Assembly (NCBI GenBank): GCA_003193925.1
Contig: PSPG01000002.1
Location: 41,258-105,257 of the forward strand
Length of the DNA: 64,000 nucleotides
Direction: 5' to 3'
Source of the DNA: Candidatus Thalassarchaeum betae
GTDB lineage: Archaea; Thermoplasmatota; Poseidoniia; Poseidoniales; Thalassarchaeaceae
Positions within the stretch are counted from its first letter, which is position 1. Every line of letters begins with the position of its first letter. Positions 1-64,000 of this stretch are shown piece by piece. The translations under genes and the position numbers were made by a program. Under the pieces are notes generated by a model, which saw only the letters and a program-made list of their open reading frames with translations, was not told the DNA's origin and did not search any database.

Positions 1-805
1 CTCTCCTCCTCGCTGCTGCGGCGGCTTGGCCCCCCGTCTTGCGCGGTCCAGCCCTCCTGCGCTGGGCTCTGCGGACCCTCACGTCGTCGCTCGACTTGGC
101 CTTCTCCTCCTCTAGCAGATACAGGAGAGGCTCGGGGATCGGGTCTCCGGCGACGACGAGCGGATGGCTCCGGTAGCGGAAGAGCTTGATGTGCCGGTCG
201 ATGATTCGTCCCAAAGGCGCGCTCATCGTGATGTAGGTGGCAATCCAAGCGGGGAATATCCACATCACCCTGTCGTTGAACTCCCACATCGGCACCCAAG
301 GCAGGCTGACGAAGGCCACTCTGAAGGTCTCCACCTCACTGGCCATCCAACTGAAGATTGCGATGATGAAGACCATCGTGAACATCATCGGCCTCATCAT
401 CGCTGACTGCATGGCCATCTGCTCGGGCATCAGTTCCATCTGCAGCTTCTGCATCTTGTCCGCCCGGGCTGTGTCACGGGCCATCTGGGCCTCTCTGAGT
501 TGCTTACTGACCTGGCGTTGGCGGTGACTGAAATGAGCCTGTCTCAAGGGGTCCATGAAGAAGGACCGGATGATAGTGTTCACAACCATGATGCTGGAGC
601 CGACGATGAACACCGTCGGAACGAAGTACAACGAGTGGAACGGGAGCAGGGGTATGAGGACGTAACCCGCCCCGTCGGCCAATGCTATCCGAAGGCTTGG
701 GTTGAGCATCAGCACCACCATCATCACCAGGAGGAAGAGCATTGGAAGCATCATCGAGGACATGGCCTCGGCCTGCGAGTCGCTGCTGGTGCCCGCTGAT
801 GCCAT
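1..805 (-). CDS. DUF106 / EMC3-TMCO1 (Oxa1 superfamily) membrane protein, 3' end outside window
   Basis: Translated by hand (absent from ORF track): MASAGTSSDSQAEAMSSMMLPMLFLLVMMVVLMLNP...; TM segments, then Met/Gln-rich coiled coil KQLREAQMARDTARADKMQKLQMELMPEQMAMQSAMMRPMMFTMVFIIAIFSWM, then LPW and FPAWIATY; no stop before position 1. Confidence 0.8.
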   Translation of the reverse strand, partial: MASAGTSSDSQAEAMSSMMLPMLFLLVMMVVLMLNPSLRIALADGAGYVLIPLLPFHSLYFVPTVFIVGSSIMVVNTIIRSFFMDPLRQAHFSHRQRQVSKQLREAQMARDTARADKMQKLQMELMPEQMAMQSAMMRPMMFTMVFIIAIFSWMASEVETFRVAFVSLPWVPMWEFNDRVMWIFPAWIATYITMSAPLGRIIDRHIKLFRYRSHPLVVAGDPIPEPLLYLLEEEKAKSSDDVRVRRAQRRRAGPRKTGGQAAAAARRR

Positions 806-874
806 GTACCCTCGCTCCGCCAGAACAGGATGAACGCTTCGGTGGACGCCAAAGGCGTCCAATCGGTTCCGCAA

Positions 875-3466
875 TCAGAGGGAATAACTGCAGACGACGC
901 ATACCGATGCGCCTATTTCCGCCTCGGAACCGCATATTGGGCAGACCTCGCCCCCAGGCGCACCAGCCGCTTCCTCCTCCTCTGGCTCTTCTTCCTGCGG
1001 CTCTGGCTCCCCTTCCTGAGACTCTTCTTCCTGAGGCTCTTCTCCCTCCGGCTCTGGCTCCTCGGGTTCTGACTCTGGCTCTGGCTGTCTGGGAAGTTCG
1101 GGGACCCTCTCCGGGTCCACCCACTCTGGAAGGTTAGGCTCCTCGTCGACCTCTGCGCCGAAGGTGGCGCCGTGGAAGTCCTGAGCGTCAGAGACCTTGT
1201 ACTCCGACTCGGGGTCCCCTTGGATCTCGTATGTCACCTCTATCCTCTCTCCCCGCTCAATCCTGCCAATCTTCCACTCGGTATGGGTCCCCTCGGGGGC
1301 TGCCTCCTTCTTCATGCGCACATCACGCTCGCCGTCAATCGAAGAGCGCACCGTGGAGTCCTCGATCGAGAAGGTCCCGGGAACCACGTCATGTAGAGCG
1401 AGGTCGTCGAGGGCGCTGTCGGAGTTGTTCTCGAACATCAGCAGGACCTCGTACCTGCCGGCGTTGCCAGCTGGAAAGACCTCCTTTCCAGTGCTCACGT
1501 TGCGCCGGCGGTGGACGACTCGCATCTGAGGGGGTCTCTCTACGACCCTGGTCGCCACAGGACCAAACTTCTCGGAACCGAAGTCGGCCCTGATGGGGGC
1601 TGCTAGGAGCTCGTTCGCCGGAGAGGGGTCTGGTGCATGCAGCGGATACCTGATCACCATGGTCTTGCCGGGCTGGAGGCCGAGTGGGGCAGAAGTGCCT
1701 ACGGTGATTCTCAGTCCGTGGCCTTCGCTGTCTGGGGAGATCATCCTCTCTTCCAGCTGAATCCCGTTGATCACCTCTATCAGGTACTGCTCCTCATTGA
1801 GGTCGGTACCCCCGATCTCGATGCTCACGTCGTCCTGCGAAGGGGGGTCGAAGATCCCCGGGACGTCATCCAGCAGACGCATGACGTTAATCGGGGCCGA
1901 GCCGTTGTTCTCAATCGATATCGTAGCCTCGATATCAGAAGGCACGAACGACTTGATCCTAGATTTATCATACTGCTTGAGCAGTACTGCGTCCAGCACG
2001 GTCAGTTTCTGCTCCTTCAAGTCGATCGATCCCCTTGACTCGACGGCCACACGAGGCAGGATGGAGGACCTGAACTCGTGGGTGAAACTGGGGCTGTCGG
2101 CCTCCACCCTCTTCTCCATGGAACTCCAGCTCCCCTCGGGAGGGACGTCCTGACGGAGGTCAGAGATGTCCAGTATCGGATTTTCTCTGCCGGACTGCCA
2201 GACAGTCACCCCCGACAGTGTAACCACGAAGGAGGATCTGTTCTCGAACACGGACTTGCAGTGCCAGATCCCGGGTCTGTCATCCTCGACCTTGTCGACT
2301 CTCATCATGTGTAGGGTGGAGCCGGAGACGCGGTCGAAGTCGGCTCTCGAGACCGTCGCCTCAGCAGTGTAATTCGCGGAAGCGACGCCGGCGGAAATCT
2401 TGTCGACCCCCCCGGTGGTGACTCTGGGCGAGAGGGCGAGCACCCTGCTCTCACCGACGTTGAGCCTGCCGATCTCCCAGGAGATATATGAATCCCCGAC
2501 GCTGTACTCAGGGCCGTCGGGAATGTGGAAGTTGTCCGGGAAGGTCCTGCTGACCTCGACCTCCAAGAGAGGGCCGGGCGAGATGTTCTCGACCTCGAGC
2601 TGCAACTCAATCTCCTGTTGCTCCTCGGAGAAGACCAGTGACAGACTATCCTCCTGGTCCCTCTCCGGGTTGGTGTCGATGGATTCCTTCAGGACCAGCA
2701 TCCGAGGACCGCTGGCGGAGTATGGGATTACCGTGTCCTCGGTGGCCTCGAGCTCCCTCACGGATATCGAGCGCCCTCCGATGTCTGTGGCGCTAGTTGA
2801 TGAGAGTAGTACCTCTATGTCCCATGCCCTGTGCTTCTTGCTTGCGTTTCGCAGTATCAGTTCGCCTTCTATGGTCTGCCGCCTGATCGAGCCGTCGGGA
2901 TTCAGGGTGGAGGTCTCCACTTCGCTCAGGGTGGCGTGTAGCTTGTCGCCCGGGATCGCGTCCACCTCCCTGGCGGACCTCAGGTGGGGAGAGGAAGCCG
3001 GAGCCACTACCGCCTTGGATAGGGCGTCGGCAATGGGGGAGTCCTCTTCAGAGTCCAAGGAGTCCACGGAGGACTCGGGTTCAGCCCAGTCTATCTCGTC
3101 GGCCTCCTGGCTATCTCCCGCACCGCTCAGCGCGGCTAGCGAGTCCTGTAGAGAAGCAGGCTCCTCAGACTCCTCATCCGGGACATCCAAGCCGGGGGGA
3201 GGAGGTGGCGGTGAGTCGGGTCCGGATGGAGTGGGGGAGGGGGCGTCGAAGCCGGGAGGAGGAGAAGGGGCCTCCCCAGGCTCCTCATCAGGCTCACCCG
3301 AAATCTCCCTGTCCTCGAGTTCCATCAAGCCCGGTGGCGGAGGAGGTGGCGAGGGCGCTTGTTCGCCCTCCGAATCGTCATCCTCCTCTTCCTCGAAACC
3401 GGGTGGGGGGGGCGGAGGAGGAGGGAGGGGGAACCCTGAAGGAGGGGGAGGGGGCTCTTCTGACAT
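875..3466 (-). CDS. Large acidic protein: N-terminal poly-Pro region, beta-sandwich core (mu-homology-like / DUF11-like), Glu-Pro linker, C-terminal zinc ribbon
   Basis: ORF 875..3598, likely start MSEEPPPPP at 3466; four PPPG[FL] motifs; C-terminal CPICG...CVVC; no signal peptide or TM seen. Confidence 0.75.
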   Translation of the reverse strand: MSEEPPPPPSGFPLPPPPPPPPGFEEEEDDDSEGEQAPSPPPPPPGLMELEDREISGEPDEEPGEAPSPPPGFDAPSPTPSGPDSPPPPPPGLDVPDEESEEPASLQDSLAALSGAGDSQEADEIDWAEPESSVDSLDSEEDSPIADALSKAVVAPASSPHLRSAREVDAIPGDKLHATLSEVETSTLNPDGSIRRQTIEGELILRNASKKHRAWDIEVLLSSTSATDIGGRSISVRELEATEDTVIPYSASGPRMLVLKESIDTNPERDQEDSLSLVFSEEQQEIELQLEVENISPGPLLEVEVSRTFPDNFHIPDGPEYSVGDSYISWEIGRLNVGESRVLALSPRVTTGGVDKISAGVASANYTAEATVSRADFDRVSGSTLHMMRVDKVEDDRPGIWHCKSVFENRSSFVVTLSGVTVWQSGRENPILDISDLRQDVPPEGSWSSMEKRVEADSPSFTHEFRSSILPRVAVESRGSIDLKEQKLTVLDAVLLKQYDKSRIKSFVPSDIEATISIENNGSAPINVMRLLDDVPGIFDPPSQDDVSIEIGGTDLNEEQYLIEVINGIQLEERMISPDSEGHGLRITVGTSAPLGLQPGKTMVIRYPLHAPDPSPANELLAAPIRADFGSEKFGPVATRVVERPPQMRVVHRRRNVSTGKEVFPAGNAGRYEVLLMFENNSDSALDDLALHDVVPGTFSIEDSTVRSSIDGERDVRMKKEAAPEGTHTEWKIGRIERGERIEVTYEIQGDPESEYKVSDAQDFHGATFGAEVDEEPNLPEWVDPERVPELPRQPEPESEPEEPEPEGEEPQEEESQEGEPEPQEEEPEEEEAAGAPGGEVCPICGSEAEIGASVCVVCSYSL

Positions 3467-3590
3467 GGCGCTAACACCCCGATGGGTGGTCGCGGACGTG
3501 GCTTGGATTGGTATAACCATTACTTGTCGGACACTGAGCCGATGGCAGGGCGTCACGAATGGTTGAAGTTCTCTCGCCCTTGGCGAGAGC

Positions 3591-4433
3591 GTGAGCAATC
3601 AGGACGGGACAGCGCCTCCAGTGCTGTTCGTCGTCGGTACCGCAGGTGCTGGAAAGAGTTCCTTGGTGACTGCCTTCCAACGGTGGGCGCGATTCCTCGA
3701 GGTCGATGTACTCGCGATCAACCTCGACCCCGGGGCCGAGAGGGTGCACTACGACGCGGAGTACGACGTCAGGGACCTCGTTTCGCTGTCTGACGTCATG
3801 GTCGAGTACGACCTAGGCCCTAACGGCGCTCAAATCCTGGCCGCTGACCTGGTGGCGGCACAGGCGACCGAAGTCTTCGACGAGATCGAGGGGCTGTCGT
3901 GCGATCTGCTGATTGTCGACACGCCGGGCCAGGTGGAACTGTTCGCCTTCAGAGAGGCCTCCAACCACCTCGTCAGCGTGATAGGCCAAGGCAGGGCCTG
4001 CCTAATCTTCCTGTTCGACCCGATGCTCTCACGGACTCCGAGCGGCTTCGTGGCGCAGATGCTCCTTTCGGCAATCGTGCACTTCAGGCTGGGGCTCCCT
4101 ACAGCGAACTTCCTCTCCAAGTCGGACTTATTGGAGCCGGAGACCCTCGAGAAGGTGATGGAGTGGGGCGACAACCTGGAGGCGCTGGAGGCCGCGTTGT
4201 ACGAGGAATCGGCCCAGCAAGCCCTCGACAGCCAGTCCGGCAGCCAAAGGGCCGAGTTCGCCATAGGCCAGCTCAGGATGATGCAGCACGCGTCGATACA
4301 GCCTGGCTTGGTGCCCCTTTCCAGTGAGGAGGAGGAGGGACTTGCCGACGTGCTGACCTTCGCACAGTCAGTATTCGGCGGAATGGCTGATGCCAGAGAC
4401 GGATTTGCAGGGGACATAGAGCATGAGAGGTAG
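3591..4433 (+). CDS. GPN-loop GTPase
   Basis: GTAGAGKS P-loop, NLDPG, LGPNGA (GPN loop), DTPGQVELF, SKSD. Confidence 0.93.
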   Translation: MSNQDGTAPPVLFVVGTAGAGKSSLVTAFQRWARFLEVDVLAINLDPGAERVHYDAEYDVRDLVSLSDVMVEYDLGPNGAQILAADLVAAQATEVFDEIEGLSCDLLIVDTPGQVELFAFREASNHLVSVIGQGRACLIFLFDPMLSRTPSGFVAQMLLSAIVHFRLGLPTANFLSKSDLLEPETLEKVMEWGDNLEALEAALYEESAQQALDSQSGSQRAEFAIGQLRMMQHASIQPGLVPLSSEEEEGLADVLTFAQSVFGGMADARDGFAGDIEHER

Positions 4434-5382
4434 TGATTCGAAGCGGGACTTGATGGCGATAGACGATGTGAGCGAGGAGTTGTCCGAACTCATCGCCTGG
4501 GCCATCGCCTTCAAGCACGCGGGCGACATCAACTACGAATTCAAACCGCTTGACGGGATGTCGATAGGCTCGATCTACGAGAAGCCGTCGACGAGGACCA
4601 GAGTGTCCTTCGAAGTAGGTGTGAGCAGACTCGGCGGCCACCCTCTGACCCTGTTGTCTAATGACATCCAACTCGGCAAGAGCGAATCCATCGCCGACAC
4701 CGCAGCCGTCCTCTCACGGTACCTCGACGGGATCACGTACAGGTGCTTCAAGCACGGTGACGCGGAGGAACTGGCCAGACACGCCACCGTCCCGGTGATC
4801 AATGCCCTCTCTGACCTACACCACCCCTGTCAGGCGGCTGCTGACCTGATGACCATAGCCGAGCACGGCGAGAGCGTCAGCGGCCACATCGCTTGGGTCG
4901 GCGATGGCAATAATGTGTTCCACGACCTGCTGCTTGCCGGCGTCGCGCTCGGACACGACGTCTCTTACGCGACGCCTGCGGGCTTCGAGCCCGATGAATC
5001 CGTGATGGATAGGGCTCGCAGGATCAGCGCCACCACAGGTGCCATCATCAGCGGCTCCAACGACCCCGTCAAGGCCGTAAGTGGGGCTGGGGTCGTCTAC
5101 ACCGACATCTTCGTGTCGATGGGAGAAGAGCACATGGAGGGCAAGTTCAACGCCTTCGATGGCTTCCAAGTCAACGAGGAACTGGTTTCGAACGCTAACC
5201 CCGACTACCTGTTCATGCACTGCTTACCGGCGCATCGTGGCGAGGAGGTGACCGATGCGGTCATCGACTCCCCTAACAGCGTTGTCTTCGAGCAGGCCGA
5301 GAACAGAATGTGGGCACAGATGTCACTGCTCACTTACCTCTGCAACGAAACTGCTTGGCACGCATTCAGGGAACTCGAGTGA
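4423..5382 (+). CDS. argF: Ornithine carbamoyltransferase
   Basis: KPSTRTRVSF, HPCQ, GDGNN, SMG, FMHCLPAHRGEEV, QAENR. Confidence 0.93.
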   Translation: MRGSDSKRDLMAIDDVSEELSELIAWAIAFKHAGDINYEFKPLDGMSIGSIYEKPSTRTRVSFEVGVSRLGGHPLTLLSNDIQLGKSESIADTAAVLSRYLDGITYRCFKHGDAEELARHATVPVINALSDLHHPCQAAADLMTIAEHGESVSGHIAWVGDGNNVFHDLLLAGVALGHDVSYATPAGFEPDESVMDRARRISATTGAIISGSNDPVKAVSGAGVVYTDIFVSMGEEHMEGKFNAFDGFQVNEELVSNANPDYLFMHCLPAHRGEEVTDAVIDSPNSVVFEQAENRMWAQMSLLTYLCNETAWHAFRELE

Positions 5383-6288
5383 TCAGGCCAACAGAGAGCT
5401 ACCTAGGAGTGCCGCGAGGCACAAGTACATTGATTTCTTGATCAGCTGCTGAGCGGCATGATCCTCAGAGAGTACCAACTTCGGCTTGGCCAGCATCAGC
5501 ACCACCACAGCCGGAATCACTCCAACAAGGTGCAGTTCGGGAAAGATTCCTATTGCGAAGGGCAGCAGCATCGAGGCGAGAGTGAGCAGGAGGAGCGCCC
5601 AAGCTAATGTGCGGGCTCGTTGTGGCCCGACTTGCATGGCGTAGGTGCTTCTCCCCTCGTCGCCCTCCATGTCCTCGACGTCCTTGACTATCTCCCGAGC
5701 GAGGGTGTACAGGACTCCGATGACGAACATGGCCCACGCACGGTGGTTAAACGGCTCGAACACGCCGGCAGCGCCGAACAGCACGACCATGCCGACGGAA
5801 AGGCTGATGGCGATGTTCCCAGACAGGCCCCTCTCCTTGAGGCGCAGGCTGAACGGGGCCGCGGACTCGTAGTTCGTCAGCAGGAAAAGCGCGCCCAGCC
5901 AAATCGCCAGTGAAGGGTACCATCCCTCAATTCCCCCCACCGTGCCGCTCGCAGTCGCAGCAGCGCCTGCAATCGAGACCACCGAGAGCGTCATCATCAG
6001 GGCTATCCCCCTCTTTGCCGAGGCCTCTGAGATGGCACCGGAGGGAAGCGGTCTGTTGGGTCGGTTGACGCGGTCAATCTCCAAGTCGAGGTAGTCGTTC
6101 AACGCGTTCCACGAGCACATGAAGCTCCAGACCGACAGCGCTTGCAATACGGTAATCAGGGCGAAATCGCCCTCTGGCAGCCCGCCCAGAGCCATCATGG
6201 CCCCCAGGAAGACCCCGAACACCCCTACGGTCGAGTTTCCCGCCCTGAACAGGACCCACCATGGCCCTAGTGCACCGCCTCCACCCAC
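5383..6288 (-). CDS. Digeranylgeranylglyceryl phosphate synthase (UbiA prenyltransferase family)
   Basis: NDYLDLEIDRVNRPNRPLPSG and REIVKDVEDMEGD motifs; multiple TM helices. Confidence 0.88.
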   Translation of the reverse strand: MGGGGALGPWWVLFRAGNSTVGVFGVFLGAMMALGGLPEGDFALITVLQALSVWSFMCSWNALNDYLDLEIDRVNRPNRPLPSGAISEASAKRGIALMMTLSVVSIAGAAATASGTVGGIEGWYPSLAIWLGALFLLTNYESAAPFSLRLKERGLSGNIAISLSVGMVVLFGAAGVFEPFNHRAWAMFVIGVLYTLAREIVKDVEDMEGDEGRSTYAMQVGPQRARTLAWALLLLTLASMLLPFAIGIFPELHLVGVIPAVVVLMLAKPKLVLSEDHAAQQLIKKSMYLCLAALLGSSLLA

Positions 6289-6329
6289 GCCCTGACTCAG
6301 GGCGGCTGGGCCTTCATTCCTTCCCCGGA

Positions 6330-6584
6330 CTAAGCTGTGGCCTGCAATGCCTGCTGGCTGAGGCTCCAGACGCAGACCGTGTAGGTACTGCCTCTGAACA
6401 GCCCGCGGACGTGTCCGACCTTGGAGAATCTCCTGTCCTTGGCAAGTATGTTACCGACCTGGTTCATCGTGGCTCCCCACCGGAACCTGCCGTTCAGGTG
6501 ATCGAAGATCTCGACGGTGTTGGCGGTGTCGTTCTCCTCGAGGTAGACCCGGACCTCCTCACGGAGCCGTCCTGTCCTGGACAT
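6330..6584 (-). CDS. DUF3860-like small winged-helix protein
   Basis: MSRTGRLREEVRVYL...NTVEIFDHLN...GATMNQVGNILAKD...VCVW fits the Thermoplasmatota DUF3860 pattern (from memory). Confidence 0.75.
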   Translation of the reverse strand: MSRTGRLREEVRVYLEENDTANTVEIFDHLNGRFRWGATMNQVGNILAKDRRFSKVGHVRGLFRGSTYTVCVWSLSQQALQATA

Positions 6585-6859
6585 CAGGCCACCACCGTAG
6601 GGGCTGCGCAACTGGCGTGCAGCCTCTCGCGCAGCCCAGCCCAACTCGATGGGCTGACGTTAATCTGCGCGGCCATGCGCGGCATTGGCCCCCATGAATC
6701 GGCCTCAGAGACCACTCCAGCGTAGCTGACCATTGTGGTAGGTGCGGGTTGCGGCACGGGTCCGTTCGTTCTTCGCAGGGTCGCGAGAGAGACCACCCTG
6801 CATGGTTCTGGACGCTTCCTGTAGAGGAGCGTCACTGTGTCGTTCGCTTGTCCGTTCAT
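6584..6859 (-). CDS. Hypothetical protein
   Basis: 91-aa ORF whose TGA overlaps the downstream ATG (TGATG), suggesting translational coupling; no motif recognised. Confidence 0.4.
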   Translation of the reverse strand: MNGQANDTVTLLYRKRPEPCRVVSLATLRRTNGPVPQPAPTTMVSYAGVVSEADSWGPMPRMAAQINVSPSSWAGLRERLHASCAAPTVVA

Positions 6860-6957
6860 GGTGGTATGTCATGACTTCTTCATATCAAGCGAGGCAATAG
6901 TCCCGAGAGGTGAAGGTGAAAGTGAACGGAGACCCCCCATAGGCTCTCAAGGCATTG

Positions 6958-6967
6958 TTTTCTTAAG
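6958..6967 (+). promoter_or_regulatory. Probable TATA box of tRNA-Glu
   Basis: TTTTCTTAAG about 25-30 nt upstream of the tRNA 5' end. Confidence 0.45.
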
Positions 6968-6992
6968 CGGGTGTCCGGTGGCCGGAAAACAC

Positions 6993-7070
6993 GCTCGTGT
7001 AGTGTAGTTCGGTCCATCATGACGGACTCTCGATCCGTCGACCCGGGTTCAAATCCCGGCACGAGCACCA
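6993..7070 (+). tRNA. tRNA-Glu (CTC)
   Basis: Acceptor GCTCGTG/CACGAGC; anticodon arm ACGGA-CT-CTC-GA-TCCGT; T-loop GGTTCAAATCC; encoded CCA. Confidence 0.96.
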
Positions 7071-7125
7071 CTATTGTCTCTCATAACGGTCTTAAGCGGT
7101 CCTTCGTTGGCGTAGTAAGGTCTCG

Positions 7126-8178
7126 ATGCGCGTTGAGCACGATGTGAAGATGACCTTTGACGATGTTCTGATACGACCTAAGCGCAGTACGCTGGTTTCT
7201 AGATCGGATGTGACTCTGTCGAGGGACTTCAAGTTCCGCCATTCCGATGAGATCTGGAGCGGGGTGCCCATCGTGGCGGCCAACATGGACACCACCGGCC
7301 TGTTCTCGGTGGCCAAGGAGCTGCAGGAGCACGGCATGCTCACCTGCCTACAGAAATTCTACTCGACTCGCGAGTGCGCACGAGCGTGGGAAGACGGGGT
7401 GGACCCGGGCTTCGTCGCAGTCACATGCGGCTCCACGGACGAGAGCTTCGAGCTGCTGCAGCGCAAGATGGCGACCGATGACGGGATCAAGATGATCTGC
7501 GTAGACGTCGCCAATGGCTACCGCGAGGTGTTCGTCGAGTTCGTCAAGCGGGTTCGCGACAAGTTCCAGAGCAAGATTATCATCGCCGGCAACGTTGCCA
7601 CCAGGGAGATGACAGAGGCCCTCATCCTCGCCGGTGCGGACATAGTCAAAGTCGGCATAGGACCGGGCTCGGTCTGCACGACCTGCAAAGTGGCAGGCGT
7701 GGGCTACCCTCAGCTCTCGGCCATCGCGGAGTGCGCTGACGCAGCGCATGGCCTGCTGGGTCACGTGATGGCTGACGGTGGATGCTCCTCACCGGGCGAT
7801 GTCGCGAAGGCCTTCGGCGCGGGTGCGGACTTCGTCATGCTGGGCGGCATGTTCGCGGGACACGACGAGTCCGGTGGGGAGCTCATCAAGGGCGATAACG
7901 GCAGGATGTACAAGTCGTTCTACGGAATGTCATCGAGCAAGGCGATGGAGTCGCATTACGGTGAGGTCGCCGGGCACAGGGCCCCCGAGGGCAAGGAGGT
8001 CAGGGTGCCTTACAGAGGGGAGCTCGGCCTCACCGTGCAGTCCGTTCTTGGGGGAGTCAGGTCGGCCTGCTCGTATGTTGGTGCTCGCAGGATCAAGGAC
8101 CTTCCCAAGTGCACCACCTTCATCCGGGTGTCGCAGACCAGCAACGAGGTCTACGAGCGCTTCAACGTCGGGGAATGA
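7126..8178 (+). CDS. guaC: GMP reductase
   Basis: [56 protein letters not shown]; no CBS domain. Confidence 0.92.
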
Positions 8179-8182
8179 CCTC

Positions 8183-8662
8183 TCAGATGTCGAAGATGAC
8201 CTGTGCCATCCACCCAGGACCCTCGAAGGCCGGTATGTCGGGCTCTATCCCGGGCACCATTTCCCCGGCGGCTACCTCGCGCAGTGCCAGCTGGTGCAGG
8301 GTCACCGCCTTGACCTCGACCTCGCGCTCGACGAGATCCGAGTCGACCCAGGAGGCCTGTGCTTCGATCCTACCTCCTCCGTCTATCCTGATTGCCGCCT
8401 CAACGAGCCACTGGCCTTCGGCGGAGCCGCGATAGAGGACCTCCTCAAGCCACAGTACCATCCCGCGCTCGAGGTCCCCCCCGGGCGCTTGGACGACCCA
8501 TTCGCCGGTCGAGCGAGGCAATGTGGCGAGTGCGGCGGCGCCGTTCTCAGACAGCTGGATTGATTGGAGGCCCATGGTCGCCTCGAGGATCGCATCTTGA
8601 GCCGCCATCGAGAATGCACGCAGGCCTATGTCGGCCGTAGTAGGCAGAATCCACCAAGACAC
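8183..8662 (-). CDS. Archease (RtcB activator)
   Basis: TADIG near N-terminus, EVKAVTLHQL, C-terminal AQVIFDI; likely GTG start at 8662. Confidence 0.85.
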   Translation of the reverse strand: MSWWILPTTADIGLRAFSMAAQDAILEATMGLQSIQLSENGAAALATLPRSTGEWVVQAPGGDLERGMVLWLEEVLYRGSAEGQWLVEAAIRIDGGGRIEAQASWVDSDLVEREVEVKAVTLHQLALREVAAGEMVPGIEPDIPAFEGPGWMAQVIFDI

Positions 8663-8709
8663 GGTCTCACCGACCCGTCCGAGCGGTCCATCGTGCAAGA
8701 ATGCAGGGG

Positions 8710-11700
8710 TCAGTCGAAGTCGCTGCACAGCTCGCCCTGACTGGGAAAGCTGACTGCCGACTTGGGGTTGGTGTTCCACTTGTTCTCGCACTTGTTGAGA
8801 TACCCGTCGCCGTCCGAGTCGATGTTGGCGTCGGCCGGGTCAAACGGATCGAAGCCGAAGTAGTACTCCCATCCTGACCACATGCCGTCGTCGTCCTGGT
8901 CCTGGTGATACACCTCCGAGCCATCGAACCACTGATCGCCGTCTGTATCCGGGTCGACGGGATTCGTCCCGTTCTCGAACTCCTCGTAGTTGGTGAAGTT
9001 CTCGAGGTCGTCGTAGAACCTCCTGCCGTTGTCTGTGGTCGGGTCGATGTGGCACTCGGAGTTCTGCGGGTTGTCCCATCCGGGGCAGTAGCGATACAAC
9101 AGGTGCGTCCGATTGAGCCCGTCGCCGTCGAAGTCCTCCTGGCCGTCGTCGATGCCATCGACGTCCGAGTCGAACATCTTCGGGTCCATCGGACCGCGGG
9201 CTCCGACGGCGCTCAGGGTGTTGTTGTCGACCAGCCCCAGGCTGAGTGCTATCTCCGAGTAGTAGACCTCCCAGCCGTCGGGAAGCTTGTCCCCGTCGGT
9301 GTCGTCGTCCACTGGGTTGGTGTCCCAGCGGTCAGGGGCCTCGAGAGAGTTCATGAGTGTGTCATTGTCGATGTCGAAGGCCGAGTCGGGAAGCGAGCCC
9401 CATGCCGGGTTGAGGGCCCATCGTCCGCTGGCGGGTACGGTGAAACCTGACAGGTTCATCTCGTGCAGGAAGTACTTCGGATCCATGTCGCCGTCGCCGT
9501 CTCGGTCCCCGGAGGTCGAGAAGCCCGCGAGGTAACTGCTCCAGACCCAGCCACCGGGCCCGAGTCCACACTCGAGCATCGAATCACAGCCCGGCGGTAG
9601 CCAGTCGGTGACGCTGATCCAGAGGCTGTGGCTCTTCGTGTTGTGCTGGACGGAGAAGACCTGCATCTCCCAGCCATCGGGCTGACCGTCGCCGTCAGTG
9701 TCGTTGTTCAGTGGGTTGGTGGCACCCTGCCAAGGCCGTGGGATGTTGAGTACCTCGCTACCGTCGAACAGGCCGTCGTCGTCACTGTCGGGGTTGTTGG
9801 CGTGGGTGATGTACTGGTCGAGGCCGTCGATGACCTCCTCCCCGTCGGACAGGCCGTCGAGGTCGGTATCGTGCGAAGAGGCATTGGTGAAGTACACCGA
9901 ACCGTTCCATACGAAGCCGTCAACGGCCTCGGTGAAGTCCTCGAGACCGTCACTGTCGGTGTCCCTGTCAGAGGCATTGGTGAAAGTTTCGTAGTACTCG
10001 ACAGCGTCGGACAAGCCGTCCCTGTCGGTGTCGTAGGCACCCGGATCGCTCCTTACTAAGACATCCCTCACACCCTGATCGACGATGCGAATGGTCCAGC
10101 CGATCACCTCGATGCCGTCGATGAGTCCGTCTCCGTCGGTATCGGCGACCAGCGGGTCGGTCGAGCGGCCGTCGACGAAGCCATCGCCGTCCCGGTCCCT
10201 CGCATTGTACTCGTCGAGGTTGGTGAAGCGCTCGTGCTCCTCGACGACTACGGCGAGGTCCTGTAGACGGCTCGTGACCTCCTGGCCGATCTCGACGTTG
10301 ATGTGGTAGATCCAGCCGGCGATCAGGGTCTTGATCGGGATGTTGACGTACTGGCTCTCCTGGACAGTCCTGACCCAGAGGATGGTGCTGTTGACCTGCA
10401 CGTAGTCGCCGATCTCGACCGAGATGGCATGGATGGTGGTCACGCCAACGAGCCCTGTGTATCGCACGCCCCCGTCGCCGTCGGCGTCGTAACCGTCGAA
10501 GTCGGGGTCGTCGTCAGCGTTGCTGCCGTCGTTCGGATGGATTCCGCTGAGGTGCTCCCACCCGTCGGGCATGCCGTCACCGTCGGTGTCGAACTCCAGC
10601 GGATTGGTGAAGTTCTCCGGACCCCAGGTGTAGGCGACCTCGTACTCCTCGACGTTGTTCAGCCCGTCCCCGTCGGGGTCGCCGTAGGCGTCGGTGGCGT
10701 TGGCGGGGTTAAGGAAGCGGTCGCCCGAGGAATCGAGGCTGTAGCAGTACTCGAAGCCGTCGGGCATGCCGTCGCCGTCGGTGTCCCAGTCGCCCGGACC
10801 GTTGAGGCGGCCGTCGTTGTCCATGTCCTGCTCGAACCAGGTCCGGTCGCCGTGGCCGCTCATGTACTCCGTGTACGGCGCTTGCAGGGTCAAGGTGCCG
10901 AAGACGGGGACGCCGCAGTGGACGCCCAGTTGGATCTGCCCGTAGGCGATCTCGTACCTGTCTGCAATGAGGTCGCCGTCGCTGTCCTCCTCGAGCGGGT
11001 TGGTGTCGTACCTCTCCTCGACGTAATTGCGCAGACTGTCGGGTTCGGGCTGCTCGAGGTCCAGCAGGGCATCGCACGAGTGGCCGAACTGGCTGCCCAT
11101 CTCCTCCCACTCGCTCGAGCCGATGTCCTGCTCGATCTGCCCCTGGACCTCGGGAGTCAACAGGTAGCAGTCCCAGTTGCCGTCGAGTGGGTCGAGTAGG
11201 GTGATTGACCCCGAAGGGGTCTCGATAACGAAGGTGTACTCGGACTCCCAGCGGTCATTCAGACCGTCGCCGTCGGTGTCCCTGAGATTGGGATTGGTGC
11301 CGAGGAGCATCTCCTCGGTGTTGGTCAGGCCGTCCCGGTCCGGGTCTCCGAAGGGCCCGTTGTCCGGATTGGGGAAGGTCTCGTTCTGCTCCCCAGTCTC
11401 CTCCTCGTTGTCGGGGGAGTTGTGGGATATCTCGCTGAGGTCGGGCTCGCCGTTGTCCAGGGGATCCAGCCCATTGGCTATCTCCCACCCGTCGTCGAGC
11501 CCGTCGCCATCGGTGTCGGCCTCCCTCCAGTCGGTTCCGTAGAGCGTCTGCTCCATCCTGTCCGGCAGTCCGTCGCCGTCGAAGTCCTCCCCGCCGACGT
11601 GGGTGTCGTCGCTGGATACGATGTCCCCCGCTGCTGGTTCGAAGCCGCCGGAAGTGGTGGTGGACAGGCCGGCGTCGATGATGGTGTAGAAGCCGGCCAG

Positions 11701-11754
11701 ACACAGCGTCGCTGTGATTGCAAGCACCGCATACTGGTTGTGATTCAGAGCCAT
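8710..11754 (-). CDS. Membrane-anchored or secreted acidic protein with many DxDGDG calcium-binding (TSP3-like) repeats
   Basis: N-terminal hydrophobic helix; recurrent DTDGDGxxDGWE...NP units throughout. Confidence 0.85.
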   Translation of the reverse strand: MALNHNQYAVLAITATLCLAGFYTIIDAGLSTTTSGGFEPAAGDIVSSDDTHVGGEDFDGDGLPDRMEQTLYGTDWREADTDGDGLDDGWEIANGLDPLDNGEPDLSEISHNSPDNEEETGEQNETFPNPDNGPFGDPDRDGLTNTEEMLLGTNPNLRDTDGDGLNDRWESEYTFVIETPSGSITLLDPLDGNWDCYLLTPEVQGQIEQDIGSSEWEEMGSQFGHSCDALLDLEQPEPDSLRNYVEERYDTNPLEEDSDGDLIADRYEIAYGQIQLGVHCGVPVFGTLTLQAPYTEYMSGHGDRTWFEQDMDNDGRLNGPGDWDTDGDGMPDGFEYCYSLDSSGDRFLNPANATDAYGDPDGDGLNNVEEYEVAYTWGPENFTNPLEFDTDGDGMPDGWEHLSGIHPNDGSNADDDPDFDGYDADGDGGVRYTGLVGVTTIHAISVEIGDYVQVNSTILWVRTVQESQYVNIPIKTLIAGWIYHINVEIGQEVTSRLQDLAVVVEEHERFTNLDEYNARDRDGDGFVDGRSTDPLVADTDGDGLIDGIEVIGWTIRIVDQGVRDVLVRSDPGAYDTDRDGLSDAVEYYETFTNASDRDTDSDGLEDFTEAVDGFVWNGSVYFTNASSHDTDLDGLSDGEEVIDGLDQYITHANNPDSDDDGLFDGSEVLNIPRPWQGATNPLNNDTDGDGQPDGWEMQVFSVQHNTKSHSLWISVTDWLPPGCDSMLECGLGPGGWVWSSYLAGFSTSGDRDGDGDMDPKYFLHEMNLSGFTVPASGRWALNPAWGSLPDSAFDIDNDTLMNSLEAPDRWDTNPVDDDTDGDKLPDGWEVYYSEIALSLGLVDNNTLSAVGARGPMDPKMFDSDVDGIDDGQEDFDGDGLNRTHLLYRYCPGWDNPQNSECHIDPTTDNGRRFYDDLENFTNYEEFENGTNPVDPDTDGDQWFDGSEVYHQDQDDDGMWSGWEYYFGFDPFDPADANIDSDGDGYLNKCENKWNTNPKSAVSFPSQGELCSDFD

Positions 11755-11836
11755 GGAGGCACATCCGGCCCCAATGGGGCCGTCCGCTTGAATTTGGGTC
11801 CGGATATAATGTTTCACGGCAACCGAGCACGGGCAA

Positions 11837-12970
11837 TCATCCCGCTATCTCCCTCGAAGAGCGTATCTCGAGCGTCAGTCTGCCGTCCTCGAACGAGGTC
11901 GAGACGTGTCCATTTCTTCCGTATGCTCGTTCCCAGCAGCCTAGCAGTACCCCACTTGCGATCGCCGGGTGAAAGACGGACGCGAAGACCAGCCTGACTC
12001 CGCCGTGCTCATCCGCCTGCGAGGTACTTTCGATCCCACCGAGTCCGTGCGAGCTGAGGTGCCGACGAGTGATGCTCACCCAGTCTGAGTGAGCCCGGAC
12101 GAGGACGTGATGGCCCTCAGAGACGAACCTCTCCCTCGCCGAGTCGGCGGCTGCCGTCCACCACGTGGAGCGCTTGTCGTCGAGTCCTTCCCATCGATAG
12201 TCCTCGTCCCTGCCCTCGTGGACCACATCCAGATAGGGGAGGCAGTAGTCCTCGAATCGCAGGATGAGGTCGCGGTGCAGGAACATCCTGCGCTCGTTCA
12301 TTATCGACCAACACCCAGAGGATTCAACTCGCAGATCAGCCCACAACTCATCAGTCGACTCTTTGCCGAGATCACAGCCAATCTCCTGATCCCCCCAACT
12401 GGGCCTGCGGGGCTTCGGTACGGGGACTTGGGTGTCATCTGGAGTGAGTGTGATGACCAGTCCCTCACCCGCACTCTCCGACCACAGGAAGCGGTGTCGC
12501 TTGCCCGTAGCCCTCTCCCACGCTGCGGCGACCAGCCCCGAGCAGATCGGGCCCGAGGCAGGGCGGTCGATGAGGATCCGCGTCTCCTCGCCGTCATCTA
12601 GGAGCTCGAATCGGCCAAGGCCCCTGGACTCCCAGTCTTGGATGGTACTCGACCAAGAAGCGGGGTCGCGTCCAGAAGGAGCGTCCCAGCCCTCGAAACC
12701 CATCATGTGCTCCTCGTACTCCATGGCAGCATGTGCTAGGCGACGGCCGAGACTCTGCCCGGTCCTCTGTTCGAGCCTCTGGAACCACGACTCGAACCAG
12801 CCCACGCCGACTCGCCAAGCGAGCTTGTATGGGTCGTAGTCACGAGCCATGTCGCTGTAGGTGCCGTCATCAATCGGCATCCATCTGAGTTTCATTTGGT
12901 TTTCGGGGGACAACGGATCTCCGTAGAAGTGCTTGAGGAAGAAGTTCCCGAGGGCATCGAACAGGCCCAT
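11837..12970 (-). CDS. Hypothetical protein with two V4R-like domains
   Basis: Duplicated pattern WESRGLGRFEL...SGLVAAAWERATG and LSSHGLGGIES...SGVLLGCWERAYG. Confidence 0.6.
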   Translation of the reverse strand: MGLFDALGNFFLKHFYGDPLSPENQMKLRWMPIDDGTYSDMARDYDPYKLAWRVGVGWFESWFQRLEQRTGQSLGRRLAHAAMEYEEHMMGFEGWDAPSGRDPASWSSTIQDWESRGLGRFELLDDGEETRILIDRPASGPICSGLVAAAWERATGKRHRFLWSESAGEGLVITLTPDDTQVPVPKPRRPSWGDQEIGCDLGKESTDELWADLRVESSGCWSIMNERRMFLHRDLILRFEDYCLPYLDVVHEGRDEDYRWEGLDDKRSTWWTAAADSARERFVSEGHHVLVRAHSDWVSITRRHLSSHGLGGIESTSQADEHGGVRLVFASVFHPAIASGVLLGCWERAYGRNGHVSTSFEDGRLTLEIRSSREIAG

Positions 12971-12972
12971 GC

Positions 12973-14175
12973 TCAGCCCCGCAGAAACGCTTCGATGCGA
13001 TCGAAGGCCTCGGCGAGGACCTCGACGGGCGGCAGGCACACCATCCTGAAGTGGCCCTGTCCGAACTCAGGCGAGAAGCCCGAGCCATGGACGAGCAGGA
13101 CGTGGTACTGGTGCAGCAGGTCGAGCACGAAGCGCTTGTCGTCCGCGGCCATCTTGGGGTTGGTGATGCTGACGAACAGGTAGAACGCGCCGCCCGGTGC
13201 CTCGCAGTCCAGCCCTTCGATGGTCTCGATCCTGTCCAGGCAGTAGTCCATCCTCTTCCTGATTGTGGCACGATGCCCCTCCAGCCAGCCGGTGTCGTCG
13301 GTCAAGCCCGCGAGGAAGCCGTGCTGTGCTGGCGTGGAAGCGCAGAGTCGGCTGCGGAGCAGCCGCTCGACACCATCGCGAACAAGTTCCAGCCTTCCCT
13401 GAGGGTCATGCCAAGCCATGTAGCCGACCCTCCAGCCGGGTGCGAAGTAGACCTTGGAGGCCCCGTTGAGTACGATGACCGGTACTTCTTCCGAGCGTGA
13501 GGCCACCGAGCACTGCTGGCCAGTGAAGTCCAGTCCGTCGTAAATCTCGTCGGCGATGATGGTGCACTTGGGCCATAGGCTCGCAATCTCGATGAGCGCG
13601 TCGACCTCCTCGGGGGTGGCGACGTTGCCTGTCGGGTTGTTGGGGTTGATCAGGACCAGCAGGCGGACGCTGTCGTCCATCTTCGCGCTGATGTCGTCGA
13701 GGTCGATGCGCCAGCCGTCGTCCGGGTCCAGCCGGTACTCCACGGTCGTTCCCCCGTACATCTGCGGGTAGGCCATGTAGGGAGGGTAGTGCGGCCCAGG
13801 TGCGAGGACGGTGTCGCCCTCTTCGAGGAAGGCTGCGAAGATGATCTGCAGGGCCTCGGTGACGCCGTGTGTGACATAGACGTCATCAGTCGAGCAGTCC
13901 CATCCTTTCGAGCGCTCTCTGGAGGTTATGGCGTGGCGCAGTTCTGGTATTCCATAAGACGGGCCGTAGCCGTTGTCCTGCCGGTCAAGAGCCGCCTTGA
14001 AGGCGGTGACCATGTGGTCTGGAGTGGGCAATCCGTCGTAGGCCAGCGGGTCACCGATGTTGAGTCGGATTATCTCGTGGCCCTGTGCCTCGAGCTCGAC
14101 GGCGGGAACCACGACGTCTCGGATGGCGTACTCTATCGCGGCGGCGCGAGCCGAGACATCAACCTGTTCGACCAC
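12973..14175 (-). CDS. PLP-dependent aminotransferase class I/II (alanine aminotransferase-like)
   Basis: LNIGDP, YGPSYG, INPNNPTG, ADEIYD, SKVYFAPGWRVG. Confidence 0.9.
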   Translation of the reverse strand: MVEQVDVSARAAAIEYAIRDVVVPAVELEAQGHEIIRLNIGDPLAYDGLPTPDHMVTAFKAALDRQDNGYGPSYGIPELRHAITSRERSKGWDCSTDDVYVTHGVTEALQIIFAAFLEEGDTVLAPGPHYPPYMAYPQMYGGTTVEYRLDPDDGWRIDLDDISAKMDDSVRLLVLINPNNPTGNVATPEEVDALIEIASLWPKCTIIADEIYDGLDFTGQQCSVASRSEEVPVIVLNGASKVYFAPGWRVGYMAWHDPQGRLELVRDGVERLLRSRLCASTPAQHGFLAGLTDDTGWLEGHRATIRKRMDYCLDRIETIEGLDCEAPGGAFYLFVSITNPKMAADDKRFVLDLLHQYHVLLVHGSGFSPEFGQGHFRMVCLPPVEVLAEAFDRIEAFLRG

Positions 14176-14250
14176 GCTCGTGCGTGATGCGGTTCGGCCA
14201 TCAAATCGACGGATGAACAAAGTCAAGCCCGGGCCCTCTCAGGGGCCGGA

Positions 14251-14628
14251 GTGGGCGAGGACCCGGGAACTTTGTCGAAACTGACCGCACTCGGCTTGGT
14301 GCCGATGGGCATAGTGCTCTCTGCGGTGCTCTTCGAGATGCCAGCTGACGGGCAGCAGAGGTTCACGATGGCCATCTTCTCTCTCGTAGTGATCATGCCG
14401 CTGTGCGCGGCATTCAGTCTGGTGCTGAAACTGAGGCACTGGGGCTTGGAACACGGCACACGACCGAAGTGGATGCCTAGGTCAAGGGTCTGGCATTTAC
14501 TGGCAATGCTGGTGTTGTTCGCGCTCCTCGCCCTGATGATTACCTCCCAGGGGGACGTGCTGGGTTTCCACGGGATGCTGGGCGCATGGCTCGTGATCTG
14601 GATTACCGCATACCGGCTGATTAACTGA
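14251..14628 (+). CDS. Small integral membrane protein (about 4 TM)
   Basis: Four hydrophobic stretches; fills the gap between aminotransferase and alaS. Confidence 0.65.
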   Translation: MGEDPGTLSKLTALGLVPMGIVLSAVLFEMPADGQQRFTMAIFSLVVIMPLCAAFSLVLKLRHWGLEHGTRPKWMPRSRVWHLLAMLVLFALLALMITSQGDVLGFHGMLGAWLVIWITAYRLIN

Positions 14629-17497
14629 TACCTAGCAACGAGCGCGCTGCATCGAGCGCGGCCGGGATGCCATCGGGCTTCGAGCCGCCGCCTTGGGCGA
14701 TGGTGGGCCTGCCGCCGCCCGCTCCCCCGATGTGACCTGCTATCGCATTGAGGATCTCGACGGCGTTGTGGCGCTCTGCTGCGACACTGCCCTCGGTGGA
14801 GGCGACTATGAGGGTCCCTCCGCCCTCTCTGCTGCCTAGCACTGCGAGGGTCGGCGTGGATGCGTCGCGAGTCAGCTCTCCGAGCATCGCCATCATCTGC
14901 TTGGCATCCCCTCCGGATTCCATCACCACGTACCTGACGCCCTCCTTCTCGACCGCAGCATCACCGCCGCCATCGGTCCGCAATCTCACGATCTCGGCCT
15001 CCAGAGATTCGATGCGCTTCTGCTGCGACTTCCACTCGCCGAAGAAGCGCGAGACGGTGCGCGGCAGGTCGTCCGGCTGCACCCCGAGGATCTCTGAGGC
15101 GTCACCGAGAAGGCGCTCCTGGCGCCGGGTGTGCTCGCGTGCCGTCCCCCCTGCCACGATCTGCAGACGCTCCACTCCGTCTTGGACTTGACTCGACCTG
15201 ATGATGAGTAACTCCCCGATTTCGCCGGCTTCGTCATGGTGCGTGCCCCCGCATGCCTGGGTGTCGTAGTCGCCGATCTTGATGATGCGAATCTGGCTGT
15301 GCTTGGGCGGTCCGCCCTGATAGATGTCGAAGCCGAAGGTGGCGTCGGCGTCCGCTCTATCCATCACCAGCTTCTCGATCCCAGGATTCGCCTCGACGAT
15401 CTCGTTCGCCCTGTCCTCGATGGTGTCGAGGACCTCCCTGGTGAGTCTAGAGTGGTGGGTGATGTCCAGCCTCGCGTAGCGTGCGCCCTTGTTCGAGCCG
15501 GCCTGCCAAACATGGGGGCCGAGGACCTCTCTGGCGGAGCCGCCGACGATATGGACCGCCGTGTGGTGGTCCATCAGCTGCTTGCGGCGCTCCCAGTCGA
15601 CAACCCCCCTGGCTGAGCCCCCCTCAAGTGGGGCGTCGGTGAGATGCAGGATTACACCGTTCTCGACCCGGGTGTCGACCACGTTGGCGGCGGCGCCGTT
15701 CTGAGCCAGCATGCCTTGGTCACCGAGTTGCCCGCCCCCCTCGGGATAGAACAGGGTCCGATCTAGAACCACGGCGTGCGTAGGTACTCCGAAGACCTCG
15801 CTAGAGAGGTTCAGAGATTCTACCTCCTCGCTTGACAGAGGGGCGCAGTGCAGCACTTCGGCAGTGAACTCGGTGGCGCTGGTGTCGGCGTAGTAGTCAG
15901 GTGAGGTAGCGGGCAGCGCTGCCACCTCGAAGACGCTGTCCATGGCCTTCGCCTTGGCCGCCACCTTGGTCATCTGCGCGTTGCGGGCAGCCATGTCGGC
16001 TGCGAACCCGACGCGCACGGACAGGCCCTCCCAGCCGAGCTCGTGCGCTATCGAGACGACCATGTCGGGATTGAGGCCTCTCTCCTCAGCGAGGCGAAAC
16101 AGGGTCTCGTCAGGAGCCATGGCGACGTCCTTGGGAAGCGACTTGAGGGCGGTACGCACCGCTGCCTCACCTTTCCTCAGCATCTCGTGGTAGCGCACCT
16201 CCTCGAGCTCGAGTATCCTCAGTACGCCCTCGCGCGACTGCACGAACGAGCCCATGTCGAGATGGGTGTCCATGTGGTGCGCGCCCAAGTCAGCGAGACT
16301 GATGGACGCGCCGAGGTCGTCCTTCATGCGGCAGACGCGGCGGGCCAGCATGCGAGCCAGGTAGCCGGCCTTGGAATTGCTCGGCACTAGGCCGTCGCCC
16401 AGCATGTTGCACAGAGCGTGCATGTGATCTGGTATGGCGTAGATCGAGGACAGCGGCTCAGTCACTTGTTTCAACTCGTCAACGGAGAGATTGATACCGG
16501 TCTCGTAGAGTCGTTCGACCAACTTGTCGTACAGTGCTTCGACATCGGTTCCGACATCGATGTTGAGTATCCCGGCGAGCCTCGAGAGCTCGCCCAGCAG
16601 CGAGTCGATGCCGACCGCCATCCCGAGGGAGGATGCCATCGAGTCGAAGCCGCTCAGCTCCTTGAGCCAAGCCACCGACTCGGGGTAGATTGCCTCGTAG
16701 ATGGTAGGGGTACCGGCGGCGGCCCAGCAGAATCTCTCGAGGCCGTAGCCGGTGTCGATGATCTGCAGGTCCATCTCCCTGTATCGCAGGCCCTTGATCT
16801 CGATGTCGCCGTCATCGGCCTCCTCGAGGTTCATGAAGACGAGCGTGGCGAGCTCCAGCCCGCCCACTATGACCTCCAATGCTGGTCCGGCGTTGCCGCC
16901 TCCAGACCAGGGGCTCTCGACGTAGGTGAGTTCCTTGGGATCGATGCCCAATGAATCGACGAGCATCTCGTCGCAATAGCGAACGCACTGGTCGATCCAG
17001 TAGACGACATCGTTGTCCCCAGGCCTGTTGAAAGCGTGGTGCGCCATCATCTCGAATGCCGAGAGATGCCTTCCAGAACGGCCTACTGCGGCCAGGTCTG
17101 TCAGCCTGATGCACGGCTGACTGATACCTAGGGGGTTGGCCGGCGGCGGAACTTGGCCGCTGGTGACATGAGGCTGGAAGTCAGCTATGCTGGCGATGGT
17201 CAGGTGGATGTCGTCGCGCCATCTGGCGATGATCGGGTACGGCTCCACTCTCGTGTGACCGTGCTTGTCGAAGAAATCGAGGAAAGCTTCCCTCATGGCG
17301 TCCTTCAGGGCTTTCCCAAGCATCGGAAAGCCCTCGATGACCGGGTTGCCGATGAAAGTGTACGGGTCCTCGGTCGAATCACCGCACGTAGTGCGGCTCT
17401 CGTCCCTTGTCCAGAAGCGGACTCCGGTCACCCGGCAAGTCTTGCAGATGTGTCCCGACTCCTCCCAGAAGGGGATGTGAATCTCGCCGAACGCCAT
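14621..17497 (-). CDS. alaS: Alanine--tRNA ligase (archaeal type)
   Basis: ARWRDD, IASIADFQP, QPCIR, FEMMAHHAFN, DTGYGLER; editing motifs HTAVH and CGGTH; C-Ala GGGRPTIAQGGG. Confidence 0.97.
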   Translation of the reverse strand: MAFGEIHIPFWEESGHICKTCRVTGVRFWTRDESRTTCGDSTEDPYTFIGNPVIEGFPMLGKALKDAMREAFLDFFDKHGHTRVEPYPIIARWRDDIHLTIASIADFQPHVTSGQVPPPANPLGISQPCIRLTDLAAVGRSGRHLSAFEMMAHHAFNRPGDNDVVYWIDQCVRYCDEMLVDSLGIDPKELTYVESPWSGGGNAGPALEVIVGGLELATLVFMNLEEADDGDIEIKGLRYREMDLQIIDTGYGLERFCWAAAGTPTIYEAIYPESVAWLKELSGFDSMASSLGMAVGIDSLLGELSRLAGILNIDVGTDVEALYDKLVERLYETGINLSVDELKQVTEPLSSIYAIPDHMHALCNMLGDGLVPSNSKAGYLARMLARRVCRMKDDLGASISLADLGAHHMDTHLDMGSFVQSREGVLRILELEEVRYHEMLRKGEAAVRTALKSLPKDVAMAPDETLFRLAEERGLNPDMVVSIAHELGWEGLSVRVGFAADMAARNAQMTKVAAKAKAMDSVFEVAALPATSPDYYADTSATEFTAEVLHCAPLSSEEVESLNLSSEVFGVPTHAVVLDRTLFYPEGGGQLGDQGMLAQNGAAANVVDTRVENGVILHLTDAPLEGGSARGVVDWERRKQLMDHHTAVHIVGGSAREVLGPHVWQAGSNKGARYARLDITHHSRLTREVLDTIEDRANEIVEANPGIEKLVMDRADADATFGFDIYQGGPPKHSQIRIIKIGDYDTQACGGTHHDEAGEIGELLIIRSSQVQDGVERLQIVAGGTAREHTRRQERLLGDASEILGVQPDDLPRTVSRFFGEWKSQQKRIESLEAEIVRLRTDGGGDAAVEKEGVRYVVMESGGDAKQMMAMLGELTRDASTPTLAVLGSREGGGTLIVASTEGSVAAERHNAVEILNAIAGHIGGAGGGRPTIAQGGGSKPDGIPAALDAARSLLGIS

Positions 17498-17602
17498 GCT
17501 ACCGCGCCTTACCTGCGCTCGAGCCATCGGACAGGCGGTCTTGAAGGCAATTGTACGAGAGACGCCCGTTGCGTTGAAAGCGAGAGCGCAACAGGGTTGC
17601 CC

Positions 17603-19075
17603 ATGACGGCTGAGTGGAGGGATTTCCTAGAGTCTGATGGCCCAGGAAGGATGCGTATCTCGAGGCATGGGGACATGCTGACTGACGCCATACTGATCGC
17701 TGATGAGCGGCACATGTCCGAGCACTCGGACGACCGCTCGCCCGGGCAACTGGTCAACACCGCTGCCCTGCCCGGAATCGTCGGCGAGGCCTGGGGAATG
17801 GCGGACTGGCACTTCGGGTACGGTTTTCCTATTGGCGGAGTCGTCGCCACGGACATCGAGGCAGGCGAGCAGGGGGGCGCCATCTCTCCGGGAGGTGTCG
17901 GCTTCGACATCAACTGCGGAGTCAGGCTCTGCGCCACCGAGATGAGCATCTCCGACCTCGATCCCAAGCGACTCGCAGCGAGGCTATCGCGCTCGATCCC
18001 AGCGGGAGCCACCTCCAAGGGCGGCGTCAGCCTCGGCGATGGCGAGATGGAGGCCGTCCTGTCCGAAGGCGCCGGCGCTGCCGTCGAACTGGGTTGGGGC
18101 GAGGCCCGGGACCTCGATGCCATCGAATCGAACGGCCGCCTCGACAGCGAGGAGAGGGCTGTGAGCGAGCGAGCCATGAAACGCGGCTCCACCGCACTGG
18201 GAACGCTCGGCTCTGGCAACCACTTCCTAGAGCTCCAGGTCGTAGAACGCGTCGTCGACGATGCTGCTGCGGCCGCCTACGGTCTGAGGGAGGGACAGGT
18301 CACAGCGATGATCCACACCGGCTCGAGGGGGCTAGGACATCAGGTCTGCTCCGAGCACGTCGCTGCCATCGAGTCGAAGTATCGCAAGGCAGGGAGCGCT
18401 TGGCATTCACCCGAGTGGGGAATCACGCTAGCAGACCGGCAACTCGCAGCCGCGCCGATCCACAGCCCCGCAGGGGCTGCTTACCTCGATGCGATGAGCG
18501 CGGCTGGCAACTACGCATTCGCCAACCGCTCGGCACTGACCCAGCGTCTGCGCAACGTGCTGCGCGAGCAATACGGCCAAGACGGCGATCTCGAGGTGGT
18601 CTACGACGTCTGTCACAACATCGCCAAGATCGAAGATCACATGGTGCACGGGGTGAGTTGCAGGTGCTGCGTCCACCGCAAGGGAGCCACTCGGGCACTG
18701 GGTGGGGACCATCCCGAGCTCGCCTCTAGGTTCTCCGGGATCGGCCAGCCGGTCCTCGTGCCGGGGGACATGGGAACCGCTTCGTGGGTCCTAGCGGGTC
18801 CTGCGAGGGGGGCCAACGACGCCTTCGCCTCGTCGTGCCACGGCGCGGGACGCCGCTTGTCTCGCACGGCTGCTCGCAAGAGAATCGACTCGGTCTCGCT
18901 CAGGGAGACGCTGGAGTCAAAGGGCATCCACGTCCATGCCAAGACCCCCAACGTGCTCTCTGAGGAGGCTCCGGACGCCTACAAGGACGTGGACGAGGTG
19001 GTCCGCCTCACTGCGGAGGCCGGGCTGGCGAGACCGGTCGCACGTCTGAGGCCGATAGCCGTGATCAAGGGCTAG
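17603..19075 (+). CDS. rtcB: RNA-splicing ligase RtcB
   Basis: DWHFGYGFPIGG, GGVGFDINCGVR, GSGNHFLE, HTGSRG, HNIAK, HRKGAT, HGAGR, EEAPDAYKD, terminal KG. Confidence 0.95.
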   Translation: MTAEWRDFLESDGPGRMRISRHGDMLTDAILIADERHMSEHSDDRSPGQLVNTAALPGIVGEAWGMADWHFGYGFPIGGVVATDIEAGEQGGAISPGGVGFDINCGVRLCATEMSISDLDPKRLAARLSRSIPAGATSKGGVSLGDGEMEAVLSEGAGAAVELGWGEARDLDAIESNGRLDSEERAVSERAMKRGSTALGTLGSGNHFLELQVVERVVDDAAAAAYGLREGQVTAMIHTGSRGLGHQVCSEHVAAIESKYRKAGSAWHSPEWGITLADRQLAAAPIHSPAGAAYLDAMSAAGNYAFANRSALTQRLRNVLREQYGQDGDLEVVYDVCHNIAKIEDHMVHGVSCRCCVHRKGATRALGGDHPELASRFSGIGQPVLVPGDMGTASWVLAGPARGANDAFASSCHGAGRRLSRTAARKRIDSVSLRETLESKGIHVHAKTPNVLSEEAPDAYKDVDEVVRLTAEAGLARPVARLRPIAVIKG

Positions 19076-19563
19076 TCTGACTTGTCGCGATAGTGTATCT
19101 CGATGACGTCGTTGTTCTTCATCGCGTGGCTGCCGTACTCATCGTTGAGCTCCCCATTGACGTACATGACGACCTCGCTGTCCTCGTCGGCGACGCTGTT
19201 GAGGATCTGGTTCTCGTTGAACGTCTCGCCCCAGATATCGAAGAAAGCTCCTACTGGGGCCTCCATCGTCCGAGGAGTCTCTATGTGCAGTTTGCCAGTG
19301 CCGTCGTGAGTGTGAATGCCCCTCAAGCCGTCACAGGAAGCGTCGTCGATGCCGATTTCCGCAGCTATTGCGACCTCGGAGCCGTCGAGAAATATCCTGA
19401 GAGTAGAGTGTTCGTGGGAGACCAACTCGTTGTGACCGGCGAGGCAGACATCGACGATCTCCCAGTCTTCATCGACCAGCGCATTGGGGGAGAACACCAC
19501 CACTGCGAAGAATGCCGCGGTCATCACAGCGGCCCCGACCATCAGCCATGACTCTGATTTCAC
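19072..19563 (-). CDS. Membrane-anchored His-motif protein of unknown function
   Basis: N-terminal TM, HEH, IGI, IHTHDGTGKLHIE, FFDIWG, YVNG. Confidence 0.7.
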   Translation of the reverse strand: MKSESWLMVGAAVMTAAFFAVVVFSPNALVDEDWEIVDVCLAGHNELVSHEHSTLRIFLDGSEVAIAAEIGIDDASCDGLRGIHTHDGTGKLHIETPRTMEAPVGAFFDIWGETFNENQILNSVADEDSEVVMYVNGELNDEYGSHAMKNNDVIEIHYRDKSD

Positions 19564-19614
19564 GCTAGGCGCACAGAGGCAGTCGTCTTGAACCATGAGG
19601 CTCCGCATTCGCCC

Positions 19615-20244
19615 ATGCCAGAGCCCGGAGCGGTTCCCGAGTACTGGGAGGAGGCGAAGGCGAGGTTGTCCCGGACAGACCCCGTCCTAGCCGGGGTGAT
19701 CACATCGCGCGAGGAGTCGGTGCTGACCTCGCGGGGGGACATGTTCCTCACGTTGACGGGCTCGATCATCAGCCAGCAGATCTCCACGAAGGCCGCCAAG
19801 TCGGTCTGGTCGAGATTCGAGGGGCTGGTGGGAGAGGTCACCCCCCGGTCCATCCTGTCGCACTCGCACGAGGAATTGCGGGGCTGCGGGATGTCCGGGC
19901 GCAAGGCGGAGTACATCGGCGGCATCGCCGAGGCGTGGACCAGCGGCTACGAAGACATCCTCTGGGAGGCGCTGAGCGACGAGGAGGCTTCGGAGAGGTT
20001 GATTGCTCTGAGGGGTGTGGGAGTCTGGACTTGCGAGATGATCCTGATCTTCACACTGCTCCGCCCCGACGTCTTCCCTGTTGGTGACGTCGGAGTCGTA
20101 CGGGCCATGGAGATGATGTACAACGACGGCGAGGAGATGAGTACGGAGGATCTGCTCGGCAAGGCCGAGGGGTGGAGGCCCTGGAGGACCGTTGCGACGT
20201 GGTACCTGTGGCGTAGCATAGACCCGGAGCCGGTGCAGTACTGA
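19615..20244 (+). CDS. alkA: DNA-3-methyladenine glycosylase II (HhH-GPD family)
   Basis: SIISQQIS, HhH LRGVGVWT, FPVGD, WRPWRTVATWYLW. Confidence 0.88.
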   Translation: MPEPGAVPEYWEEAKARLSRTDPVLAGVITSREESVLTSRGDMFLTLTGSIISQQISTKAAKSVWSRFEGLVGEVTPRSILSHSHEELRGCGMSGRKAEYIGGIAEAWTSGYEDILWEALSDEEASERLIALRGVGVWTCEMILIFTLLRPDVFPVGDVGVVRAMEMMYNDGEEMSTEDLLGKAEGWRPWRTVATWYLWRSIDPEPVQY

Positions 20245-20415
20245 TCACATGCAGTATCCGCGCTTTGGCTGGTCGGGGATGGACGGGGCCGCTCCCGACT
20301 GAACGCCGTCGGCCTCCTCCATGATGATCGTCAGCAGTGTGTTGACGAGCGCTTTGAGGTCCTCGACCTCGTCCCTGAGCTCTTCCACCCCACTGGCTTC
20401 GCTGTCCTCGGGCAT
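20245..20415 (-). CDS. Small acidic coiled-coil protein
   Basis: MPEDSEASGVEELRDEVEDLKALVNTLLTIIMEE...GYCM; minus-strand TTTATA box at about 20473-20478. Confidence 0.55.
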   Translation of the reverse strand: MPEDSEASGVEELRDEVEDLKALVNTLLTIIMEEADGVQSGAAPSIPDQPKRGYCM

Positions 20416-20538
20416 CCGCGCATCCCATCCGAGGAATCGCTTCCTCAAGGCGGCGAGCGCCGTCCTGTGGCCTATAAACACGGGAGGTTTGGCGTAAGCG
20501 GAAGTGGCGGTTCCGCGGGGCCGCGCGAAGGGCCGGAC

Positions 20539-23500
20539 TCACTCGCCGCCGTCTTCCTCGCCTGCCTCGTCGTCGCCGTCCCACGAGTCGTCTTCGTAGT
20601 AGCCCCCTTCGTCATCGTCGTAGTAGAAGTCCTCGCTGTCGCGGCCTCGCATCATGAACATCGCGATGCCTAGGACAGCGAGTAACAAGACCCCTCCGAT
20701 CAGCAACATCTGCGAGCTCTCGCCTCCCTCGTCCTCGGTTGGCGGAGGCTGCACGTTGATCCCGGTGATAGGCTGGTAGGGGTTGTCGAAGTCACCGTTG
20801 ACGATCAGGTACAGGTTGGGCTGTCCCGGCTGCCACGACTCCCACCGGAACTCGGCGTGGACGCTCGAGCTCTCGGCAGGCAGTAACAGCATGATATCGC
20901 CATTAGTCGCCGTCGAGAGTGACATCCTCCACTGGCCGTCGACCAGCTCGTAGAGGCCGACTTGGAGTTCTCCTTCCCTCTTCCCTTGGTTCTCCCAGAA
21001 TGTCTCGATGGTCAGGATTTCTCCCTGCAGCGGCGTCTGGGTCGGGTTGATGACAGCGCGCGTGTACTGGCCGAGGAACTCCATGATCCTCATGGTGACC
21101 TGCCTAGGGGCGACTTCGCTGGCGGCTCCGACGATCTCGTTGCCGGACTTGTCGGTGGAAGTCACCCAGAACCAGATGTAGTCCCCAGACTCCACCCTCA
21201 TGCCATTCAGCGGATTGAGGTCGAGGACGGATTGGTAGACGTCGTTGGTGTCACCGTCGGAGATCATCACGAGCTCCCCTGTTACCTCCGTGCCGGGCAC
21301 CGGCGCGTTGTCCCTGACATAAACCCAAGCGACCTGCAGCGGGCCGTCGACCATGCCGATCTCGTCGACCATGGTCACGGTCACGGTCACGTCGTCCAGC
21401 ATATCGGAGTCGAGGATCGTCAGTGACGAGTCCGGGTACTCAGCCATGTTGAACAGAACCTGCGGTGACTTGCTGTCCACGACCACCGAGGCGTCGCTGT
21501 TCACACCCGAAGAGCCCGCCCCAGGCACGTTCAGCACGGTGGTCGTCACTACCATCTCCGGGTTCAGCGGCACTCTGGCAGGCAGAACCATCGATCCCAT
21601 GAAGGTGCCATCTGGTTCTACATCGACCACGATGTCGATCTCCTGGGTTCCGTAGATCACCTCGATCTCGACTTGCAGATCGTCAGGGATCTCGCTCGCG
21701 ACGACTTGGGAGCCTGAGTAGTAGATAGTGCCCTCCATCAGGAATTCGTCACCCTGCCTAAGGTACAGTGTGTGCCCCACAGCTTCGATTTGAGGCGGAG
21801 TGAGGTCCTGCATCGAGTCCGGGACCGCCATGAAATTGTTGTCAAGATCCCAAGTCAGCTCGCCTATGTTGTTCTGGTAAGCCACGGTGCTCAGGTCATC
21901 CTCGATGCTGATGCTGGGCTTGCACCCCAACTGTCCTTCTGCCCACGGGTAATCCCATGAGAGCTTGAATCCGAGACTGAGCTGGGTTATCGCCGACGTC
22001 ACCTCGGCGGTCTGGGCGCTCAACGGGGAGACCATGCTGTCATCGGCGGTCCACAGGGTCCCCCTCGATGGGTCGTAGGTGAACTTGCCGAGGTTGGACG
22101 GACCGTCACCGCAGAGCATGATGGTGACGTTGTCCAGTGTGTGTATCCCGTTGAGCTCGTCGATCTGCATGGTGAAGGTGTGTGGGACCCCAGCGAGCAG
22201 GTAGCCGAGCTCGCGGTCGAGATCGAAACCAGTCGGGACGATGTTGGTGGGCTCGTCGGTGGCGATCACTACGGTGGACCAGGCGTTCTCGGCACCCGGA
22301 CCCCCCCCGGTACCTCCGTCCTGGTAGGAGTAACCTGCCCAGTCTGTGCCCTCGATGTACATGTGGACCATGCTGTTGAAGGGCAGTGCCGCGACGTCGA
22401 TGCCGACGAATTGCACCTGCTGCTGGCCCGTCATGCCAGAAGTCAGAGGCTGCTGCTGGGACAGGTACTCGTCCTCGTCAGCGATACCGTCCATGTTCAC
22501 GTCGTCGACGGTCTCGCGCCAGTAGCGCAGGGCGATGATCTCGCCTCGGGCCTCTGCCTCATCTATGGTGACGAACACCGTGAGGGGGTTCTGGGGCTCC
22601 CACACCTTGCCGTGCGCTGGCTGCAGGCCGATTGCGGTATTGACCTCTATCGGTCCGGCGGTCGGCGGGTTGGAATCGACCCTGATGATGACCTGCTGCG
22701 CGAGGCCGGTCACGTCCTCGGCCCCGGTGGACGAGCCGGAGGGGCCGACGGTGAGCATCATCGGAGAAAGCGTCAGCTCGGTGAGAGAGGCCGGCGGAGC
22801 GATTGTACCAGCGTATCCGCCTCCCTCTTCCGAGGCTAGGGCGAACAGGTTGCCAGACAGGTTCAGTCCGACTGAGTAGTCACCGGAGTCGGGTCGCCTG
22901 TCGGTCGAGTCCTGGAAGCGGACGGTTCCGGTGACGTTCACCTGACCGCCATCCATGATCGGGAACGGGTAGAACGGCGAGAACAGGTTGGACAGTAGTC
23001 TTCCGGACTCGTCCCGAACCTCGAACGAGTCGACCTGCAGATCGTTCTCGACCGCTTTGGCGCCGGACTGGCCGCTGAAGGACACAGCAGGCCACACAGT
23101 CTCCCCCGTCGAGTCGAATGCCTGGGCGACCCAGCGAATGCTGTCGACATCGTCCCAGTTCCAGCTGATATCGAACATCCAATGCACTGCCACGTCGGTC
23201 CAACCGTCGTTGTCCACGACGTTGTCGATGTAGCTCGACGTCTCGTCCAGCATAGCGGAGTTGCTTCCTGAGGGCTGGCTGAACAGCACGGGTACCGAGG
23301 AGTCCCAGTCGGCCATCGGGTCCTTGGTGACCTCGAACTCGAGTATCTCCCCGTCCGAGGCGGTTCCCCTCAGTGTGATCTTCACAATCTCGGAGTTGTC
23401 GTACAGGTGATGGTGCATGGTGGTGATCTCAACGAGCTCTCGGTCGGGGTACAACGTGTTGGGGACCTGGAAGTCTCGGTTGGTCATGATGTAGTCGTAG

Positions 23501-26500
23501 TCCAAGTCGCCGTCGATGGATATCGAACCCATGTCCGCGGAGACGTTCACGGGTATCGAGACCTCTTCAGGAGGTGGGTCGTCCTGAGTCTGCGAGTCGT
23601 GGTAGGCTGCGACGGATGTGGCTAGCCCGGAGACGTTCTCGAAGATCATGTAGCCGATACCCAGACGCGTCAGAGTCACGATCTGTGCGGTGCTGGAGTC
23701 GATGGTCAGCGTGACCTCCCTCCACTGCCTGCCGGTGTCGGGGTCGGTGTGGCTACCTGGCAGTGAGTTGATAGCCAGAATCTGAGCGCTGTCCAACATG
23801 TTGTGGAACAAAACGTCTCCCGAGCCACTCGACTGAGAGGCGCTGCCGATCGATACCGAGACGGGCGCGTCGAAGCCGTCGGAGTCCGGTGCGATGGAGA
23901 TGATCCCCGCATTGACCACGCCGGCTGCGGGAATCCGCAGCGTCATCGTCGAAGGCGCGAAATCGCCGATGCTGACGGTGGTGCTGGTCACCGTGCTGCC
24001 CATTCCGGAGAGCATCGACTGCCAGCCGTAGTGGCCGTAGTCGTCGCCCATCGGGAAGCTCCATTCGTGGGTCTCGTCGCCGAGCACGTCGATTTCCGGA
24101 TTGAGCGCTGGTTCGGCGAAGATCGCGGTCAGCACCATCTTGTCGATCCAACCGTTGGTCGGAAGCGATATCGAGACGCCGAAGCCAGGTTGTGGGTAGG
24201 TGAAGGCGAGGCCGCCCTGGGACATGGTGCCCAGAGTTCCGCCCGAGGGGCCGAGGAGATTGATTACCAGACCACTGGAGAAGTTCCCGGAGAGCCCGAC
24301 GCTCTTGATTGGCCTCGAGGAGTGGAGGTAGTCCGAGCTGATGGTGCCTGCGACTCCGGTGGCGTTGAGCAGCCCGTCGATCAGACTGACGCTGGCGCTG
24401 AAGTCCCAGCCATTGCCCTCCAGTGCGGCGGCGCTGAGCACCCTCTTGCCACCGATGTGGATCTTCATGACCCGAGGGGTCTCCTCCTCGTTGTTCGTGT
24501 CCATGTGAAGCTCCAGCCGCATCTGTGGCGTCGTCGTGGTGTCGACGCCCGCCAGGGAGATTGGGAATGACACATTGGAGTAACCGGGCACGACCTCGCC
24601 GGTGTAGGTGTCTATGAGCGAGGCGCGGACCCAGGTATCGGGTGATATCGATGCGTCGATGTCGATGAATCCGAGGTTGAAGTCGTGGATGTCGGAGGCA
24701 TCGAAGACGGGGCTCAGCCAACTCCCTCCGTTTCCGTAGTTGGCGATACGGACCCCGACGTTATCGAGATACCAGCCGCCGTAGTTCCAGATCGTGTCCG
24801 AGCCGCCGTGGAACCTGAAGCGCACGTTGTCCCCAGCGTACTGCGCGAGGCTGGCCTCCTTGCTATCCCAAGTAGTGTCTGTGACTGTGTAGGATGCTCC
24901 TGCACCAGTACACTTTACTGGACCAAAGTAGTTCGAGCCGGTCGGGATGGCAGTGTAGCCACCGATTCCGGTGTGGGGGTAGAAGCCGCTGCCGGGGTCC
25001 CAATAGTTCCAACTGCCACCGTTGACCTGGATGAAGATGCCAGCGCCATCCCAGTAGGCCTCGAAGCACGCCCAGTGATCGAAGACCATGGTGGCACTCG
25101 AATTGGCGGGGAGGCTGTACGTCGGCGAGTACAGATTGGCATTGAGATTGCTGCCGTATGGCCCAGCTAGATTGATCGCCATGGCGTATGGAAAAGACGG
25201 TTCGTCATTGCCCGCCCCTGAGGACGAGGTAACCTGACCGTATGACCACTTGTTGGTGTTCGAACCGGTGCTGGGGCTCCTGGTCCAACCTGACGGCATG
25301 GATGTGGAGGGACTGCTGGCTGTCGAGTCCTCGAAGCCTTTGAGGATGTCCTGGCCCCCGCTCACGAAGACGTAGTGGTCCCAGTCGTCGACTCCAGCCT
25401 GGGTGTTGGATGACGGGTTGGGCCAGACCGCGCCGTAGTGGTACATCGAGGTGGTGGTCTCTAGGTCGTCCTCGAACAACACGTTGCCAGAGCCGTCGAC
25501 GATGCGGATTTCGTCGACGGTCAGGCCCTCGAGGTCATCGGCGTAGTTGCCGCCGTATTGGGGGATGAAAGAGTCAGAGTCGACGATGAACCGGATGTGG
25601 ACGTTGGCCTGGTTCTGGAACGAGGTAGGGATGTCGAAGGAGACGGTCCTGATCCCGTTGCTCTCGTCACCGCTCACTCCGTCGTAGCCGCTGACGCCCG
25701 GAATCGCTCCGGCCCTGTCCTCGCAGTTGTAGGCGGTGCTGGAGCCGGAGGACGAGATGTCGATCCATGTGTTGTTGTTCAGAGAGAGCTCTACGCAGGC
25801 GTTGTCCGAGTACGAGCCGGCCAAGTCCCATTCCATGTCGACCTCGATCTCGTGGGTGCTGTTGGTCCCGGTCAGGTTGAGCGTTCTCTGCAGGGCGCCG
25901 TACTGGTTCGCAGAGTAGGTGCAGGTGGAGCCGGGTGCGTAGCAGCCGCCATGCCAGGCGCCGAACTCGGTGCCATCGTTGTGGAAGTCGAAGTTGTCGA
26001 GGAACCACCCTGGCCTCTCGTTGGTTGAATTGGGGTCGGTCCAGATGTGGAACCTGAACTGCACCTTGCTGGCGTTTTCGATGTCCGGTATCGACGACAG
26101 CGAAATGTTGCTGCTGACCCAACCGCTGTAGGTCGGCGAGGCGAACACCGGGACCGCCCCGGTGGATGGCGCTCCCTCCGGGGTCGGGGCGCTGGTCGAC
26201 ATGGTGCTCGGGTAGCCGCCGTCAGGCGCGATGTAGGACCAGTTGGTCCAGCTGCTGGTGACCATCCTGTACTCGACCCATGCCCCATCCCCGCCGCCGG
26301 CGGCGGTGCTGTCGAGATGGTACCAATGGTCGAAGGTCATGTAGTAGCCGTTGACGTCCTCGTCATCCGGGACGTCGACCTGAGGCAGCTGGAAGTAGCC
26401 AGAGGACCCTGCGGGCACGGGCGAGCCGGGCATGGTGCCGACGGCGACTATGCCTTCGGCGGCAGATGCTGGGACCACCCCGTGAGACAGCGTCTGCGTG

Positions 26501-27264
26501 TCACCGTATATGGTTCCGTTCAGATCGGTGAAAGTGGTAGCCCCCCAGAGCTTGTGCTGATGGCAGAGGTACGTCTGATTGGAGATCTCATTGGTGTCCA
26601 GCTGATTGTCGCCATCGAGGTTGAGTCCCGCCTTCATCAGGTTGCCGCCGTAGGTGCAGTTGGTGGAACCGGCGGACACTGGGAAGAAGGAGAACAGGTA
26701 GTACACAGTGGTGCCATTCACCACTGCGTCGCAGAAGTACTCGGTCCACAGCACCTCGTCGCTGTCGAGGTTCTGGTCGAAGTCGCTGTCCCAGCCGCGC
26801 TCGAGGGAACTGCCGTTATCGCCGTTGCAGGCTGAGAGGCCAGAGGAGACGTATGTCGTGGCGTAGACGTGCCTCCAGCCGGGGGAGTACTTGTAGACGC
26901 TGTTCAGGTTCACGGTGATTTCGCCCTCGTCGAAGGTGCTTATGTTGGATCTGGTCCCGTCGTCCTCCAACCTAATCTCCTCCTCGAGGAGTTCGGTGCC
27001 GTAGAAGGTCCCCGACGAGAAGTCAGTGCCTTCCCAGACTATCCCATCGTCGAGCGAGGTCGCCATTGGGGAGTCGGTCACATGGAGCCACCCGTCTAGG
27101 ATGGTAGCGTTCCCTGGCACCCTGAACCCGGTCAGGGTGACAGCATCGCCCTGGGGGTTGACCGAGGTCGGTCCGACCCAGCTGGCGTTCCCTGCAGCGG
27201 CAATTGGTGCTAGAAGCATCAGGAGCACGAGGACCCCTGCGAGTCTCTTGCGCTCGGCTGGCAT
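20539..27264 (-). CDS. Giant cell-surface glycoprotein (signal peptide, Cys/Asp repeats, MAM/jelly-roll-like modules, C-terminal TM and acidic tail)
   Basis: Signal peptide; two C..G....G.D.D....LD..E.....C repeats; repeated FDHW...DG..V...W...GW..DN modules; many NxS/T sequons; TM LLIGGVLLLAVLGIAMFMM. Confidence 0.85.
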   Translation of the reverse strand: MPAERKRLAGVLVLLMLLAPIAAAGNASWVGPTSVNPQGDAVTLTGFRVPGNATILDGWLHVTDSPMATSLDDGIVWEGTDFSSGTFYGTELLEEEIRLEDDGTRSNISTFDEGEITVNLNSVYKYSPGWRHVYATTYVSSGLSACNGDNGSSLERGWDSDFDQNLDSDEVLWTEYFCDAVVNGTTVYYLFSFFPVSAGSTNCTYGGNLMKAGLNLDGDNQLDTNEISNQTYLCHQHKLWGATTFTDLNGTIYGDTQTLSHGVVPASAAEGIVAVGTMPGSPVPAGSSGYFQLPQVDVPDDEDVNGYYMTFDHWYHLDSTAAGGGDGAWVEYRMVTSSWTNWSYIAPDGGYPSTMSTSAPTPEGAPSTGAVPVFASPTYSGWVSSNISLSSIPDIENASKVQFRFHIWTDPNSTNERPGWFLDNFDFHNDGTEFGAWHGGCYAPGSTCTYSANQYGALQRTLNLTGTNSTHEIEVDMEWDLAGSYSDNACVELSLNNNTWIDISSSGSSTAYNCEDRAGAIPGVSGYDGVSGDESNGIRTVSFDIPTSFQNQANVHIRFIVDSDSFIPQYGGNYADDLEGLTVDEIRIVDGSGNVLFEDDLETTTSMYHYGAVWPNPSSNTQAGVDDWDHYVFVSGGQDILKGFEDSTASSPSTSMPSGWTRSPSTGSNTNKWSYGQVTSSSGAGNDEPSFPYAMAINLAGPYGSNLNANLYSPTYSLPANSSATMVFDHWACFEAYWDGAGIFIQVNGGSWNYWDPGSGFYPHTGIGGYTAIPTGSNYFGPVKCTGAGASYTVTDTTWDSKEASLAQYAGDNVRFRFHGGSDTIWNYGGWYLDNVGVRIANYGNGGSWLSPVFDASDIHDFNLGFIDIDASISPDTWVRASLIDTYTGEVVPGYSNVSFPISLAGVDTTTTPQMRLELHMDTNNEEETPRVMKIHIGGKRVLSAAALEGNGWDFSASVSLIDGLLNATGVAGTISSDYLHSSRPIKSVGLSGNFSSGLVINLLGPSGGTLGTMSQGGLAFTYPQPGFGVSISLPTNGWIDKMVLTAIFAEPALNPEIDVLGDETHEWSFPMGDDYGHYGWQSMLSGMGSTVTSTTVSIGDFAPSTMTLRIPAAGVVNAGIISIAPDSDGFDAPVSVSIGSASQSSGSGDVLFHNMLDSAQILAINSLPGSHTDPDTGRQWREVTLTIDSSTAQIVTLTRLGIGYMIFENVSGLATSVAAYHDSQTQDDPPPEEVSIPVNVSADMGSISIDGDLDYDYIMTNRDFQVPNTLYPDRELVEITTMHHHLYDNSEIVKITLRGTASDGEILEFEVTKDPMADWDSSVPVLFSQPSGSNSAMLDETSSYIDNVVDNDGWTDVAVHWMFDISWNWDDVDSIRWVAQAFDSTGETVWPAVSFSGQSGAKAVENDLQVDSFEVRDESGRLLSNLFSPFYPFPIMDGGQVNVTGTVRFQDSTDRRPDSGDYSVGLNLSGNLFALASEEGGGYAGTIAPPASLTELTLSPMMLTVGPSGSSTGAEDVTGLAQQVIIRVDSNPPTAGPIEVNTAIGLQPAHGKVWEPQNPLTVFVTIDEAEARGEIIALRYWRETVDDVNMDGIADEDEYLSQQQPLTSGMTGQQQVQFVGIDVAALPFNSMVHMYIEGTDWAGYSYQDGGTGGGPGAENAWSTVVIATDEPTNIVPTGFDLDRELGYLLAGVPHTFTMQIDELNGIHTLDNVTIMLCGDGPSNLGKFTYDPSRGTLWTADDSMVSPLSAQTAEVTSAITQLSLGFKLSWDYPWAEGQLGCKPSISIEDDLSTVAYQNNIGELTWDLDNNFMAVPDSMQDLTPPQIEAVGHTLYLRQGDEFLMEGTIYYSGSQVVASEIPDDLQVEIEVIYGTQEIDIVVDVEPDGTFMGSMVLPARVPLNPEMVVTTTVLNVPGAGSSGVNSDASVVVDSKSPQVLFNMAEYPDSSLTILDSDMLDDVTVTVTMVDEIGMVDGPLQVAWVYVRDNAPVPGTEVTGELVMISDGDTNDVYQSVLDLNPLNGMRVESGDYIWFWVTSTDKSGNEIVGAASEVAPRQVTMRIMEFLGQYTRAVINPTQTPLQGEILTIETFWENQGKREGELQVGLYELVDGQWRMSLSTATNGDIMLLLPAESSSVHAEFRWESWQPGQPNLYLIVNGDFDNPYQPITGINVQPPPTEDEGGESSQMLLIGGVLLLAVLGIAMFMMRGRDSEDFYYDDDEGGYYEDDSWDGDDEAGEEDGGE

Positions 27265-27343
27265 GTACCGCACGTCGGTTGCAAGTATTATGAATGAATT
27301 GGTCCTGTTCTACGAACAGCTGGCTCTGGGCTGGATTTCATCC

Positions 27344-27378
27344 CGAACCCCCGCTGTGCTGCAGCCGTTCGGGGTTCG
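27344..27378 (-). other. Stem-loop immediately 3' of tRNA-Thr (possible terminator or processing signal)
   Basis: CGAACCCC...GGGGTTCG inverted repeat with inner GCTG/CAGC. Confidence 0.45.
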
Positions 27379-27379
27379 A

Positions 27380-27454
27380 TGGAGCCACTGGGGGGAATTG
27401 AACCCCCGACCTTCGCCTTACCAAGGCGACGCTATACCCCTAAGCCACAGTGGC
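27380..27454 (-). tRNA. tRNA-Thr (GGT)
   Basis: Reverse complement: acceptor GCCACTG/CAGTGGC; anticodon arm TCGCC-TT-GGT-AA-GGCGA; GGTTCAATTCC; encoded CCA. Confidence 0.96.
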
Positions 27455-27562
27455 AGTGGAGGGCCATCGGTGGACTCGATTTAACCACTGCGGATTAGGC
27501 GGTTAGGAGGACGTGCGAGATGCAACAGGCTCAAGTCGAGGATATCGCTCGGTGACTCGCCT

Positions 27563-27648
27563 GCCGAGATCGCATAGCCCGGTATTGCGCATGACTGGAA
27601 ATCATGTGGGATTTTCCCTCGGGAGTTCAAATCTCCCTCTCGGCGCCA
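27563..27648 (+). tRNA. tRNA-Ser (GGA)
   Basis: Acceptor GCCGAGA/TCTCGGC; anticodon arm CATGA-CT-GGA-AA-TCATG; long variable arm; encoded CCA. Confidence 0.95.
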
Positions 27649-27698
27649 CTCCCCGCTATCGCCCCGGAAGTCGCTGAACCCGGCGCGTCCCTTATGCG

Positions 27699-28865
27699 GT
27701 GCCTCGATTCGCCGCATCCGTGGAAAGGGAAGTCGGCGGCTCCGCCATTGAGCGTGATTCAGATTCAGAACCGCTGCGGCTGACCGACGTCGAACTGCCA
27801 TGGAGCTTCGCCGAGCGGGACGAGAGGCTCGCCTTGCTCGACACATTCCTGGAGGATTTCGTATTTCACGCGGCTGTTATTAGGAGGCAGTGGGGATTGA
27901 GCGAGCTCACCTGCCTCGGGCTGGCCTTCGCCGGGATGGTGCTGGGAGCGTGGGACCTCGGGATAGGCGAGCTGGCCGGCGGGGGCGACTACAACCGCGT
28001 CGGGTTCAGCGGCTTCAGGAGCCTCGCCGACTTCTCCCTCATACTGGCTCTCCTCTCGATGATAGCATGGGTGGGGGTGTTGATCACGTTGTGGTCGAGG
28101 TACCCGATTATGCGTGAGAATCTGGTTTACCTCGGAATCGCCATGCTGGCAGTCCAGATGGGATCGATCAGCGCGCACGCCCAGTCGCCCGACTTCCCCT
28201 ACGGGTCGGTCGCCAGGGACTGGGCCATGCTGGGAATGGCCAATCTGGTGCTATTGTTCCTGTCTATCGTGGTCGTCCACCGTGCTGTGATAGAGACGCG
28301 TGACGTACACGTCGAGGAGCGTCACGCCCACCCGGACCCACGCGTGGTTCAGAAGGCCTGGAGGGACCACAGCCTGAGAGCGTGGAGTCTGAGTCTCGGC
28401 TCGTGGATGATACTCGTCAACCTCATGGCGTGGTCTGGGGCGCATGCGATATCCGACCGGCCCCCGATAGAGGACTACAGCAATCTCGTGGTAGCGATGT
28501 TCGTCGTGACCGGTTTCCTCTCGGCCGGCTTCCTGATGCACATCCTGTGGTTCCCGCAGTTCATGCTCGGTGCAGTAGAGGACCGGATACAGTCAGTCAG
28601 GGCTAGGGAGGTTGCGGGAGAGGTACCCGAGGCCAGCCCCAAGGCCGAGCAGGGCAGGTGCCCCATCTGCGGTGACGACACCCCTGCGGTCCGGCACGCC
28701 ACAGGGAGGATCGAGGTACCGTGCACCTCCGATTGCTCGGGACTGGGCAAGCCCGGCACCCCCTGCCCGGAATGCGACTCCCTGCTGCCTACGAGGATAG
28801 CGTGCCCGAGCTGCAGCTCGAACACGACTATAGTCAGTCAGTTCAGCAGATCAGAGGCGTGGTGA
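27699..28865 (+). CDS. Multi-pass membrane protein with C-terminal 8-Cys zinc-ribbon region
   Basis: About 6 TM segments; CPIC, CTSDC, CPEC, CPSC; start codon uncertain. Confidence 0.75.
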   Translation: MPRFAASVEREVGGSAIERDSDSEPLRLTDVELPWSFAERDERLALLDTFLEDFVFHAAVIRRQWGLSELTCLGLAFAGMVLGAWDLGIGELAGGGDYNRVGFSGFRSLADFSLILALLSMIAWVGVLITLWSRYPIMRENLVYLGIAMLAVQMGSISAHAQSPDFPYGSVARDWAMLGMANLVLLFLSIVVVHRAVIETRDVHVEERHAHPDPRVVQKAWRDHSLRAWSLSLGSWMILVNLMAWSGAHAISDRPPIEDYSNLVVAMFVVTGFLSAGFLMHILWFPQFMLGAVEDRIQSVRAREVAGEVPEASPKAEQGRCPICGDDTPAVRHATGRIEVPCTSDCSGLGKPGTPCPECDSLLPTRIACPSCSSNTTIVSQFSRSEAW

Positions 28866-28923
28866 GCTCACCGACCCGACCGCGGGTGACGAGCATTGAA
28901 GGGTCGCGCGTCCCCGATGGAGC

Positions 28924-30279
28924 ATGAGGACGATGGCGGAGAGGAATCGGTGGAAATCCTCCGATGATGATATCGCCGACGTAGCGGAGGCGTTCGAGGC
29001 CGAGCACACCGAGGGCGAGCCCGTCCCATCTTTCGATGGCACTGACGAGGATGCGCAGGTCAGGGACGCGCTGGGTATCGTGATCGGCGTATCCGCCGGC
29101 CTCATCGTCCTCCTCAGCGTCGCTGTCGTCCTGCTGTGGTTCTGGGCCGGGATGCAGGGCGTCAACATCGGGGGCCCCCCCGCGTCGCTGCTGACATGGG
29201 AGGAGGAGTATCGCGACCTGACGGGGCTCAACGATGTCGAGGGAGACGGTACGGGAGTGGTGCTCTGCATAGTCGACTCGGGCATCGACCTCGGGCATCC
29301 TGACCTCGAGCAGCTCGAGCTGGCTGGGTGGATGGATGCCGTCGACGGGGTCGAGCAGCCATACGACAACGAGGGGCACGGGACTGCGATGGCCGGCATC
29401 ATCGTGGCCCAAGATGGCCTGCAGGGCATTGCCCCCGGAGTGAGCCTGCTGGTGGCCAAGGCGATTGGGGAGGAAGGCACGGGTAGCGATGACCAGATTG
29501 CCGACGCAGTGGACTGGTGCGTTGAGCAGCAGGCGGACGTCATATCGCTGAGCCTGGGTGGCGACCAGGGGTTCGGCTCCGGCTTATTCTCCACCGACGC
29601 GCTAGAGCAGGCTGCAGAAGACGCCATCGACCAGGGGGTGTACGTCGTGGCCGCGGCTGGCAACGACGGCGAGGACGATGACGGTGACGTGGAGTCACCT
29701 GGTTCGGTCGAGGACGTGATCTGCGTGGGCGGCATCACGAGGTACGGCAACATCTGGGTGGGAAGTTCCGAGGGCGACAACAATGGCAGGATATGGCCGA
29801 ACCCGATCCTACCGCGAGACGACCCGGACAAGAAGCCGGAGTTAGTCGCGCCCGGGCACGAAGTGCCCGTCCTGATGGCAGGCGGCTTGGAAAGCGGCAC
29901 TTGGTGGGGCTGGTCGAGCGGGACCTCGGCAGCCACGGCCTGGGTCTCGGGGGCTCTGGCTGTGGTCCTCGAGGCTCATCCCGAGATGCAACGCGAAGGA
30001 GCGTCGGGCGGAGCTGGAGCGGTAGCTCAGATGAAGGCCGTGATAATGGAGAACTCACAGATGAAGGATGGTCAGAGCGAGCACGATGACCACAATGGTT
30101 ACGGGCACCTCAGGGTCGACCTGCTGCTCCAGGCTCTCGGGAACTCGAGCGCTGACTCATCGGGGTTCGAGGCGAGCGCTGATTCGACGAGCGAGCGGCC
30201 CCTGGCTGACGAGCTTCAGGTTGCCCGGCGAAGCACTGCAAGAGAGCCGCCGGTCAACTCGACGAAGCCCAGCGAGTGA
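28924..30279 (+). CDS. Membrane-anchored S8 (subtilisin) serine peptidase
   Basis: Triad motifs IVDSG, HGTAMAG, SGTSAAT; oxyanion AAGN; N-terminal TM. Confidence 0.92.
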   Translation: MRTMAERNRWKSSDDDIADVAEAFEAEHTEGEPVPSFDGTDEDAQVRDALGIVIGVSAGLIVLLSVAVVLLWFWAGMQGVNIGGPPASLLTWEEEYRDLTGLNDVEGDGTGVVLCIVDSGIDLGHPDLEQLELAGWMDAVDGVEQPYDNEGHGTAMAGIIVAQDGLQGIAPGVSLLVAKAIGEEGTGSDDQIADAVDWCVEQQADVISLSLGGDQGFGSGLFSTDALEQAAEDAIDQGVYVVAAAGNDGEDDDGDVESPGSVEDVICVGGITRYGNIWVGSSEGDNNGRIWPNPILPRDDPDKKPELVAPGHEVPVLMAGGLESGTWWGWSSGTSAATAWVSGALAVVLEAHPEMQREGASGGAGAVAQMKAVIMENSQMKDGQSEHDDHNGYGHLRVDLLLQALGNSSADSSGFEASADSTSERPLADELQVARRSTAREPPVNSTKPSE

Positions 30280-31010
30280 GACTCGCTCGTCTGCTTCACG
30301 AAGTCTATCCACCGGTTGAACGACTCGACCTTCATCTGGGCTGGCGTCGGCTCCGAGCCCTCTTCGGCGACTCCGACATCGCCGGTGGGCACCTCGGGCT
30401 CCTGTACGAGCAGCACCCCTCCCGGGGACAGCATCTCGAATGCTGCCGACGAGGCGGAGGCGCGCTCGGACTCGGGCATGTCGATGATCACCAGGTCCAA
30501 AGGTAGTGGGAGCGGGGATGGCTGAGCGGATTTCGGCAGTGCTGCGGTGGCTGCAGACCATGAAGCTGACTCGGCGGCCACCTCCTGCCACGGCATTGCT
30601 ATGACATGCGTCCAGGACTCAGCCCCGTGACGGCGTATCAGACGGTCGATGATGACGCCGAACCTGCCCCCCGGCTCGACTATCCTGAATGAGTCCGGCC
30701 TCTTAGGAGGCTGCTCGGGGGGATCAGCGGGGTCGCCGCACCACAGATCCAGCAGCCATGCGGCCAGATGCCCGATTCCACCGCCCACCAGAACGGCGTT
30801 GCTCGCAGGGACTCTCGCTGAGATGTCCCTGATTCTAGCGCGCATCGAGCGAGGCAGCGGCAGGAGGTTCATGTGCAGCATCTGCTCGCCTATGCTAGCT
30901 GCTATGGCAGGCTCGGCGTCGTCTCGCTCGGCGCCCTCCGAGAGGAGTCTCCCGAACATCTCGCGCTCTGACATCTGTGGAAGCCCGATGCCGCCGCCAT
31001 CAGTGCTCAT
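30216..31010 (-). CDS. Class I SAM-dependent methyltransferase-like protein
   Basis: VLVGGGIG motif I, RIVE, DLVIID, LSPGGVLLV. Confidence 0.6.
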   Translation of the reverse strand: MSTDGGGIGLPQMSEREMFGRLLSEGAERDDAEPAIAASIGEQMLHMNLLPLPRSMRARIRDISARVPASNAVLVGGGIGHLAAWLLDLWCGDPADPPEQPPKRPDSFRIVEPGGRFGVIIDRLIRRHGAESWTHVIAMPWQEVAAESASWSAATAALPKSAQPSPLPLPLDLVIIDMPESERASASSAAFEMLSPGGVLLVQEPEVPTGDVGVAEEGSEPTPAQMKVESFNRWIDFVKQTSESHSLGFVELTGGSLAVLRRAT

Positions 31011-31089
31011 GCGCGCTGCTCTGGGGAGCAACTATTCAATCATCGCATACGTGGATGGCTTCAAGAGAGTGGTGCATTCCGGAGCGCTC

Positions 31090-31698
31090 GTGCAACCTGA
31101 TGACCAGACTGATGTCGCGGATGTCGCGATATGCCCGAACTGCTCGGGCTTGGCCGAGCACGAGGTTCTCCGCAGAACCCCCCGGGGCCCGGGAGAAGAC
31201 CTGCTGGCGAAGTGCATGGATTGCGGCGTGGTCCACACTATCGAGTTGCGACCTACCAAAGGAGTGGGGATCACAGCCACCCTCTCCGACGGTCAGCTGA
31301 GCACCTCTGATGTCATCGAGGCTGACGAGGACGAGGTGATTTCGGTCGGTGACCTGTTCAAGCATGACGAGGCGGACTGGGAAGTCACTCGAATCGACGG
31401 GGGGGCTTCGCGTCCCTTCGACAGGCTGCCTGCAGGCGAAATCAGGGCTCTCTGGGCCGTGCGCAAGGACAAGGCCGTCGTGCGACTGACGATGACCGAG
31501 GGAGAGGACAGCGTCGCGTCAAGCATCGAGTGCGAGCCTGACAGGGTGTTCTCCTGCGGCAAGATACTGGATGTCGACGGGCGCAGGTGGAGAATCAGGG
31601 CCCTGCATACCGGAAGGGGGAGGACCCTGAGTGGGAGCAGGGCGGCCTCAGAGCTCCGCAGGATTTACCTCCACCCGGCCGAAAAGCGCTGGAACTAG
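31090..31698 (+). CDS. HVO_0476 family zinc-finger protein
   Basis: CPNC...HEVL...CMDCGVVH followed by duplicated beta modules; likely GTG start. Confidence 0.8.
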   Translation: MQPDDQTDVADVAICPNCSGLAEHEVLRRTPRGPGEDLLAKCMDCGVVHTIELRPTKGVGITATLSDGQLSTSDVIEADEDEVISVGDLFKHDEADWEVTRIDGGASRPFDRLPAGEIRALWAVRKDKAVVRLTMTEGEDSVASSIECEPDRVFSCGKILDVDGRRWRIRALHTGRGRTLSGSRAASELRRIYLHPAEKRWN

Positions 31699-31699
31699 G

Positions 31700-32677
31700 T
31701 CACCGACGATTGGTCCAAGGCATCAGTAGAGCCTTCGCCACGTGCGAAGCTACCTCAGGATTCTCCCGCAGCCTACGCATGCTGTATTCGTACCACTTGG
31801 TTCCGTACGGCACGTAGACGCGGGTTATGTGACCTTCGCCGGCAAGGCGCCTGCGGACGTCACCCCTGACGCCGAGGAGGAACTGGAACTCGTAGCCGGG
31901 ACCCTTGTCTGCAGAGCGGGTGACTTCGGTCTCGTGCCTCGGGTCCGCCTTCCCGGGACCCATCCCCCGCGACTCCAGAGCGCTGAGGGAGTGCTCGATG
32001 ACCGGGGTGTCGTGGGATGCGATGGCGGTGTAGGCGCCGGAGTCGAGCATGAGGTCGATGGCCTTGTTGGTGGCATCGACTATCGCCCTGTAGTCGGAGT
32101 GCGCGATGTCGCTGGGTTCGAGGTAGATTCCCTTACAGATGCGGAAGTCCGTGGCTGTACCGGTGGCTTCGCTGATTTCGGAGATGTCAGAGGAGGTCCT
32201 GAACAGCCTCCCCTGCAGTACCACCCCTATGTTCGTCAGGCCCTTCTCGTGCATCGCCAGAGCCACGTCGATGGTGCCCTTGGTGACGCGATGGTCCTCC
32301 ATGTCCAAGCGGACGAAGATGTCGTGTCGAGCGGCCTTGTGGAGTAGGCGCTCGATGTTCGCGTGGGCCACCGAATCGTCAATCAGCAATCCGAATGCGG
32401 TCGGCTTGATGGAGAGGTTCGCATCCAAACCGCTGTCCGCTATCGCATCGATTAGCCTGCTGTACTCGTCGATGAAGAACTGCGACTCGTCCAATGTGGC
32501 GATCTCCTCGCCTAGGACGTCTACGGTGAAGCAGGCGTCCTCGGCGCTCATCACACTCATCAGACGGATGGCGCTATCGAGGTCGGGGCCGGCGACGTAG
32601 CGCTTGGCGACCCAGTTGATGATGAACCTGGGGGTGAAGGGCATCATGCCCACGATGACTCGCCCGAACAGGCCCAT
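31700..32677 (-). CDS. Proline dehydrogenase (monofunctional)
   Basis: RYVAG, DVLGE, SIKPT, RLDMED, RICKGIY, IASHD, YVPYG, YSMRRLRENP. Confidence 0.93.
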   Translation of the reverse strand: MGLFGRVIVGMMPFTPRFIINWVAKRYVAGPDLDSAIRLMSVMSAEDACFTVDVLGEEIATLDESQFFIDEYSRLIDAIADSGLDANLSIKPTAFGLLIDDSVAHANIERLLHKAARHDIFVRLDMEDHRVTKGTIDVALAMHEKGLTNIGVVLQGRLFRTSSDISEISEATGTATDFRICKGIYLEPSDIAHSDYRAIVDATNKAIDLMLDSGAYTAIASHDTPVIEHSLSALESRGMGPGKADPRHETEVTRSADKGPGYEFQFLLGVRGDVRRRLAGEGHITRVYVPYGTKWYEYSMRRLRENPEVASHVAKALLMPWTNRR

Positions 32678-32720
32678 CTGTCAGTGGCAGAGTCCGACGA
32701 GCCTTCACAATTGCTGAGGG

Positions 32721-33650
32721 CTAATTTAACTCTCGGCCTCGGCGCACGGGCACATCCAACTCACTCAGAAGCTCGAGGATCGCGCTTCGCTGCCAGCCCT
32801 TGAACGACTTCCTGTCGAGGTGGGCGAACAGGTTGCCACCCGGGAATGCCTCCCGGGTCGCTCGGACCGAGACCTCCAGGGAATGACGCCACGCACCCGC
32901 AGGGGCGGAGTCCCCGTCGGGTTCCTCGAAGGGCAGGGCGTAGTTCGCTAGGATGTGGCCGACCCACAACTCGGACTCGGATAGCACTGCCTTGTGACGC
33001 GGGGCGTAGTGGCCTCCTCCCAGCCCGATCATCACATCCCCGCCGGGCTGCCATTCGACCGGCGGCTGACCCGAGAGGCCTAGGTTGCGCGAGATTACTT
33101 CGGCCCAGACATCGGCGGCTTCCTGCCTCTCCCACTGCTCGATGGTCGAGCCTATTTCGATGTATAGCGTCGGTCTCTCAAGCAGAGGACCGTGATGTGT
33201 GGCCTCCAGTGTGAGGTCGAACTCCTCGTCCAGCCCGCGCGCGCGAGCGAGGTCGAGCATCGCTCGGTATAGGGGGGCGAAGCGTGGGGACGGCGGGACT
33301 ACAGCGCCCTTGAGACCGCCTGCCTGACCAGGCTCGCCGTGGGGGGTCTCGCCGGGCACGCCGATTGCGTGCAGCGTCAGTGCGGGGGTCTGGCTGGCCG
33401 AGACGTGGCGAGACAGCACGAGGACCTCGTCCACCGTCTGGCCAGTCTCCTCCTCGTGAATAGCATCAATCCCGTCGGCCTTGATGTGGAGTTGGTCGAT
33501 CAGCAGGAGATGTGCCGGGCGCTGCGAGTGCGTTCGCACTGTTCCATGCTCCATCTCGACCGCTTCGCCCCATCCCCCGAGACGGAGCACGGCATCATGG
33601 AGATTGACAGAGGCTACATCTCCCCTCGATGCCAAGAGCAAGGTGACCAT
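32721..33650 (-). CDS. dtdA: D-aminoacyl-tRNA deacylase (archaeal DTD2)
   Basis: LSRHVS, LTLH, EATHHGP, IEIGS, GGGHYAP, GHI. Confidence 0.9.
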   Translation of the reverse strand: MVTLLLASRGDVASVNLHDAVLRLGGWGEAVEMEHGTVRTHSQRPAHLLLIDQLHIKADGIDAIHEEETGQTVDEVLVLSRHVSASQTPALTLHAIGVPGETPHGEPGQAGGLKGAVVPPSPRFAPLYRAMLDLARARGLDEEFDLTLEATHHGPLLERPTLYIEIGSTIEQWERQEAADVWAEVISRNLGLSGQPPVEWQPGGDVMIGLGGGHYAPRHKAVLSESELWVGHILANYALPFEEPDGDSAPAGAWRHSLEVSVRATREAFPGGNLFAHLDRKSFKGWQRSAILELLSELDVPVRRGRELN

Positions 33651-33707
33651 GTGCACGCGAGGGGGATTGAGCCTTAATCCTCTCAGCCACACCTTCAAGC
33701 ATGAACG

Positions 33708-34634
33708 ATGACGGGACGCAGCATGGGCGATGCGCCTCTCGGCTTCGCGCCGATGAGAGTTGACAGAGGTGGCTCGAGTCTGGTCGTGGTAGGCAGCTCC
33801 GGGGAGCTTGTCAGAGTCACCTCCGACGGCAGTCCGATGCACCCGGCTGTAAGGCCCTTCCCGGCCTCAGTCACCGGAGGTGCGGTCCTCGATGAGGTCT
33901 GGGTGGGCACCTGGGTCGAGCGTGAACTGCAACAGGCTAGGATGGCTGCCCTGCCCCTCGAGGGGGATTGGGGGGATGGTGCAGGCAGGGAGATTCTCAG
34001 GAATTCAATCAACTCAGCGAGGGATGTGATGCCATCCTCCTCGGTATGGTCCGAGGTCCTCGACGCAGAACCCCTCGCCGTCTCCAGAGTCGGCGACGGC
34101 CTCGTCTTCGCCACACTCGGCAGAGGGGTGTACAGGACCGATGCGGATGCCGGGGAGATCTGGCGAGCGCCGTATCCAGAGTGGCCGGGCCTCTCTAGGG
34201 TCGCCTCCAGAGACGCCCTAGTCTCGTCGAACCAATCGGAAGATGGAGTGGTAGTCTGGTCCGAGGCTGGCGGAATGGCAGTCCTCGACTGCGATGACGG
34301 TTCGTCACTGCTGAGCAGGGAGCTGTCGTTGCCGGACAGACTGGAAGGCGTCAGGAGCTCAGATGACGGAGAGTGGCTGCTGATGCTGAGCGGCGGGGGA
34401 GTCATTCTGCTGGGAAGTCTGGAATCCGAGCCCGAATTCATCCGGACCCCAGGTCCGGTCATGGATGCGGTGCATGACGGCAGCCATTGGAGATGGACCG
34501 GATGGCGCCACGACGGTGGACTCTTTGATGGAGCGTCGTTGGCCAGATGCGTAGCAAGGGACGAGGTTGGTGTCGCACTGATTGGCGATAGGGTCCTGAC
34601 CAACGACGGCGGATGGGATGATATCCGAGTCTAG
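33708..34634 (+). CDS. Hypothetical protein, possible beta-propeller
   Basis: 308-aa ORF fills the gap; Trp/Gly-rich short beta repeats (GVYRTDADAGEIWR). Confidence 0.6.
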   Translation: MTGRSMGDAPLGFAPMRVDRGGSSLVVVGSSGELVRVTSDGSPMHPAVRPFPASVTGGAVLDEVWVGTWVERELQQARMAALPLEGDWGDGAGREILRNSINSARDVMPSSSVWSEVLDAEPLAVSRVGDGLVFATLGRGVYRTDADAGEIWRAPYPEWPGLSRVASRDALVSSNQSEDGVVVWSEAGGMAVLDCDDGSSLLSRELSLPDRLEGVRSSDDGEWLLMLSGGGVILLGSLESEPEFIRTPGPVMDAVHDGSHWRWTGWRHDGGLFDGASLARCVARDEVGVALIGDRVLTNDGGWDDIRV

Positions 34635-34635
34635 C

Positions 34636-34806
34636 TCACTCGGACGGGGCCGAATGGCCGCACTTGCCGCACACTTTGCGGTCCTCGTGCACGCCGAGGA
34701 ACACACCCGGGCCGCAAGACGGGCAGAACTCGCCCTTCCTGACCAGTTCACCGTCCTCTACGGAGTACTTCGAGTGCTTCCCATTGGGATTGGGGCCGTC
34801 TCCCAT
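34636..34806 (-). CDS. rps27ae: 30S ribosomal protein S27ae (eS31)
   Basis: Translated by hand: MGDGPNPNGKHSKYSVEDGELVRKGEFCPSCGPGVFLGVHEDRKVCGKCGHSAPSE; below the ORF-track size cutoff. Confidence 0.93.
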   Translation of the reverse strand: MGDGPNPNGKHSKYSVEDGELVRKGEFCPSCGPGVFLGVHEDRKVCGKCGHSAPSE

Positions 34807-35195
34807 CACTCATCACCGCCCTCGGGTTCCCCTTCTGCGGGCTCCTCAGCCGACTCTTCGACTGACTCGGGCTCGCTGGCGGGCTTGACTTTGGGCGCCT
34901 TCTTGTCTTTGGGCGCCTTCTTGTCCCCGCTGTGCCTGTCCCTGACGAAATCGGGCTCGAGGGCGGCAGACTCGGCTGTGCCGTAGACAAGAACCAGGCC
35001 GGTGGTCTGTGGCCGGCCAAATCGGGTGTTCACTTCCTTGACGAAGACGAGGTCTTCCTTGGCTCCCGGCTCCGCCTTCGCGGCGGCTGCGACCATCTCC
35101 TTCAGAGAGGGGGTCGGAGAGTTGGTGTGCTCCCATCGGAACCTGATCTCGACGCGGTCGAGCAGCGGGTTCTCCTTCCTCTCGATGACTTCCAT
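34806..35195 (-). CDS. rps24e: 30S ribosomal protein S24e with acidic C-terminal extension
   Basis: KENPLLDRVE, TPS, TRFG, LVY; operon position. Confidence 0.92.
   Translation of the reverse strand: MEVIERKENPLLDRVEIRFRWEHTNSPTPSLKEMVAAAAKAEPGAKEDLVFVKEVNTRFGRPQTTGLVLVYGTAESAALEPDFVRDRHSGDKKAPKDKKAPKVKPASEPESVEESAEEPAEGEPEGGDE
34890..34925. repeat. Perfect 2 x 18-bp tandem repeat in the rps24e tail (DKKAPK x2)
   Basis: TTTGGGCGCCTTCTTGTC repeated twice. Confidence 0.85.
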
Positions 35196-35207
35196 TCGAC
35201 TCCCTCC

Positions 35208-35426
35208 CTATCTGATGTTGACCTTCAGGGCATAGTTCCCAGGCTGAGTGACATTGAGCCTCTTGGCGACCTCTGAGCGCTCGGGGTGGAGAATCACGAC
35301 GAAGCCCTGCCAGTCGGTGGTCACCGGGGCACTCGGGCAGTGGGTGCACTGGGGCGGGTCGCTCCTCTTCTCGGGGTCGGGGAGTATCCTGTTGCACTCG
35401 CCGCAAGCGAAAGGCTGCTTGACCAT
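35208..35426 (-). CDS. spt4: Transcription elongation factor Spt4 (RpoE2)
   Basis: ACGEC...CTHC, DWQG, PERSEVAKRL, PGNYALKV. Confidence 0.93.
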   Translation of the reverse strand: MVKQPFACGECNRILPDPEKRSDPPQCTHCPSAPVTTDWQGFVVILHPERSEVAKRLNVTQPGNYALKVNIR

Positions 35427-35427
35427 A

Positions 35428-35976
35428 TCAGTCAGCCTCCTCTAGCCAGTCGAAGGCGCCGAGGCCGTCCATCTTGCAGTTGAGGCCTATCTTAGAGGAG
35501 CGGGGGTCGTTCTGGTTGATAGACTTCGAGACTATTCTAGAGCGAACCGGAGTCCCCTCCTCGAGGTGCTTGCCGCTCTTGGAACCCTCGATTCGGCGGA
35601 TACCGAGGTTGACCTGCACCGGCTCGTCAAGAATCTGTGACTTGTGGAGGAGCGCCTCGACAGGACCGATTCTGACGAATGCACCGTACTCGGAAATCTC
35701 AGAGACGGCCCCATCGACGACCTCGTTGTTCTCCATGGTGAAGATGAGGGCCTTGAATCGGACGTTCTGGTAGATTGCGCCGTCGCCGTGGATGATCTTG
35801 CCTCGGCCGACGGCCTCGTGATCGAAAGTGAGCAGGGTGTAGTCCTCGTTCTCGTCGAAACGGCCTTCGAACGCATCGAGGGCCAGCTCGTCGATGTGAT
35901 CCTCGAGCTTGCGCCCCTGGCGTATGTACTCGGCCGGGATTCGGATGGTATCATCGCGGGTCACTAGACTGTACAT
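35428..35976 (-). CDS. rpoE1: DNA-directed RNA polymerase subunit Rpo7 (E')
   Basis: DTIRIP, GKIIHGDGA, GAFVRIGPVEALLHKSQI, KIGL...GLG. Confidence 0.94.
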   Translation of the reverse strand: MYSLVTRDDTIRIPAEYIRQGRKLEDHIDELALDAFEGRFDENEDYTLLTFDHEAVGRGKIIHGDGAIYQNVRFKALIFTMENNEVVDGAVSEISEYGAFVRIGPVEALLHKSQILDEPVQVNLGIRRIEGSKSGKHLEEGTPVRSRIVSKSINQNDPRSSKIGLNCKMDGLGAFDWLEEAD

Positions 35977-36220
35977 CGGTTTCTTCCTCCGTAACGGACC
36001 CGCTCCGAGGCCGGCAGGAGGAAGGGGGGTCACCCTCCCGTCCCTCATCGGCCATGCCTCTGGAGGAGAGGTCCGTGCGCCCGGCGACCGACCCCCCCGG
36101 TATAAGCACAACGGATGACAGCCGTGTTCCGGCTACCCATATAGGGCGTTCAGACCATAGGTCTGGATGAGTATATAGGGCGAATGTTCAAGTGGATTCG
36201 GAAGGCCATCTCCAGTTCTG

Positions 36221-39200
36221 ATGGTAGCGTGTGCTTCGTCTGGAGACCCGTCACGGCTGCGTGAAGCAGCCCTTGGCGTCGCGCTGATGCTGCTGATGTC
36301 ATTGTCTCCTGTACTCATGCAGTTCGATGCCCACGTCCGGATGCAGACCGGGGACGGCACCCAGAGCCCATGGTCCGACGGTGGTCAGCCATGGCCGCAG
36401 TCGGGCAGGACGCCGGGCAGGGTAGCGGATGTCCCGGCGCACAGCCCTGACGGGGGTGCTGGCAACGGTACGCCGGCCGACGCGGCTGAACTGATGTCGA
36501 TAGTCGAGCCAGCGGTGAACTGGGTCTACGGCTCGTACTCCATCAGCACAGACGCGCTGGCCACCCCGATTGCGGACCTGTCTGCATCGGTGACCAAGGA
36601 CGAGGCGGCTGCCGAGCGCTGCGGTGGCAGTTCACTGTTCACCATCCTAGTCCAGACCGATTCCAATTCGGATCACACATTCCTCAGGATCGTCGAGGGC
36701 GAGGATGCCGACCTCGCTTGGTCGGTCGACTTGGGTTTGACCGAGTACGTGAAGGCTGCCCCCGTAGTAGTCGACGTCGATGGCGACGGGATGCAGGAGG
36801 TCCTCGTCGCATACGACGCCTCTGGAACCCTCTACCTCGACGCCTGGGCTCCTAGGCTGACCTGCTCGGTCACGGGATGGTCCCCTGGAGGGCATGGGGG
36901 AGAATTACTGTGGTCTTGGAGCGACGAGTCCCTGATGATTAGCAGTAATCAAGGGCCTTACTCGAGCAGCGCCCTCGGGGGGCACAAGCCGACAACCCAG
37001 CCCCTCCTCGCCGATCTGGACCTAGACGGGGATGCCGAAATTGTAATTGCCGCCATAGACGAGGTCTCCGGGGAACCGGTCGTGGTCGCCCTAGGGCTGT
37101 CCGAAAGCGGGGCCACCCTGCTTTGGGACGCTGCATTGGACAAGGGCAGTCACCCCTCTGACCCGGCCTTCGCACAGACCGATGATACGACGGGGTACGT
37201 GCTCCTGACGACGACCCAGCACAACAGTGGAGCCATGTGGGTTTGGAAGTTGGACTCAGCGAGCGGCGATTCCAGTTGGGACGGGCTGTCCCTGACGAAC
37301 TCCGATGGCGACACGGACGCCCCGCACATCAGGCTACCCGGGCCCGTGATAGCTAATCTCGACAGCGACTCAGCTCCTGAGATGGTGCTCACGATACCGA
37401 CGGACTTCGACGGCTCAGGCTCTGTCGACGGGGCGGAGTTCATCGGAATGGAGATTGGCAACGGCGACGTGCTCTGGGACTTCGAGGCATCGAACGGCTA
37501 CGCCGACGCCCCTCCTGTGGTGATTGACACCGATGGAGACGGTCAGCACGACAGGGTGTGCTGGGTGACTTGGTCCCAGGAGACCACATGGGCCAGACAT
37601 GGCCATGCCGGCTGTCACGACGTGAGTGGTTCCAGCCCGGATCAGGCCTGGCAGAAGAGCCTTGAGCAGAGCAGCGGCTATCCGAACGACGAGATAGCCG
37701 TCGCCCCCCCGACATGGATGGACATAGACGGCAACGGCGAGCAGGAGCTACTGGTCGCCTACGGCCGCTCGCTGTGGGCCTTCGACGGTGACGATGGCTC
37801 GACTTTCGTTTGGGGTGGATCCATCGATCTGCCCCATAGGACTTGGTCCGCCCCCGCCCTGGCTGACATGGACGGAGGTGCGACTCTCGATCTGGTTCTC
37901 GGTGACACGGTCGTGTCGCACGCCCTGGCTGATGTCAGGCCCCTGCTGGACCAAAGGGGCATCGAGTTCAGCCCCAGCGAGCCCGATCCCGGCGAGGCTG
38001 TCACCGTGACTGCGCTGTTCGAGAACTCGGGGACTGCCGACACTGATGATGAGACCGAGGCCAAGCTGTATGCGAACGGCCAGCTGATAGCCAGCTACGA
38101 GGCAGGCACCATGGAGCCAGTTGGCCCAACCGGCGGGGGCTCCTTCGAGTCATTCAGCGTAGAGTGGAGTGGGCCGCTGGGCGAGCACGTCTTCGAACTG
38201 GTCCTCGACCCCTACTCCAACGTCTCTCAATCAAGGCGCGACAACGACGCCCAGACCACCACGCTAGCTATCGTGGCACCCTACAACGCGACTTTCGAGA
38301 TACCTACCGAGCCAATCAGGGTAACTCCCGGGGAAAGCGCGCTGGCGGCCCCTAACATCCGCTCGACGGGCAGGCTTGCAGGAACCTGGAGTCTTGCCGT
38401 GGACGACTCTTCGCTACCTGGAGGCTGGACTTGGAGCGACGAGTCTGGCGGGGGCCTGAGCGGAATCGAGATAGACGTCGATGCGGTATGGGCCCCCCAT
38501 CTCCGCATTCATGCCCCAGCTGACGCCTTGGGCTCGGATGCCGGTCACCTCGGCCTCACTCTGACTCTGGACGACGACCCGGACAACGTCAGTGTGTCGG
38601 CTTCCCTCCCCATCGAGGCCAACCGGACCCGTGGACTATCCCTGCGTGGACCCGATGGAACCGCTGCGAGCACCGGTTACGGCCTGCTGGGCGCCGACGC
38701 ACAGGCTTGGATGCTGCTCCAAAACCTCGGTAACGCCCCTGAGAACCAGATTACGATTTCGTGGAGCGGCACCGCATGGGGCACGGATCTCAGACTGTAC
38801 GACATGGCTGGTATCGAGCAGCCGGCACTGTCTCTAGCACCAGATGAGGTGCTGCTTCTGACAGCGAGGATGGAAGTCCCGGATGATGCTAATCTGGGCG
38901 ACTCTGTGGCCACTCCTCTGTCTATGTGCGTAGGCAGTGGAGAGGAAGAGACCTGTCAGACGATCTCACTCACCTTCGAAGCGGCGGGGGTCGTGACAGA
39001 TGTCCACCAACGCAGCGTACCTGCGCAGGGTTTGGAGTGGGCCGTCCACGCTGATATGCCCATCGGGGCGATGCAACTTACCTGGTCGCTCGCCGACGCT
39101 GGGATGACCGTACAGGGATGGTCCTGGAGCGCGAGTGGTAACCTGTCGATTGCCGGTGACACGGTCATCATGACAGGGGCAATCGGTTCCCAGGCCTTCG

Positions 39201-41812
39201 GGACCCTGACCCTCGGCCTACCCGATGACTCCCCTCCGGCCTTCCACTCCTTCTCTGACGCGAGCGACCAATCGGCTAATCACGTCCTCAGGGTCTCTCT
39301 CGAAGTCCTGCAGATATACAGGGCCTCGCTATTGGTGATCTCGCCCACGGAGCAACCTCACTTGGTCGAGGTCAATGAGGAGTCTCTGGTCATGGTCCGC
39401 CTCGAGAATCCTGGCAACGGCGACGACACTTACCACTTGACTTACGAAATCCTCCTCGACGAGAACATCACCGAGGACCCGGGTGTGGGGGTTGCCTTCT
39501 CCAATGACATGGTGTCCTTGGGCGCAGGTAGTCTGACGAACATACCTGTGACCGTTGTACTACCTGACACCACCCCTGCTCGTGCCCCCGTCAGTATCGA
39601 AATCCACATGACCTCGATGGGAGACCAGTCAGTCAGTGACTCGGACGTCGTGATCCTCGAGGCTAGTCAGGACCACCGATGGAACATCACTGCGAGCGTC
39701 GGTGAGTCCATCGCCGATGGAAACACCTTCGCCGTCGCACCCGGAGGAACTCTGGAGGTGAGCGTCGAAGCGAAGAATGTCGGTAATCTGATCGATGACC
39801 TGACTCTGACAGTGAGTTACGAGGTTACCTTGGCGGGCGATGACGCCTCACAAGGCTGGGACTCCCAAGGAGATACAGTGGTCGACATCGGAGTGAACCA
39901 GACTGCACTGATGACGGTCAACGCGACCGTGCCTGCAGACGCTTGGAACGGCTCTACAATGCAAGTAACCGTCACCGCCACTGCTCAGGATGAGGAGGTG
40001 GGTTCGTTCACTTTCGGCATCGAGGTGACTCATGTGCCAGCTTGGTCGGCCTCGGCAGACCAGACCTACCTCGATATACACCCCAATGGCTCAAGCATAG
40101 AACTGACCGTGATTCAGCAAGGCAACTCCCCCACGATGCCATATGCTACAGTGTGGGTGAGCGGTGAGAGCGGTTGGCATATTGTCGTCTCCGACGAACT
40201 CCCTGTCCTTTCCCCCGGTGAGACTGCTCCGATGATGCTCAACATCACCCCGCCTGACACAGCGCAGCATGGCAGGGCAGTGGAACTCCACGTCAAACTA
40301 AGGGAAGGCGACGGTAGCGGAGAGACAGAAATCACTCTGCCTCTGCGTGTCGCCATCATCAACGACTTCAATCTGAGCGGGCAGGGGCCTTGGTTCATCT
40401 CTGGCGATGGGGGTCACCCAATCGCGGAACTTCAGAACCTCGGTAACGCCCCCACTACCATCGCCCTGCAGGTCCTGAGCCTGCCTAGCGGCTGGATTGT
40501 CGTCGGGCAGACCGAAGTCGTCCTCGGGGTCGGTGAGATTAGAGGTGTTCCCCTGGAGGTGATTCCGTCTGCTGACTGGGACGGCAGCGCCCAGACCGTA
40601 CGCATCCTCGCCGAGGATGCAGACGGGAACCAGCGCGAGGTCTCCCTGAACACCGAGCAATCGTCGTACTCCTGGGCATCTTCCCCCGTGATAGTGGTAA
40701 TGATGGGTGACCATGCGCTGCTTCAGATCCACGGCACCACCTCTGCTTCCAGTGTCGTTGATTCCGTGTCCGGACAGTTGCAATGGGACGATAGGGGCGG
40801 TTGGGCGTTGCCGGCAGTGGCCAGTGGGAATGGCTCCTTGAGCGTGGACTCATCCAGCCTCGACTACGTCTCCCACGTCGTCGAGCCGTCCCTCAGGTCT
40901 GCTGAGTGCGAGATTCTCGGCAGTTTCGAAGAGGTAGTCGCATATTGCTCTATATTCAACGGGACGGAGCCGTTCTCATACTCGATTCTCCTAATCGACG
41001 ACCAGGGGGCGATGCTGAATTTCGCGTCCGGTCACGTCCCTGCCAACTCCCCCCACGGCCCGATCAACCTCAGTGCCGAGGGCTGGAGTCCGGAGCCGGG
41101 CAGCAGGACCCTGACGCTGAGACTGCTAGATGAGAGGGGTTTCCAAGTCGCTTTTGATGAGGCTAGCTTCCAAGTCAGAAGGAGCGACTGGAACATAGGC
41201 GTAGTGGAACTAGAGCTTGACGGGGAGGGCTCAAACCAGGAAGTCAAGGTCCTCACTCGAAGGACCAATTACCAACTACTGACTGATGCCGACTGCCATC
41301 TCTCGCTAGTCGCAGGGGAGCATTCCTCAACCCACCGAGTGGATTGGAGCAGCACATTGGCCCCCATCTTCAGAATTGACCGTCCCGATGTCGATGATGG
41401 CATCGAAATCGTCGTGACTATCGGGTGCGAGTTCCCCTGGGACTCAGATTCCGACCCGAGCGACGACGAGGCCAGACTGATTCTCTCGGGCGGCTCTATG
41501 GAGCTCCCGGAGTTCGACATGGGGACCGCAGTAGTTGCAGCCCTGCTGGTGATCGGTGCATCTGTGGCCTTCGCGTGGATGCTCAGAAACTACCGCGAGG
41601 GCAAGGAGCTCATGGAGATGGCCATGGCGACGGCAGAGGAGAGGGCAGCCAAGAAGAGTATCGAGCCAAAGGCCCCTGACACTCCTGAGCCGGTGGCTGA
41701 AACACAGGACGAAGGCATCAGCGAAGATGCTGCTGAACCGGAGTCCGAAGTCGAGGAGGGGGCGTTGGACGACTTCGAGGACAGGCTCGGGCGCCTGATG
41801 CGAGAAGACTAG
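36221..41812 (+). CDS. Giant surface protein: FG-GAP-like beta-propeller, CARDB and NEW3-like Ig domains, C-terminal TM and acidic tail
   Basis: Repeated P...D.DGDG..E motifs; VTVTALFENSG...LDPYSNV; repeated (L/V)xNxGN domains; TM AVVAALLVIGASVAFAWML. Confidence 0.85.
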   Translation: MVACASSGDPSRLREAALGVALMLLMSLSPVLMQFDAHVRMQTGDGTQSPWSDGGQPWPQSGRTPGRVADVPAHSPDGGAGNGTPADAAELMSIVEPAVNWVYGSYSISTDALATPIADLSASVTKDEAAAERCGGSSLFTILVQTDSNSDHTFLRIVEGEDADLAWSVDLGLTEYVKAAPVVVDVDGDGMQEVLVAYDASGTLYLDAWAPRLTCSVTGWSPGGHGGELLWSWSDESLMISSNQGPYSSSALGGHKPTTQPLLADLDLDGDAEIVIAAIDEVSGEPVVVALGLSESGATLLWDAALDKGSHPSDPAFAQTDDTTGYVLLTTTQHNSGAMWVWKLDSASGDSSWDGLSLTNSDGDTDAPHIRLPGPVIANLDSDSAPEMVLTIPTDFDGSGSVDGAEFIGMEIGNGDVLWDFEASNGYADAPPVVIDTDGDGQHDRVCWVTWSQETTWARHGHAGCHDVSGSSPDQAWQKSLEQSSGYPNDEIAVAPPTWMDIDGNGEQELLVAYGRSLWAFDGDDGSTFVWGGSIDLPHRTWSAPALADMDGGATLDLVLGDTVVSHALADVRPLLDQRGIEFSPSEPDPGEAVTVTALFENSGTADTDDETEAKLYANGQLIASYEAGTMEPVGPTGGGSFESFSVEWSGPLGEHVFELVLDPYSNVSQSRRDNDAQTTTLAIVAPYNATFEIPTEPIRVTPGESALAAPNIRSTGRLAGTWSLAVDDSSLPGGWTWSDESGGGLSGIEIDVDAVWAPHLRIHAPADALGSDAGHLGLTLTLDDDPDNVSVSASLPIEANRTRGLSLRGPDGTAASTGYGLLGADAQAWMLLQNLGNAPENQITISWSGTAWGTDLRLYDMAGIEQPALSLAPDEVLLLTARMEVPDDANLGDSVATPLSMCVGSGEEETCQTISLTFEAAGVVTDVHQRSVPAQGLEWAVHADMPIGAMQLTWSLADAGMTVQGWSWSASGNLSIAGDTVIMTGAIGSQAFGTLTLGLPDDSPPAFHSFSDASDQSANHVLRVSLEVLQIYRASLLVISPTEQPHLVEVNEESLVMVRLENPGNGDDTYHLTYEILLDENITEDPGVGVAFSNDMVSLGAGSLTNIPVTVVLPDTTPARAPVSIEIHMTSMGDQSVSDSDVVILEASQDHRWNITASVGESIADGNTFAVAPGGTLEVSVEAKNVGNLIDDLTLTVSYEVTLAGDDASQGWDSQGDTVVDIGVNQTALMTVNATVPADAWNGSTMQVTVTATAQDEEVGSFTFGIEVTHVPAWSASADQTYLDIHPNGSSIELTVIQQGNSPTMPYATVWVSGESGWHIVVSDELPVLSPGETAPMMLNITPPDTAQHGRAVELHVKLREGDGSGETEITLPLRVAIINDFNLSGQGPWFISGDGGHPIAELQNLGNAPTTIALQVLSLPSGWIVVGQTEVVLGVGEIRGVPLEVIPSADWDGSAQTVRILAEDADGNQREVSLNTEQSSYSWASSPVIVVMMGDHALLQIHGTTSASSVVDSVSGQLQWDDRGGWALPAVASGNGSLSVDSSSLDYVSHVVEPSLRSAECEILGSFEEVVAYCSIFNGTEPFSYSILLIDDQGAMLNFASGHVPANSPHGPINLSAEGWSPEPGSRTLTLRLLDERGFQVAFDEASFQVRRSDWNIGVVELELDGEGSNQEVKVLTRRTNYQLLTDADCHLSLVAGEHSSTHRVDWSSTLAPIFRIDRPDVDDGIEIVVTIGCEFPWDSDSDPSDDEARLILSGGSMELPEFDMGTAVVAALLVIGASVAFAWMLRNYREGKELMEMAMATAEERAAKKSIEPKAPDTPEPVAETQDEGISEDAAEPESEVEEGALDDFEDRLGRLMRED

Positions 41813-41817
41813 GCATG

Positions 41818-42552
41818 CTAGAGGGCCAGCCTCAGCCTGTGCATGCTCTCGTACAGGGGCGTCGCCTGCTCGAGTATGGCCTCGTGCTCCGGGGTCAATT
41901 CGCCACGGCGAGGCCGGTAAGGGGCGAAACCGGTCGAGGACCAGACAGAATCGTACCAGTGCTCCCCCCATATCCCGTCGCAATGCCTCGGACCTGCTTT
42001 CCATGACAGCATCCGATCACTGAAGTCTATCCCGATTTCATCGCACAGAAGACGCAGTATTCCCCCGGGGTCCTCGAGAATGTCCCTAGAGTCTAAGATC
42101 GGCGGGATGCGCCCCGAACTCTTGGCCACGAGCTCCATCAGTCGTACCTGCTGGGGCAGTCCCGTGGACCACAGGCTGACCTCGTCGGTAATCCTAGCTA
42201 GAGAGAGCAGGACCTCCCTCGGGTCGCGCAACAGGAAGCAGTTGGACAGCGAATCGAGCCAGTCTGTATCCATTCCCGGGAGAATGTGGTGGCACATGTG
42301 TTTCTGGTACCATATCGACGCGTCCCCTGGGATATGCCCCGTCAGGTAATCGACCACCTTGGCCGAATCGGACTCGTAGTGCGCGATCACCTTCCCTGCG
42401 CCGGGGTGTTGAATACCGGTCTGCGCCAGGTAGTGCGCGTATAGCGGCTCATCGATAGCGAAGCAGTCCCGGCGGTTGTCGAACGAGTACATCATCGCGG
42501 TTGATATGTTGCGTGGCCCCGACCACATCGCGATGGCGACTCCATCAGCCAT
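41818..42552 (-). CDS. Sulfotransferase-like P-loop protein
   Basis: MWSGPRNISTAMMYSF, DEPLY, QKHM, LLRDPREV, MLSW, WYDSVWSSTGF. Confidence 0.8.
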   Translation of the reverse strand: MADGVAIAMWSGPRNISTAMMYSFDNRRDCFAIDEPLYAHYLAQTGIQHPGAGKVIAHYESDSAKVVDYLTGHIPGDASIWYQKHMCHHILPGMDTDWLDSLSNCFLLRDPREVLLSLARITDEVSLWSTGLPQQVRLMELVAKSSGRIPPILDSRDILEDPGGILRLLCDEIGIDFSDRMLSWKAGPRHCDGIWGEHWYDSVWSSTGFAPYRPRRGELTPEHEAILEQATPLYESMHRLRLAL

Positions 42553-43453
42553 CACACTCACTCCTGATGAGTTCGATGTAGAGGCTCTGGAGAAGTTCAC
42601 ACATCGGGCCTCTCTGGCCCCCGCTCATCGGATCGCCGTCGAACTCGACGACGGGGATGAGGCCGGCGAAGGTGCCTGTGACGAAAGCCTCGTCGGCCGT
42701 GCTGACATCATTGGTGGTGAAGTCCCTCTCGTGGGCTGGAATCCCATTGGCGCGGCACAGCTCGAGGACCTTGCGCCGCGTGATTCCGTCGAGGCAGTGC
42801 TCGCCCGTCGAGGTCCAGACCTCGCCATGCCTGACGATGAAGAAGTGCGTGGAGTTGCAGGTGGCTACGTTTCCAGCGGGGTCCAGCATCAGCCCCTCCT
42901 CGCCACCCTTGGCGGCAGCGTCCACGCAAGCGGCGATGCAGTTGTGCTTGGACAGGCTGTTGATCCTCGGGTCCTGGACGTTCTGCTCGCCCCTCCTCAC
43001 ATCCACAGTGACCAGTCTGATTCCTTCGACTGCCCCCCTCTCGTTTGCCCTCTTGTACTCGGGTATGATCACCAGGGTCGGCGGGCTCGATATCACCCAC
43101 GGGGCCTGATACGGGGTGGGCTTGAGGCCCCTAGTGACAATCAGTCGGACGTGCACGCCGTCATCCATGCCGTTGGCCTCGATCACCCTGTTGACTTCGT
43201 TGAGGATCTCCTCGCGTGCGCGTCCGATGTCCATGGATATCGCCTCGGCGCCCCTGAACAACCGGTCCATGTGGTCGTCGGCGAAGGCGAGGGTCCCCTT
43301 GTGCAGCCTGAACGACTCCCACACGCCGTCGCCCAGAAGGAATCCCGCGTCGAGCACGGAGACCTTGGCTTCCGGGCGCGGCAGCAACTCGCCGTTGATC
43401 GAGATGAGTACGCTCTCGTTGCGAGGATCGTCCTCGTACTCGTGGGTCCCCAT
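42545..43453 (-). CDS. Aminotransferase class IV (branched-chain / D-amino acid type)
   Basis: VSVLDAGFLLGDGVWE, HMDRL, LDGITR, ADEAFVTGT. Confidence 0.9.
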   Translation of the reverse strand: MGTHEYEDDPRNESVLISINGELLPRPEAKVSVLDAGFLLGDGVWESFRLHKGTLAFADDHMDRLFRGAEAISMDIGRAREEILNEVNRVIEANGMDDGVHVRLIVTRGLKPTPYQAPWVISSPPTLVIIPEYKRANERGAVEGIRLVTVDVRRGEQNVQDPRINSLSKHNCIAACVDAAAKGGEEGLMLDPAGNVATCNSTHFFIVRHGEVWTSTGEHCLDGITRRKVLELCRANGIPAHERDFTTNDVSTADEAFVTGTFAGLIPVVEFDGDPMSGGQRGPMCELLQSLYIELIRSECDG

Positions 43454-43461
43454 CCTACACC

Positions 43462-44373
43462 TCAGAATTCGACACCGGTGAGGCGTTTGTACATCGATGC
43501 GTAGAGTTCTGCCGTCTTGTCGATCATCGCCTGCGGAAGCGCGGGTATCGGCGGCTCCTCGGTGCCCTCGGCCCTAGCGTCGTAGAGCGCCCTGTGATGT
43601 CCGATGGCGATGTAGTGCTCGCGGACGAACTCCTTCGACAGCGAGACTATCTGACCGTTGGCGTAGGTCTCGGCGTCCCACCAGCGGTCCTCGTCCAAGG
43701 TTCCGAACGAGTCGACGAGTACCGGCTTCCTGCGCGGCCCCAGCGCGAACTCCTTCTTGCCGTCGACGTGGATGAGGCCGCGCTTGTCGGCCTCGCGCCC
43801 GATAATGGCATCGATCTTGAGTACGGCTTCGAGGATGGAATCGAACTCCGCCTCGGTGAGATTGGATATCTCAAGTGCCTCCTTCCTGTCGAGGAGCCTG
43901 TCGAACGACTCGAACTTGGTAGAGACCTCGAGGTATGGCTCGGGCAGTTTGCAGCCCTCCTCGATCTGCGTCCCCGGCTCAAAGCCGAACTCCTCGGCCC
44001 CGACCTCGCCCTTGGCGTAGCGTTGCCAGCCTGAGCCGGCCAGATGATGGCGGCATATCACCTCGAGCGGGACGAAGACGTTCTCCATGTCCTGGGTGAT
44101 GGCCCCTGGCTCCCTGATGACCTCGAAACGCCTGGCGAGGCAGCGGTCGGGAGCGCTCATCTCGAGCAGATGCGTGTCGCACACTCCTTCAGCCTCGACC
44201 AGATTGAACCAGTGGCAGGTCGTGCGATTCAAACTCTCCCCCTTGCGGGGGATTAAGGATGGGATGATCTGGTCGTAGACAGAAATCTGGTCGGTGTACC
44301 GGAATTCGAGGACATCCGGGTCCTCGGTACTCCATACCTGCTTGACCTTGCCTTGGTAGAGCAACTCTCCCAT
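43462..44373 (-). CDS. purC: SAICAR synthase
   Basis: LYQGKVK, DQISVYD, PLEVICR, STK, VDGKKEFA, DEDRWW, SKEFVR. Confidence 0.93.
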   Translation of the reverse strand: MGELLYQGKVKQVWSTEDPDVLEFRYTDQISVYDQIIPSLIPRKGESLNRTTCHWFNLVEAEGVCDTHLLEMSAPDRCLARRFEVIREPGAITQDMENVFVPLEVICRHHLAGSGWQRYAKGEVGAEEFGFEPGTQIEEGCKLPEPYLEVSTKFESFDRLLDRKEALEISNLTEAEFDSILEAVLKIDAIIGREADKRGLIHVDGKKEFALGPRRKPVLVDSFGTLDEDRWWDAETYANGQIVSLSKEFVREHYIAIGHHRALYDARAEGTEEPPIPALPQAMIDKTAELYASMYKRLTGVEF

Positions 44374-44427
44374 GCCTGCACTAGAGTCGATTACGCCGAT
44401 GAACATTCCTAAGCCTGGGCTTCTGGG

Positions 44428-45408
44428 TCAGTTCCTCCTGACCAGTAGGATTACTATGAGGACTGACAGGAGCGCGATCGCTATCCAGCGCTGATCGAAG
44501 TCGCTCTGTACCCCTTCATCGTTAGACAGGAACAAATCTTGGGCAGTGTCCAGATGAGGAGACTCGGTCGAGGCCATCAGCACGATGCCCTCTATGTGGT
44601 ATGGGACCCCTCCCCTCATTCCCTTGGAAACCGCCTTTGAATTCGTGATTGAGGCCATTACGAAGTCACAGGTGTCGGCCCTCCTGAGATTCTCGATGGC
44701 CTCGAACTCGCCGCCGCTGTCCAATGGTCTGAAAGGAATTTGCACCTCATAGTGACTCTCCATCCTACTGACGACCATCTTGGAAATCTCGACCTCGTAG
44801 CCCTGCATTTCGGCATTGTCGTCTAGGTTCGACATCGGAGAGTCCTGATTATACATACAGGCCACCAATTCCTTCTCGCCCTCTAAGATACGATAGAGTG
44901 TGCCGCCCTCGGTCGGAGTCGGCCAAGCACCAATGACACTGACGAAATCGGAATCTTTCAGCTCGGTCTCACCGAGGAACCACGTCAGGTACGCCTGCTG
45001 GCCGGTGCTTGAGGAGAATATCCCCCCGAGAGCGGCGTTGATGGCCTGCAGTAACTCTAGGTTGCCCCAGTCGTCTTGAGTGTCGGATCGGGCCACCGGA
45101 ACGTACGATTCGGTCTCCTCGACCATACCGAGGATGGAGAGTCCCGGCAGATTGGCCCTGTTAGCCGGATCGGCGGCGATCAGATTGGATGTCAGCATGA
45201 AGTCGATCTCACCGACCATAAGGGCGCGCATCGCGAACTGATGGTCCTCGTAGCCGGTCTCGATTATGTGCTCGTAAGAGTCGATGAGATGTGATGCGGG
45301 AGTCTCCTGAGAAGTTCCGACGTTGTACTGCAATCCACCTGCTGCAACGGCGGGTGGCGCGGATAGAACCAATGCGCTGAGGCAGAGTGCGACCAATACG
45401 CCCCTCAT
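44428..45408 (-). CDS. Polar amino-acid ABC substrate-binding protein (family 3), apparently circularly permuted, with C-terminal TM anchor
   Basis: SBP3-like motifs ALMVGEID, LLQAINAAL...YLTWF, QGYEVEISK, DFVMASIT, PY; divergent from permease and ATPase. Confidence 0.7.
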   Translation of the reverse strand: MRGVLVALCLSALVLSAPPAVAAGGLQYNVGTSQETPASHLIDSYEHIIETGYEDHQFAMRALMVGEIDFMLTSNLIAADPANRANLPGLSILGMVEETESYVPVARSDTQDDWGNLELLQAINAALGGIFSSSTGQQAYLTWFLGETELKDSDFVSVIGAWPTPTEGGTLYRILEGEKELVACMYNQDSPMSNLDDNAEMQGYEVEISKMVVSRMESHYEVQIPFRPLDSGGEFEAIENLRRADTCDFVMASITNSKAVSKGMRGGVPYHIEGIVLMASTESPHLDTAQDLFLSNDEGVQSDFDQRWIAIALLSVLIVILLVRRN

Positions 45409-45494
45409 GCCCGCGAGGGCCCGCAGGGCCGACTTAGCATTGGTGGTCCACGAGACTATATCCGAAGAAGCGCGTCAGGGGGCGAGGGTTCGCG

Positions 45495-47819
45495 TTGTCC
45501 GGTGGTATCTCACGACTGCTCCACCCAACGGGGAAAAGTGGCAACCGCTACGTCGTCATCCTCTCCTTCTTGATTCTAGCAACCCTGATCACTCCCATCC
45601 AGGGAGTCGAGTACAGAAGCGGTTGGGATGTCGCTGACAGTGGCACCGATGCGGATCTTTTCACGGCGTCCTACGATGGTGAGTCGGTCTTCGCCTTCGG
45701 TGCTGGCGGCGTGATTCTCCAGAGCGACGACAAGGGTTCTACCTGGGTTCAGCTCAGCTCCCCTGCGACGGCCGACCTGCGCAGGTCCGACTCAACAGAA
45801 GCAGTCTACGACCCATTCACAGGCGATTTGAGGGAGAAGGGAGCATTTGCGGTCGTCGGTGACGGTGGGGCGGCCTATCTCCTAGCCGTTGGCAGCGATA
45901 CATGGCAGAACATCTCCTTAGAATCCGCCGTTGACTTCAGAGGGGTTGCGATGACCAGCGCTACCTCATTGGTGACCGTAGGACCGAGCGGGGCTATCTG
46001 GCAGTACCAGAGCGAGGCTTGGACGCAGAGAGACTCCGGAATTGCCTCGGATCTCAATGACATCTCCTTCCTCGATGGCAGCTCGGGCTTTGCAGTGGGT
46101 GACAATGGCATGATACTGGCCACCGATGACGGCGGACAGAACTGGGAGTACAGAGAGGCTCCCGAAGGGCTGGTCGCTAACATTGTGGCAGTCGACTACT
46201 ACAGCGCCATTCGTGCCTATGCGATAACAGACGAAGGGCACATAGTCAAGTCAGTCGGAACGCCCACTGGCACTGCTGTCGGGTTTGTCTGGGAACTGGT
46301 CGAGATCGAGTCGGAGGGCAGGAACACCAGCCTGGGACTCGAACTGAGCTCGATCGACGTATCGTCTGTGAACAAGTTCCTCGTCGCCGGTCCCTCTGGA
46401 TACGTCGCTCTGTCTCTTGACGGCGGCAACATCATCATCCCCCAAATGAACCCCCTGCCTAACGTCACGGACTTCAATCACGTCTCGACGCTCAACCTGT
46501 TCGATGCTGTGCTCGTGGGTGACGGTGGCGTCATCCTGTACAGCGAAAATGCGGGAGAGGACGAGTCCATCGGGTTCCAGGTCGTCGACTTCAGTGACTT
46601 CGGCCAGTTCGTCGACTACTCCAAAGGCATGCTGATGGACGGATTAATCGCCACTATCAAAATCGTCGTATTCGGCATCATGCTGGGTTTTTTCCTAGGA
46701 ATCACGCTCTCGATGATGAAAACCGCTCCGACCACCCTGAAGGAAATTGCACAACTCAATCGCTATGCGTTGGTTAGGCTCTTGCTGCTCCCAATCTGCG
46801 CAATTGAGGCGGTCACGATTGGTTTGGTGAATGGGCCGATGCCCGCAACTCGAGAGGCGGGAAGATTGCGTACGCTGTCCGCGACTTCCACGGGGCCCCT
46901 CAACACCGTAGCCCTGCGGGTATTCGGATTGGGAATGCTAGGCTACGGGACGAAACTGCTTCTCGCTGTAGTCCCCGTAGTCAGGGCCCTCAACCTAGAC
47001 GGTTGGGATTACATCTACGCGCCTATAGGCATCATAAACCCGGAAGGCGTCACTGGACCGATAAGTTTCGTGCCCTTTCTCAGGGTCCTCTTAGGGATAG
47101 CGCTGATCCTCCTGGGCCTGCTATTCATGACCTCGAAGGAATCATTCCCCAAGAGAGAGGTACGTCTGCCATTCCGTGGCATCACGGTGAAGTGGAATCC
47201 CTGGGGTGTGAGGCCGCTGAACGCTGTCGCGACCGTATACACCGACATCTTCCGCAACACCCCTCTGCTCGTACAGTTCTTGTTCATCCACTTCGGGCTC
47301 CAACTGGGCAAGCTGGTTCAGGGGCCCGCGGAGGCGATGCTAGCGGGTTCCACCAGTTTCTTGGCAGAATTCATCATTGACGAATTCCTGAGTGACAGGG
47401 CCTACATCAGCGCCATCTTCGCCCTCGGCCTCAATTCTGGCGCATACCAGTGCGAGACCATACGTGGGGCCATCGCGGCGATTCCCTCTGGCCAGATGGA
47501 GGCAGGCAGGAGCATCGGACTGAACTACATGCAGACAATGAGGCGCGTCATCATGCCGCAGGCAATCAGGATCTGTATACCGCCCATGGGTAACGAGATG
47601 GTCAACCTCGTGCTCAACTCGTCGCTCGCCATGGTCATTGGCTATGCCGAACTGACACGAAAGGGCAAGCTGGCCATCGCTATTACCTGGCAGGTCTTCT
47701 GGGGTTGGGGCATGGTCCTGATCTCTTACTTCATCGTCACTTGGACACTGGCTCTTCTGCTCAGGTATCTCGAGAACAAGACGAGGATACCCGGACTCGG
47801 CATTTCAGGAGGTGCATGA
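45495..47819 (+). CDS. Amino-acid ABC permease (HisM/GlnP type) fused to an N-terminal YCF48/BNR-like beta-propeller
   Basis: G..G.IL.S.D.G..W repeats; FRNTPLLVQ; AYQCETIRGAIAAIPSGQMEAGRSIG (EAA motif); start uncertain. Confidence 0.88.
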   Translation: MSGGISRLLHPTGKSGNRYVVILSFLILATLITPIQGVEYRSGWDVADSGTDADLFTASYDGESVFAFGAGGVILQSDDKGSTWVQLSSPATADLRRSDSTEAVYDPFTGDLREKGAFAVVGDGGAAYLLAVGSDTWQNISLESAVDFRGVAMTSATSLVTVGPSGAIWQYQSEAWTQRDSGIASDLNDISFLDGSSGFAVGDNGMILATDDGGQNWEYREAPEGLVANIVAVDYYSAIRAYAITDEGHIVKSVGTPTGTAVGFVWELVEIESEGRNTSLGLELSSIDVSSVNKFLVAGPSGYVALSLDGGNIIIPQMNPLPNVTDFNHVSTLNLFDAVLVGDGGVILYSENAGEDESIGFQVVDFSDFGQFVDYSKGMLMDGLIATIKIVVFGIMLGFFLGITLSMMKTAPTTLKEIAQLNRYALVRLLLLPICAIEAVTIGLVNGPMPATREAGRLRTLSATSTGPLNTVALRVFGLGMLGYGTKLLLAVVPVVRALNLDGWDYIYAPIGIINPEGVTGPISFVPFLRVLLGIALILLGLLFMTSKESFPKREVRLPFRGITVKWNPWGVRPLNAVATVYTDIFRNTPLLVQFLFIHFGLQLGKLVQGPAEAMLAGSTSFLAEFIIDEFLSDRAYISAIFALGLNSGAYQCETIRGAIAAIPSGQMEAGRSIGLNYMQTMRRVIMPQAIRICIPPMGNEMVNLVLNSSLAMVIGYAELTRKGKLAIAITWQVFWGWGMVLISYFIVTWTLALLLRYLENKTRIPGLGISGGA

Positions 47820-48572
47820 ATGCCAGAGAATGTTTTGAGGGTCACTGATTTGCACAAGATCTACGCCGGAGGGGTCCATGCCGTCCGCGGCGTCTCGTTC
47901 GAGGTCAACGAAGGGGAGTCGGTGGCGATCATAGGTCCCTCAGGAGGCGGTAAGTCGACTGTGCTGCGATGCATCAACCGGCTGATTGAGCCAACCGAGG
48001 GAGTCGTGAGGCTGCGTGGCGAGCGGATCAACACCCCTGGAGCCGATGTCAACGACGTCAGGTCGAGAATCGGGATGGTATTCCAGTCATTCGAGTTGTT
48101 CGCGCACCTGAAGGTCCTCGACAACGTTACACTCGGCCTGAGGCATGTCAGGAAGATGAGCAAAGAAGAGGCCAAGGAAAGAGCTCTGTCGGTGCTCGAA
48201 CGCGTTGATCTTCTGGACAGGATCGATGCCTATCCTGGCAACCTCTCTGGCGGGCAGAAGCAGCGCGTGGCAATCGCCCGGGCTCTGGCGATGAGCCCTG
48301 AGGTCATGCTGTTCGACGAGCCGACCAGCGCCTTGGACCCCGAGCTGATGGGCTCGGTTCTGGCTACCATCAGGAGACTGGCTGACGAAGGAATGACGAT
48401 GGTGATTGTAACTCACGAAATCAGCTTCGCCGAGGACGTAGCTGACCGTATCATCTACCTAGATGAGGGCGTGATAGCCGAGCAGGGACCCTCCTCGATC
48501 ATTGAGGACCCGCAGAGCGAGCGGCTCAAGAGGTTCCTGTCCGCGATTAGCGAGGGGGAGGAATATCAGTGA
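47820..48572 (+). CDS. Polar amino-acid ABC transporter ATP-binding protein (GlnQ-like)
   Basis: GPSGGGKST, LSGGQKQR, LFDEPTSALDPE, VTHE. Confidence 0.95.
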   Translation: MPENVLRVTDLHKIYAGGVHAVRGVSFEVNEGESVAIIGPSGGGKSTVLRCINRLIEPTEGVVRLRGERINTPGADVNDVRSRIGMVFQSFELFAHLKVLDNVTLGLRHVRKMSKEEAKERALSVLERVDLLDRIDAYPGNLSGGQKQRVAIARALAMSPEVMLFDEPTSALDPELMGSVLATIRRLADEGMTMVIVTHEISFAEDVADRIIYLDEGVIAEQGPSSIIEDPQSERLKRFLSAISEGEEYQ

Positions 48573-48584
48573 GCGAATCGAGAA

Positions 48585-49940
48585 CTAGACCATTCCTTGG
48601 GCCTGCATGGCCTCAGCGACCTTGAGGAAGCCGGCGATGTTCGCACCGGCGACGTAGTTGCCAGGCATGCCGTACTTCTCTGCAGTCTCGAATGCGTTCT
48701 TGTGGATGTTCACCATGATGGCCTCGAGCTTCTGGTCGACCTCGTCGCGAGTCCAGCTCATCCTGAGGCTGTTCTGGCTCATCTCGAGCCCGGATGTCGC
48801 GACGCCGCCGGCGTTGGACGCCTTTCCGGGTGCGAACAGGACTCCGTTGGCTTGGAAGCACTCTACTGCCTCGGGGGTGCAGGGCATGTTGGCGCCCTCA
48901 GCAACGGCGGTGACCTCGTTATCGACGAGCATCTGCGCCTCCTCACCGTTGATCTCGTTCTGGGTTGCGCATGGCAGAGCGATGTCGACATTGACCCCCC
49001 AGAGCCCATTCAGGTTGGGCTCGGGCTTGGAGGCGGTGTACTCGACCCCGTCGAAGTGGTCTGCGAACTCCTTGATGCGCCCCCGGCGGTTGTTCTTGAG
49101 GTCCATGATCCAAGCGAGCTTCTCCCTGTCGATTCCGGCAGGATCGTGGATGAAGCCGCTGCTGTCGGACAACGTCACCGGCTTGCCACCGAGGTCGATG
49201 ACCTTCTCGCATGCGAACTGGGCAACGTTGCCCGAGCCGCTGATGGCGACCGTGGCCCCCTCGAACGACTTGTCCTTGGTCGCGAGCATCTCGCGAGCGA
49301 AGTAGACCAGACCGTACCCGGTCGCTTGGGGGCGGATCAGGGAGCCTCCGTAGGAGCGGCCCTTGCCGGTCAGGACTCCGGTGAACTCGTTGGCTAGTTT
49401 CTTGTACATCCCGAACAGGTAGCCTATCTCGCGGCCGCCGACTCCGATGTCGCCCGCAGGGACGTCGAGGTCTGCGCCGATGTGGCGCCACAGCTCCATC
49501 ATGAAGGACTGGCAGAAGCGCATGACCTCACCGTCGGACTTGCCCTTGGGGTCAAAGTCGGAGCCGCCCTTACCACCGCCCATCGGTAGGCCCGTCAGGC
49601 TGTTCTTGAAGACCTGCTCGAAGGCGAGGAACTTCAGTATGGACTGATTGACGCTGGGGTGGAACCGGAGGCCGCCCTTGTAGGGGCCGATGGCACTGTT
49701 GAACTGGATTCGGAATCCGCGGTTGACGTGGAAGTCGCCGTTGTCGTCGTACCAAGGCACGCGGAACTGGATGATCCTCTCCGCCTCGACGATGGCTCGG
49801 ACCACCTGGAGATACTCGGGATGGGCCTGGATCACAGGCACTAGGCTGTCTAGGACCTCCTCTACCGCCTGATGGAACTCAGGCTGGTTCGGGTCTCTTG
49901 CGATTACGCCGTCGTACACTGACTTCATTGTGCTGTCCAT
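48585..49940 (-). CDS. gdhA: NADP-specific glutamate dehydrogenase
   Basis: EFHQAV, GPYKGGLRFHP, GGGKGGSDFDP, DVPAGDIGVG, GSGNVA, EGANMP. Confidence 0.96.
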   Translation of the reverse strand: MDSTMKSVYDGVIARDPNQPEFHQAVEEVLDSLVPVIQAHPEYLQVVRAIVEAERIIQFRVPWYDDNGDFHVNRGFRIQFNSAIGPYKGGLRFHPSVNQSILKFLAFEQVFKNSLTGLPMGGGKGGSDFDPKGKSDGEVMRFCQSFMMELWRHIGADLDVPAGDIGVGGREIGYLFGMYKKLANEFTGVLTGKGRSYGGSLIRPQATGYGLVYFAREMLATKDKSFEGATVAISGSGNVAQFACEKVIDLGGKPVTLSDSSGFIHDPAGIDREKLAWIMDLKNNRRGRIKEFADHFDGVEYTASKPEPNLNGLWGVNVDIALPCATQNEINGEEAQMLVDNEVTAVAEGANMPCTPEAVECFQANGVLFAPGKASNAGGVATSGLEMSQNSLRMSWTRDEVDQKLEAIMVNIHKNAFETAEKYGMPGNYVAGANIAGFLKVAEAMQAQGMV

Positions 49941-50068
49941 GGGCGTCACCAAGGCGAATGAACGATTCCTGTTTGAGGGACCGGGTGCTTGCGCGACTGA
50001 GGGGGTCCTTTTGAAGGGTGTCCTTGCCCGATGAGTGCGCGGTACGGCCCCGTAGGGGCCGATAATTC

Positions 50069-51385
50069 TCAGCCGAACAGATGCCTTTCGGCCAACTGAG
50101 CCACAGTGGACTCATGGCCGGGCAGAGTGATTACATAGGCTGCTGACTGGCTCACTTGGCGCGTCCTCAGGGCCTCTGCGATGGGCGTGTGCTCGCGCAG
50201 CCAGCGAGTGCGTCCGTCGTCGCCTACTATCCTGACATCGACCTTGGAAATACGAGGCTCGGCCAGCAGGAGTTTCACGTCCGGGACGTCTACCGCGACG
50301 TACCCGGGAGGCAGTCCTGCTCGGTTGGCCATGTCGTCCTCGAACTGCCTGCGTGAGTCCGCATTGGTGGCGAGCTCGTGCAGGCGTTCGACCTGACCCT
50401 CGGAGAGCTCCTCCCTGCGACGACTGGCGCAGACCTTCAGCAATTGTCGGTACTTCAGTCTGCGAATCATATCGCGGGCGTAGTCACCAGCACCCCCGAG
50501 AGCCTCCCAGATCTCTGCGTCGACCCGGCGCTGCAGGTCGAGCGAGTCAGGCATCTGGTCCGAACTGCGCTCGACGGCTCTGGACAGCATGACCTCGGTG
50601 ACCCGGGTGACCCGGTGGAAGTAGACGGCGCTGTACATCAGCGCTCGAGCCGTCATCATCCCCTCGAGGGCAGGCAGGCCGCCTTCCTCTACGGCGATGT
50701 CGCCGCCGTTGCGCTCGAGGCACATGATGAGTCGGCGGTGATCGACGATACCGTGCTTGACGCCGGTGAAGTGCGAATCACGCAAGAGGTAGTCGAGCTG
50801 GTCGCAGTCAACGGGGCCGTGAATCAGATGAGCTAGTGTGAGGTCTTGGTCCACGAAGTCCTCACGGCCCTCGGTCCACGTCATCAAGGAGCGTTCGCTA
50901 CCTCCGGCGCCGGGGCCGCGGATGAGGCCTGCTATCTCCTTCGGGTCCAAGCCGCGTCGCTCGAGTATGTCGTGGACCCTCTGCCTGTCGGGCACCGACG
51001 ACTCCTCGCCGTCGCGGAGGACGTCGTAGTCGCCAAGGATGATGCCCTCGGTGATCGACATGTGGTCCTTGCCACCGCGCTCGTGCAGTATATGCTCGAG
51101 CGTGTGCGAGTACGGTCCATGACCTACGTCGTGAAGCATTGCAGCGGCCTGTACCGTCGCCGTCTCGTGCTCGTCCAAGCCCAGTGACTCCGCCATCATC
51201 CCGGCGATGTGCGATGTCCCAAGGGAGTGCTCGAACCTGGTGTGGTGAGCGCCGGGGAACACCAAATGAGCCAGCCCAAGCTGCTTGATGTGGCTGAGCT
51301 TGTTCATCTCCGGAGTCCCGAGCAGATCCTCTCGGACTCCGTCCAGTCTGAACTGCCCGTGGATTGCGTCGTTGATGACCTTCAT
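50069..51385 (-). CDS. HD-domain phosphohydrolase (dNTPase / SAMHD1-like)
   Basis: HTRFEHSLG, LHDVGHGPYSH, DCDQLDYLLRD, MYSAVYFH. Confidence 0.9.
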   Translation of the reverse strand: MKVINDAIHGQFRLDGVREDLLGTPEMNKLSHIKQLGLAHLVFPGAHHTRFEHSLGTSHIAGMMAESLGLDEHETATVQAAAMLHDVGHGPYSHTLEHILHERGGKDHMSITEGIILGDYDVLRDGEESSVPDRQRVHDILERRGLDPKEIAGLIRGPGAGGSERSLMTWTEGREDFVDQDLTLAHLIHGPVDCDQLDYLLRDSHFTGVKHGIVDHRRLIMCLERNGGDIAVEEGGLPALEGMMTARALMYSAVYFHRVTRVTEVMLSRAVERSSDQMPDSLDLQRRVDAEIWEALGGAGDYARDMIRRLKYRQLLKVCASRRREELSEGQVERLHELATNADSRRQFEDDMANRAGLPPGYVAVDVPDVKLLLAEPRISKVDVRIVGDDGRTRWLREHTPIAEALRTRQVSQSAAYVITLPGHESTVAQLAERHLFG

Positions 51386-51499
51386 GCGCGACCCTGCGGG
51401 GCTTCGACATGCCACCTCCCCTTGAATCGCACTATCGTCACGCTTTGCGAAGCCGGCCGGCCCCCAGTACATCGGACGCCGCAGTGGCACCCATCGTAA

Positions 51500-51533
51500 T
51501 TCAATTGTCTTTCAATTGCAATACATTCAAGTG
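51500..51533. promoter_or_regulatory. Candidate operator: TTCAATTG x2 plus TTCAAGTG between divergent HD and RHH genes
   Basis: Repeats at 51500, 51511 and 51526 in an AT-rich island. Confidence 0.5.
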
Positions 51534-51569
51534 CCTGAGCCTATCTGCCCGGGTCAGGAGGAACCCGAA

Positions 51570-51947
51570 GTGCCCGGCATCAGCCCAATGGTCTCGCTGA
51601 GAATACCTGAGGACCACCTGTTGGAAATCGACCATCGAGTGGGCTACGACGGAATGCGAAACCGCTCCGACGTGATTCGCCAAGCGGTGCGCAGGTATCT
51701 CTCCTCGCCCATGCCTATGATTGGGGAGAGGGTGAGGATCGAGGTCGACCTGGGGCCTGACCTGACTGTGCGAATGCGGGAGTTCTGCAAACTGCACGGC
51801 GAGTCTGCGGGCACGGTGCTGCGCCAAGCAGCCAGGGAGCACATCCGCAGAGCCACAGTCGAGGATGCGACCGTGGACAGGATCCTCTCAATGCGCATGG
51901 ACGAGCTCCGGGCGCGCTTCGATGACGATTCGAACGCTATGAGGTGA
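51570..51947 (+). CDS. Ribbon-helix-helix (CopG/NikR-like) regulator with two RHH units
   Basis: MVSLRIP...NRSDVIRQAVRRYL and IEVDLGP...GTVLRQAAREHI. Confidence 0.82.
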   Translation: MPGISPMVSLRIPEDHLLEIDHRVGYDGMRNRSDVIRQAVRRYLSSPMPMIGERVRIEVDLGPDLTVRMREFCKLHGESAGTVLRQAAREHIRRATVEDATVDRILSMRMDELRARFDDDSNAMR

Positions 51948-51970
51948 GAGATTGAGCGATGGTGGGATGC

Positions 51971-52007
51971 ACAAAAACGCGGGGGGGCGTCCTCGACGCC
52001 CCCTCGC
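51971..52007 (-). terminator. GC-rich hairpin followed by a T-tract on the minus strand
   Basis: Minus strand GCGAGGGGGCGTC-GAG-GACGCCCCCCCGC-GTTTTT. Confidence 0.55.
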
Positions 52008-52233
52008 CCAACCTGTCATATGCGGCCTCGAGGCGCTACGAGCCCGAGCCAAACTGTCCAACGCAGCCGGCTATGATCCGAGCGAGGCTCCGCGGGGTTC
52101 TCGTGGAGTCACTCGCAAGACCGATCGCGAGCGCCAATATTGACATTAAACACACACCGTCCCGCACATCTCGTGCGGGACACCCCCATCCCTACAGTCT
52201 GAAGTTTGATGCAGGATGCTGTCATCCGGTGCC

Positions 52234-55146
52234 ATGGACGGGGGAATCTCGGACTGGAGCCGGCTTGAGCGGCTCACTCCATTCAGGATCCGCGATGTGC
52301 TCCTGGTGGCGAGCCACTTCGATCACTACCTGCTCGAGGAATCGGGGTACCTCGCCGAGATAATGCGACGGGAGTACTCCGACCTGAGTTTCTCTCAGGC
52401 CCCGCGCATTATTCACAGCCCGGAGGCGGGCGACGCGCTCAGACTGCTTCGCTCGCGGGACTTCGACCTCGTCATCACGATGACGAGGGTCGGGGAGATG
52501 GACGTCAAGGCGTTCGGCAGCGAAGCCAAGCGGATCAGAGATGGACTCCCTGTGGTCATGCTGAGCCACAACACCCGCGAGTTGGCGACGCTCAGCGCGG
52601 GAGACGGCATCGACCGCATCTTCGTTTGGACCGGCGACAGTCGCATTCTCCTCTCGATCTGCAAGCTCATCGAGGACGAGCGTAACGTGGAGAACGACGT
52701 CCGTGACGGGGATGTCCAGGTCATTCTGCTCGTTGAGGACAGCAGGAGGTTCTACTCGGTCTACCTGCCGCTGCTGTACACTGAACTGGTCAACCAGACA
52801 ACCCGACTGATGGGGGAAGGCGGCAACCTGTACGAGAAGCTGCTGAGGCTGCGGGCAAGGGCGAAGATACTCCTCGCTTCGGACATGAACACCGCGAAGT
52901 CGATCATCGATCGCTACCATAACAACATCATCGGCATCTTCACCGATGGCAAGTTTCCCAACCAAGGAGGGAACAGGGATACTGCCGGGCTGGAACTGAT
53001 CCAGTACGCACAGGAGGGTCATCCCTACATGCCCATCCTGTTACAATCGAAGAACCTCGAGCTCAGGGAGGACGCCGAGGCGATGGGGGTCCGCTTCCTG
53101 CACAAGGAGGACTCACAGCTGTACCACAGGATCGAGGAGTTCATGGTCGACGAGATGAATTTCGGCGACTTCATCTTCCGCCTGCCCGATGGGACTGAGG
53201 TCGCGCGGGCCACCGACCTCGAGGAACTGATAGATGGCCTTGAGAACGCGCCGATAGAATCCATCGAGTACCATGCCTCGAAGAACCAGTTCTCGCACTG
53301 GCTCAGGACACGGACCGAATTCTCCCTAGCCGCCGGCATGAGGCCGATGACGGTGGAGGACTTCGACACCAGCGAGGGAGTCAGGAAGTACCTCGCTGAC
53401 TCGGTTCGACAGCACATCTCACAGATTCGTAGGCGCACCATCAGGGACCATGACGCCAGAGTCGGGGGTGCTGGCTTCCAGAGAATCGGCAGAGGCAGCC
53501 TCGGAGGCAAGGGGCGTGGCCTCGCGTTCTTCTTCACCCGGATGCCAGACCTCCGCCTCGGGGCGGCCTTTCCGGATGTCGAGTTCATCGTACCGAGATC
53601 CGTCGTGATCGCGACAGACGTCTTCGAGGAGTTCGTCGAGAGCAATGAACTCAGCAGGTACGCCCACGAGGACCACAGCGATCCCGAAGTCGACGAGGCA
53701 TTCCTCGCCGGCGAGTTCCCGCCAGAGCTGAGAGACGAGATATCAGTCTTGCTCGAGAACACCAAGTGGCCTCTGGCGGTTCGCTCTTCGAGCCTTCTCG
53801 AGGACTCGAGCCACCAGCCTTTCGCGGGGGTATATGCCACGCACATGCTGGCCAACGACCACCCCGATTTGAAAGTCAGGCTCAGGCGACTGCTCGAGGC
53901 GATCAAACTTGTATACGCCTCCACGTACCACCGCAGCGCCAAGGCGTATGTGACGGCCACGCCGAACACAATCGAGGACGAGCGTATGGCCGTGGTCGTC
54001 CAAGAGCTCGTCGGCGATGAGGTGAACGGGCGCTTCTACCCGCTCATCTCGGGGGCTGCGAGGAGTCACAACCACTATCCAGTGGAGCCGCTTGTGGCAG
54101 AGGATGGATTTGCAGCCATCTGCATAGGCCTCGGCAGGCAGGTCGCCACGGGTGGCAAGTGCCTGAGATACAGCCCCGGCCAGCCGAAGAGGGTGCACCA
54201 GTTCTACAGCAACCAAGCCATACTCGACACCTCCCAGCGCAACTTCTTCGCCATTCCGATGAATCAGGAGGATGGCTCCGTGCACCCCTCCGAGGAGGAC
54301 AACCTCCTGAATCTGCGTCTGTCTGCGGCCGAGGAGGACGGAAGCCTCGCTCTGGTAGGCTCGACCTACATCGTCTCGGACGACCGCATGGTCGACTCAG
54401 TCATGGTCGATGGCGGCCCCAGAGTCGTCACCTTCGCTCCGGTGCTCAAGCACGGACGCTTCCCCCTCTCTGAGATCCTGCACCACGTCCTCACCGCATG
54501 CCAGAACTACATCGGCTCACCCGTGGAAATCGAGTTCGCTCTGTCAATCGACCGAGACTCGGGGAGTCAGAAGTTCGCCATACTCCAAATGAGACCGATG
54601 ATGGAGGAGTCGGTCGACATCGACATCGACCTCGGGGAGGTCGACCGGGACAAGGCCATATGCATCTGCAGTCAGTCGCTCGGCAACGGCGTGATAGAGG
54701 GCATCAGGGACATCGTGTACGTCCACCCCGGGCGACTCGACCGGATGCGGACCACAGACCTCACAGACAAGATAGAGGCCATCGATGCGGGGCTGAGAGC
54801 TGACAAGCGGCCATACGTGCTGATCGGACCAGGGAGATGGGGCTCGGCGGACCCATCACTCGGAATCCCCGTGCAATGGGACCAGATCATGGGCTCCAAG
54901 GCGATAGTCGAGGTCCCAATGTCTGACATCCACGTTGAGCCCTCTCAGGGCACCCACTTCTTCCAGAACATCGTCACCTTCAACATCGGCTACCTCACCA
55001 TCGGTGCAGAAGACTTCGTCGACTGGGATTGGCTGGACTCGCTGGATGCTGTAACCGAGTCGGGCGCGCTTCGCCACGTCAGCCTCGCCGAGCCGCTGAA
55101 GGTGATCCTAGACAGCCGCGATTCCGAGGCGATCATCACCAGATGA
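52234..55146 (+). CDS. PEP/pyruvate-binding (PPDK_N ATP-grasp) protein with N-terminal receiver-like domains
   Basis: ILLVEDS...IFTDG...LQS...HK receiver; IGRGSLGGKGRGL, LAVRSSSLLED, FAGVY, MAVVVQE, VEIEFA, LQMRP; C-terminal GPGRWGS...SQGTHFFQN. Confidence 0.85.
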   Translation: MDGGISDWSRLERLTPFRIRDVLLVASHFDHYLLEESGYLAEIMRREYSDLSFSQAPRIIHSPEAGDALRLLRSRDFDLVITMTRVGEMDVKAFGSEAKRIRDGLPVVMLSHNTRELATLSAGDGIDRIFVWTGDSRILLSICKLIEDERNVENDVRDGDVQVILLVEDSRRFYSVYLPLLYTELVNQTTRLMGEGGNLYEKLLRLRARAKILLASDMNTAKSIIDRYHNNIIGIFTDGKFPNQGGNRDTAGLELIQYAQEGHPYMPILLQSKNLELREDAEAMGVRFLHKEDSQLYHRIEEFMVDEMNFGDFIFRLPDGTEVARATDLEELIDGLENAPIESIEYHASKNQFSHWLRTRTEFSLAAGMRPMTVEDFDTSEGVRKYLADSVRQHISQIRRRTIRDHDARVGGAGFQRIGRGSLGGKGRGLAFFFTRMPDLRLGAAFPDVEFIVPRSVVIATDVFEEFVESNELSRYAHEDHSDPEVDEAFLAGEFPPELRDEISVLLENTKWPLAVRSSSLLEDSSHQPFAGVYATHMLANDHPDLKVRLRRLLEAIKLVYASTYHRSAKAYVTATPNTIEDERMAVVVQELVGDEVNGRFYPLISGAARSHNHYPVEPLVAEDGFAAICIGLGRQVATGGKCLRYSPGQPKRVHQFYSNQAILDTSQRNFFAIPMNQEDGSVHPSEEDNLLNLRLSAAEEDGSLALVGSTYIVSDDRMVDSVMVDGGPRVVTFAPVLKHGRFPLSEILHHVLTACQNYIGSPVEIEFALSIDRDSGSQKFAILQMRPMMEESVDIDIDLGEVDRDKAICICSQSLGNGVIEGIRDIVYVHPGRLDRMRTTDLTDKIEAIDAGLRADKRPYVLIGPGRWGSADPSLGIPVQWDQIMGSKAIVEVPMSDIHVEPSQGTHFFQNIVTFNIGYLTIGAEDFVDWDWLDSLDAVTESGALRHVSLAEPLKVILDSRDSEAIITR

Positions 55147-55187
55147 TAGCCAATCTTCTTGGTCGGCCTATCGTCAGGTTCGCTTCC

Positions 55188-57251
55188 ATGGAGGCGAGCG
55201 CGGCCGCAACCGCAGGGAGATTCGTCGCCCACGAGGCTCTCAGAGACACCCAGGACGAGATGATCAGGGACGGTATGGATGTCTTAGGCGCTGGTGGCTT
55301 CCTGCTGGCCGCCGCGCCCACCGGGATAGGTAAGACCGCCGCGGCCCTCGCCGCTGCGCTCGAGACGGCGAGGAGCGCTGCCGAGCCGCCTGTGGTCATG
55401 TTCCTGACAGGTCGCCAGTCCCAGCACAGGATAGTCATCGAGACCGTCCGCAAGATCAATGAGAGGCTGGAGCCTGACGTTCCGAAGGTCAGGCTGGTCG
55501 ACCTGGTCGGCCAGCAGGGCATGTGCATCAACGAGATTCGTGGCGAGCATCCCGCGCTGTTCTCGAGACTGTGCGTCGAGAAGCGCGGCTCGCGTACCTG
55601 CAGGCCGTGGCTCGCCGACTCGGAACTCATCAAGCCGCGTGTCCTCAAGAATCCGCTGCACGTCGATGAACTGGTCGCGATGTGCAAGCATCCCGAAGAT
55701 GGTGCGCCGCACGGCATCTGTCCGTGGAAGGTGGCACGGGAGACCGCCTCATCCGCTGATGTTGTGGTCTGCGACTACAACCATGTCTTCGTCGAGGCGG
55801 TCAGGGAGTCCTCGCTGCCTGCGATGGGACTCGCTCTGGAAGACATGCTGCTAGTGGTGGACGAGGCCCACAACCTGCCTGACAGGATTCGCAGAGGCTT
55901 CGAGCGCAGAATCCGAATGAAGGACATCAGGGATGCGATAACCGAGATTGAGGAGCATATGGAGCGGACGCAATCCGAGATGGCGGCTCTCGATGAGGAG
56001 GATGTGGATGCCAAGGCAGCCGAGGTGACTCAACTCAGGCGCTCGGAGGCGGCCATGCGCAGGTTGCTAAAGGACCTGCCAAAGTGGTTCGCCGAAATCG
56101 ACGGGGGGCTCGCTTCCAGCAGGACCGGTGACCAGAGGGTCTCGATGATCACTTTCCTCGACAGGGTCTCGTCGATTCTATCCGAGGACATCGAGCGTGC
56201 CGTCGAGTTGGGGGCGCTGGTCAAACTGCTTCAGTCAATCAGAGTCGAGATCGACGAGGATGACGATGACATCGAGGAGGAGACCGCTTGCATGAGGCTC
56301 GCCATCCTCCTCAACACCTGCACGCAGAACCACGACAGTCCCGCTTTCGCCTTGGTTCACGACAAGATGGGGGGCGAGGAGCACCGCCTGACCACACACC
56401 TGCTCGACCCCGGTGTTGTCAGCGGCGACCTGCTGGACCAGTGCCGAGGAGCCATCCTGATGTCCGGGACGCTGTTCCCACCGCAGATGTACCACGACCT
56501 GCTCAATGTCCCGAGCAGCAGGGTGTCCATCGTCAAGGAGTACACCTCTCACTTCCTCGCCGAGAAGCGCCCTGTGCTGATTGCCAAGGACGTGACCAGC
56601 CGCTACGCTGACCGGGGCGAGGAGAACACGGCGAGGATACGCGAGCACATCCACGCGGTCCTGCGCAAGACCCCGGGGCACGTCGCCGTATTCGCCCCCA
56701 GTTACGCCCTGCTGGAGCAGATTGTAATCGAAGATGAGCAGTGGACGGGGAGGAAACTCCTGAGGGAACGACCAGGCGACTCCAAGGAGAAGATGGACAG
56801 GATGGTGGACAGGATGCATCGACTCCGGCGCTCGAATACCCCGGCCCTGCTTGCGGGGGTCCTCGGGGGCAAGTTGGCAGAGGGGGTCGACTACCCCGAG
56901 AACATCCTCGATGCAGTAATCTGCATCGGGCTACCGCTACCGCCGCCGAGTGCTCGTCAGGATGCGCTGAGGGACTACTACGAGGATATGTACGGCAGCG
57001 CGCGCGCATGGAGATACTCTGGCTCCCAGCCTGCCGTGAACAGGCTCATGCAGGCAGTCGGCAGACCAATCAGGAAGGCTGCCGACCGCGCCCTGGTGGT
57101 GATGCTCGAAAAGCGACTCCTGCAAAGGGGGTTCAAGATCTGCATGCCCGAGGGTGTCCACGTCCTCGAGACTCTCGACTCGGCGAGGACCGAGCGCCAC
57201 GTCGAGCGCTTCTTCAGGGAGCACCCTGACCCCGCTAAGTTCACTGAGTGA
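55188..57251 (+). CDS. XPD/Rad3/DinG-family Fe-S DNA helicase
   Basis: APTGIGKT, four Cys of the Fe-S domain, DYN, VDEAHNL, MSGTL, EGVDY, QAVGRPIR. Confidence 0.9.
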   Translation: MEASAAATAGRFVAHEALRDTQDEMIRDGMDVLGAGGFLLAAAPTGIGKTAAALAAALETARSAAEPPVVMFLTGRQSQHRIVIETVRKINERLEPDVPKVRLVDLVGQQGMCINEIRGEHPALFSRLCVEKRGSRTCRPWLADSELIKPRVLKNPLHVDELVAMCKHPEDGAPHGICPWKVARETASSADVVVCDYNHVFVEAVRESSLPAMGLALEDMLLVVDEAHNLPDRIRRGFERRIRMKDIRDAITEIEEHMERTQSEMAALDEEDVDAKAAEVTQLRRSEAAMRRLLKDLPKWFAEIDGGLASSRTGDQRVSMITFLDRVSSILSEDIERAVELGALVKLLQSIRVEIDEDDDDIEEETACMRLAILLNTCTQNHDSPAFALVHDKMGGEEHRLTTHLLDPGVVSGDLLDQCRGAILMSGTLFPPQMYHDLLNVPSSRVSIVKEYTSHFLAEKRPVLIAKDVTSRYADRGEENTARIREHIHAVLRKTPGHVAVFAPSYALLEQIVIEDEQWTGRKLLRERPGDSKEKMDRMVDRMHRLRRSNTPALLAGVLGGKLAEGVDYPENILDAVICIGLPLPPPSARQDALRDYYEDMYGSARAWRYSGSQPAVNRLMQAVGRPIRKAADRALVVMLEKRLLQRGFKICMPEGVHVLETLDSARTERHVERFFREHPDPAKFTE

Positions 57252-57294
57252 GCAATGGGTTCATCCGAGTGCGTCCTTTCGTGGCACCGTCAGC

Positions 57295-57765
57295 ATGGAG
57301 TGGTCGAGAGTAGAAATCGAGATGCATGGCGCCAGCGCGCGAGCGACGCCGTCGCCCGGAGTTGAGGTGCCCGGGCTAGATGCCTCGGCCGAGGAGATGC
57401 ACACTGAGTTCCTAGCCACTCTGTATCACCTAGACGATGTACGTGCCGGGCACGACAGGGTGGTCTCCGACGTGGCAGCCCCGGTGGAGATGGCCAAGTC
57501 ACTGGCTAGGGAGATCCAGCCTCTGGAAGATCTTCTCAGGGAGTTCGGAGGGTCCCATACGGATGACAGGATCACCATACCCCTTCCCACTGCTCTTCCG
57601 GACAAGCTCGTTGTCGAGAAGTTTGCGGGCGACGAGGGCGACGTAGTCCGGCTGATTGCGCCGGAGAGGTTTGGCGGCGTTCTGAGGAAGTTCGAGCTGC
57701 CCGAGGGACGCAGGCTGACAGGGGTCTCTTGGGGAGAGGGCGCCCTGAGCCTGACGATGGACTGA
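57295..57765 (+). CDS. Hypothetical protein with C-terminal Hsp20/CS-like beta-sandwich
   Basis: ITIPLP...KLVVEK...RKFELP...WGEGALSLTM. Confidence 0.55.
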   Translation: MEWSRVEIEMHGASARATPSPGVEVPGLDASAEEMHTEFLATLYHLDDVRAGHDRVVSDVAAPVEMAKSLAREIQPLEDLLREFGGSHTDDRITIPLPTALPDKLVVEKFAGDEGDVVRLIAPERFGGVLRKFELPEGRRLTGVSWGEGALSLTMD

Positions 57766-57766
57766 A

Positions 57767-60700
57767 TCAGGCATCGGCGTCGATGAGGTAAGAATCCCGC
57801 TCTGGGATGTCCTGCAACTCGTCTATCTCCTGAAGCACTGTGGACAACGCCATCTGTGCGTTCTGTCGGTGAGGCTCGCCCAGCACGTGACTGGAGTACC
57901 TCGCTTCCTCGAAAATCCTGTCCAGGGCAACGAGGGCCTGCTCACTGATCGGCAGGGCGTTGCGAATCGCCATCTCGAACTCTCGCACCGTCTCGAAGTC
58001 CCTGCGCAGGAATCCTCTGCGCATGAGTATCTGGCACAGGCTCTCGTAGCAGTTGAAGATGGCCTCGCGGACCTCATCGCCTGCTGCCAGCAGCTCGGCG
58101 GTGTAGCTGAACACGCTGGCGAGTTCGTCGATGGCCGCCTGTCTGCGCCGACGGACCAGCACGAAGGCCCCGGCCACCACACCGAGGACGATCAGGACGA
58201 CGAGTGCGTACAGAGCCGGCTGGAATGACGGCGAGGCCTGCTGCTCGTACTCGATGTCAAGCCCACCGTGGTAATTGGCGAGCCACGTCTTGTTGATCGG
58301 GTCGACGAAGTCCGAGTCGGTGCTGAAACACACACGCATCTCGCCCCAGAAGCTCTGATTGTAGAATGGGGCTAGGCCAGCGACCGCCTCGAAGTGGTAG
58401 GTGAACAATCCATCCTGGTCGGTCAGCCCGACCACGCTGAAGTGAGTGGAGGAGTGCTTGTTGTCGCAGGTGCCGTTCACCAGATAAGCCGACAGTGAGA
58501 AGTCGGGCACGGACTGCCCGGTGTCCAGCGCGGAGACGTTGACGGAGCCTTGCAGCAGCCTCTTCCCCTCGGCCAAGTAGAGCGAGTCCGGCTCGAAGTC
58601 GAATACGACGGAGATCAGAATCATGACTTCGACTTCGATGATGTCCCCATTCAGGTATCTCGAGCCGTCGGGCTCGACCCTTATCGTTAGGGTCAGTGGG
58701 CCCGGTGGCATGACTTGAATCGCATTGGTGATGAGTCCGAAGTGCTCGGTCCCGTCATCCTGCCACGGATTGCCTCTCAGAGGCAGGAGGCTGTCCTCCC
58801 AATGCAGTGATATCGTCATGTTGTGCATGACGTTGCCTTCGCCGCCTATCTCCAGTATGCGTCCATTCAACTTGATCGGGGAGTCCGGATCGCCGCGGAT
58901 AATCACCAGGTTGTTCGAGAACACCTCGATGACGATGTCCGCCCTCGTGTACACGGTCATGTTGTACTGCACTGGCAGGTAGTATGTCTCGCCGGCGAAC
59001 GAGAAAGCGATGTTGTGGGGTCCGCGGGCGATTGCGTAGCCGGCGTCGTGAGTGTAACTGAATGTGCCGTCGATCGAGGTGGTCAGCATACCTACGACCT
59101 CTCCGTCGAGCCTGAGGGTCAGCTCTCTGTCCTCCAGACCGGGACGTCCCGAGGAGTCGTCGTCGAAGAGGCGCCCGGTGAAGTTCCAGGTCCCTCCGCG
59201 GGTTATGACGGTGGAATCCACCTGCAGGGTCATACCGGTGTGGTAGGCGACCGTCAGCACGGTCTCTGCCGAGCTAAGGCGGTGATAGCCCTGCTCAGGG
59301 GCCCTGACGGTCAGAGTGTGGTTGCCCACTTCGAGGAAGTCCGAGACTATCCAGACGTAGTTCCACTCCCCGTTCTCGTCGGTGCTGGTTATGCCCACCA
59401 GCACGCCATCGACGAAGATCTGCAGCGAGTGGTTGGCCAGCCACCCCCCCGGCAGGTTGTCCTTGACAGTCCCTCGTAGAGCTAGGGAGTCCCCGACGGC
59501 GACCGAGGACGGCTTGACCACGGAGACCTCCACCGGCCCGTAGACGGTGAAGATGGTCGAGGAGTTGGAGCCTAGGACGAACTCCTCGCCCTGGTAGGAT
59601 ATCAGCACCACGCGCGGGCCCAGCTCCATGTTCGGCGGCACCGGGATGTACAGGCTGAAGGTCCCGTTCTCATCCACTGACAGCCCAGTCAGGAACTGCC
59701 CGTTCATCGAGACCTCGAGGTTCCTGTTAGGCAGCACCCTGCCTGAGCCGTCGGTCAGCATGCCCTCGATCAACAGCAACTCGTTGCGGTCGATCTCGCC
59801 CGGAGGAGTCGTCAGCACGATCTGCGAGGTCTGGAGCGCATTGAACTCCGTAGTATGGGATGATGGCAGGTAGTATTCCGGATTCAGGGAATCGCCCTGT
59901 CCCATCGGGTCGACCCAGGTGAAGCCGCCGAGGAAGCTCACGGTGACCGTGTGCATCCCGTAGTCCGTGTCTAGAGGCAGGTCGTAGGTGATTGCCCACT
60001 CGCCGGTGCTCGCGTTGGACTGCGTCGAGTAGACCGGGCCGACGCTGACGCCGTCGATGGCTAGGTGGATTACGCCGCCGGCGGGGTTGCCGCCGTGAAT
60101 CAGGAACTGGCCGTGCTCGTCGAGCAGCGTGCCGCTGAACGTGACCGTCTCGCCTGCTATCACGGAGCCAGTGATAGTGCTGATGTCGAGCTCTGTCGGC
60201 GCCAGTATGATGACGCGTGTCCATGTCTCGTCTCCCAGCAGGCCGGTAGTGCCGTTGATTCCGGCAAACTGGGCCGTGATAGTCATCGGACCGGGTGCTC
60301 GCATGTAGTCCACGGGCAGAACGGCGTTCATCGAGCCGTTGACGTCCGTGGTTCCGCGCCACTCGAAGGTGCCGTCTACCAACAGGTCCACTGGCTCGGC
60401 GACGACTGGCTGCCCGGCGTTGTCGACGAGGGAGATGTTGACGCTGACGACGTCGCCGCGGATGGTTCTGCTGTCGGGGTCGAGGTCCAGCGGGTCGACA
60501 ATGGTGAGTAACGAGTAACCGCGGCTGTCGAAGGTTCCGTTGCCGGTGCTCGAGCCGTAGTAGTTGACATTGGGGGTGTAGGTGGCCATCAGGTCGTGCG
60601 TCCCCCTCAGGAAGGTGAGGTCGAGGCGGATGTCGGCGTTCCAAGAGCCGTTCGGCGACACCGCCCCACCTGTCACGGTGAATGTGTTGCTCTGGCCGTC

Positions 60701-63700
60701 GATGCTGAACGTCAGCGCCGGTGACAGGGTGTTGCCGTCCCTGTCCGTGATGCCGCTGCCGTTGCTGGACGTCAGCGTGCCGCTGACTGTGAAGGACTCG
60801 CCTGCAGCGGGGTTGTCGGTGATCGGGTCGAGTGCGAGGTTCGTCGGCGACCTGACCGTGATCGTGGTGATGATGGTCGCCGTCGAGTGCAGGGTGCTAG
60901 AGCCGTTGAACATGAGTGTGATGGCAATCAGCCCCAGAGGATGGGAATGCAGCACTTCAAAGGAGAAGTTGGTAACTCCGACGCCGTTGGTCTGCACCGG
61001 GGTGAGCCAGGTGTCGTGGAACTTCGCGGCGACGGTCGCGTCTCCAATCTGCCTGTCGTTGTCGCTCGACTCGACCAGTCGGGCACCGAAGCTGATGAAA
61101 GAGCCTCTGTCGACGACCGTGTTGATGATTGGGGTCTTGTCGACGAACTGGGTCACGCCGCGGACGAGGATCGAAGCGTTCCCGGTGCCGGTCAGGTAGA
61201 ACGGCGTGCTCCCGTTGATGACGCTGACTACGACGGTCTTGGCCCCGCTGGTGACCCCGTCACCCAGGGGATCGGTCGGGACAGAGATGGTGAACGAGCC
61301 ATTGCTCGTCGTCGTCTGGCTCTCTACCAGCGTCTCACTGGAGTCGTTCAGGAAGAAGACCTCGACAGCCATCGGCCCATTGACGGTCCTGTTGCTGTCC
61401 ACGGCATCGATGACCCGCCCGCTCATTGTGAATGCCTGCCCGGCTGTCACCTCGAGCGGGATGCTGTCGATCTCAATGAAGCTCGAGACCTGTACTGTCA
61501 GGTCCGCGAAACTGTCGTTGCCGATCCACCGTCCGGCGTCACTGGCTGACAGGTTGTCCGTGATGTCATCGGGTGCGTGTACGCGGAGCGTGTAGTACCC
61601 GGGCGGGGTCGATGCGGGAATCGTCGGGCTGAATATAGCGACACCGTCGGTACCTGAGGTACTGTTCTCGAAGATCTGCTGGAGCGGCCCCCCCCAGTCG
61701 AAGTACAGGTCAGCGAAGACGTCTTTCAGAGGGGCGCCGTCCTCGACATCGGTGATCGTCGCATTGAGGATCATGGTAGAGCCGGCAACGACTATCAGAG
61801 AACTGGGCGCGGCCTCGACCACAAACTCGGTCTGGATGCCGGCACTGACGTAGTCGGCTTCTTGCTCTTTGAAGTAGTAGCCCCCGGGAGGGGGAGAGGT
61901 GGAGAAGCCCAGCGTCACTTTGAGATCGTAGACCCCCGAGCCCACTCCGCTAGGCATTACGAAACTCAGGTTGTACCCCCCGGTAGCCGGGTCTATCCAG
62001 CCCGATGCGAGGCGATAGATTACAGGTGACGCCGGCGAGCCATCGGGGGCGGGGGGAAGGTCGGAGGGAACCTCGAGTTGGACCAGCACTGAGGAGTTAT
62101 TCCCCAGAATCGGTATATCGTGGAAGATGTCATTCGCGAATCCCGCGACCCAATTGGTGTTTCCCCTCGGAGTCCATTCGAGACCGAGCTCGACAGTGGC
62201 GTTGGCCCTGCCTAGAATCCTGATCTCATCTACTGCCGTGGCGGGATGCAACCACGTCGAGCCGGAGAAGTTCAGCACCCAGCTGTAGTCACCTGCGAAC
62301 AGCTCCCACGGCGGTGTCCAGGAGACTGCCAGCCTCGGGAGGTCGGGATCTGTGACGTTCCAAGACTCGTTACCATTGAACACGAGTACGTATGTCCCTG
62401 AGAAGCCGGCCAAGGAAGTGTTCGTGTGATCAGTCAGAACCACCTCGACGCTAGCCTCGTTGCCTCTGAGGGTTGGGCCTAGGGTGTAACTGAAGTTGAT
62501 GAAGCTCCTGATGCCGTATTGGTCGATGAAGGTGATCTGATCGTTGGCGAACAGGCCCTCCGAGTCGAACTCGACCTTCACCTGCACCTCACCGGACGGG
62601 ATGGGGACCTCAGAGCCGGTGAACTGCCAACTGACAGCGAATTGCCCGGGTGTCGAGGTCCAGTTGCTGTCGTTGAGGTACCACGTCTTGAGGGTCGTGT
62701 AGGGGCCGTTCGTGGTTGAGCGCCGCATCTTTAGAATCAGAGTTCCGTTCAGAGACTCGGGGCTCGGACCGCGGCTCAGAACAGTCCCGTTGAGGTATAT
62801 CGGCGAGTCGATGTCCAAGATGGAATTGTTGGCGTCCGCGCCCTCCAGAGTGACCGTGAGATTGGGCGCGGGCGTGATGTTGAACATGAAGTCGACAGTG
62901 GCTGGCCTGATGTGGTAGGAGGGCGTGCTGGCATTGTTCAGGTCCTCCTCGTGCCAGCCGAAGAAGTTCAGTGAGGCGTTGATCAGTCCGAGTGGCTCGC
63001 TCTCGTTAATCGACAACGAGAACTCGTAGTATCCACCCGCTCCGATTTCAGCAATCAGGCTCACCGGACCGTCGCTGGCGGTGGTGTAGTTCAGCACGGC
63101 CTGCATATTGTCGATCCTCGATGGGTCGGTGTACGGGGTGCTGGCCCAGGACATGTCGCCCGATACCAGCGTATCCACCCCGGCTCCCAAGGGGGGCTCG
63201 TCGGGGGGAGGAGGTTCCCTCAGAGAGAGATTAACGTCATCCGAGATGTTCAGCCTCCACTCGAAGGAGACTCCCTGTGAGCCGACGTACGCCTTCTCGA
63301 GAACATGCAGGACGAGAGAGCCGAAACCCGGATCTATGACGATTTCCGGAGTTCCATTGAGTTGGAAGCTGCCGTTCTGATCGGTCGTTCCGTTGGCGAC
63401 CAAGTGCTGGCTGACAGCCGCGCTCCCAGGGACGTTAGCTGTTTCATTGGACTTGACCAGATACAGGTTCATCGAGATGTTTTCCGCGGGTGTGGCATTG
63501 TCCACGAACTGTAGGGTCCCATTGAGCCAGATGGTTCCGGTTGAGAGATCCCTCTCGACCCACGTCGGCCCCCACTCCTCGTTCACCACCTCAACCGCAG
63601 CCGCCTCCGGGCAGGCCTCGAACGGAATCCATCCCATGTCCAGACCGCCTTGGTTCTGATTGGTCTCGAGGTGGACCTCGACCCATCTGGTGAAGTCCTT

Positions 63701-64000
63701 GCCGTAGACCTCGAAGGACTCCCCCGTCCAGGTTCCGCCGGCGAACCCGGTGACCTTCCTAGTGGGCAGCCCAGCGAGCCTGAGCATGACTGAGAACACC
63801 GTGGTGAACTCGTCGCAGCTGCCCTCCAGCGTAGTGTTTAGAATCCAGTGGGCTATGTCACTGTCTTCGTCCAGGCCGTCCATCCTGCCCGAGCCATCGT
63901 GATTCAGGGTGAACTTGGTGCTGCTGTTGCCGTTGATCAGGTAATCCTGTAACGCCAATACCTTGTCCCAAGCGGAGAACGCACCTGACTCGTTGATCAC
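57767..64000 (-). CDS. Giant transglutaminase-like surface protein with Ig-like repeats, TM and C-terminal DUF4129-like domain; 5' end outside window
   Basis: GSCDEF...MLRLAGLPTRKVTGF...WVEV...GWIPFE; repeated G.L.D..G...TD.NG.F Ig modules; TM then RRRR; ETVREF...LDRIFEEARYSSH. Confidence 0.88.
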   Translation of the reverse strand: MINESGAFSAWDKVLALQDYLINGNSSTKFTLNHDGSGRMDGLDEDSDIAHWILNTTLEGSCDEFTTVFSVMLRLAGLPTRKVTGFAGGTWTGESFEVYGKDFTRWVEVHLETNQNQGGLDMGWIPFEACPEAAAVEVVNEEWGPTWVERDLSTGTIWLNGTLQFVDNATPAENISMNLYLVKSNETANVPGSAAVSQHLVANGTTDQNGSFQLNGTPEIVIDPGFGSLVLHVLEKAYVGSQGVSFEWRLNISDDVNLSLREPPPPDEPPLGAGVDTLVSGDMSWASTPYTDPSRIDNMQAVLNYTTASDGPVSLIAEIGAGGYYEFSLSINESEPLGLINASLNFFGWHEEDLNNASTPSYHIRPATVDFMFNITPAPNLTVTLEGADANNSILDIDSPIYLNGTVLSRGPSPESLNGTLILKMRRSTTNGPYTTLKTWYLNDSNWTSTPGQFAVSWQFTGSEVPIPSGEVQVKVEFDSEGLFANDQITFIDQYGIRSFINFSYTLGPTLRGNEASVEVVLTDHTNTSLAGFSGTYVLVFNGNESWNVTDPDLPRLAVSWTPPWELFAGDYSWVLNFSGSTWLHPATAVDEIRILGRANATVELGLEWTPRGNTNWVAGFANDIFHDIPILGNNSSVLVQLEVPSDLPPAPDGSPASPVIYRLASGWIDPATGGYNLSFVMPSGVGSGVYDLKVTLGFSTSPPPGGYYFKEQEADYVSAGIQTEFVVEAAPSSLIVVAGSTMILNATITDVEDGAPLKDVFADLYFDWGGPLQQIFENSTSGTDGVAIFSPTIPASTPPGYYTLRVHAPDDITDNLSASDAGRWIGNDSFADLTVQVSSFIEIDSIPLEVTAGQAFTMSGRVIDAVDSNRTVNGPMAVEVFFLNDSSETLVESQTTTSNGSFTISVPTDPLGDGVTSGAKTVVVSVINGSTPFYLTGTGNASILVRGVTQFVDKTPIINTVVDRGSFISFGARLVESSDNDRQIGDATVAAKFHDTWLTPVQTNGVGVTNFSFEVLHSHPLGLIAITLMFNGSSTLHSTATIITTITVRSPTNLALDPITDNPAAGESFTVSGTLTSSNGSGITDRDGNTLSPALTFSIDGQSNTFTVTGGAVSPNGSWNADIRLDLTFLRGTHDLMATYTPNVNYYGSSTGNGTFDSRGYSLLTIVDPLDLDPDSRTIRGDVVSVNISLVDNAGQPVVAEPVDLLVDGTFEWRGTTDVNGSMNAVLPVDYMRAPGPMTITAQFAGINGTTGLLGDETWTRVIILAPTELDISTITGSVIAGETVTFSGTLLDEHGQFLIHGGNPAGGVIHLAIDGVSVGPVYSTQSNASTGEWAITYDLPLDTDYGMHTVTVSFLGGFTWVDPMGQGDSLNPEYYLPSSHTTEFNALQTSQIVLTTPPGEIDRNELLLIEGMLTDGSGRVLPNRNLEVSMNGQFLTGLSVDENGTFSLYIPVPPNMELGPRVVLISYQGEEFVLGSNSSTIFTVYGPVEVSVVKPSSVAVGDSLALRGTVKDNLPGGWLANHSLQIFVDGVLVGITSTDENGEWNYVWIVSDFLEVGNHTLTVRAPEQGYHRLSSAETVLTVAYHTGMTLQVDSTVITRGGTWNFTGRLFDDDSSGRPGLEDRELTLRLDGEVVGMLTTSIDGTFSYTHDAGYAIARGPHNIAFSFAGETYYLPVQYNMTVYTRADIVIEVFSNNLVIIRGDPDSPIKLNGRILEIGGEGNVMHNMTISLHWEDSLLPLRGNPWQDDGTEHFGLITNAIQVMPPGPLTLTIRVEPDGSRYLNGDIIEVEVMILISVVFDFEPDSLYLAEGKRLLQGSVNVSALDTGQSVPDFSLSAYLVNGTCDNKHSSTHFSVVGLTDQDGLFTYHFEAVAGLAPFYNQSFWGEMRVCFSTDSDFVDPINKTWLANYHGGLDIEYEQQASPSFQPALYALVVLIVLGVVAGAFVLVRRRRQAAIDELASVFSYTAELLAAGDEVREAIFNCYESLCQILMRRGFLRRDFETVREFEMAIRNALPISEQALVALDRIFEEARYSSHVLGEPHRQNAQMALSTVLQEIDELQDIPERDSYLIDADA

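Follow-up and report, generated by a model that had tools for sequence, protein, structure and literature searches.

A dikinase-like protein with tandem receivers in a marine archaeon and its possible link to glutamate dehydrogenase

Introduction

What is the function of a protein in which two receivers precede a dikinase-type ATP-grasp domain, encoded in an archaeal genome where no histidine kinase was found? The question is raised by a gene of Candidatus Thalassarchaeum betae, located in a window of 64,000 nucleotides (the whole stretch of DNA that was analysed). The adjacency of related genes to gdhA in many bacteria hints that nitrogen metabolism may be under a control not yet described. 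Glutamate dehydrogenase (GDH) stands where carbon and nitrogen metabolism meet, and, a few model systems aside, little is understood of how bacteria and archaea control it on short time scales. Because the family is large, widely conserved and repeatedly found beside gdhA, and because no publication on it was found in the literature searched, it is a concrete and testable candidate for a new regulatory mechanism.

Results and Discussion

Domain organization of the protein

The ORF encodes 976 aa (Table 1). The earlier note had recognised the ORF itself, with its start placed at 52234; this is the second ATG (M7) and gives a product of 970 aa, and a 970-aa database representative (P0002) is 99% identical to the ORF read from that ATG. 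The motifs quoted there, LLVEDS, IGIFTD, SIEYHASKNQFSHWL and PSQGTHFF, were each present in the translation, and the domain reading proved correct by Pfam, the AlphaFold model, the Foldseek matches and an alignment of 85 sequences.

Table 1. Positions in the window of the ORF, its domains and the neighbouring genes discussed in the text.
Feature	Positions	Strand	Basis or remark
Whole ORF, stop codon included	52216..55146	+	Translation; 970-aa representative at 99% identity
REC1, aspartate-less pseudo-receiver, residues about 24-140	52285..52635	+	Model fold, PleD matches, alignment, weak PF00072
REC2, canonical receiver, residues about 166-300	52711..53115	+	E174, D175, D244, S278 and K297 kept
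DUF5752-like hairpin and helical linker, residues about 317-410	53164..53445	+	Sub-cut-off PF19027; secondary structure of the model
PPDK_N-type ATP-grasp, residues 428-798	53497..54609	+	Pfam, 85-sequence alignment, Foldseek
C-terminal domain, residues about 805-976	54628..55143	+	Swivelling beta/beta/alpha fold in the model; no PF00391 sequence match
GdhA-type glutamate dehydrogenase	48585..49952	-	Sole GDH of the genome; conserved genomic partner of the family
HD/HD_assoc_2 gene	50069-51490	-	Between GDH and the ORF; lineage-specific backbone
113-aa ORF (u113), unknown	51501-51842	-	Between GDH and the ORF; lineage-specific backbone
ABC ATPase, permease and binding protein	44428-48572		Neighbourhood annotation

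The AlphaFold model of the full-length protein (pLDDT 89.9, pTM 0.85) was matched best by the rifampin phosphotransferase Rph (5hv1, E 8e-12) in Foldseek, with further matches to HpeI (9goj), PEP synthase (2ols, 584 columns) and PPDK (1kbl, 687 columns). Two receiver folds are visible in this model, and the N-terminal part is matched best by PleD structures. In REC1, the pocket positions are occupied by S/A-S (32-33) and T/M (88-89) in the 85-sequence alignment; PF00072 (Response_reg) scored 15.5 bits on residues 69-122 of this receiver against a cut-off of 30.2, and reached values above the cut-off on homologues. In REC2, the pocket is retained, with E174 in 81/85, D175 in 76/85, the acceptor D244 (codon 52945-52947) in 77/85 and K297 in 83/85 sequences, and with Ser at position 278 in 80/85 and Thr in 3 more. 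PleD-type regulators likewise carry tandem receivers of which one is degenerate, whereas their output is a GGDEF domain instead of an ATP-grasp/His module, and in the archaeal protein the degenerate receiver comes first. According to the accessible part of a survey of aspartate-less receivers, pyruvate phosphate dikinases are listed among the linked effector domains (PMC4395418).

The linker was matched by DUF5752 (PF19027) at residues 330-406 with 18.9 bits, under the cut-off of 23 and covering profile positions 18-108 of 208; a precomputed PF19027 match is present on some homologues. A histidine of this segment, H353, is kept in 76/85 sequences.

The ATP-grasp domain was detected as PPDK_N (PF01326) with E 5e-34 and a score of 118 bits, the cut-off being 27. 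Residues G430, K432, R523, S524, S525 and Q791 are kept in 85/85 sequences, E773 in 84/85, R793 in 83/85 and E771 in 80/85, and G431, R434, E529 and D530 are also invariant or nearly so; we take these residues to correspond to the nucleotide- and Mg-binding residues of PPDK. NCBIfam matches were partial and stayed far under all cut-offs; the Rph family, for instance, gave 20 bits where 999 are required.

The PEP/pyruvate TIM barrel had been described as absent, and the Pfam scan of the protein indeed gave no such match and no PEP-utilizers domain match. Nothing in that scan beyond PPDK_N represents a third, phosphoryl-acceptor-binding domain, and the protein ends after its 170-aa C-terminal domain. 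The PPDK_N ATP-grasp is shared with Rph (RPH-Lm; 5hv1 and 5fbs) and the PpsA-like dikinases PigC/RedH and HpeHI, and in Rph, too, a small His-bearing domain stands at the C-terminal end. Unlike these enzymes, the archaeal protein has two N-terminal receivers and no substrate-binding middle domain. With PPDK and PEP synthase it shares the order of an ATP-grasp followed by a swivel-like domain, but it lacks their TIM barrel.

The C-terminal domain has a probable swivel-like fold and a near-invariant histidine

The C-terminal domain had no Pfam match and was modelled separately (pLDDT 90). When this model was compared by VIA-align with 48,161 chains, the first rank was taken by residues 368-510 of PPDK 1vbg (Z 7.4, 127 residues aligned), next to which stood the PPDK phosphoryl-carrier domain 2fm4 (7.3), the C-terminal domain of pyruvate kinase 2e28 (6.9), residues 756-865 of Rph 5hv1 (6.9) and Enzyme I domains (5.7-5.9). 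Phosphohistidine-type domains (PPDK, pyruvate kinase, Rph and Enzyme I) occupied 7 of the top 9 rows in this comparison and all top 11 rows in a second one, the best structural match over both being the PPDK central domain (Z 7.4-7.6). The suggested comparison with the swivel fold therefore turned out in favour of a swivel-like domain at fold level, with Z values of 5.7-7.6 that are middling (<8) and that, by the tool's own warning, may reflect a common arrangement. Other swivelling beta/beta/alpha folds, namely RraA, LdcA/MccF and chaperonin apical domains, ranked close behind. Foldseek with the C-terminal model returned no match at E <=1e-3, PPDK 5lu4_B being third with E 0.03.

By sequence, unlike in Rph-type dikinases, the domain is unrecognisable as PF00391 (PEP-utilizers), which matched 0/68 C-terminal domains at E up to 10; a canonical PEP-utilizers domain was likewise not found in the host genome. 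A PDB profile search with the domain gave nothing relevant, only a chance synaptobrevin-like match at E 0.97, and hhalign against 17 true swivel (PEP-utilizers) domains gave a probability of 0.3%. The sole hhalign segment pairs LGIPV motifs, and its register, extended by hand to the catalytic His position, would put R874 there in place of a His. The catalytic histidines, which we take to be His825 in Rph and His458 in the maize enzyme, fall at about residue 118-122 of the 185-residue model when interpolated from the VIA-align ranges, a position that adjoins His914 (index 123) and is distant from R874 (index 83).

The C-terminal histidine pointed out in the earlier note is conserved: His914 (codon 54955-54957) is present in 84/85 aligned sequences, in 68/68 C-terminal domains and in 22/22 sequences of marine group II (MGII) archaea. 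It opens a helix (914-921) in the models and is the only near-invariant histidine of the protein outside the linker. His914 is thus a candidate phospho-carrier, placed in a motif G-S/T-H-F-F-Q/H-N as against the T-S-H motif of PPDK and PEP synthase. Compared with a plain swivel domain, this one has about 60 additional residues, and a second invariant motif, GPGRWGSxDPxLGIPV (871-886), of which GPGRWGS is an addition relative to PPDK and PEP synthase, is found in it together with E899. The ATP-grasp and the swivel-like domain follow each other in the order known from PPDK, PEP synthase and rifampin phosphotransferase.

The receiver is an orphan in the host genome

The window had been said to contain no histidine kinase, and none was found in it. 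HisKA gave 0 matches across the 1.48-Mb host genome (91.8% complete); HATPase_c gave 2, both on other contigs and identified as GyrB and topoisomerase VI-B. Because the host genome shows no histidine kinase, in which it differs from the setting of PleD-type regulators, REC2 is an orphan receiver there. Its pocket is intact in 22/22 MGII sequences. The archaeal member is a natural experiment in which the full receiver pocket persists although no histidine kinase was found in the genome. In the family sample, carrier genera had 1-3 weak HATPase_c matches with gyrB/top6B-like scores, and strong kinase-like matches were confined to genera in which the gene was not found, all matches outside the host genome (G000) being classed by score alone.

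Distant relatives are often encoded next to GDH

Neighbouring genes were examined in distant relatives (<50% identity). A query with the single protein yielded 5 non-MGII loci, and the breadth of the sample came from an alignment-based metagenome scan and from genome searches. GDH was present at 38/68 distant metagenome loci, rising to 23/34 where the flank was at least 1.5 kb on both sides; it was not within the available flank at 30/68 of these loci and at 3/5 named non-MGII genome loci. Planctomycetota genomes had GDH at 17/30 loci with flanks of only 1.5 kb, and in a second phylum, to which a Desulfatibacillum-like genome belongs, it was present at 10/15. At the GDH-positive loci (n = 52), GDH lay within 500 bp in 43 and upstream on the same strand in 38. 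The gdhA neighbourhood that the earlier note had described for bacteria is thus real, as counted in metagenome loci and in loci from two bacterial phyla.

Across the 75 non-MGII loci, GDH alone among the neighbour clusters occurred at more than 6. The ABC transporter, to which the earlier note had drawn attention together with gdhA, is not supported as part of the system by this count, and it was ruled out, as were the HD gene and u113, all three being absent from non-MGII loci. Paralogues of about 600 aa without receiver adjoin a second GDH class and retain both the His and all of the C-terminal motifs.

A proposed receiver-gated dikinase-like enzyme tied to GDH

With moderate confidence, the protein is read here as a receiver-gated phosphohistidine dikinase-like enzyme that lacks a third, substrate-binding domain and is functionally tied to GDH. 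The ATP-grasp domain would pyrophosphorylate or phosphorylate His914, at a rate that may be set by the state of Asp244 through changes in how the domains pack or in dimerisation, in the manner of PleD. In its His~P form, the protein could then act on GdhA, either by phosphate transfer or by phosphorylation-dependent binding as proposed for VadK with methylcitrate-cycle enzymes, and the outcome would be a switch on the 2-oxoglutarate/glutamate node. Since no histidine kinase was found in the genome, the receiver would obtain its phosphate from a small phospho-donor or from the His~P of the same enzyme, or would work unphosphorylated.

In the accessible part of its description, VadK (Rv1127c) of Mycobacterium tuberculosis is a PPDK without TIM barrel that autophosphorylates on His422 in dependence on ATP and Mg, pulls down two metabolic enzymes and is a proposed regulator by binding methylcitrate-cycle enzymes (PMC13400623). 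By this description it is likewise a dikinase relative reduced to an ATP-binding and a His domain, but it has no receivers, derives from a true PPDK and has methylcitrate-cycle partners as against GDH here. A more far-reaching version of our reading is offered tentatively and is somewhat unlikely to hold in full: the family may be a protein-directed histidine dikinase that switches GdhA-type GDH post-translationally in many bacterial phyla and in MGII, with ATP charging His914, the phosphate or the phospho-form passing to GDH, and the enzyme's own His~P also charging Asp244 in kinase-free archaea as a one-protein phosphorelay. As a regulatory family, these proteins would carry the dikinase mechanism (ATP-grasp plus carrier His) beyond small-molecule phosphorylation into signalling, next to VadK.

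The phosphate of His~P might be destined not for the GDH protein but for a GDH-linked metabolite (2-oxoglutarate, glutamate, a nucleotide cofactor or another), the adjacency reflecting a shared pathway. The characterised relatives named by the searches, namely PEP synthase, PPDK, Rph, PigC/RedH and HpeHI, all phosphorylate or activate small molecules, as is stated for HpeHI in the accessible part of its report (PMC12167813), and the additional C-terminal residues with the GPGRWGSxDPxLGIPV motif and E899 could form a binding site. We consider such a small-molecule dikinase unlikely: an acceptor-binding domain is not recognisable in the protein, a second metabolic gene is not conserved nearby, and the two GDH classes, each with its own paralogue, are easier to reconcile with a protein partner than with a metabolite in common.

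A relay from ATP to His to Asp had been put forward, with GdhA as the alternative target. In its self-contained form, phosphate would pass from ATP to His914 and on to Asp244 of the same protein or of a dimer partner, the phosphorylated receiver being the output. Such a relay is consistent with the HisKA and HATPase_c results in the host genome, with the HATPase_c pattern across carrier and non-carrier genera, and with the receiver pocket being kept throughout the MGII sequences although no kinase was found in the host genome. However, the receiver-less paralogues beside GDH retain the His and the motif set, so that the His has a role independent of Asp244 and a His-to-Asp relay is unsupported as the core function. 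A relay ending on its own receiver would moreover have no output domain, kinases are plentiful in bacteria carrying the family, and the pattern across genera depends on the classing by score noted above; taken together, these points make the relay distinctly unlikely.

The gene is an accessory insert near the archaeal GDH

In the archaeon, the association with gdhA that holds in distant relatives does not take the form of an operon: GDH lies 2.3 kb off, is encoded on the other strand and is separated from the gene by two others. The distance was 2.2-2.4 kb in 19/20 carrier genomes of the same family, whereas in a sister MGII family (f3) the gene was off the GDH contig in 7/7 genomes, one of them without any GDH found, and at three loci of that family it adjoins ABCE1 and ribosomal protein L10e. 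Between XPD and the u113-HD-GDH backbone the gene forms an indel; the backbone itself is kept by carrier-free relatives (G311 and G313). The archaeal GDH is of the GdhA type and 60-68% identical to the bacterial partner GDHs; GDH occurs in 148/151 genomes of the order Poseidoniales and looks vertically inherited.

The family comprises 1,055 clusters at 50% identity (E <=1e-30), spread from Planctomycetota to marine archaea, and is patchy in Poseidoniales (27/151 genomes). In an unrooted FastTree, all MGII sequences group in a single clade, with bacterial sequences around it. The proposed acquisition from bacteria fits this patchiness, the insertion polymorphism and the MGII clade, and the archaeal gene is an accessory insert of probable bacterial origin; the direction of transfer is not proven, since the tree is unrooted.

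The nearness to GDH in this archaeon could be chance, an acquired gene having happened to insert there, with no GDH role here. The indel, the contrast between a near-universal, vertical-looking GDH and a patchy gene, and the different neighbours of the sister-family copy all speak for it. We regard it as very unlikely, for the association in bacteria greatly exceeds what chance would give, the MGII proteins conserve the core at the level of single residues, the genome's sole GDH is of the same GdhA type as the bacterial partners, and a functional link is possible without adjacency. Least probable is that the protein is no phosphohistidine enzyme, its ATP-grasp being a ligase or an ATP/ADP sensor and its C-terminal domain, conserved His included, serving only for structure or docking: the missing PF00391 similarity, Z values below 8 and the hand-extended register at R874 would agree with this, but the domain order matches dikinases, His914 stands at a helix N-terminus next to the interpolated catalytic position and far from R874, the ATP-grasp catalytic residues are invariant, and PPDK_N-type ATP-grasp domains are, to our knowledge, known only in His-carrier enzymes.

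Additional observations

A literature match for GDH, dikinase, response regulator and ATP-grasp (PMC12096838) was unrelated, judging from the accessible part of its text. Three metatranscriptome runs cover small shares (0.03-0.08) of the words of the window, with contigs of 109-408 nt located in GDH, the HD gene, u113, the intergenic stretch beyond u113, and XPD, and, within the first 700 nt of the ORF, at 52603-52755 and 52720-52923; these matches do not establish transcription and give no transcript ends. In MGII relatives, a flag of one TGA was raised for 8/10 full-length matches reaching profile position 984-985 and for one C-terminal fragment; the flags are read as the natural stop being read through by the search, not as recoding.

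A putative five-part receiver-dikinase conserved across a large family

The receiver-dikinase joins a pseudo-receiver (REC1), a receiver with the acceptor Asp244 (REC2), a DUF5752-like linker, a PPDK_N ATP-grasp domain and a C-terminal domain carrying His914, and its host is a marine group II (MGII) archaeon whose nearest loci are named Candidatus Thalassarchaeum or Poseidoniales. The start used in the earlier note, 52234, is the second ATG of the ORF and agrees with a 970-aa database representative that is 99% identical; every motif quoted there was found in the translation, confirming the observation. PPDK_N (residues 428-798, E 5e-34) was the only Pfam domain above threshold, with sub-threshold matches to DUF5752 (330-406) and Response_reg (69-122), and Pfam detected neither a PEP-utilizers domain nor a PEP/pyruvate TIM barrel in the ORF. 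In NCBIfam, part of the ATP-grasp region matched PigC, RedH, PEP synthase and Rph, each far under cut-off, and the best match of a PDB sequence search was the Rph ATP-binding domain at only E 0.02.

Coordinates of the receiver-dikinase and of the other features described (window positions unless stated)
Feature	Position	Strand	Length	Content
Receiver-dikinase, single ORF	52216-55146	+	976 aa	
Stop/start overlap with XPD	55143-55146			ATGA
Listed XPD helicase ORF start	55029			TTG
u113	51501-51842	-	113 aa	
HD gene	50069-51490	-	473 aa	HD + HD_assoc_2, dGTPase-like
GDH (gdhA)	48585-49952	-		Glutamate dehydrogenase
Propeller-permease ORF	45495-47819	+	774 aa	BNR/YCF48-like beta-propeller segment + ABC permease domain
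Giant ORF	57767-64000, past window end	-	>2,077 aa	Transglutaminase core, Big_3_5, DUF4129; weaker MG2/CarboxypepD_reg-like matches
Second receiver protein (L125)	C7:3930-4205 of host genome G000, outside window		244 aa	Proline-rich linker, C-terminal hydrophobic helix

A scan of the full set of 1.84 billion cluster representatives returned 4,409 relatives at E <=1e-3 and 1,055 at E <=1e-30. The best 150 were mostly 950-1,010 aa long and aligned end to end at 31-45% identity, indicating an old and widely distributed five-part architecture; the searched literature contained no characterisation of the family. An alignment of 85 sequences showed G430, G431, K432, R434, R523, S524, S525, E529, D530, E771, E773, Q791 and R793 of the ATP-grasp domain to be invariant or nearly so. 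The acceptor pocket of REC2 was complete (E174 81/85, D175 76/85, D244 77/85, S278 80/85 plus 3 T, K297 83/85), and that of REC1 was lost (S/A-S at 32-33, T/M at 88-89). His914 was kept in 84/85 sequences, the only other common histidines being H353 in the linker (76/85) and H954 (64/85). The C-terminal domain has a second invariant motif, GPGRWGSxDPxLGIPV together with E899, which is absent from plain swivel domains.

The C-terminal domain resembles phosphohistidine domains in structure

The full-length AlphaFold2 model was confident (pLDDT 89.9, pTM 0.85). In Foldseek searches of the PDB, its C-terminal two thirds matched Rph (5hv1, E 8e-12), HpeI (9goj), PEP synthase (2ols, 584 aligned columns) and PPDK (1kbl, 687 columns), and the tandem receivers matched PleD. 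The C-terminal domain was also modelled separately (residues 792-976, with 68 homologous segments; pLDDT 90.0, pTM 0.86). Foldseek returned no match to this model at E <=1e-3, PPDK standing at rank 3 with E 0.03. VIA-align against 48,161 representative chains placed the central domain of maize PPDK first (1vbg 368-510, Z 7.4, rmsd 4.0, 127 aligned), and phosphohistidine-type domains filled 7 of the top 9 rows. Among them were the PPDK phosphoryl-carrier domain on its own (2fm4, Z 7.3), a PEP-utilizer-like domain at the C-terminus of B. stearothermophilus pyruvate kinase (2e28, Z 6.9), the His domain of Rph (5hv1 756-865, Z 6.9) and the phosphohistidine domains of Enzyme I and EI-Ntr (Z 5.7-5.9); a match with Z below 8 can stem from a common arrangement. 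When Foldseek's 1,000 candidates were re-scored, PPDK, pyruvate kinase and Rph made up the whole of the top 11 rows (Z 6.5-7.6). Behind them, at Z 5-6, came further swivelling beta/beta/alpha folds (RraA, LdcA/MccF, aconitase X, chaperonin apical domains).

At the sequence level the C-terminal domain is not of the PEP-utilizers type: PF00391 was found in 0/68 members, a PDB profile search gave no relevant match, and hhalign against 17 genuine swivel domains from four genomes gave a probability of 0.3%. The hhalign alignment covered only DPwLGIPV of the C-terminal domain with AREhGIPa of the swivel domains, and extending this register back by hand count would put R874 at the swivel catalytic His. 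In the model, strand 894-900 is followed by a loop, a helix starting at His914 (914-921) and strand 925-928, the same order as around the T-S-H motif of PPDK. Linear interpolation of the VIA-align ranges put the catalytic histidines, His825 in Rph and His458 in maize PPDK, at about model residues 118-122, where His914 is index 123 and R874 index 83. Because the strand-loop-helix order and the interpolated position both point to His914, we think that the R874 register is wrong and that His914 would lie at the carrier place, as placed by these two features and not by residue-level superposition.

The gene is linked to glutamate dehydrogenase in distant lineages

The association with gdhA, which the earlier note had stated for bacteria, was borne out by independent locus counts in metagenomes, Planctomycetota and a second phylum.

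Loci with GDH near the receiver-dikinase gene
Loci	GDH near gene	Details
Close MGII	12/13	GDH ~2.2 kb upstream, opposite strand; 13th ends inside HD gene
Named non-MGII genomes	2/5	Positive: Planctomycetota MAG, uncultured archaeon
Planctomycetota, best 30 loci, only 1.5-kb flanks	17/30	12 GdhA-type, 5 second class
Phylum of Desulfatibacillum-like genome	10/15	
All metagenome loci	43/74	
Metagenome, <50% identity to query, GdhA-type GDH	38/68	2 more with second class alone
Metagenome, <50% identity, >=1.5 kb flank both sides	23/34	

The Planctomycetota sample comprised 301 species genomes, 53 with a match at E <=1e-50; a full-length match was present in 13/301 genomes of the phylum of the Desulfatibacillum-like genome. 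Among the 52 distant GDH-positive loci, GDH lay within 500 bp in 43, upstream on the same strand in 38 and downstream on the same strand in 8, an arrangement that looks like an operon. Clustering of the non-overlapping ORFs that flank the gene in 75 non-MGII loci placed GDH in 35 loci and every other family in <=6.

Some loci (L093, 311-8236; L103, 5923-14129) carry in order a receiver-dikinase, GdhA, a second-class GDH and a receiver-less 600-aa paralogue. The two GDH classes appear to be paired with separate partners. The paralogue consists of the ATP-grasp and C-terminal domains alone and keeps His914 and the other invariant residues. Its retention of His914 beside GDH indicates that the ATP-grasp and His domains together form the core linked to GDH, and that the His has a role independent of the receiver Asp.

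The receiver is kept in a host lacking detectable histidine kinases

The host genome (1.48 Mb, 91.8% complete) gave no match to HisKA and two to HATPase_c, read as GyrB and topoisomerase VI-B. PF00391 was likewise without a match in this genome, and canonical PEP synthase, PPDK and Enzyme I were thus undetected. Only one other receiver protein was present, of 244 aa and membrane-anchored; it is the sole protein of the genome scoring PF00072 above cut-off, and no histidine kinase was found in the genome. In a 41-genome family sample, carrier genera had only 1-3 HATPase_c matches with gyrB/top6B-like scores, and strong kinase-like matches were confined to two genera where the receiver-dikinase was not found; outside the host genome the HATPase_c matches were judged by score.

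E174, D175, D244, S278 and K297 were nevertheless kept in 22/22 MGII sequences (48-100% identity). The MGII receiver is either charged, by a small phospho-donor or by the enzyme's own His~P, or its pocket is kept for another reason. The conservation of the pocket in a kinase-free host is the best argument for the His-to-Asp relay proposed in the earlier note, but the receiver-less paralogues show that such a relay cannot be the core function of the family. The earlier interpretation is supported in part: the gdhA linkage is among the points that hold, the relay as core function is not.

As a working model, a receiver-gated, dikinase-type engine working on or with GdhA is the most likely: the ATP-grasp domain would use ATP to form His914~P, the receiver pair would gate this reaction, and the engine would act on, or together with, GdhA. 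E. coli GdhA reportedly undergoes acid-labile phosphorylation, according to work of the 1990s. Rph and HpeI are closest to the receiver-dikinase by sequence and structure; in its logic, no studied system comes nearer than VadK of M. tuberculosis. VadK is a PPDK minus the TIM barrel that autophosphorylates at His422 and retrieves methylcitrate synthase and dehydratase in pull-downs (PMC13400623). In a survey of aspartate-less receivers, pyruvate phosphate dikinases figure among the linked effector domains (PMC4395418).

The locus is an indel site in the window's own family of Poseidoniales

The receiver-dikinase was found in 27/151 sampled Poseidoniales genomes (12/58 high-quality ones; 7/22 genera), and GDH, single-copy in the host, in 148/151. 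In the window's own family, the gene and GDH lay 2.2-2.4 kb apart on one contig in 19/20 carriers; in the remaining carrier the contig is broken at this point. Gene and GDH shared a contig in 0/7 carriers of the sister family f3 (one without any GDH found); the gene adjoins ABCE1 in three f3 loci examined, and ribosomal protein L10e precedes it in the sole locus scanned upstream. Carrier-free relatives of the same family retain the backbone of XPD, u113, HD gene and GDH, indicating that the receiver-dikinase is an indel, situated ~2.3 kb from GDH. Its transcription diverges from that of the u113-HD-GDH string. What this window adds is the kinase-free archaeal setting, together with the indel at the locus.

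In a FastTree of 76 sequences, all 12 MGII members formed one clade (support 100) inside a group whose other members came from Planctomycetota and metagenomes; a Desulfobacterota clade stood apart, outside this group. The grouping fits a single acquisition from bacteria, followed by loss or spread in the order, as read from an unrooted, FastTree-only tree with the direction unproven. No base-composition anomaly was seen.

The HD gene is the immediate upstream neighbour of GDH, on the strand that GDH occupies, and keeps this place throughout the MGII family, in carriers and non-carriers of the receiver-dikinase alike. The receiver-dikinase stop TGA overlaps an in-frame ATG of XPD, the listed XPD start lying upstream of this overlap; the two genes may be translationally coupled, though relatives have XPD without the receiver-dikinase. 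Elsewhere, the window holds the giant ORF, and the propeller-permease ORF sits between the genes for a family-3 solute-binding protein and an ABC ATPase.
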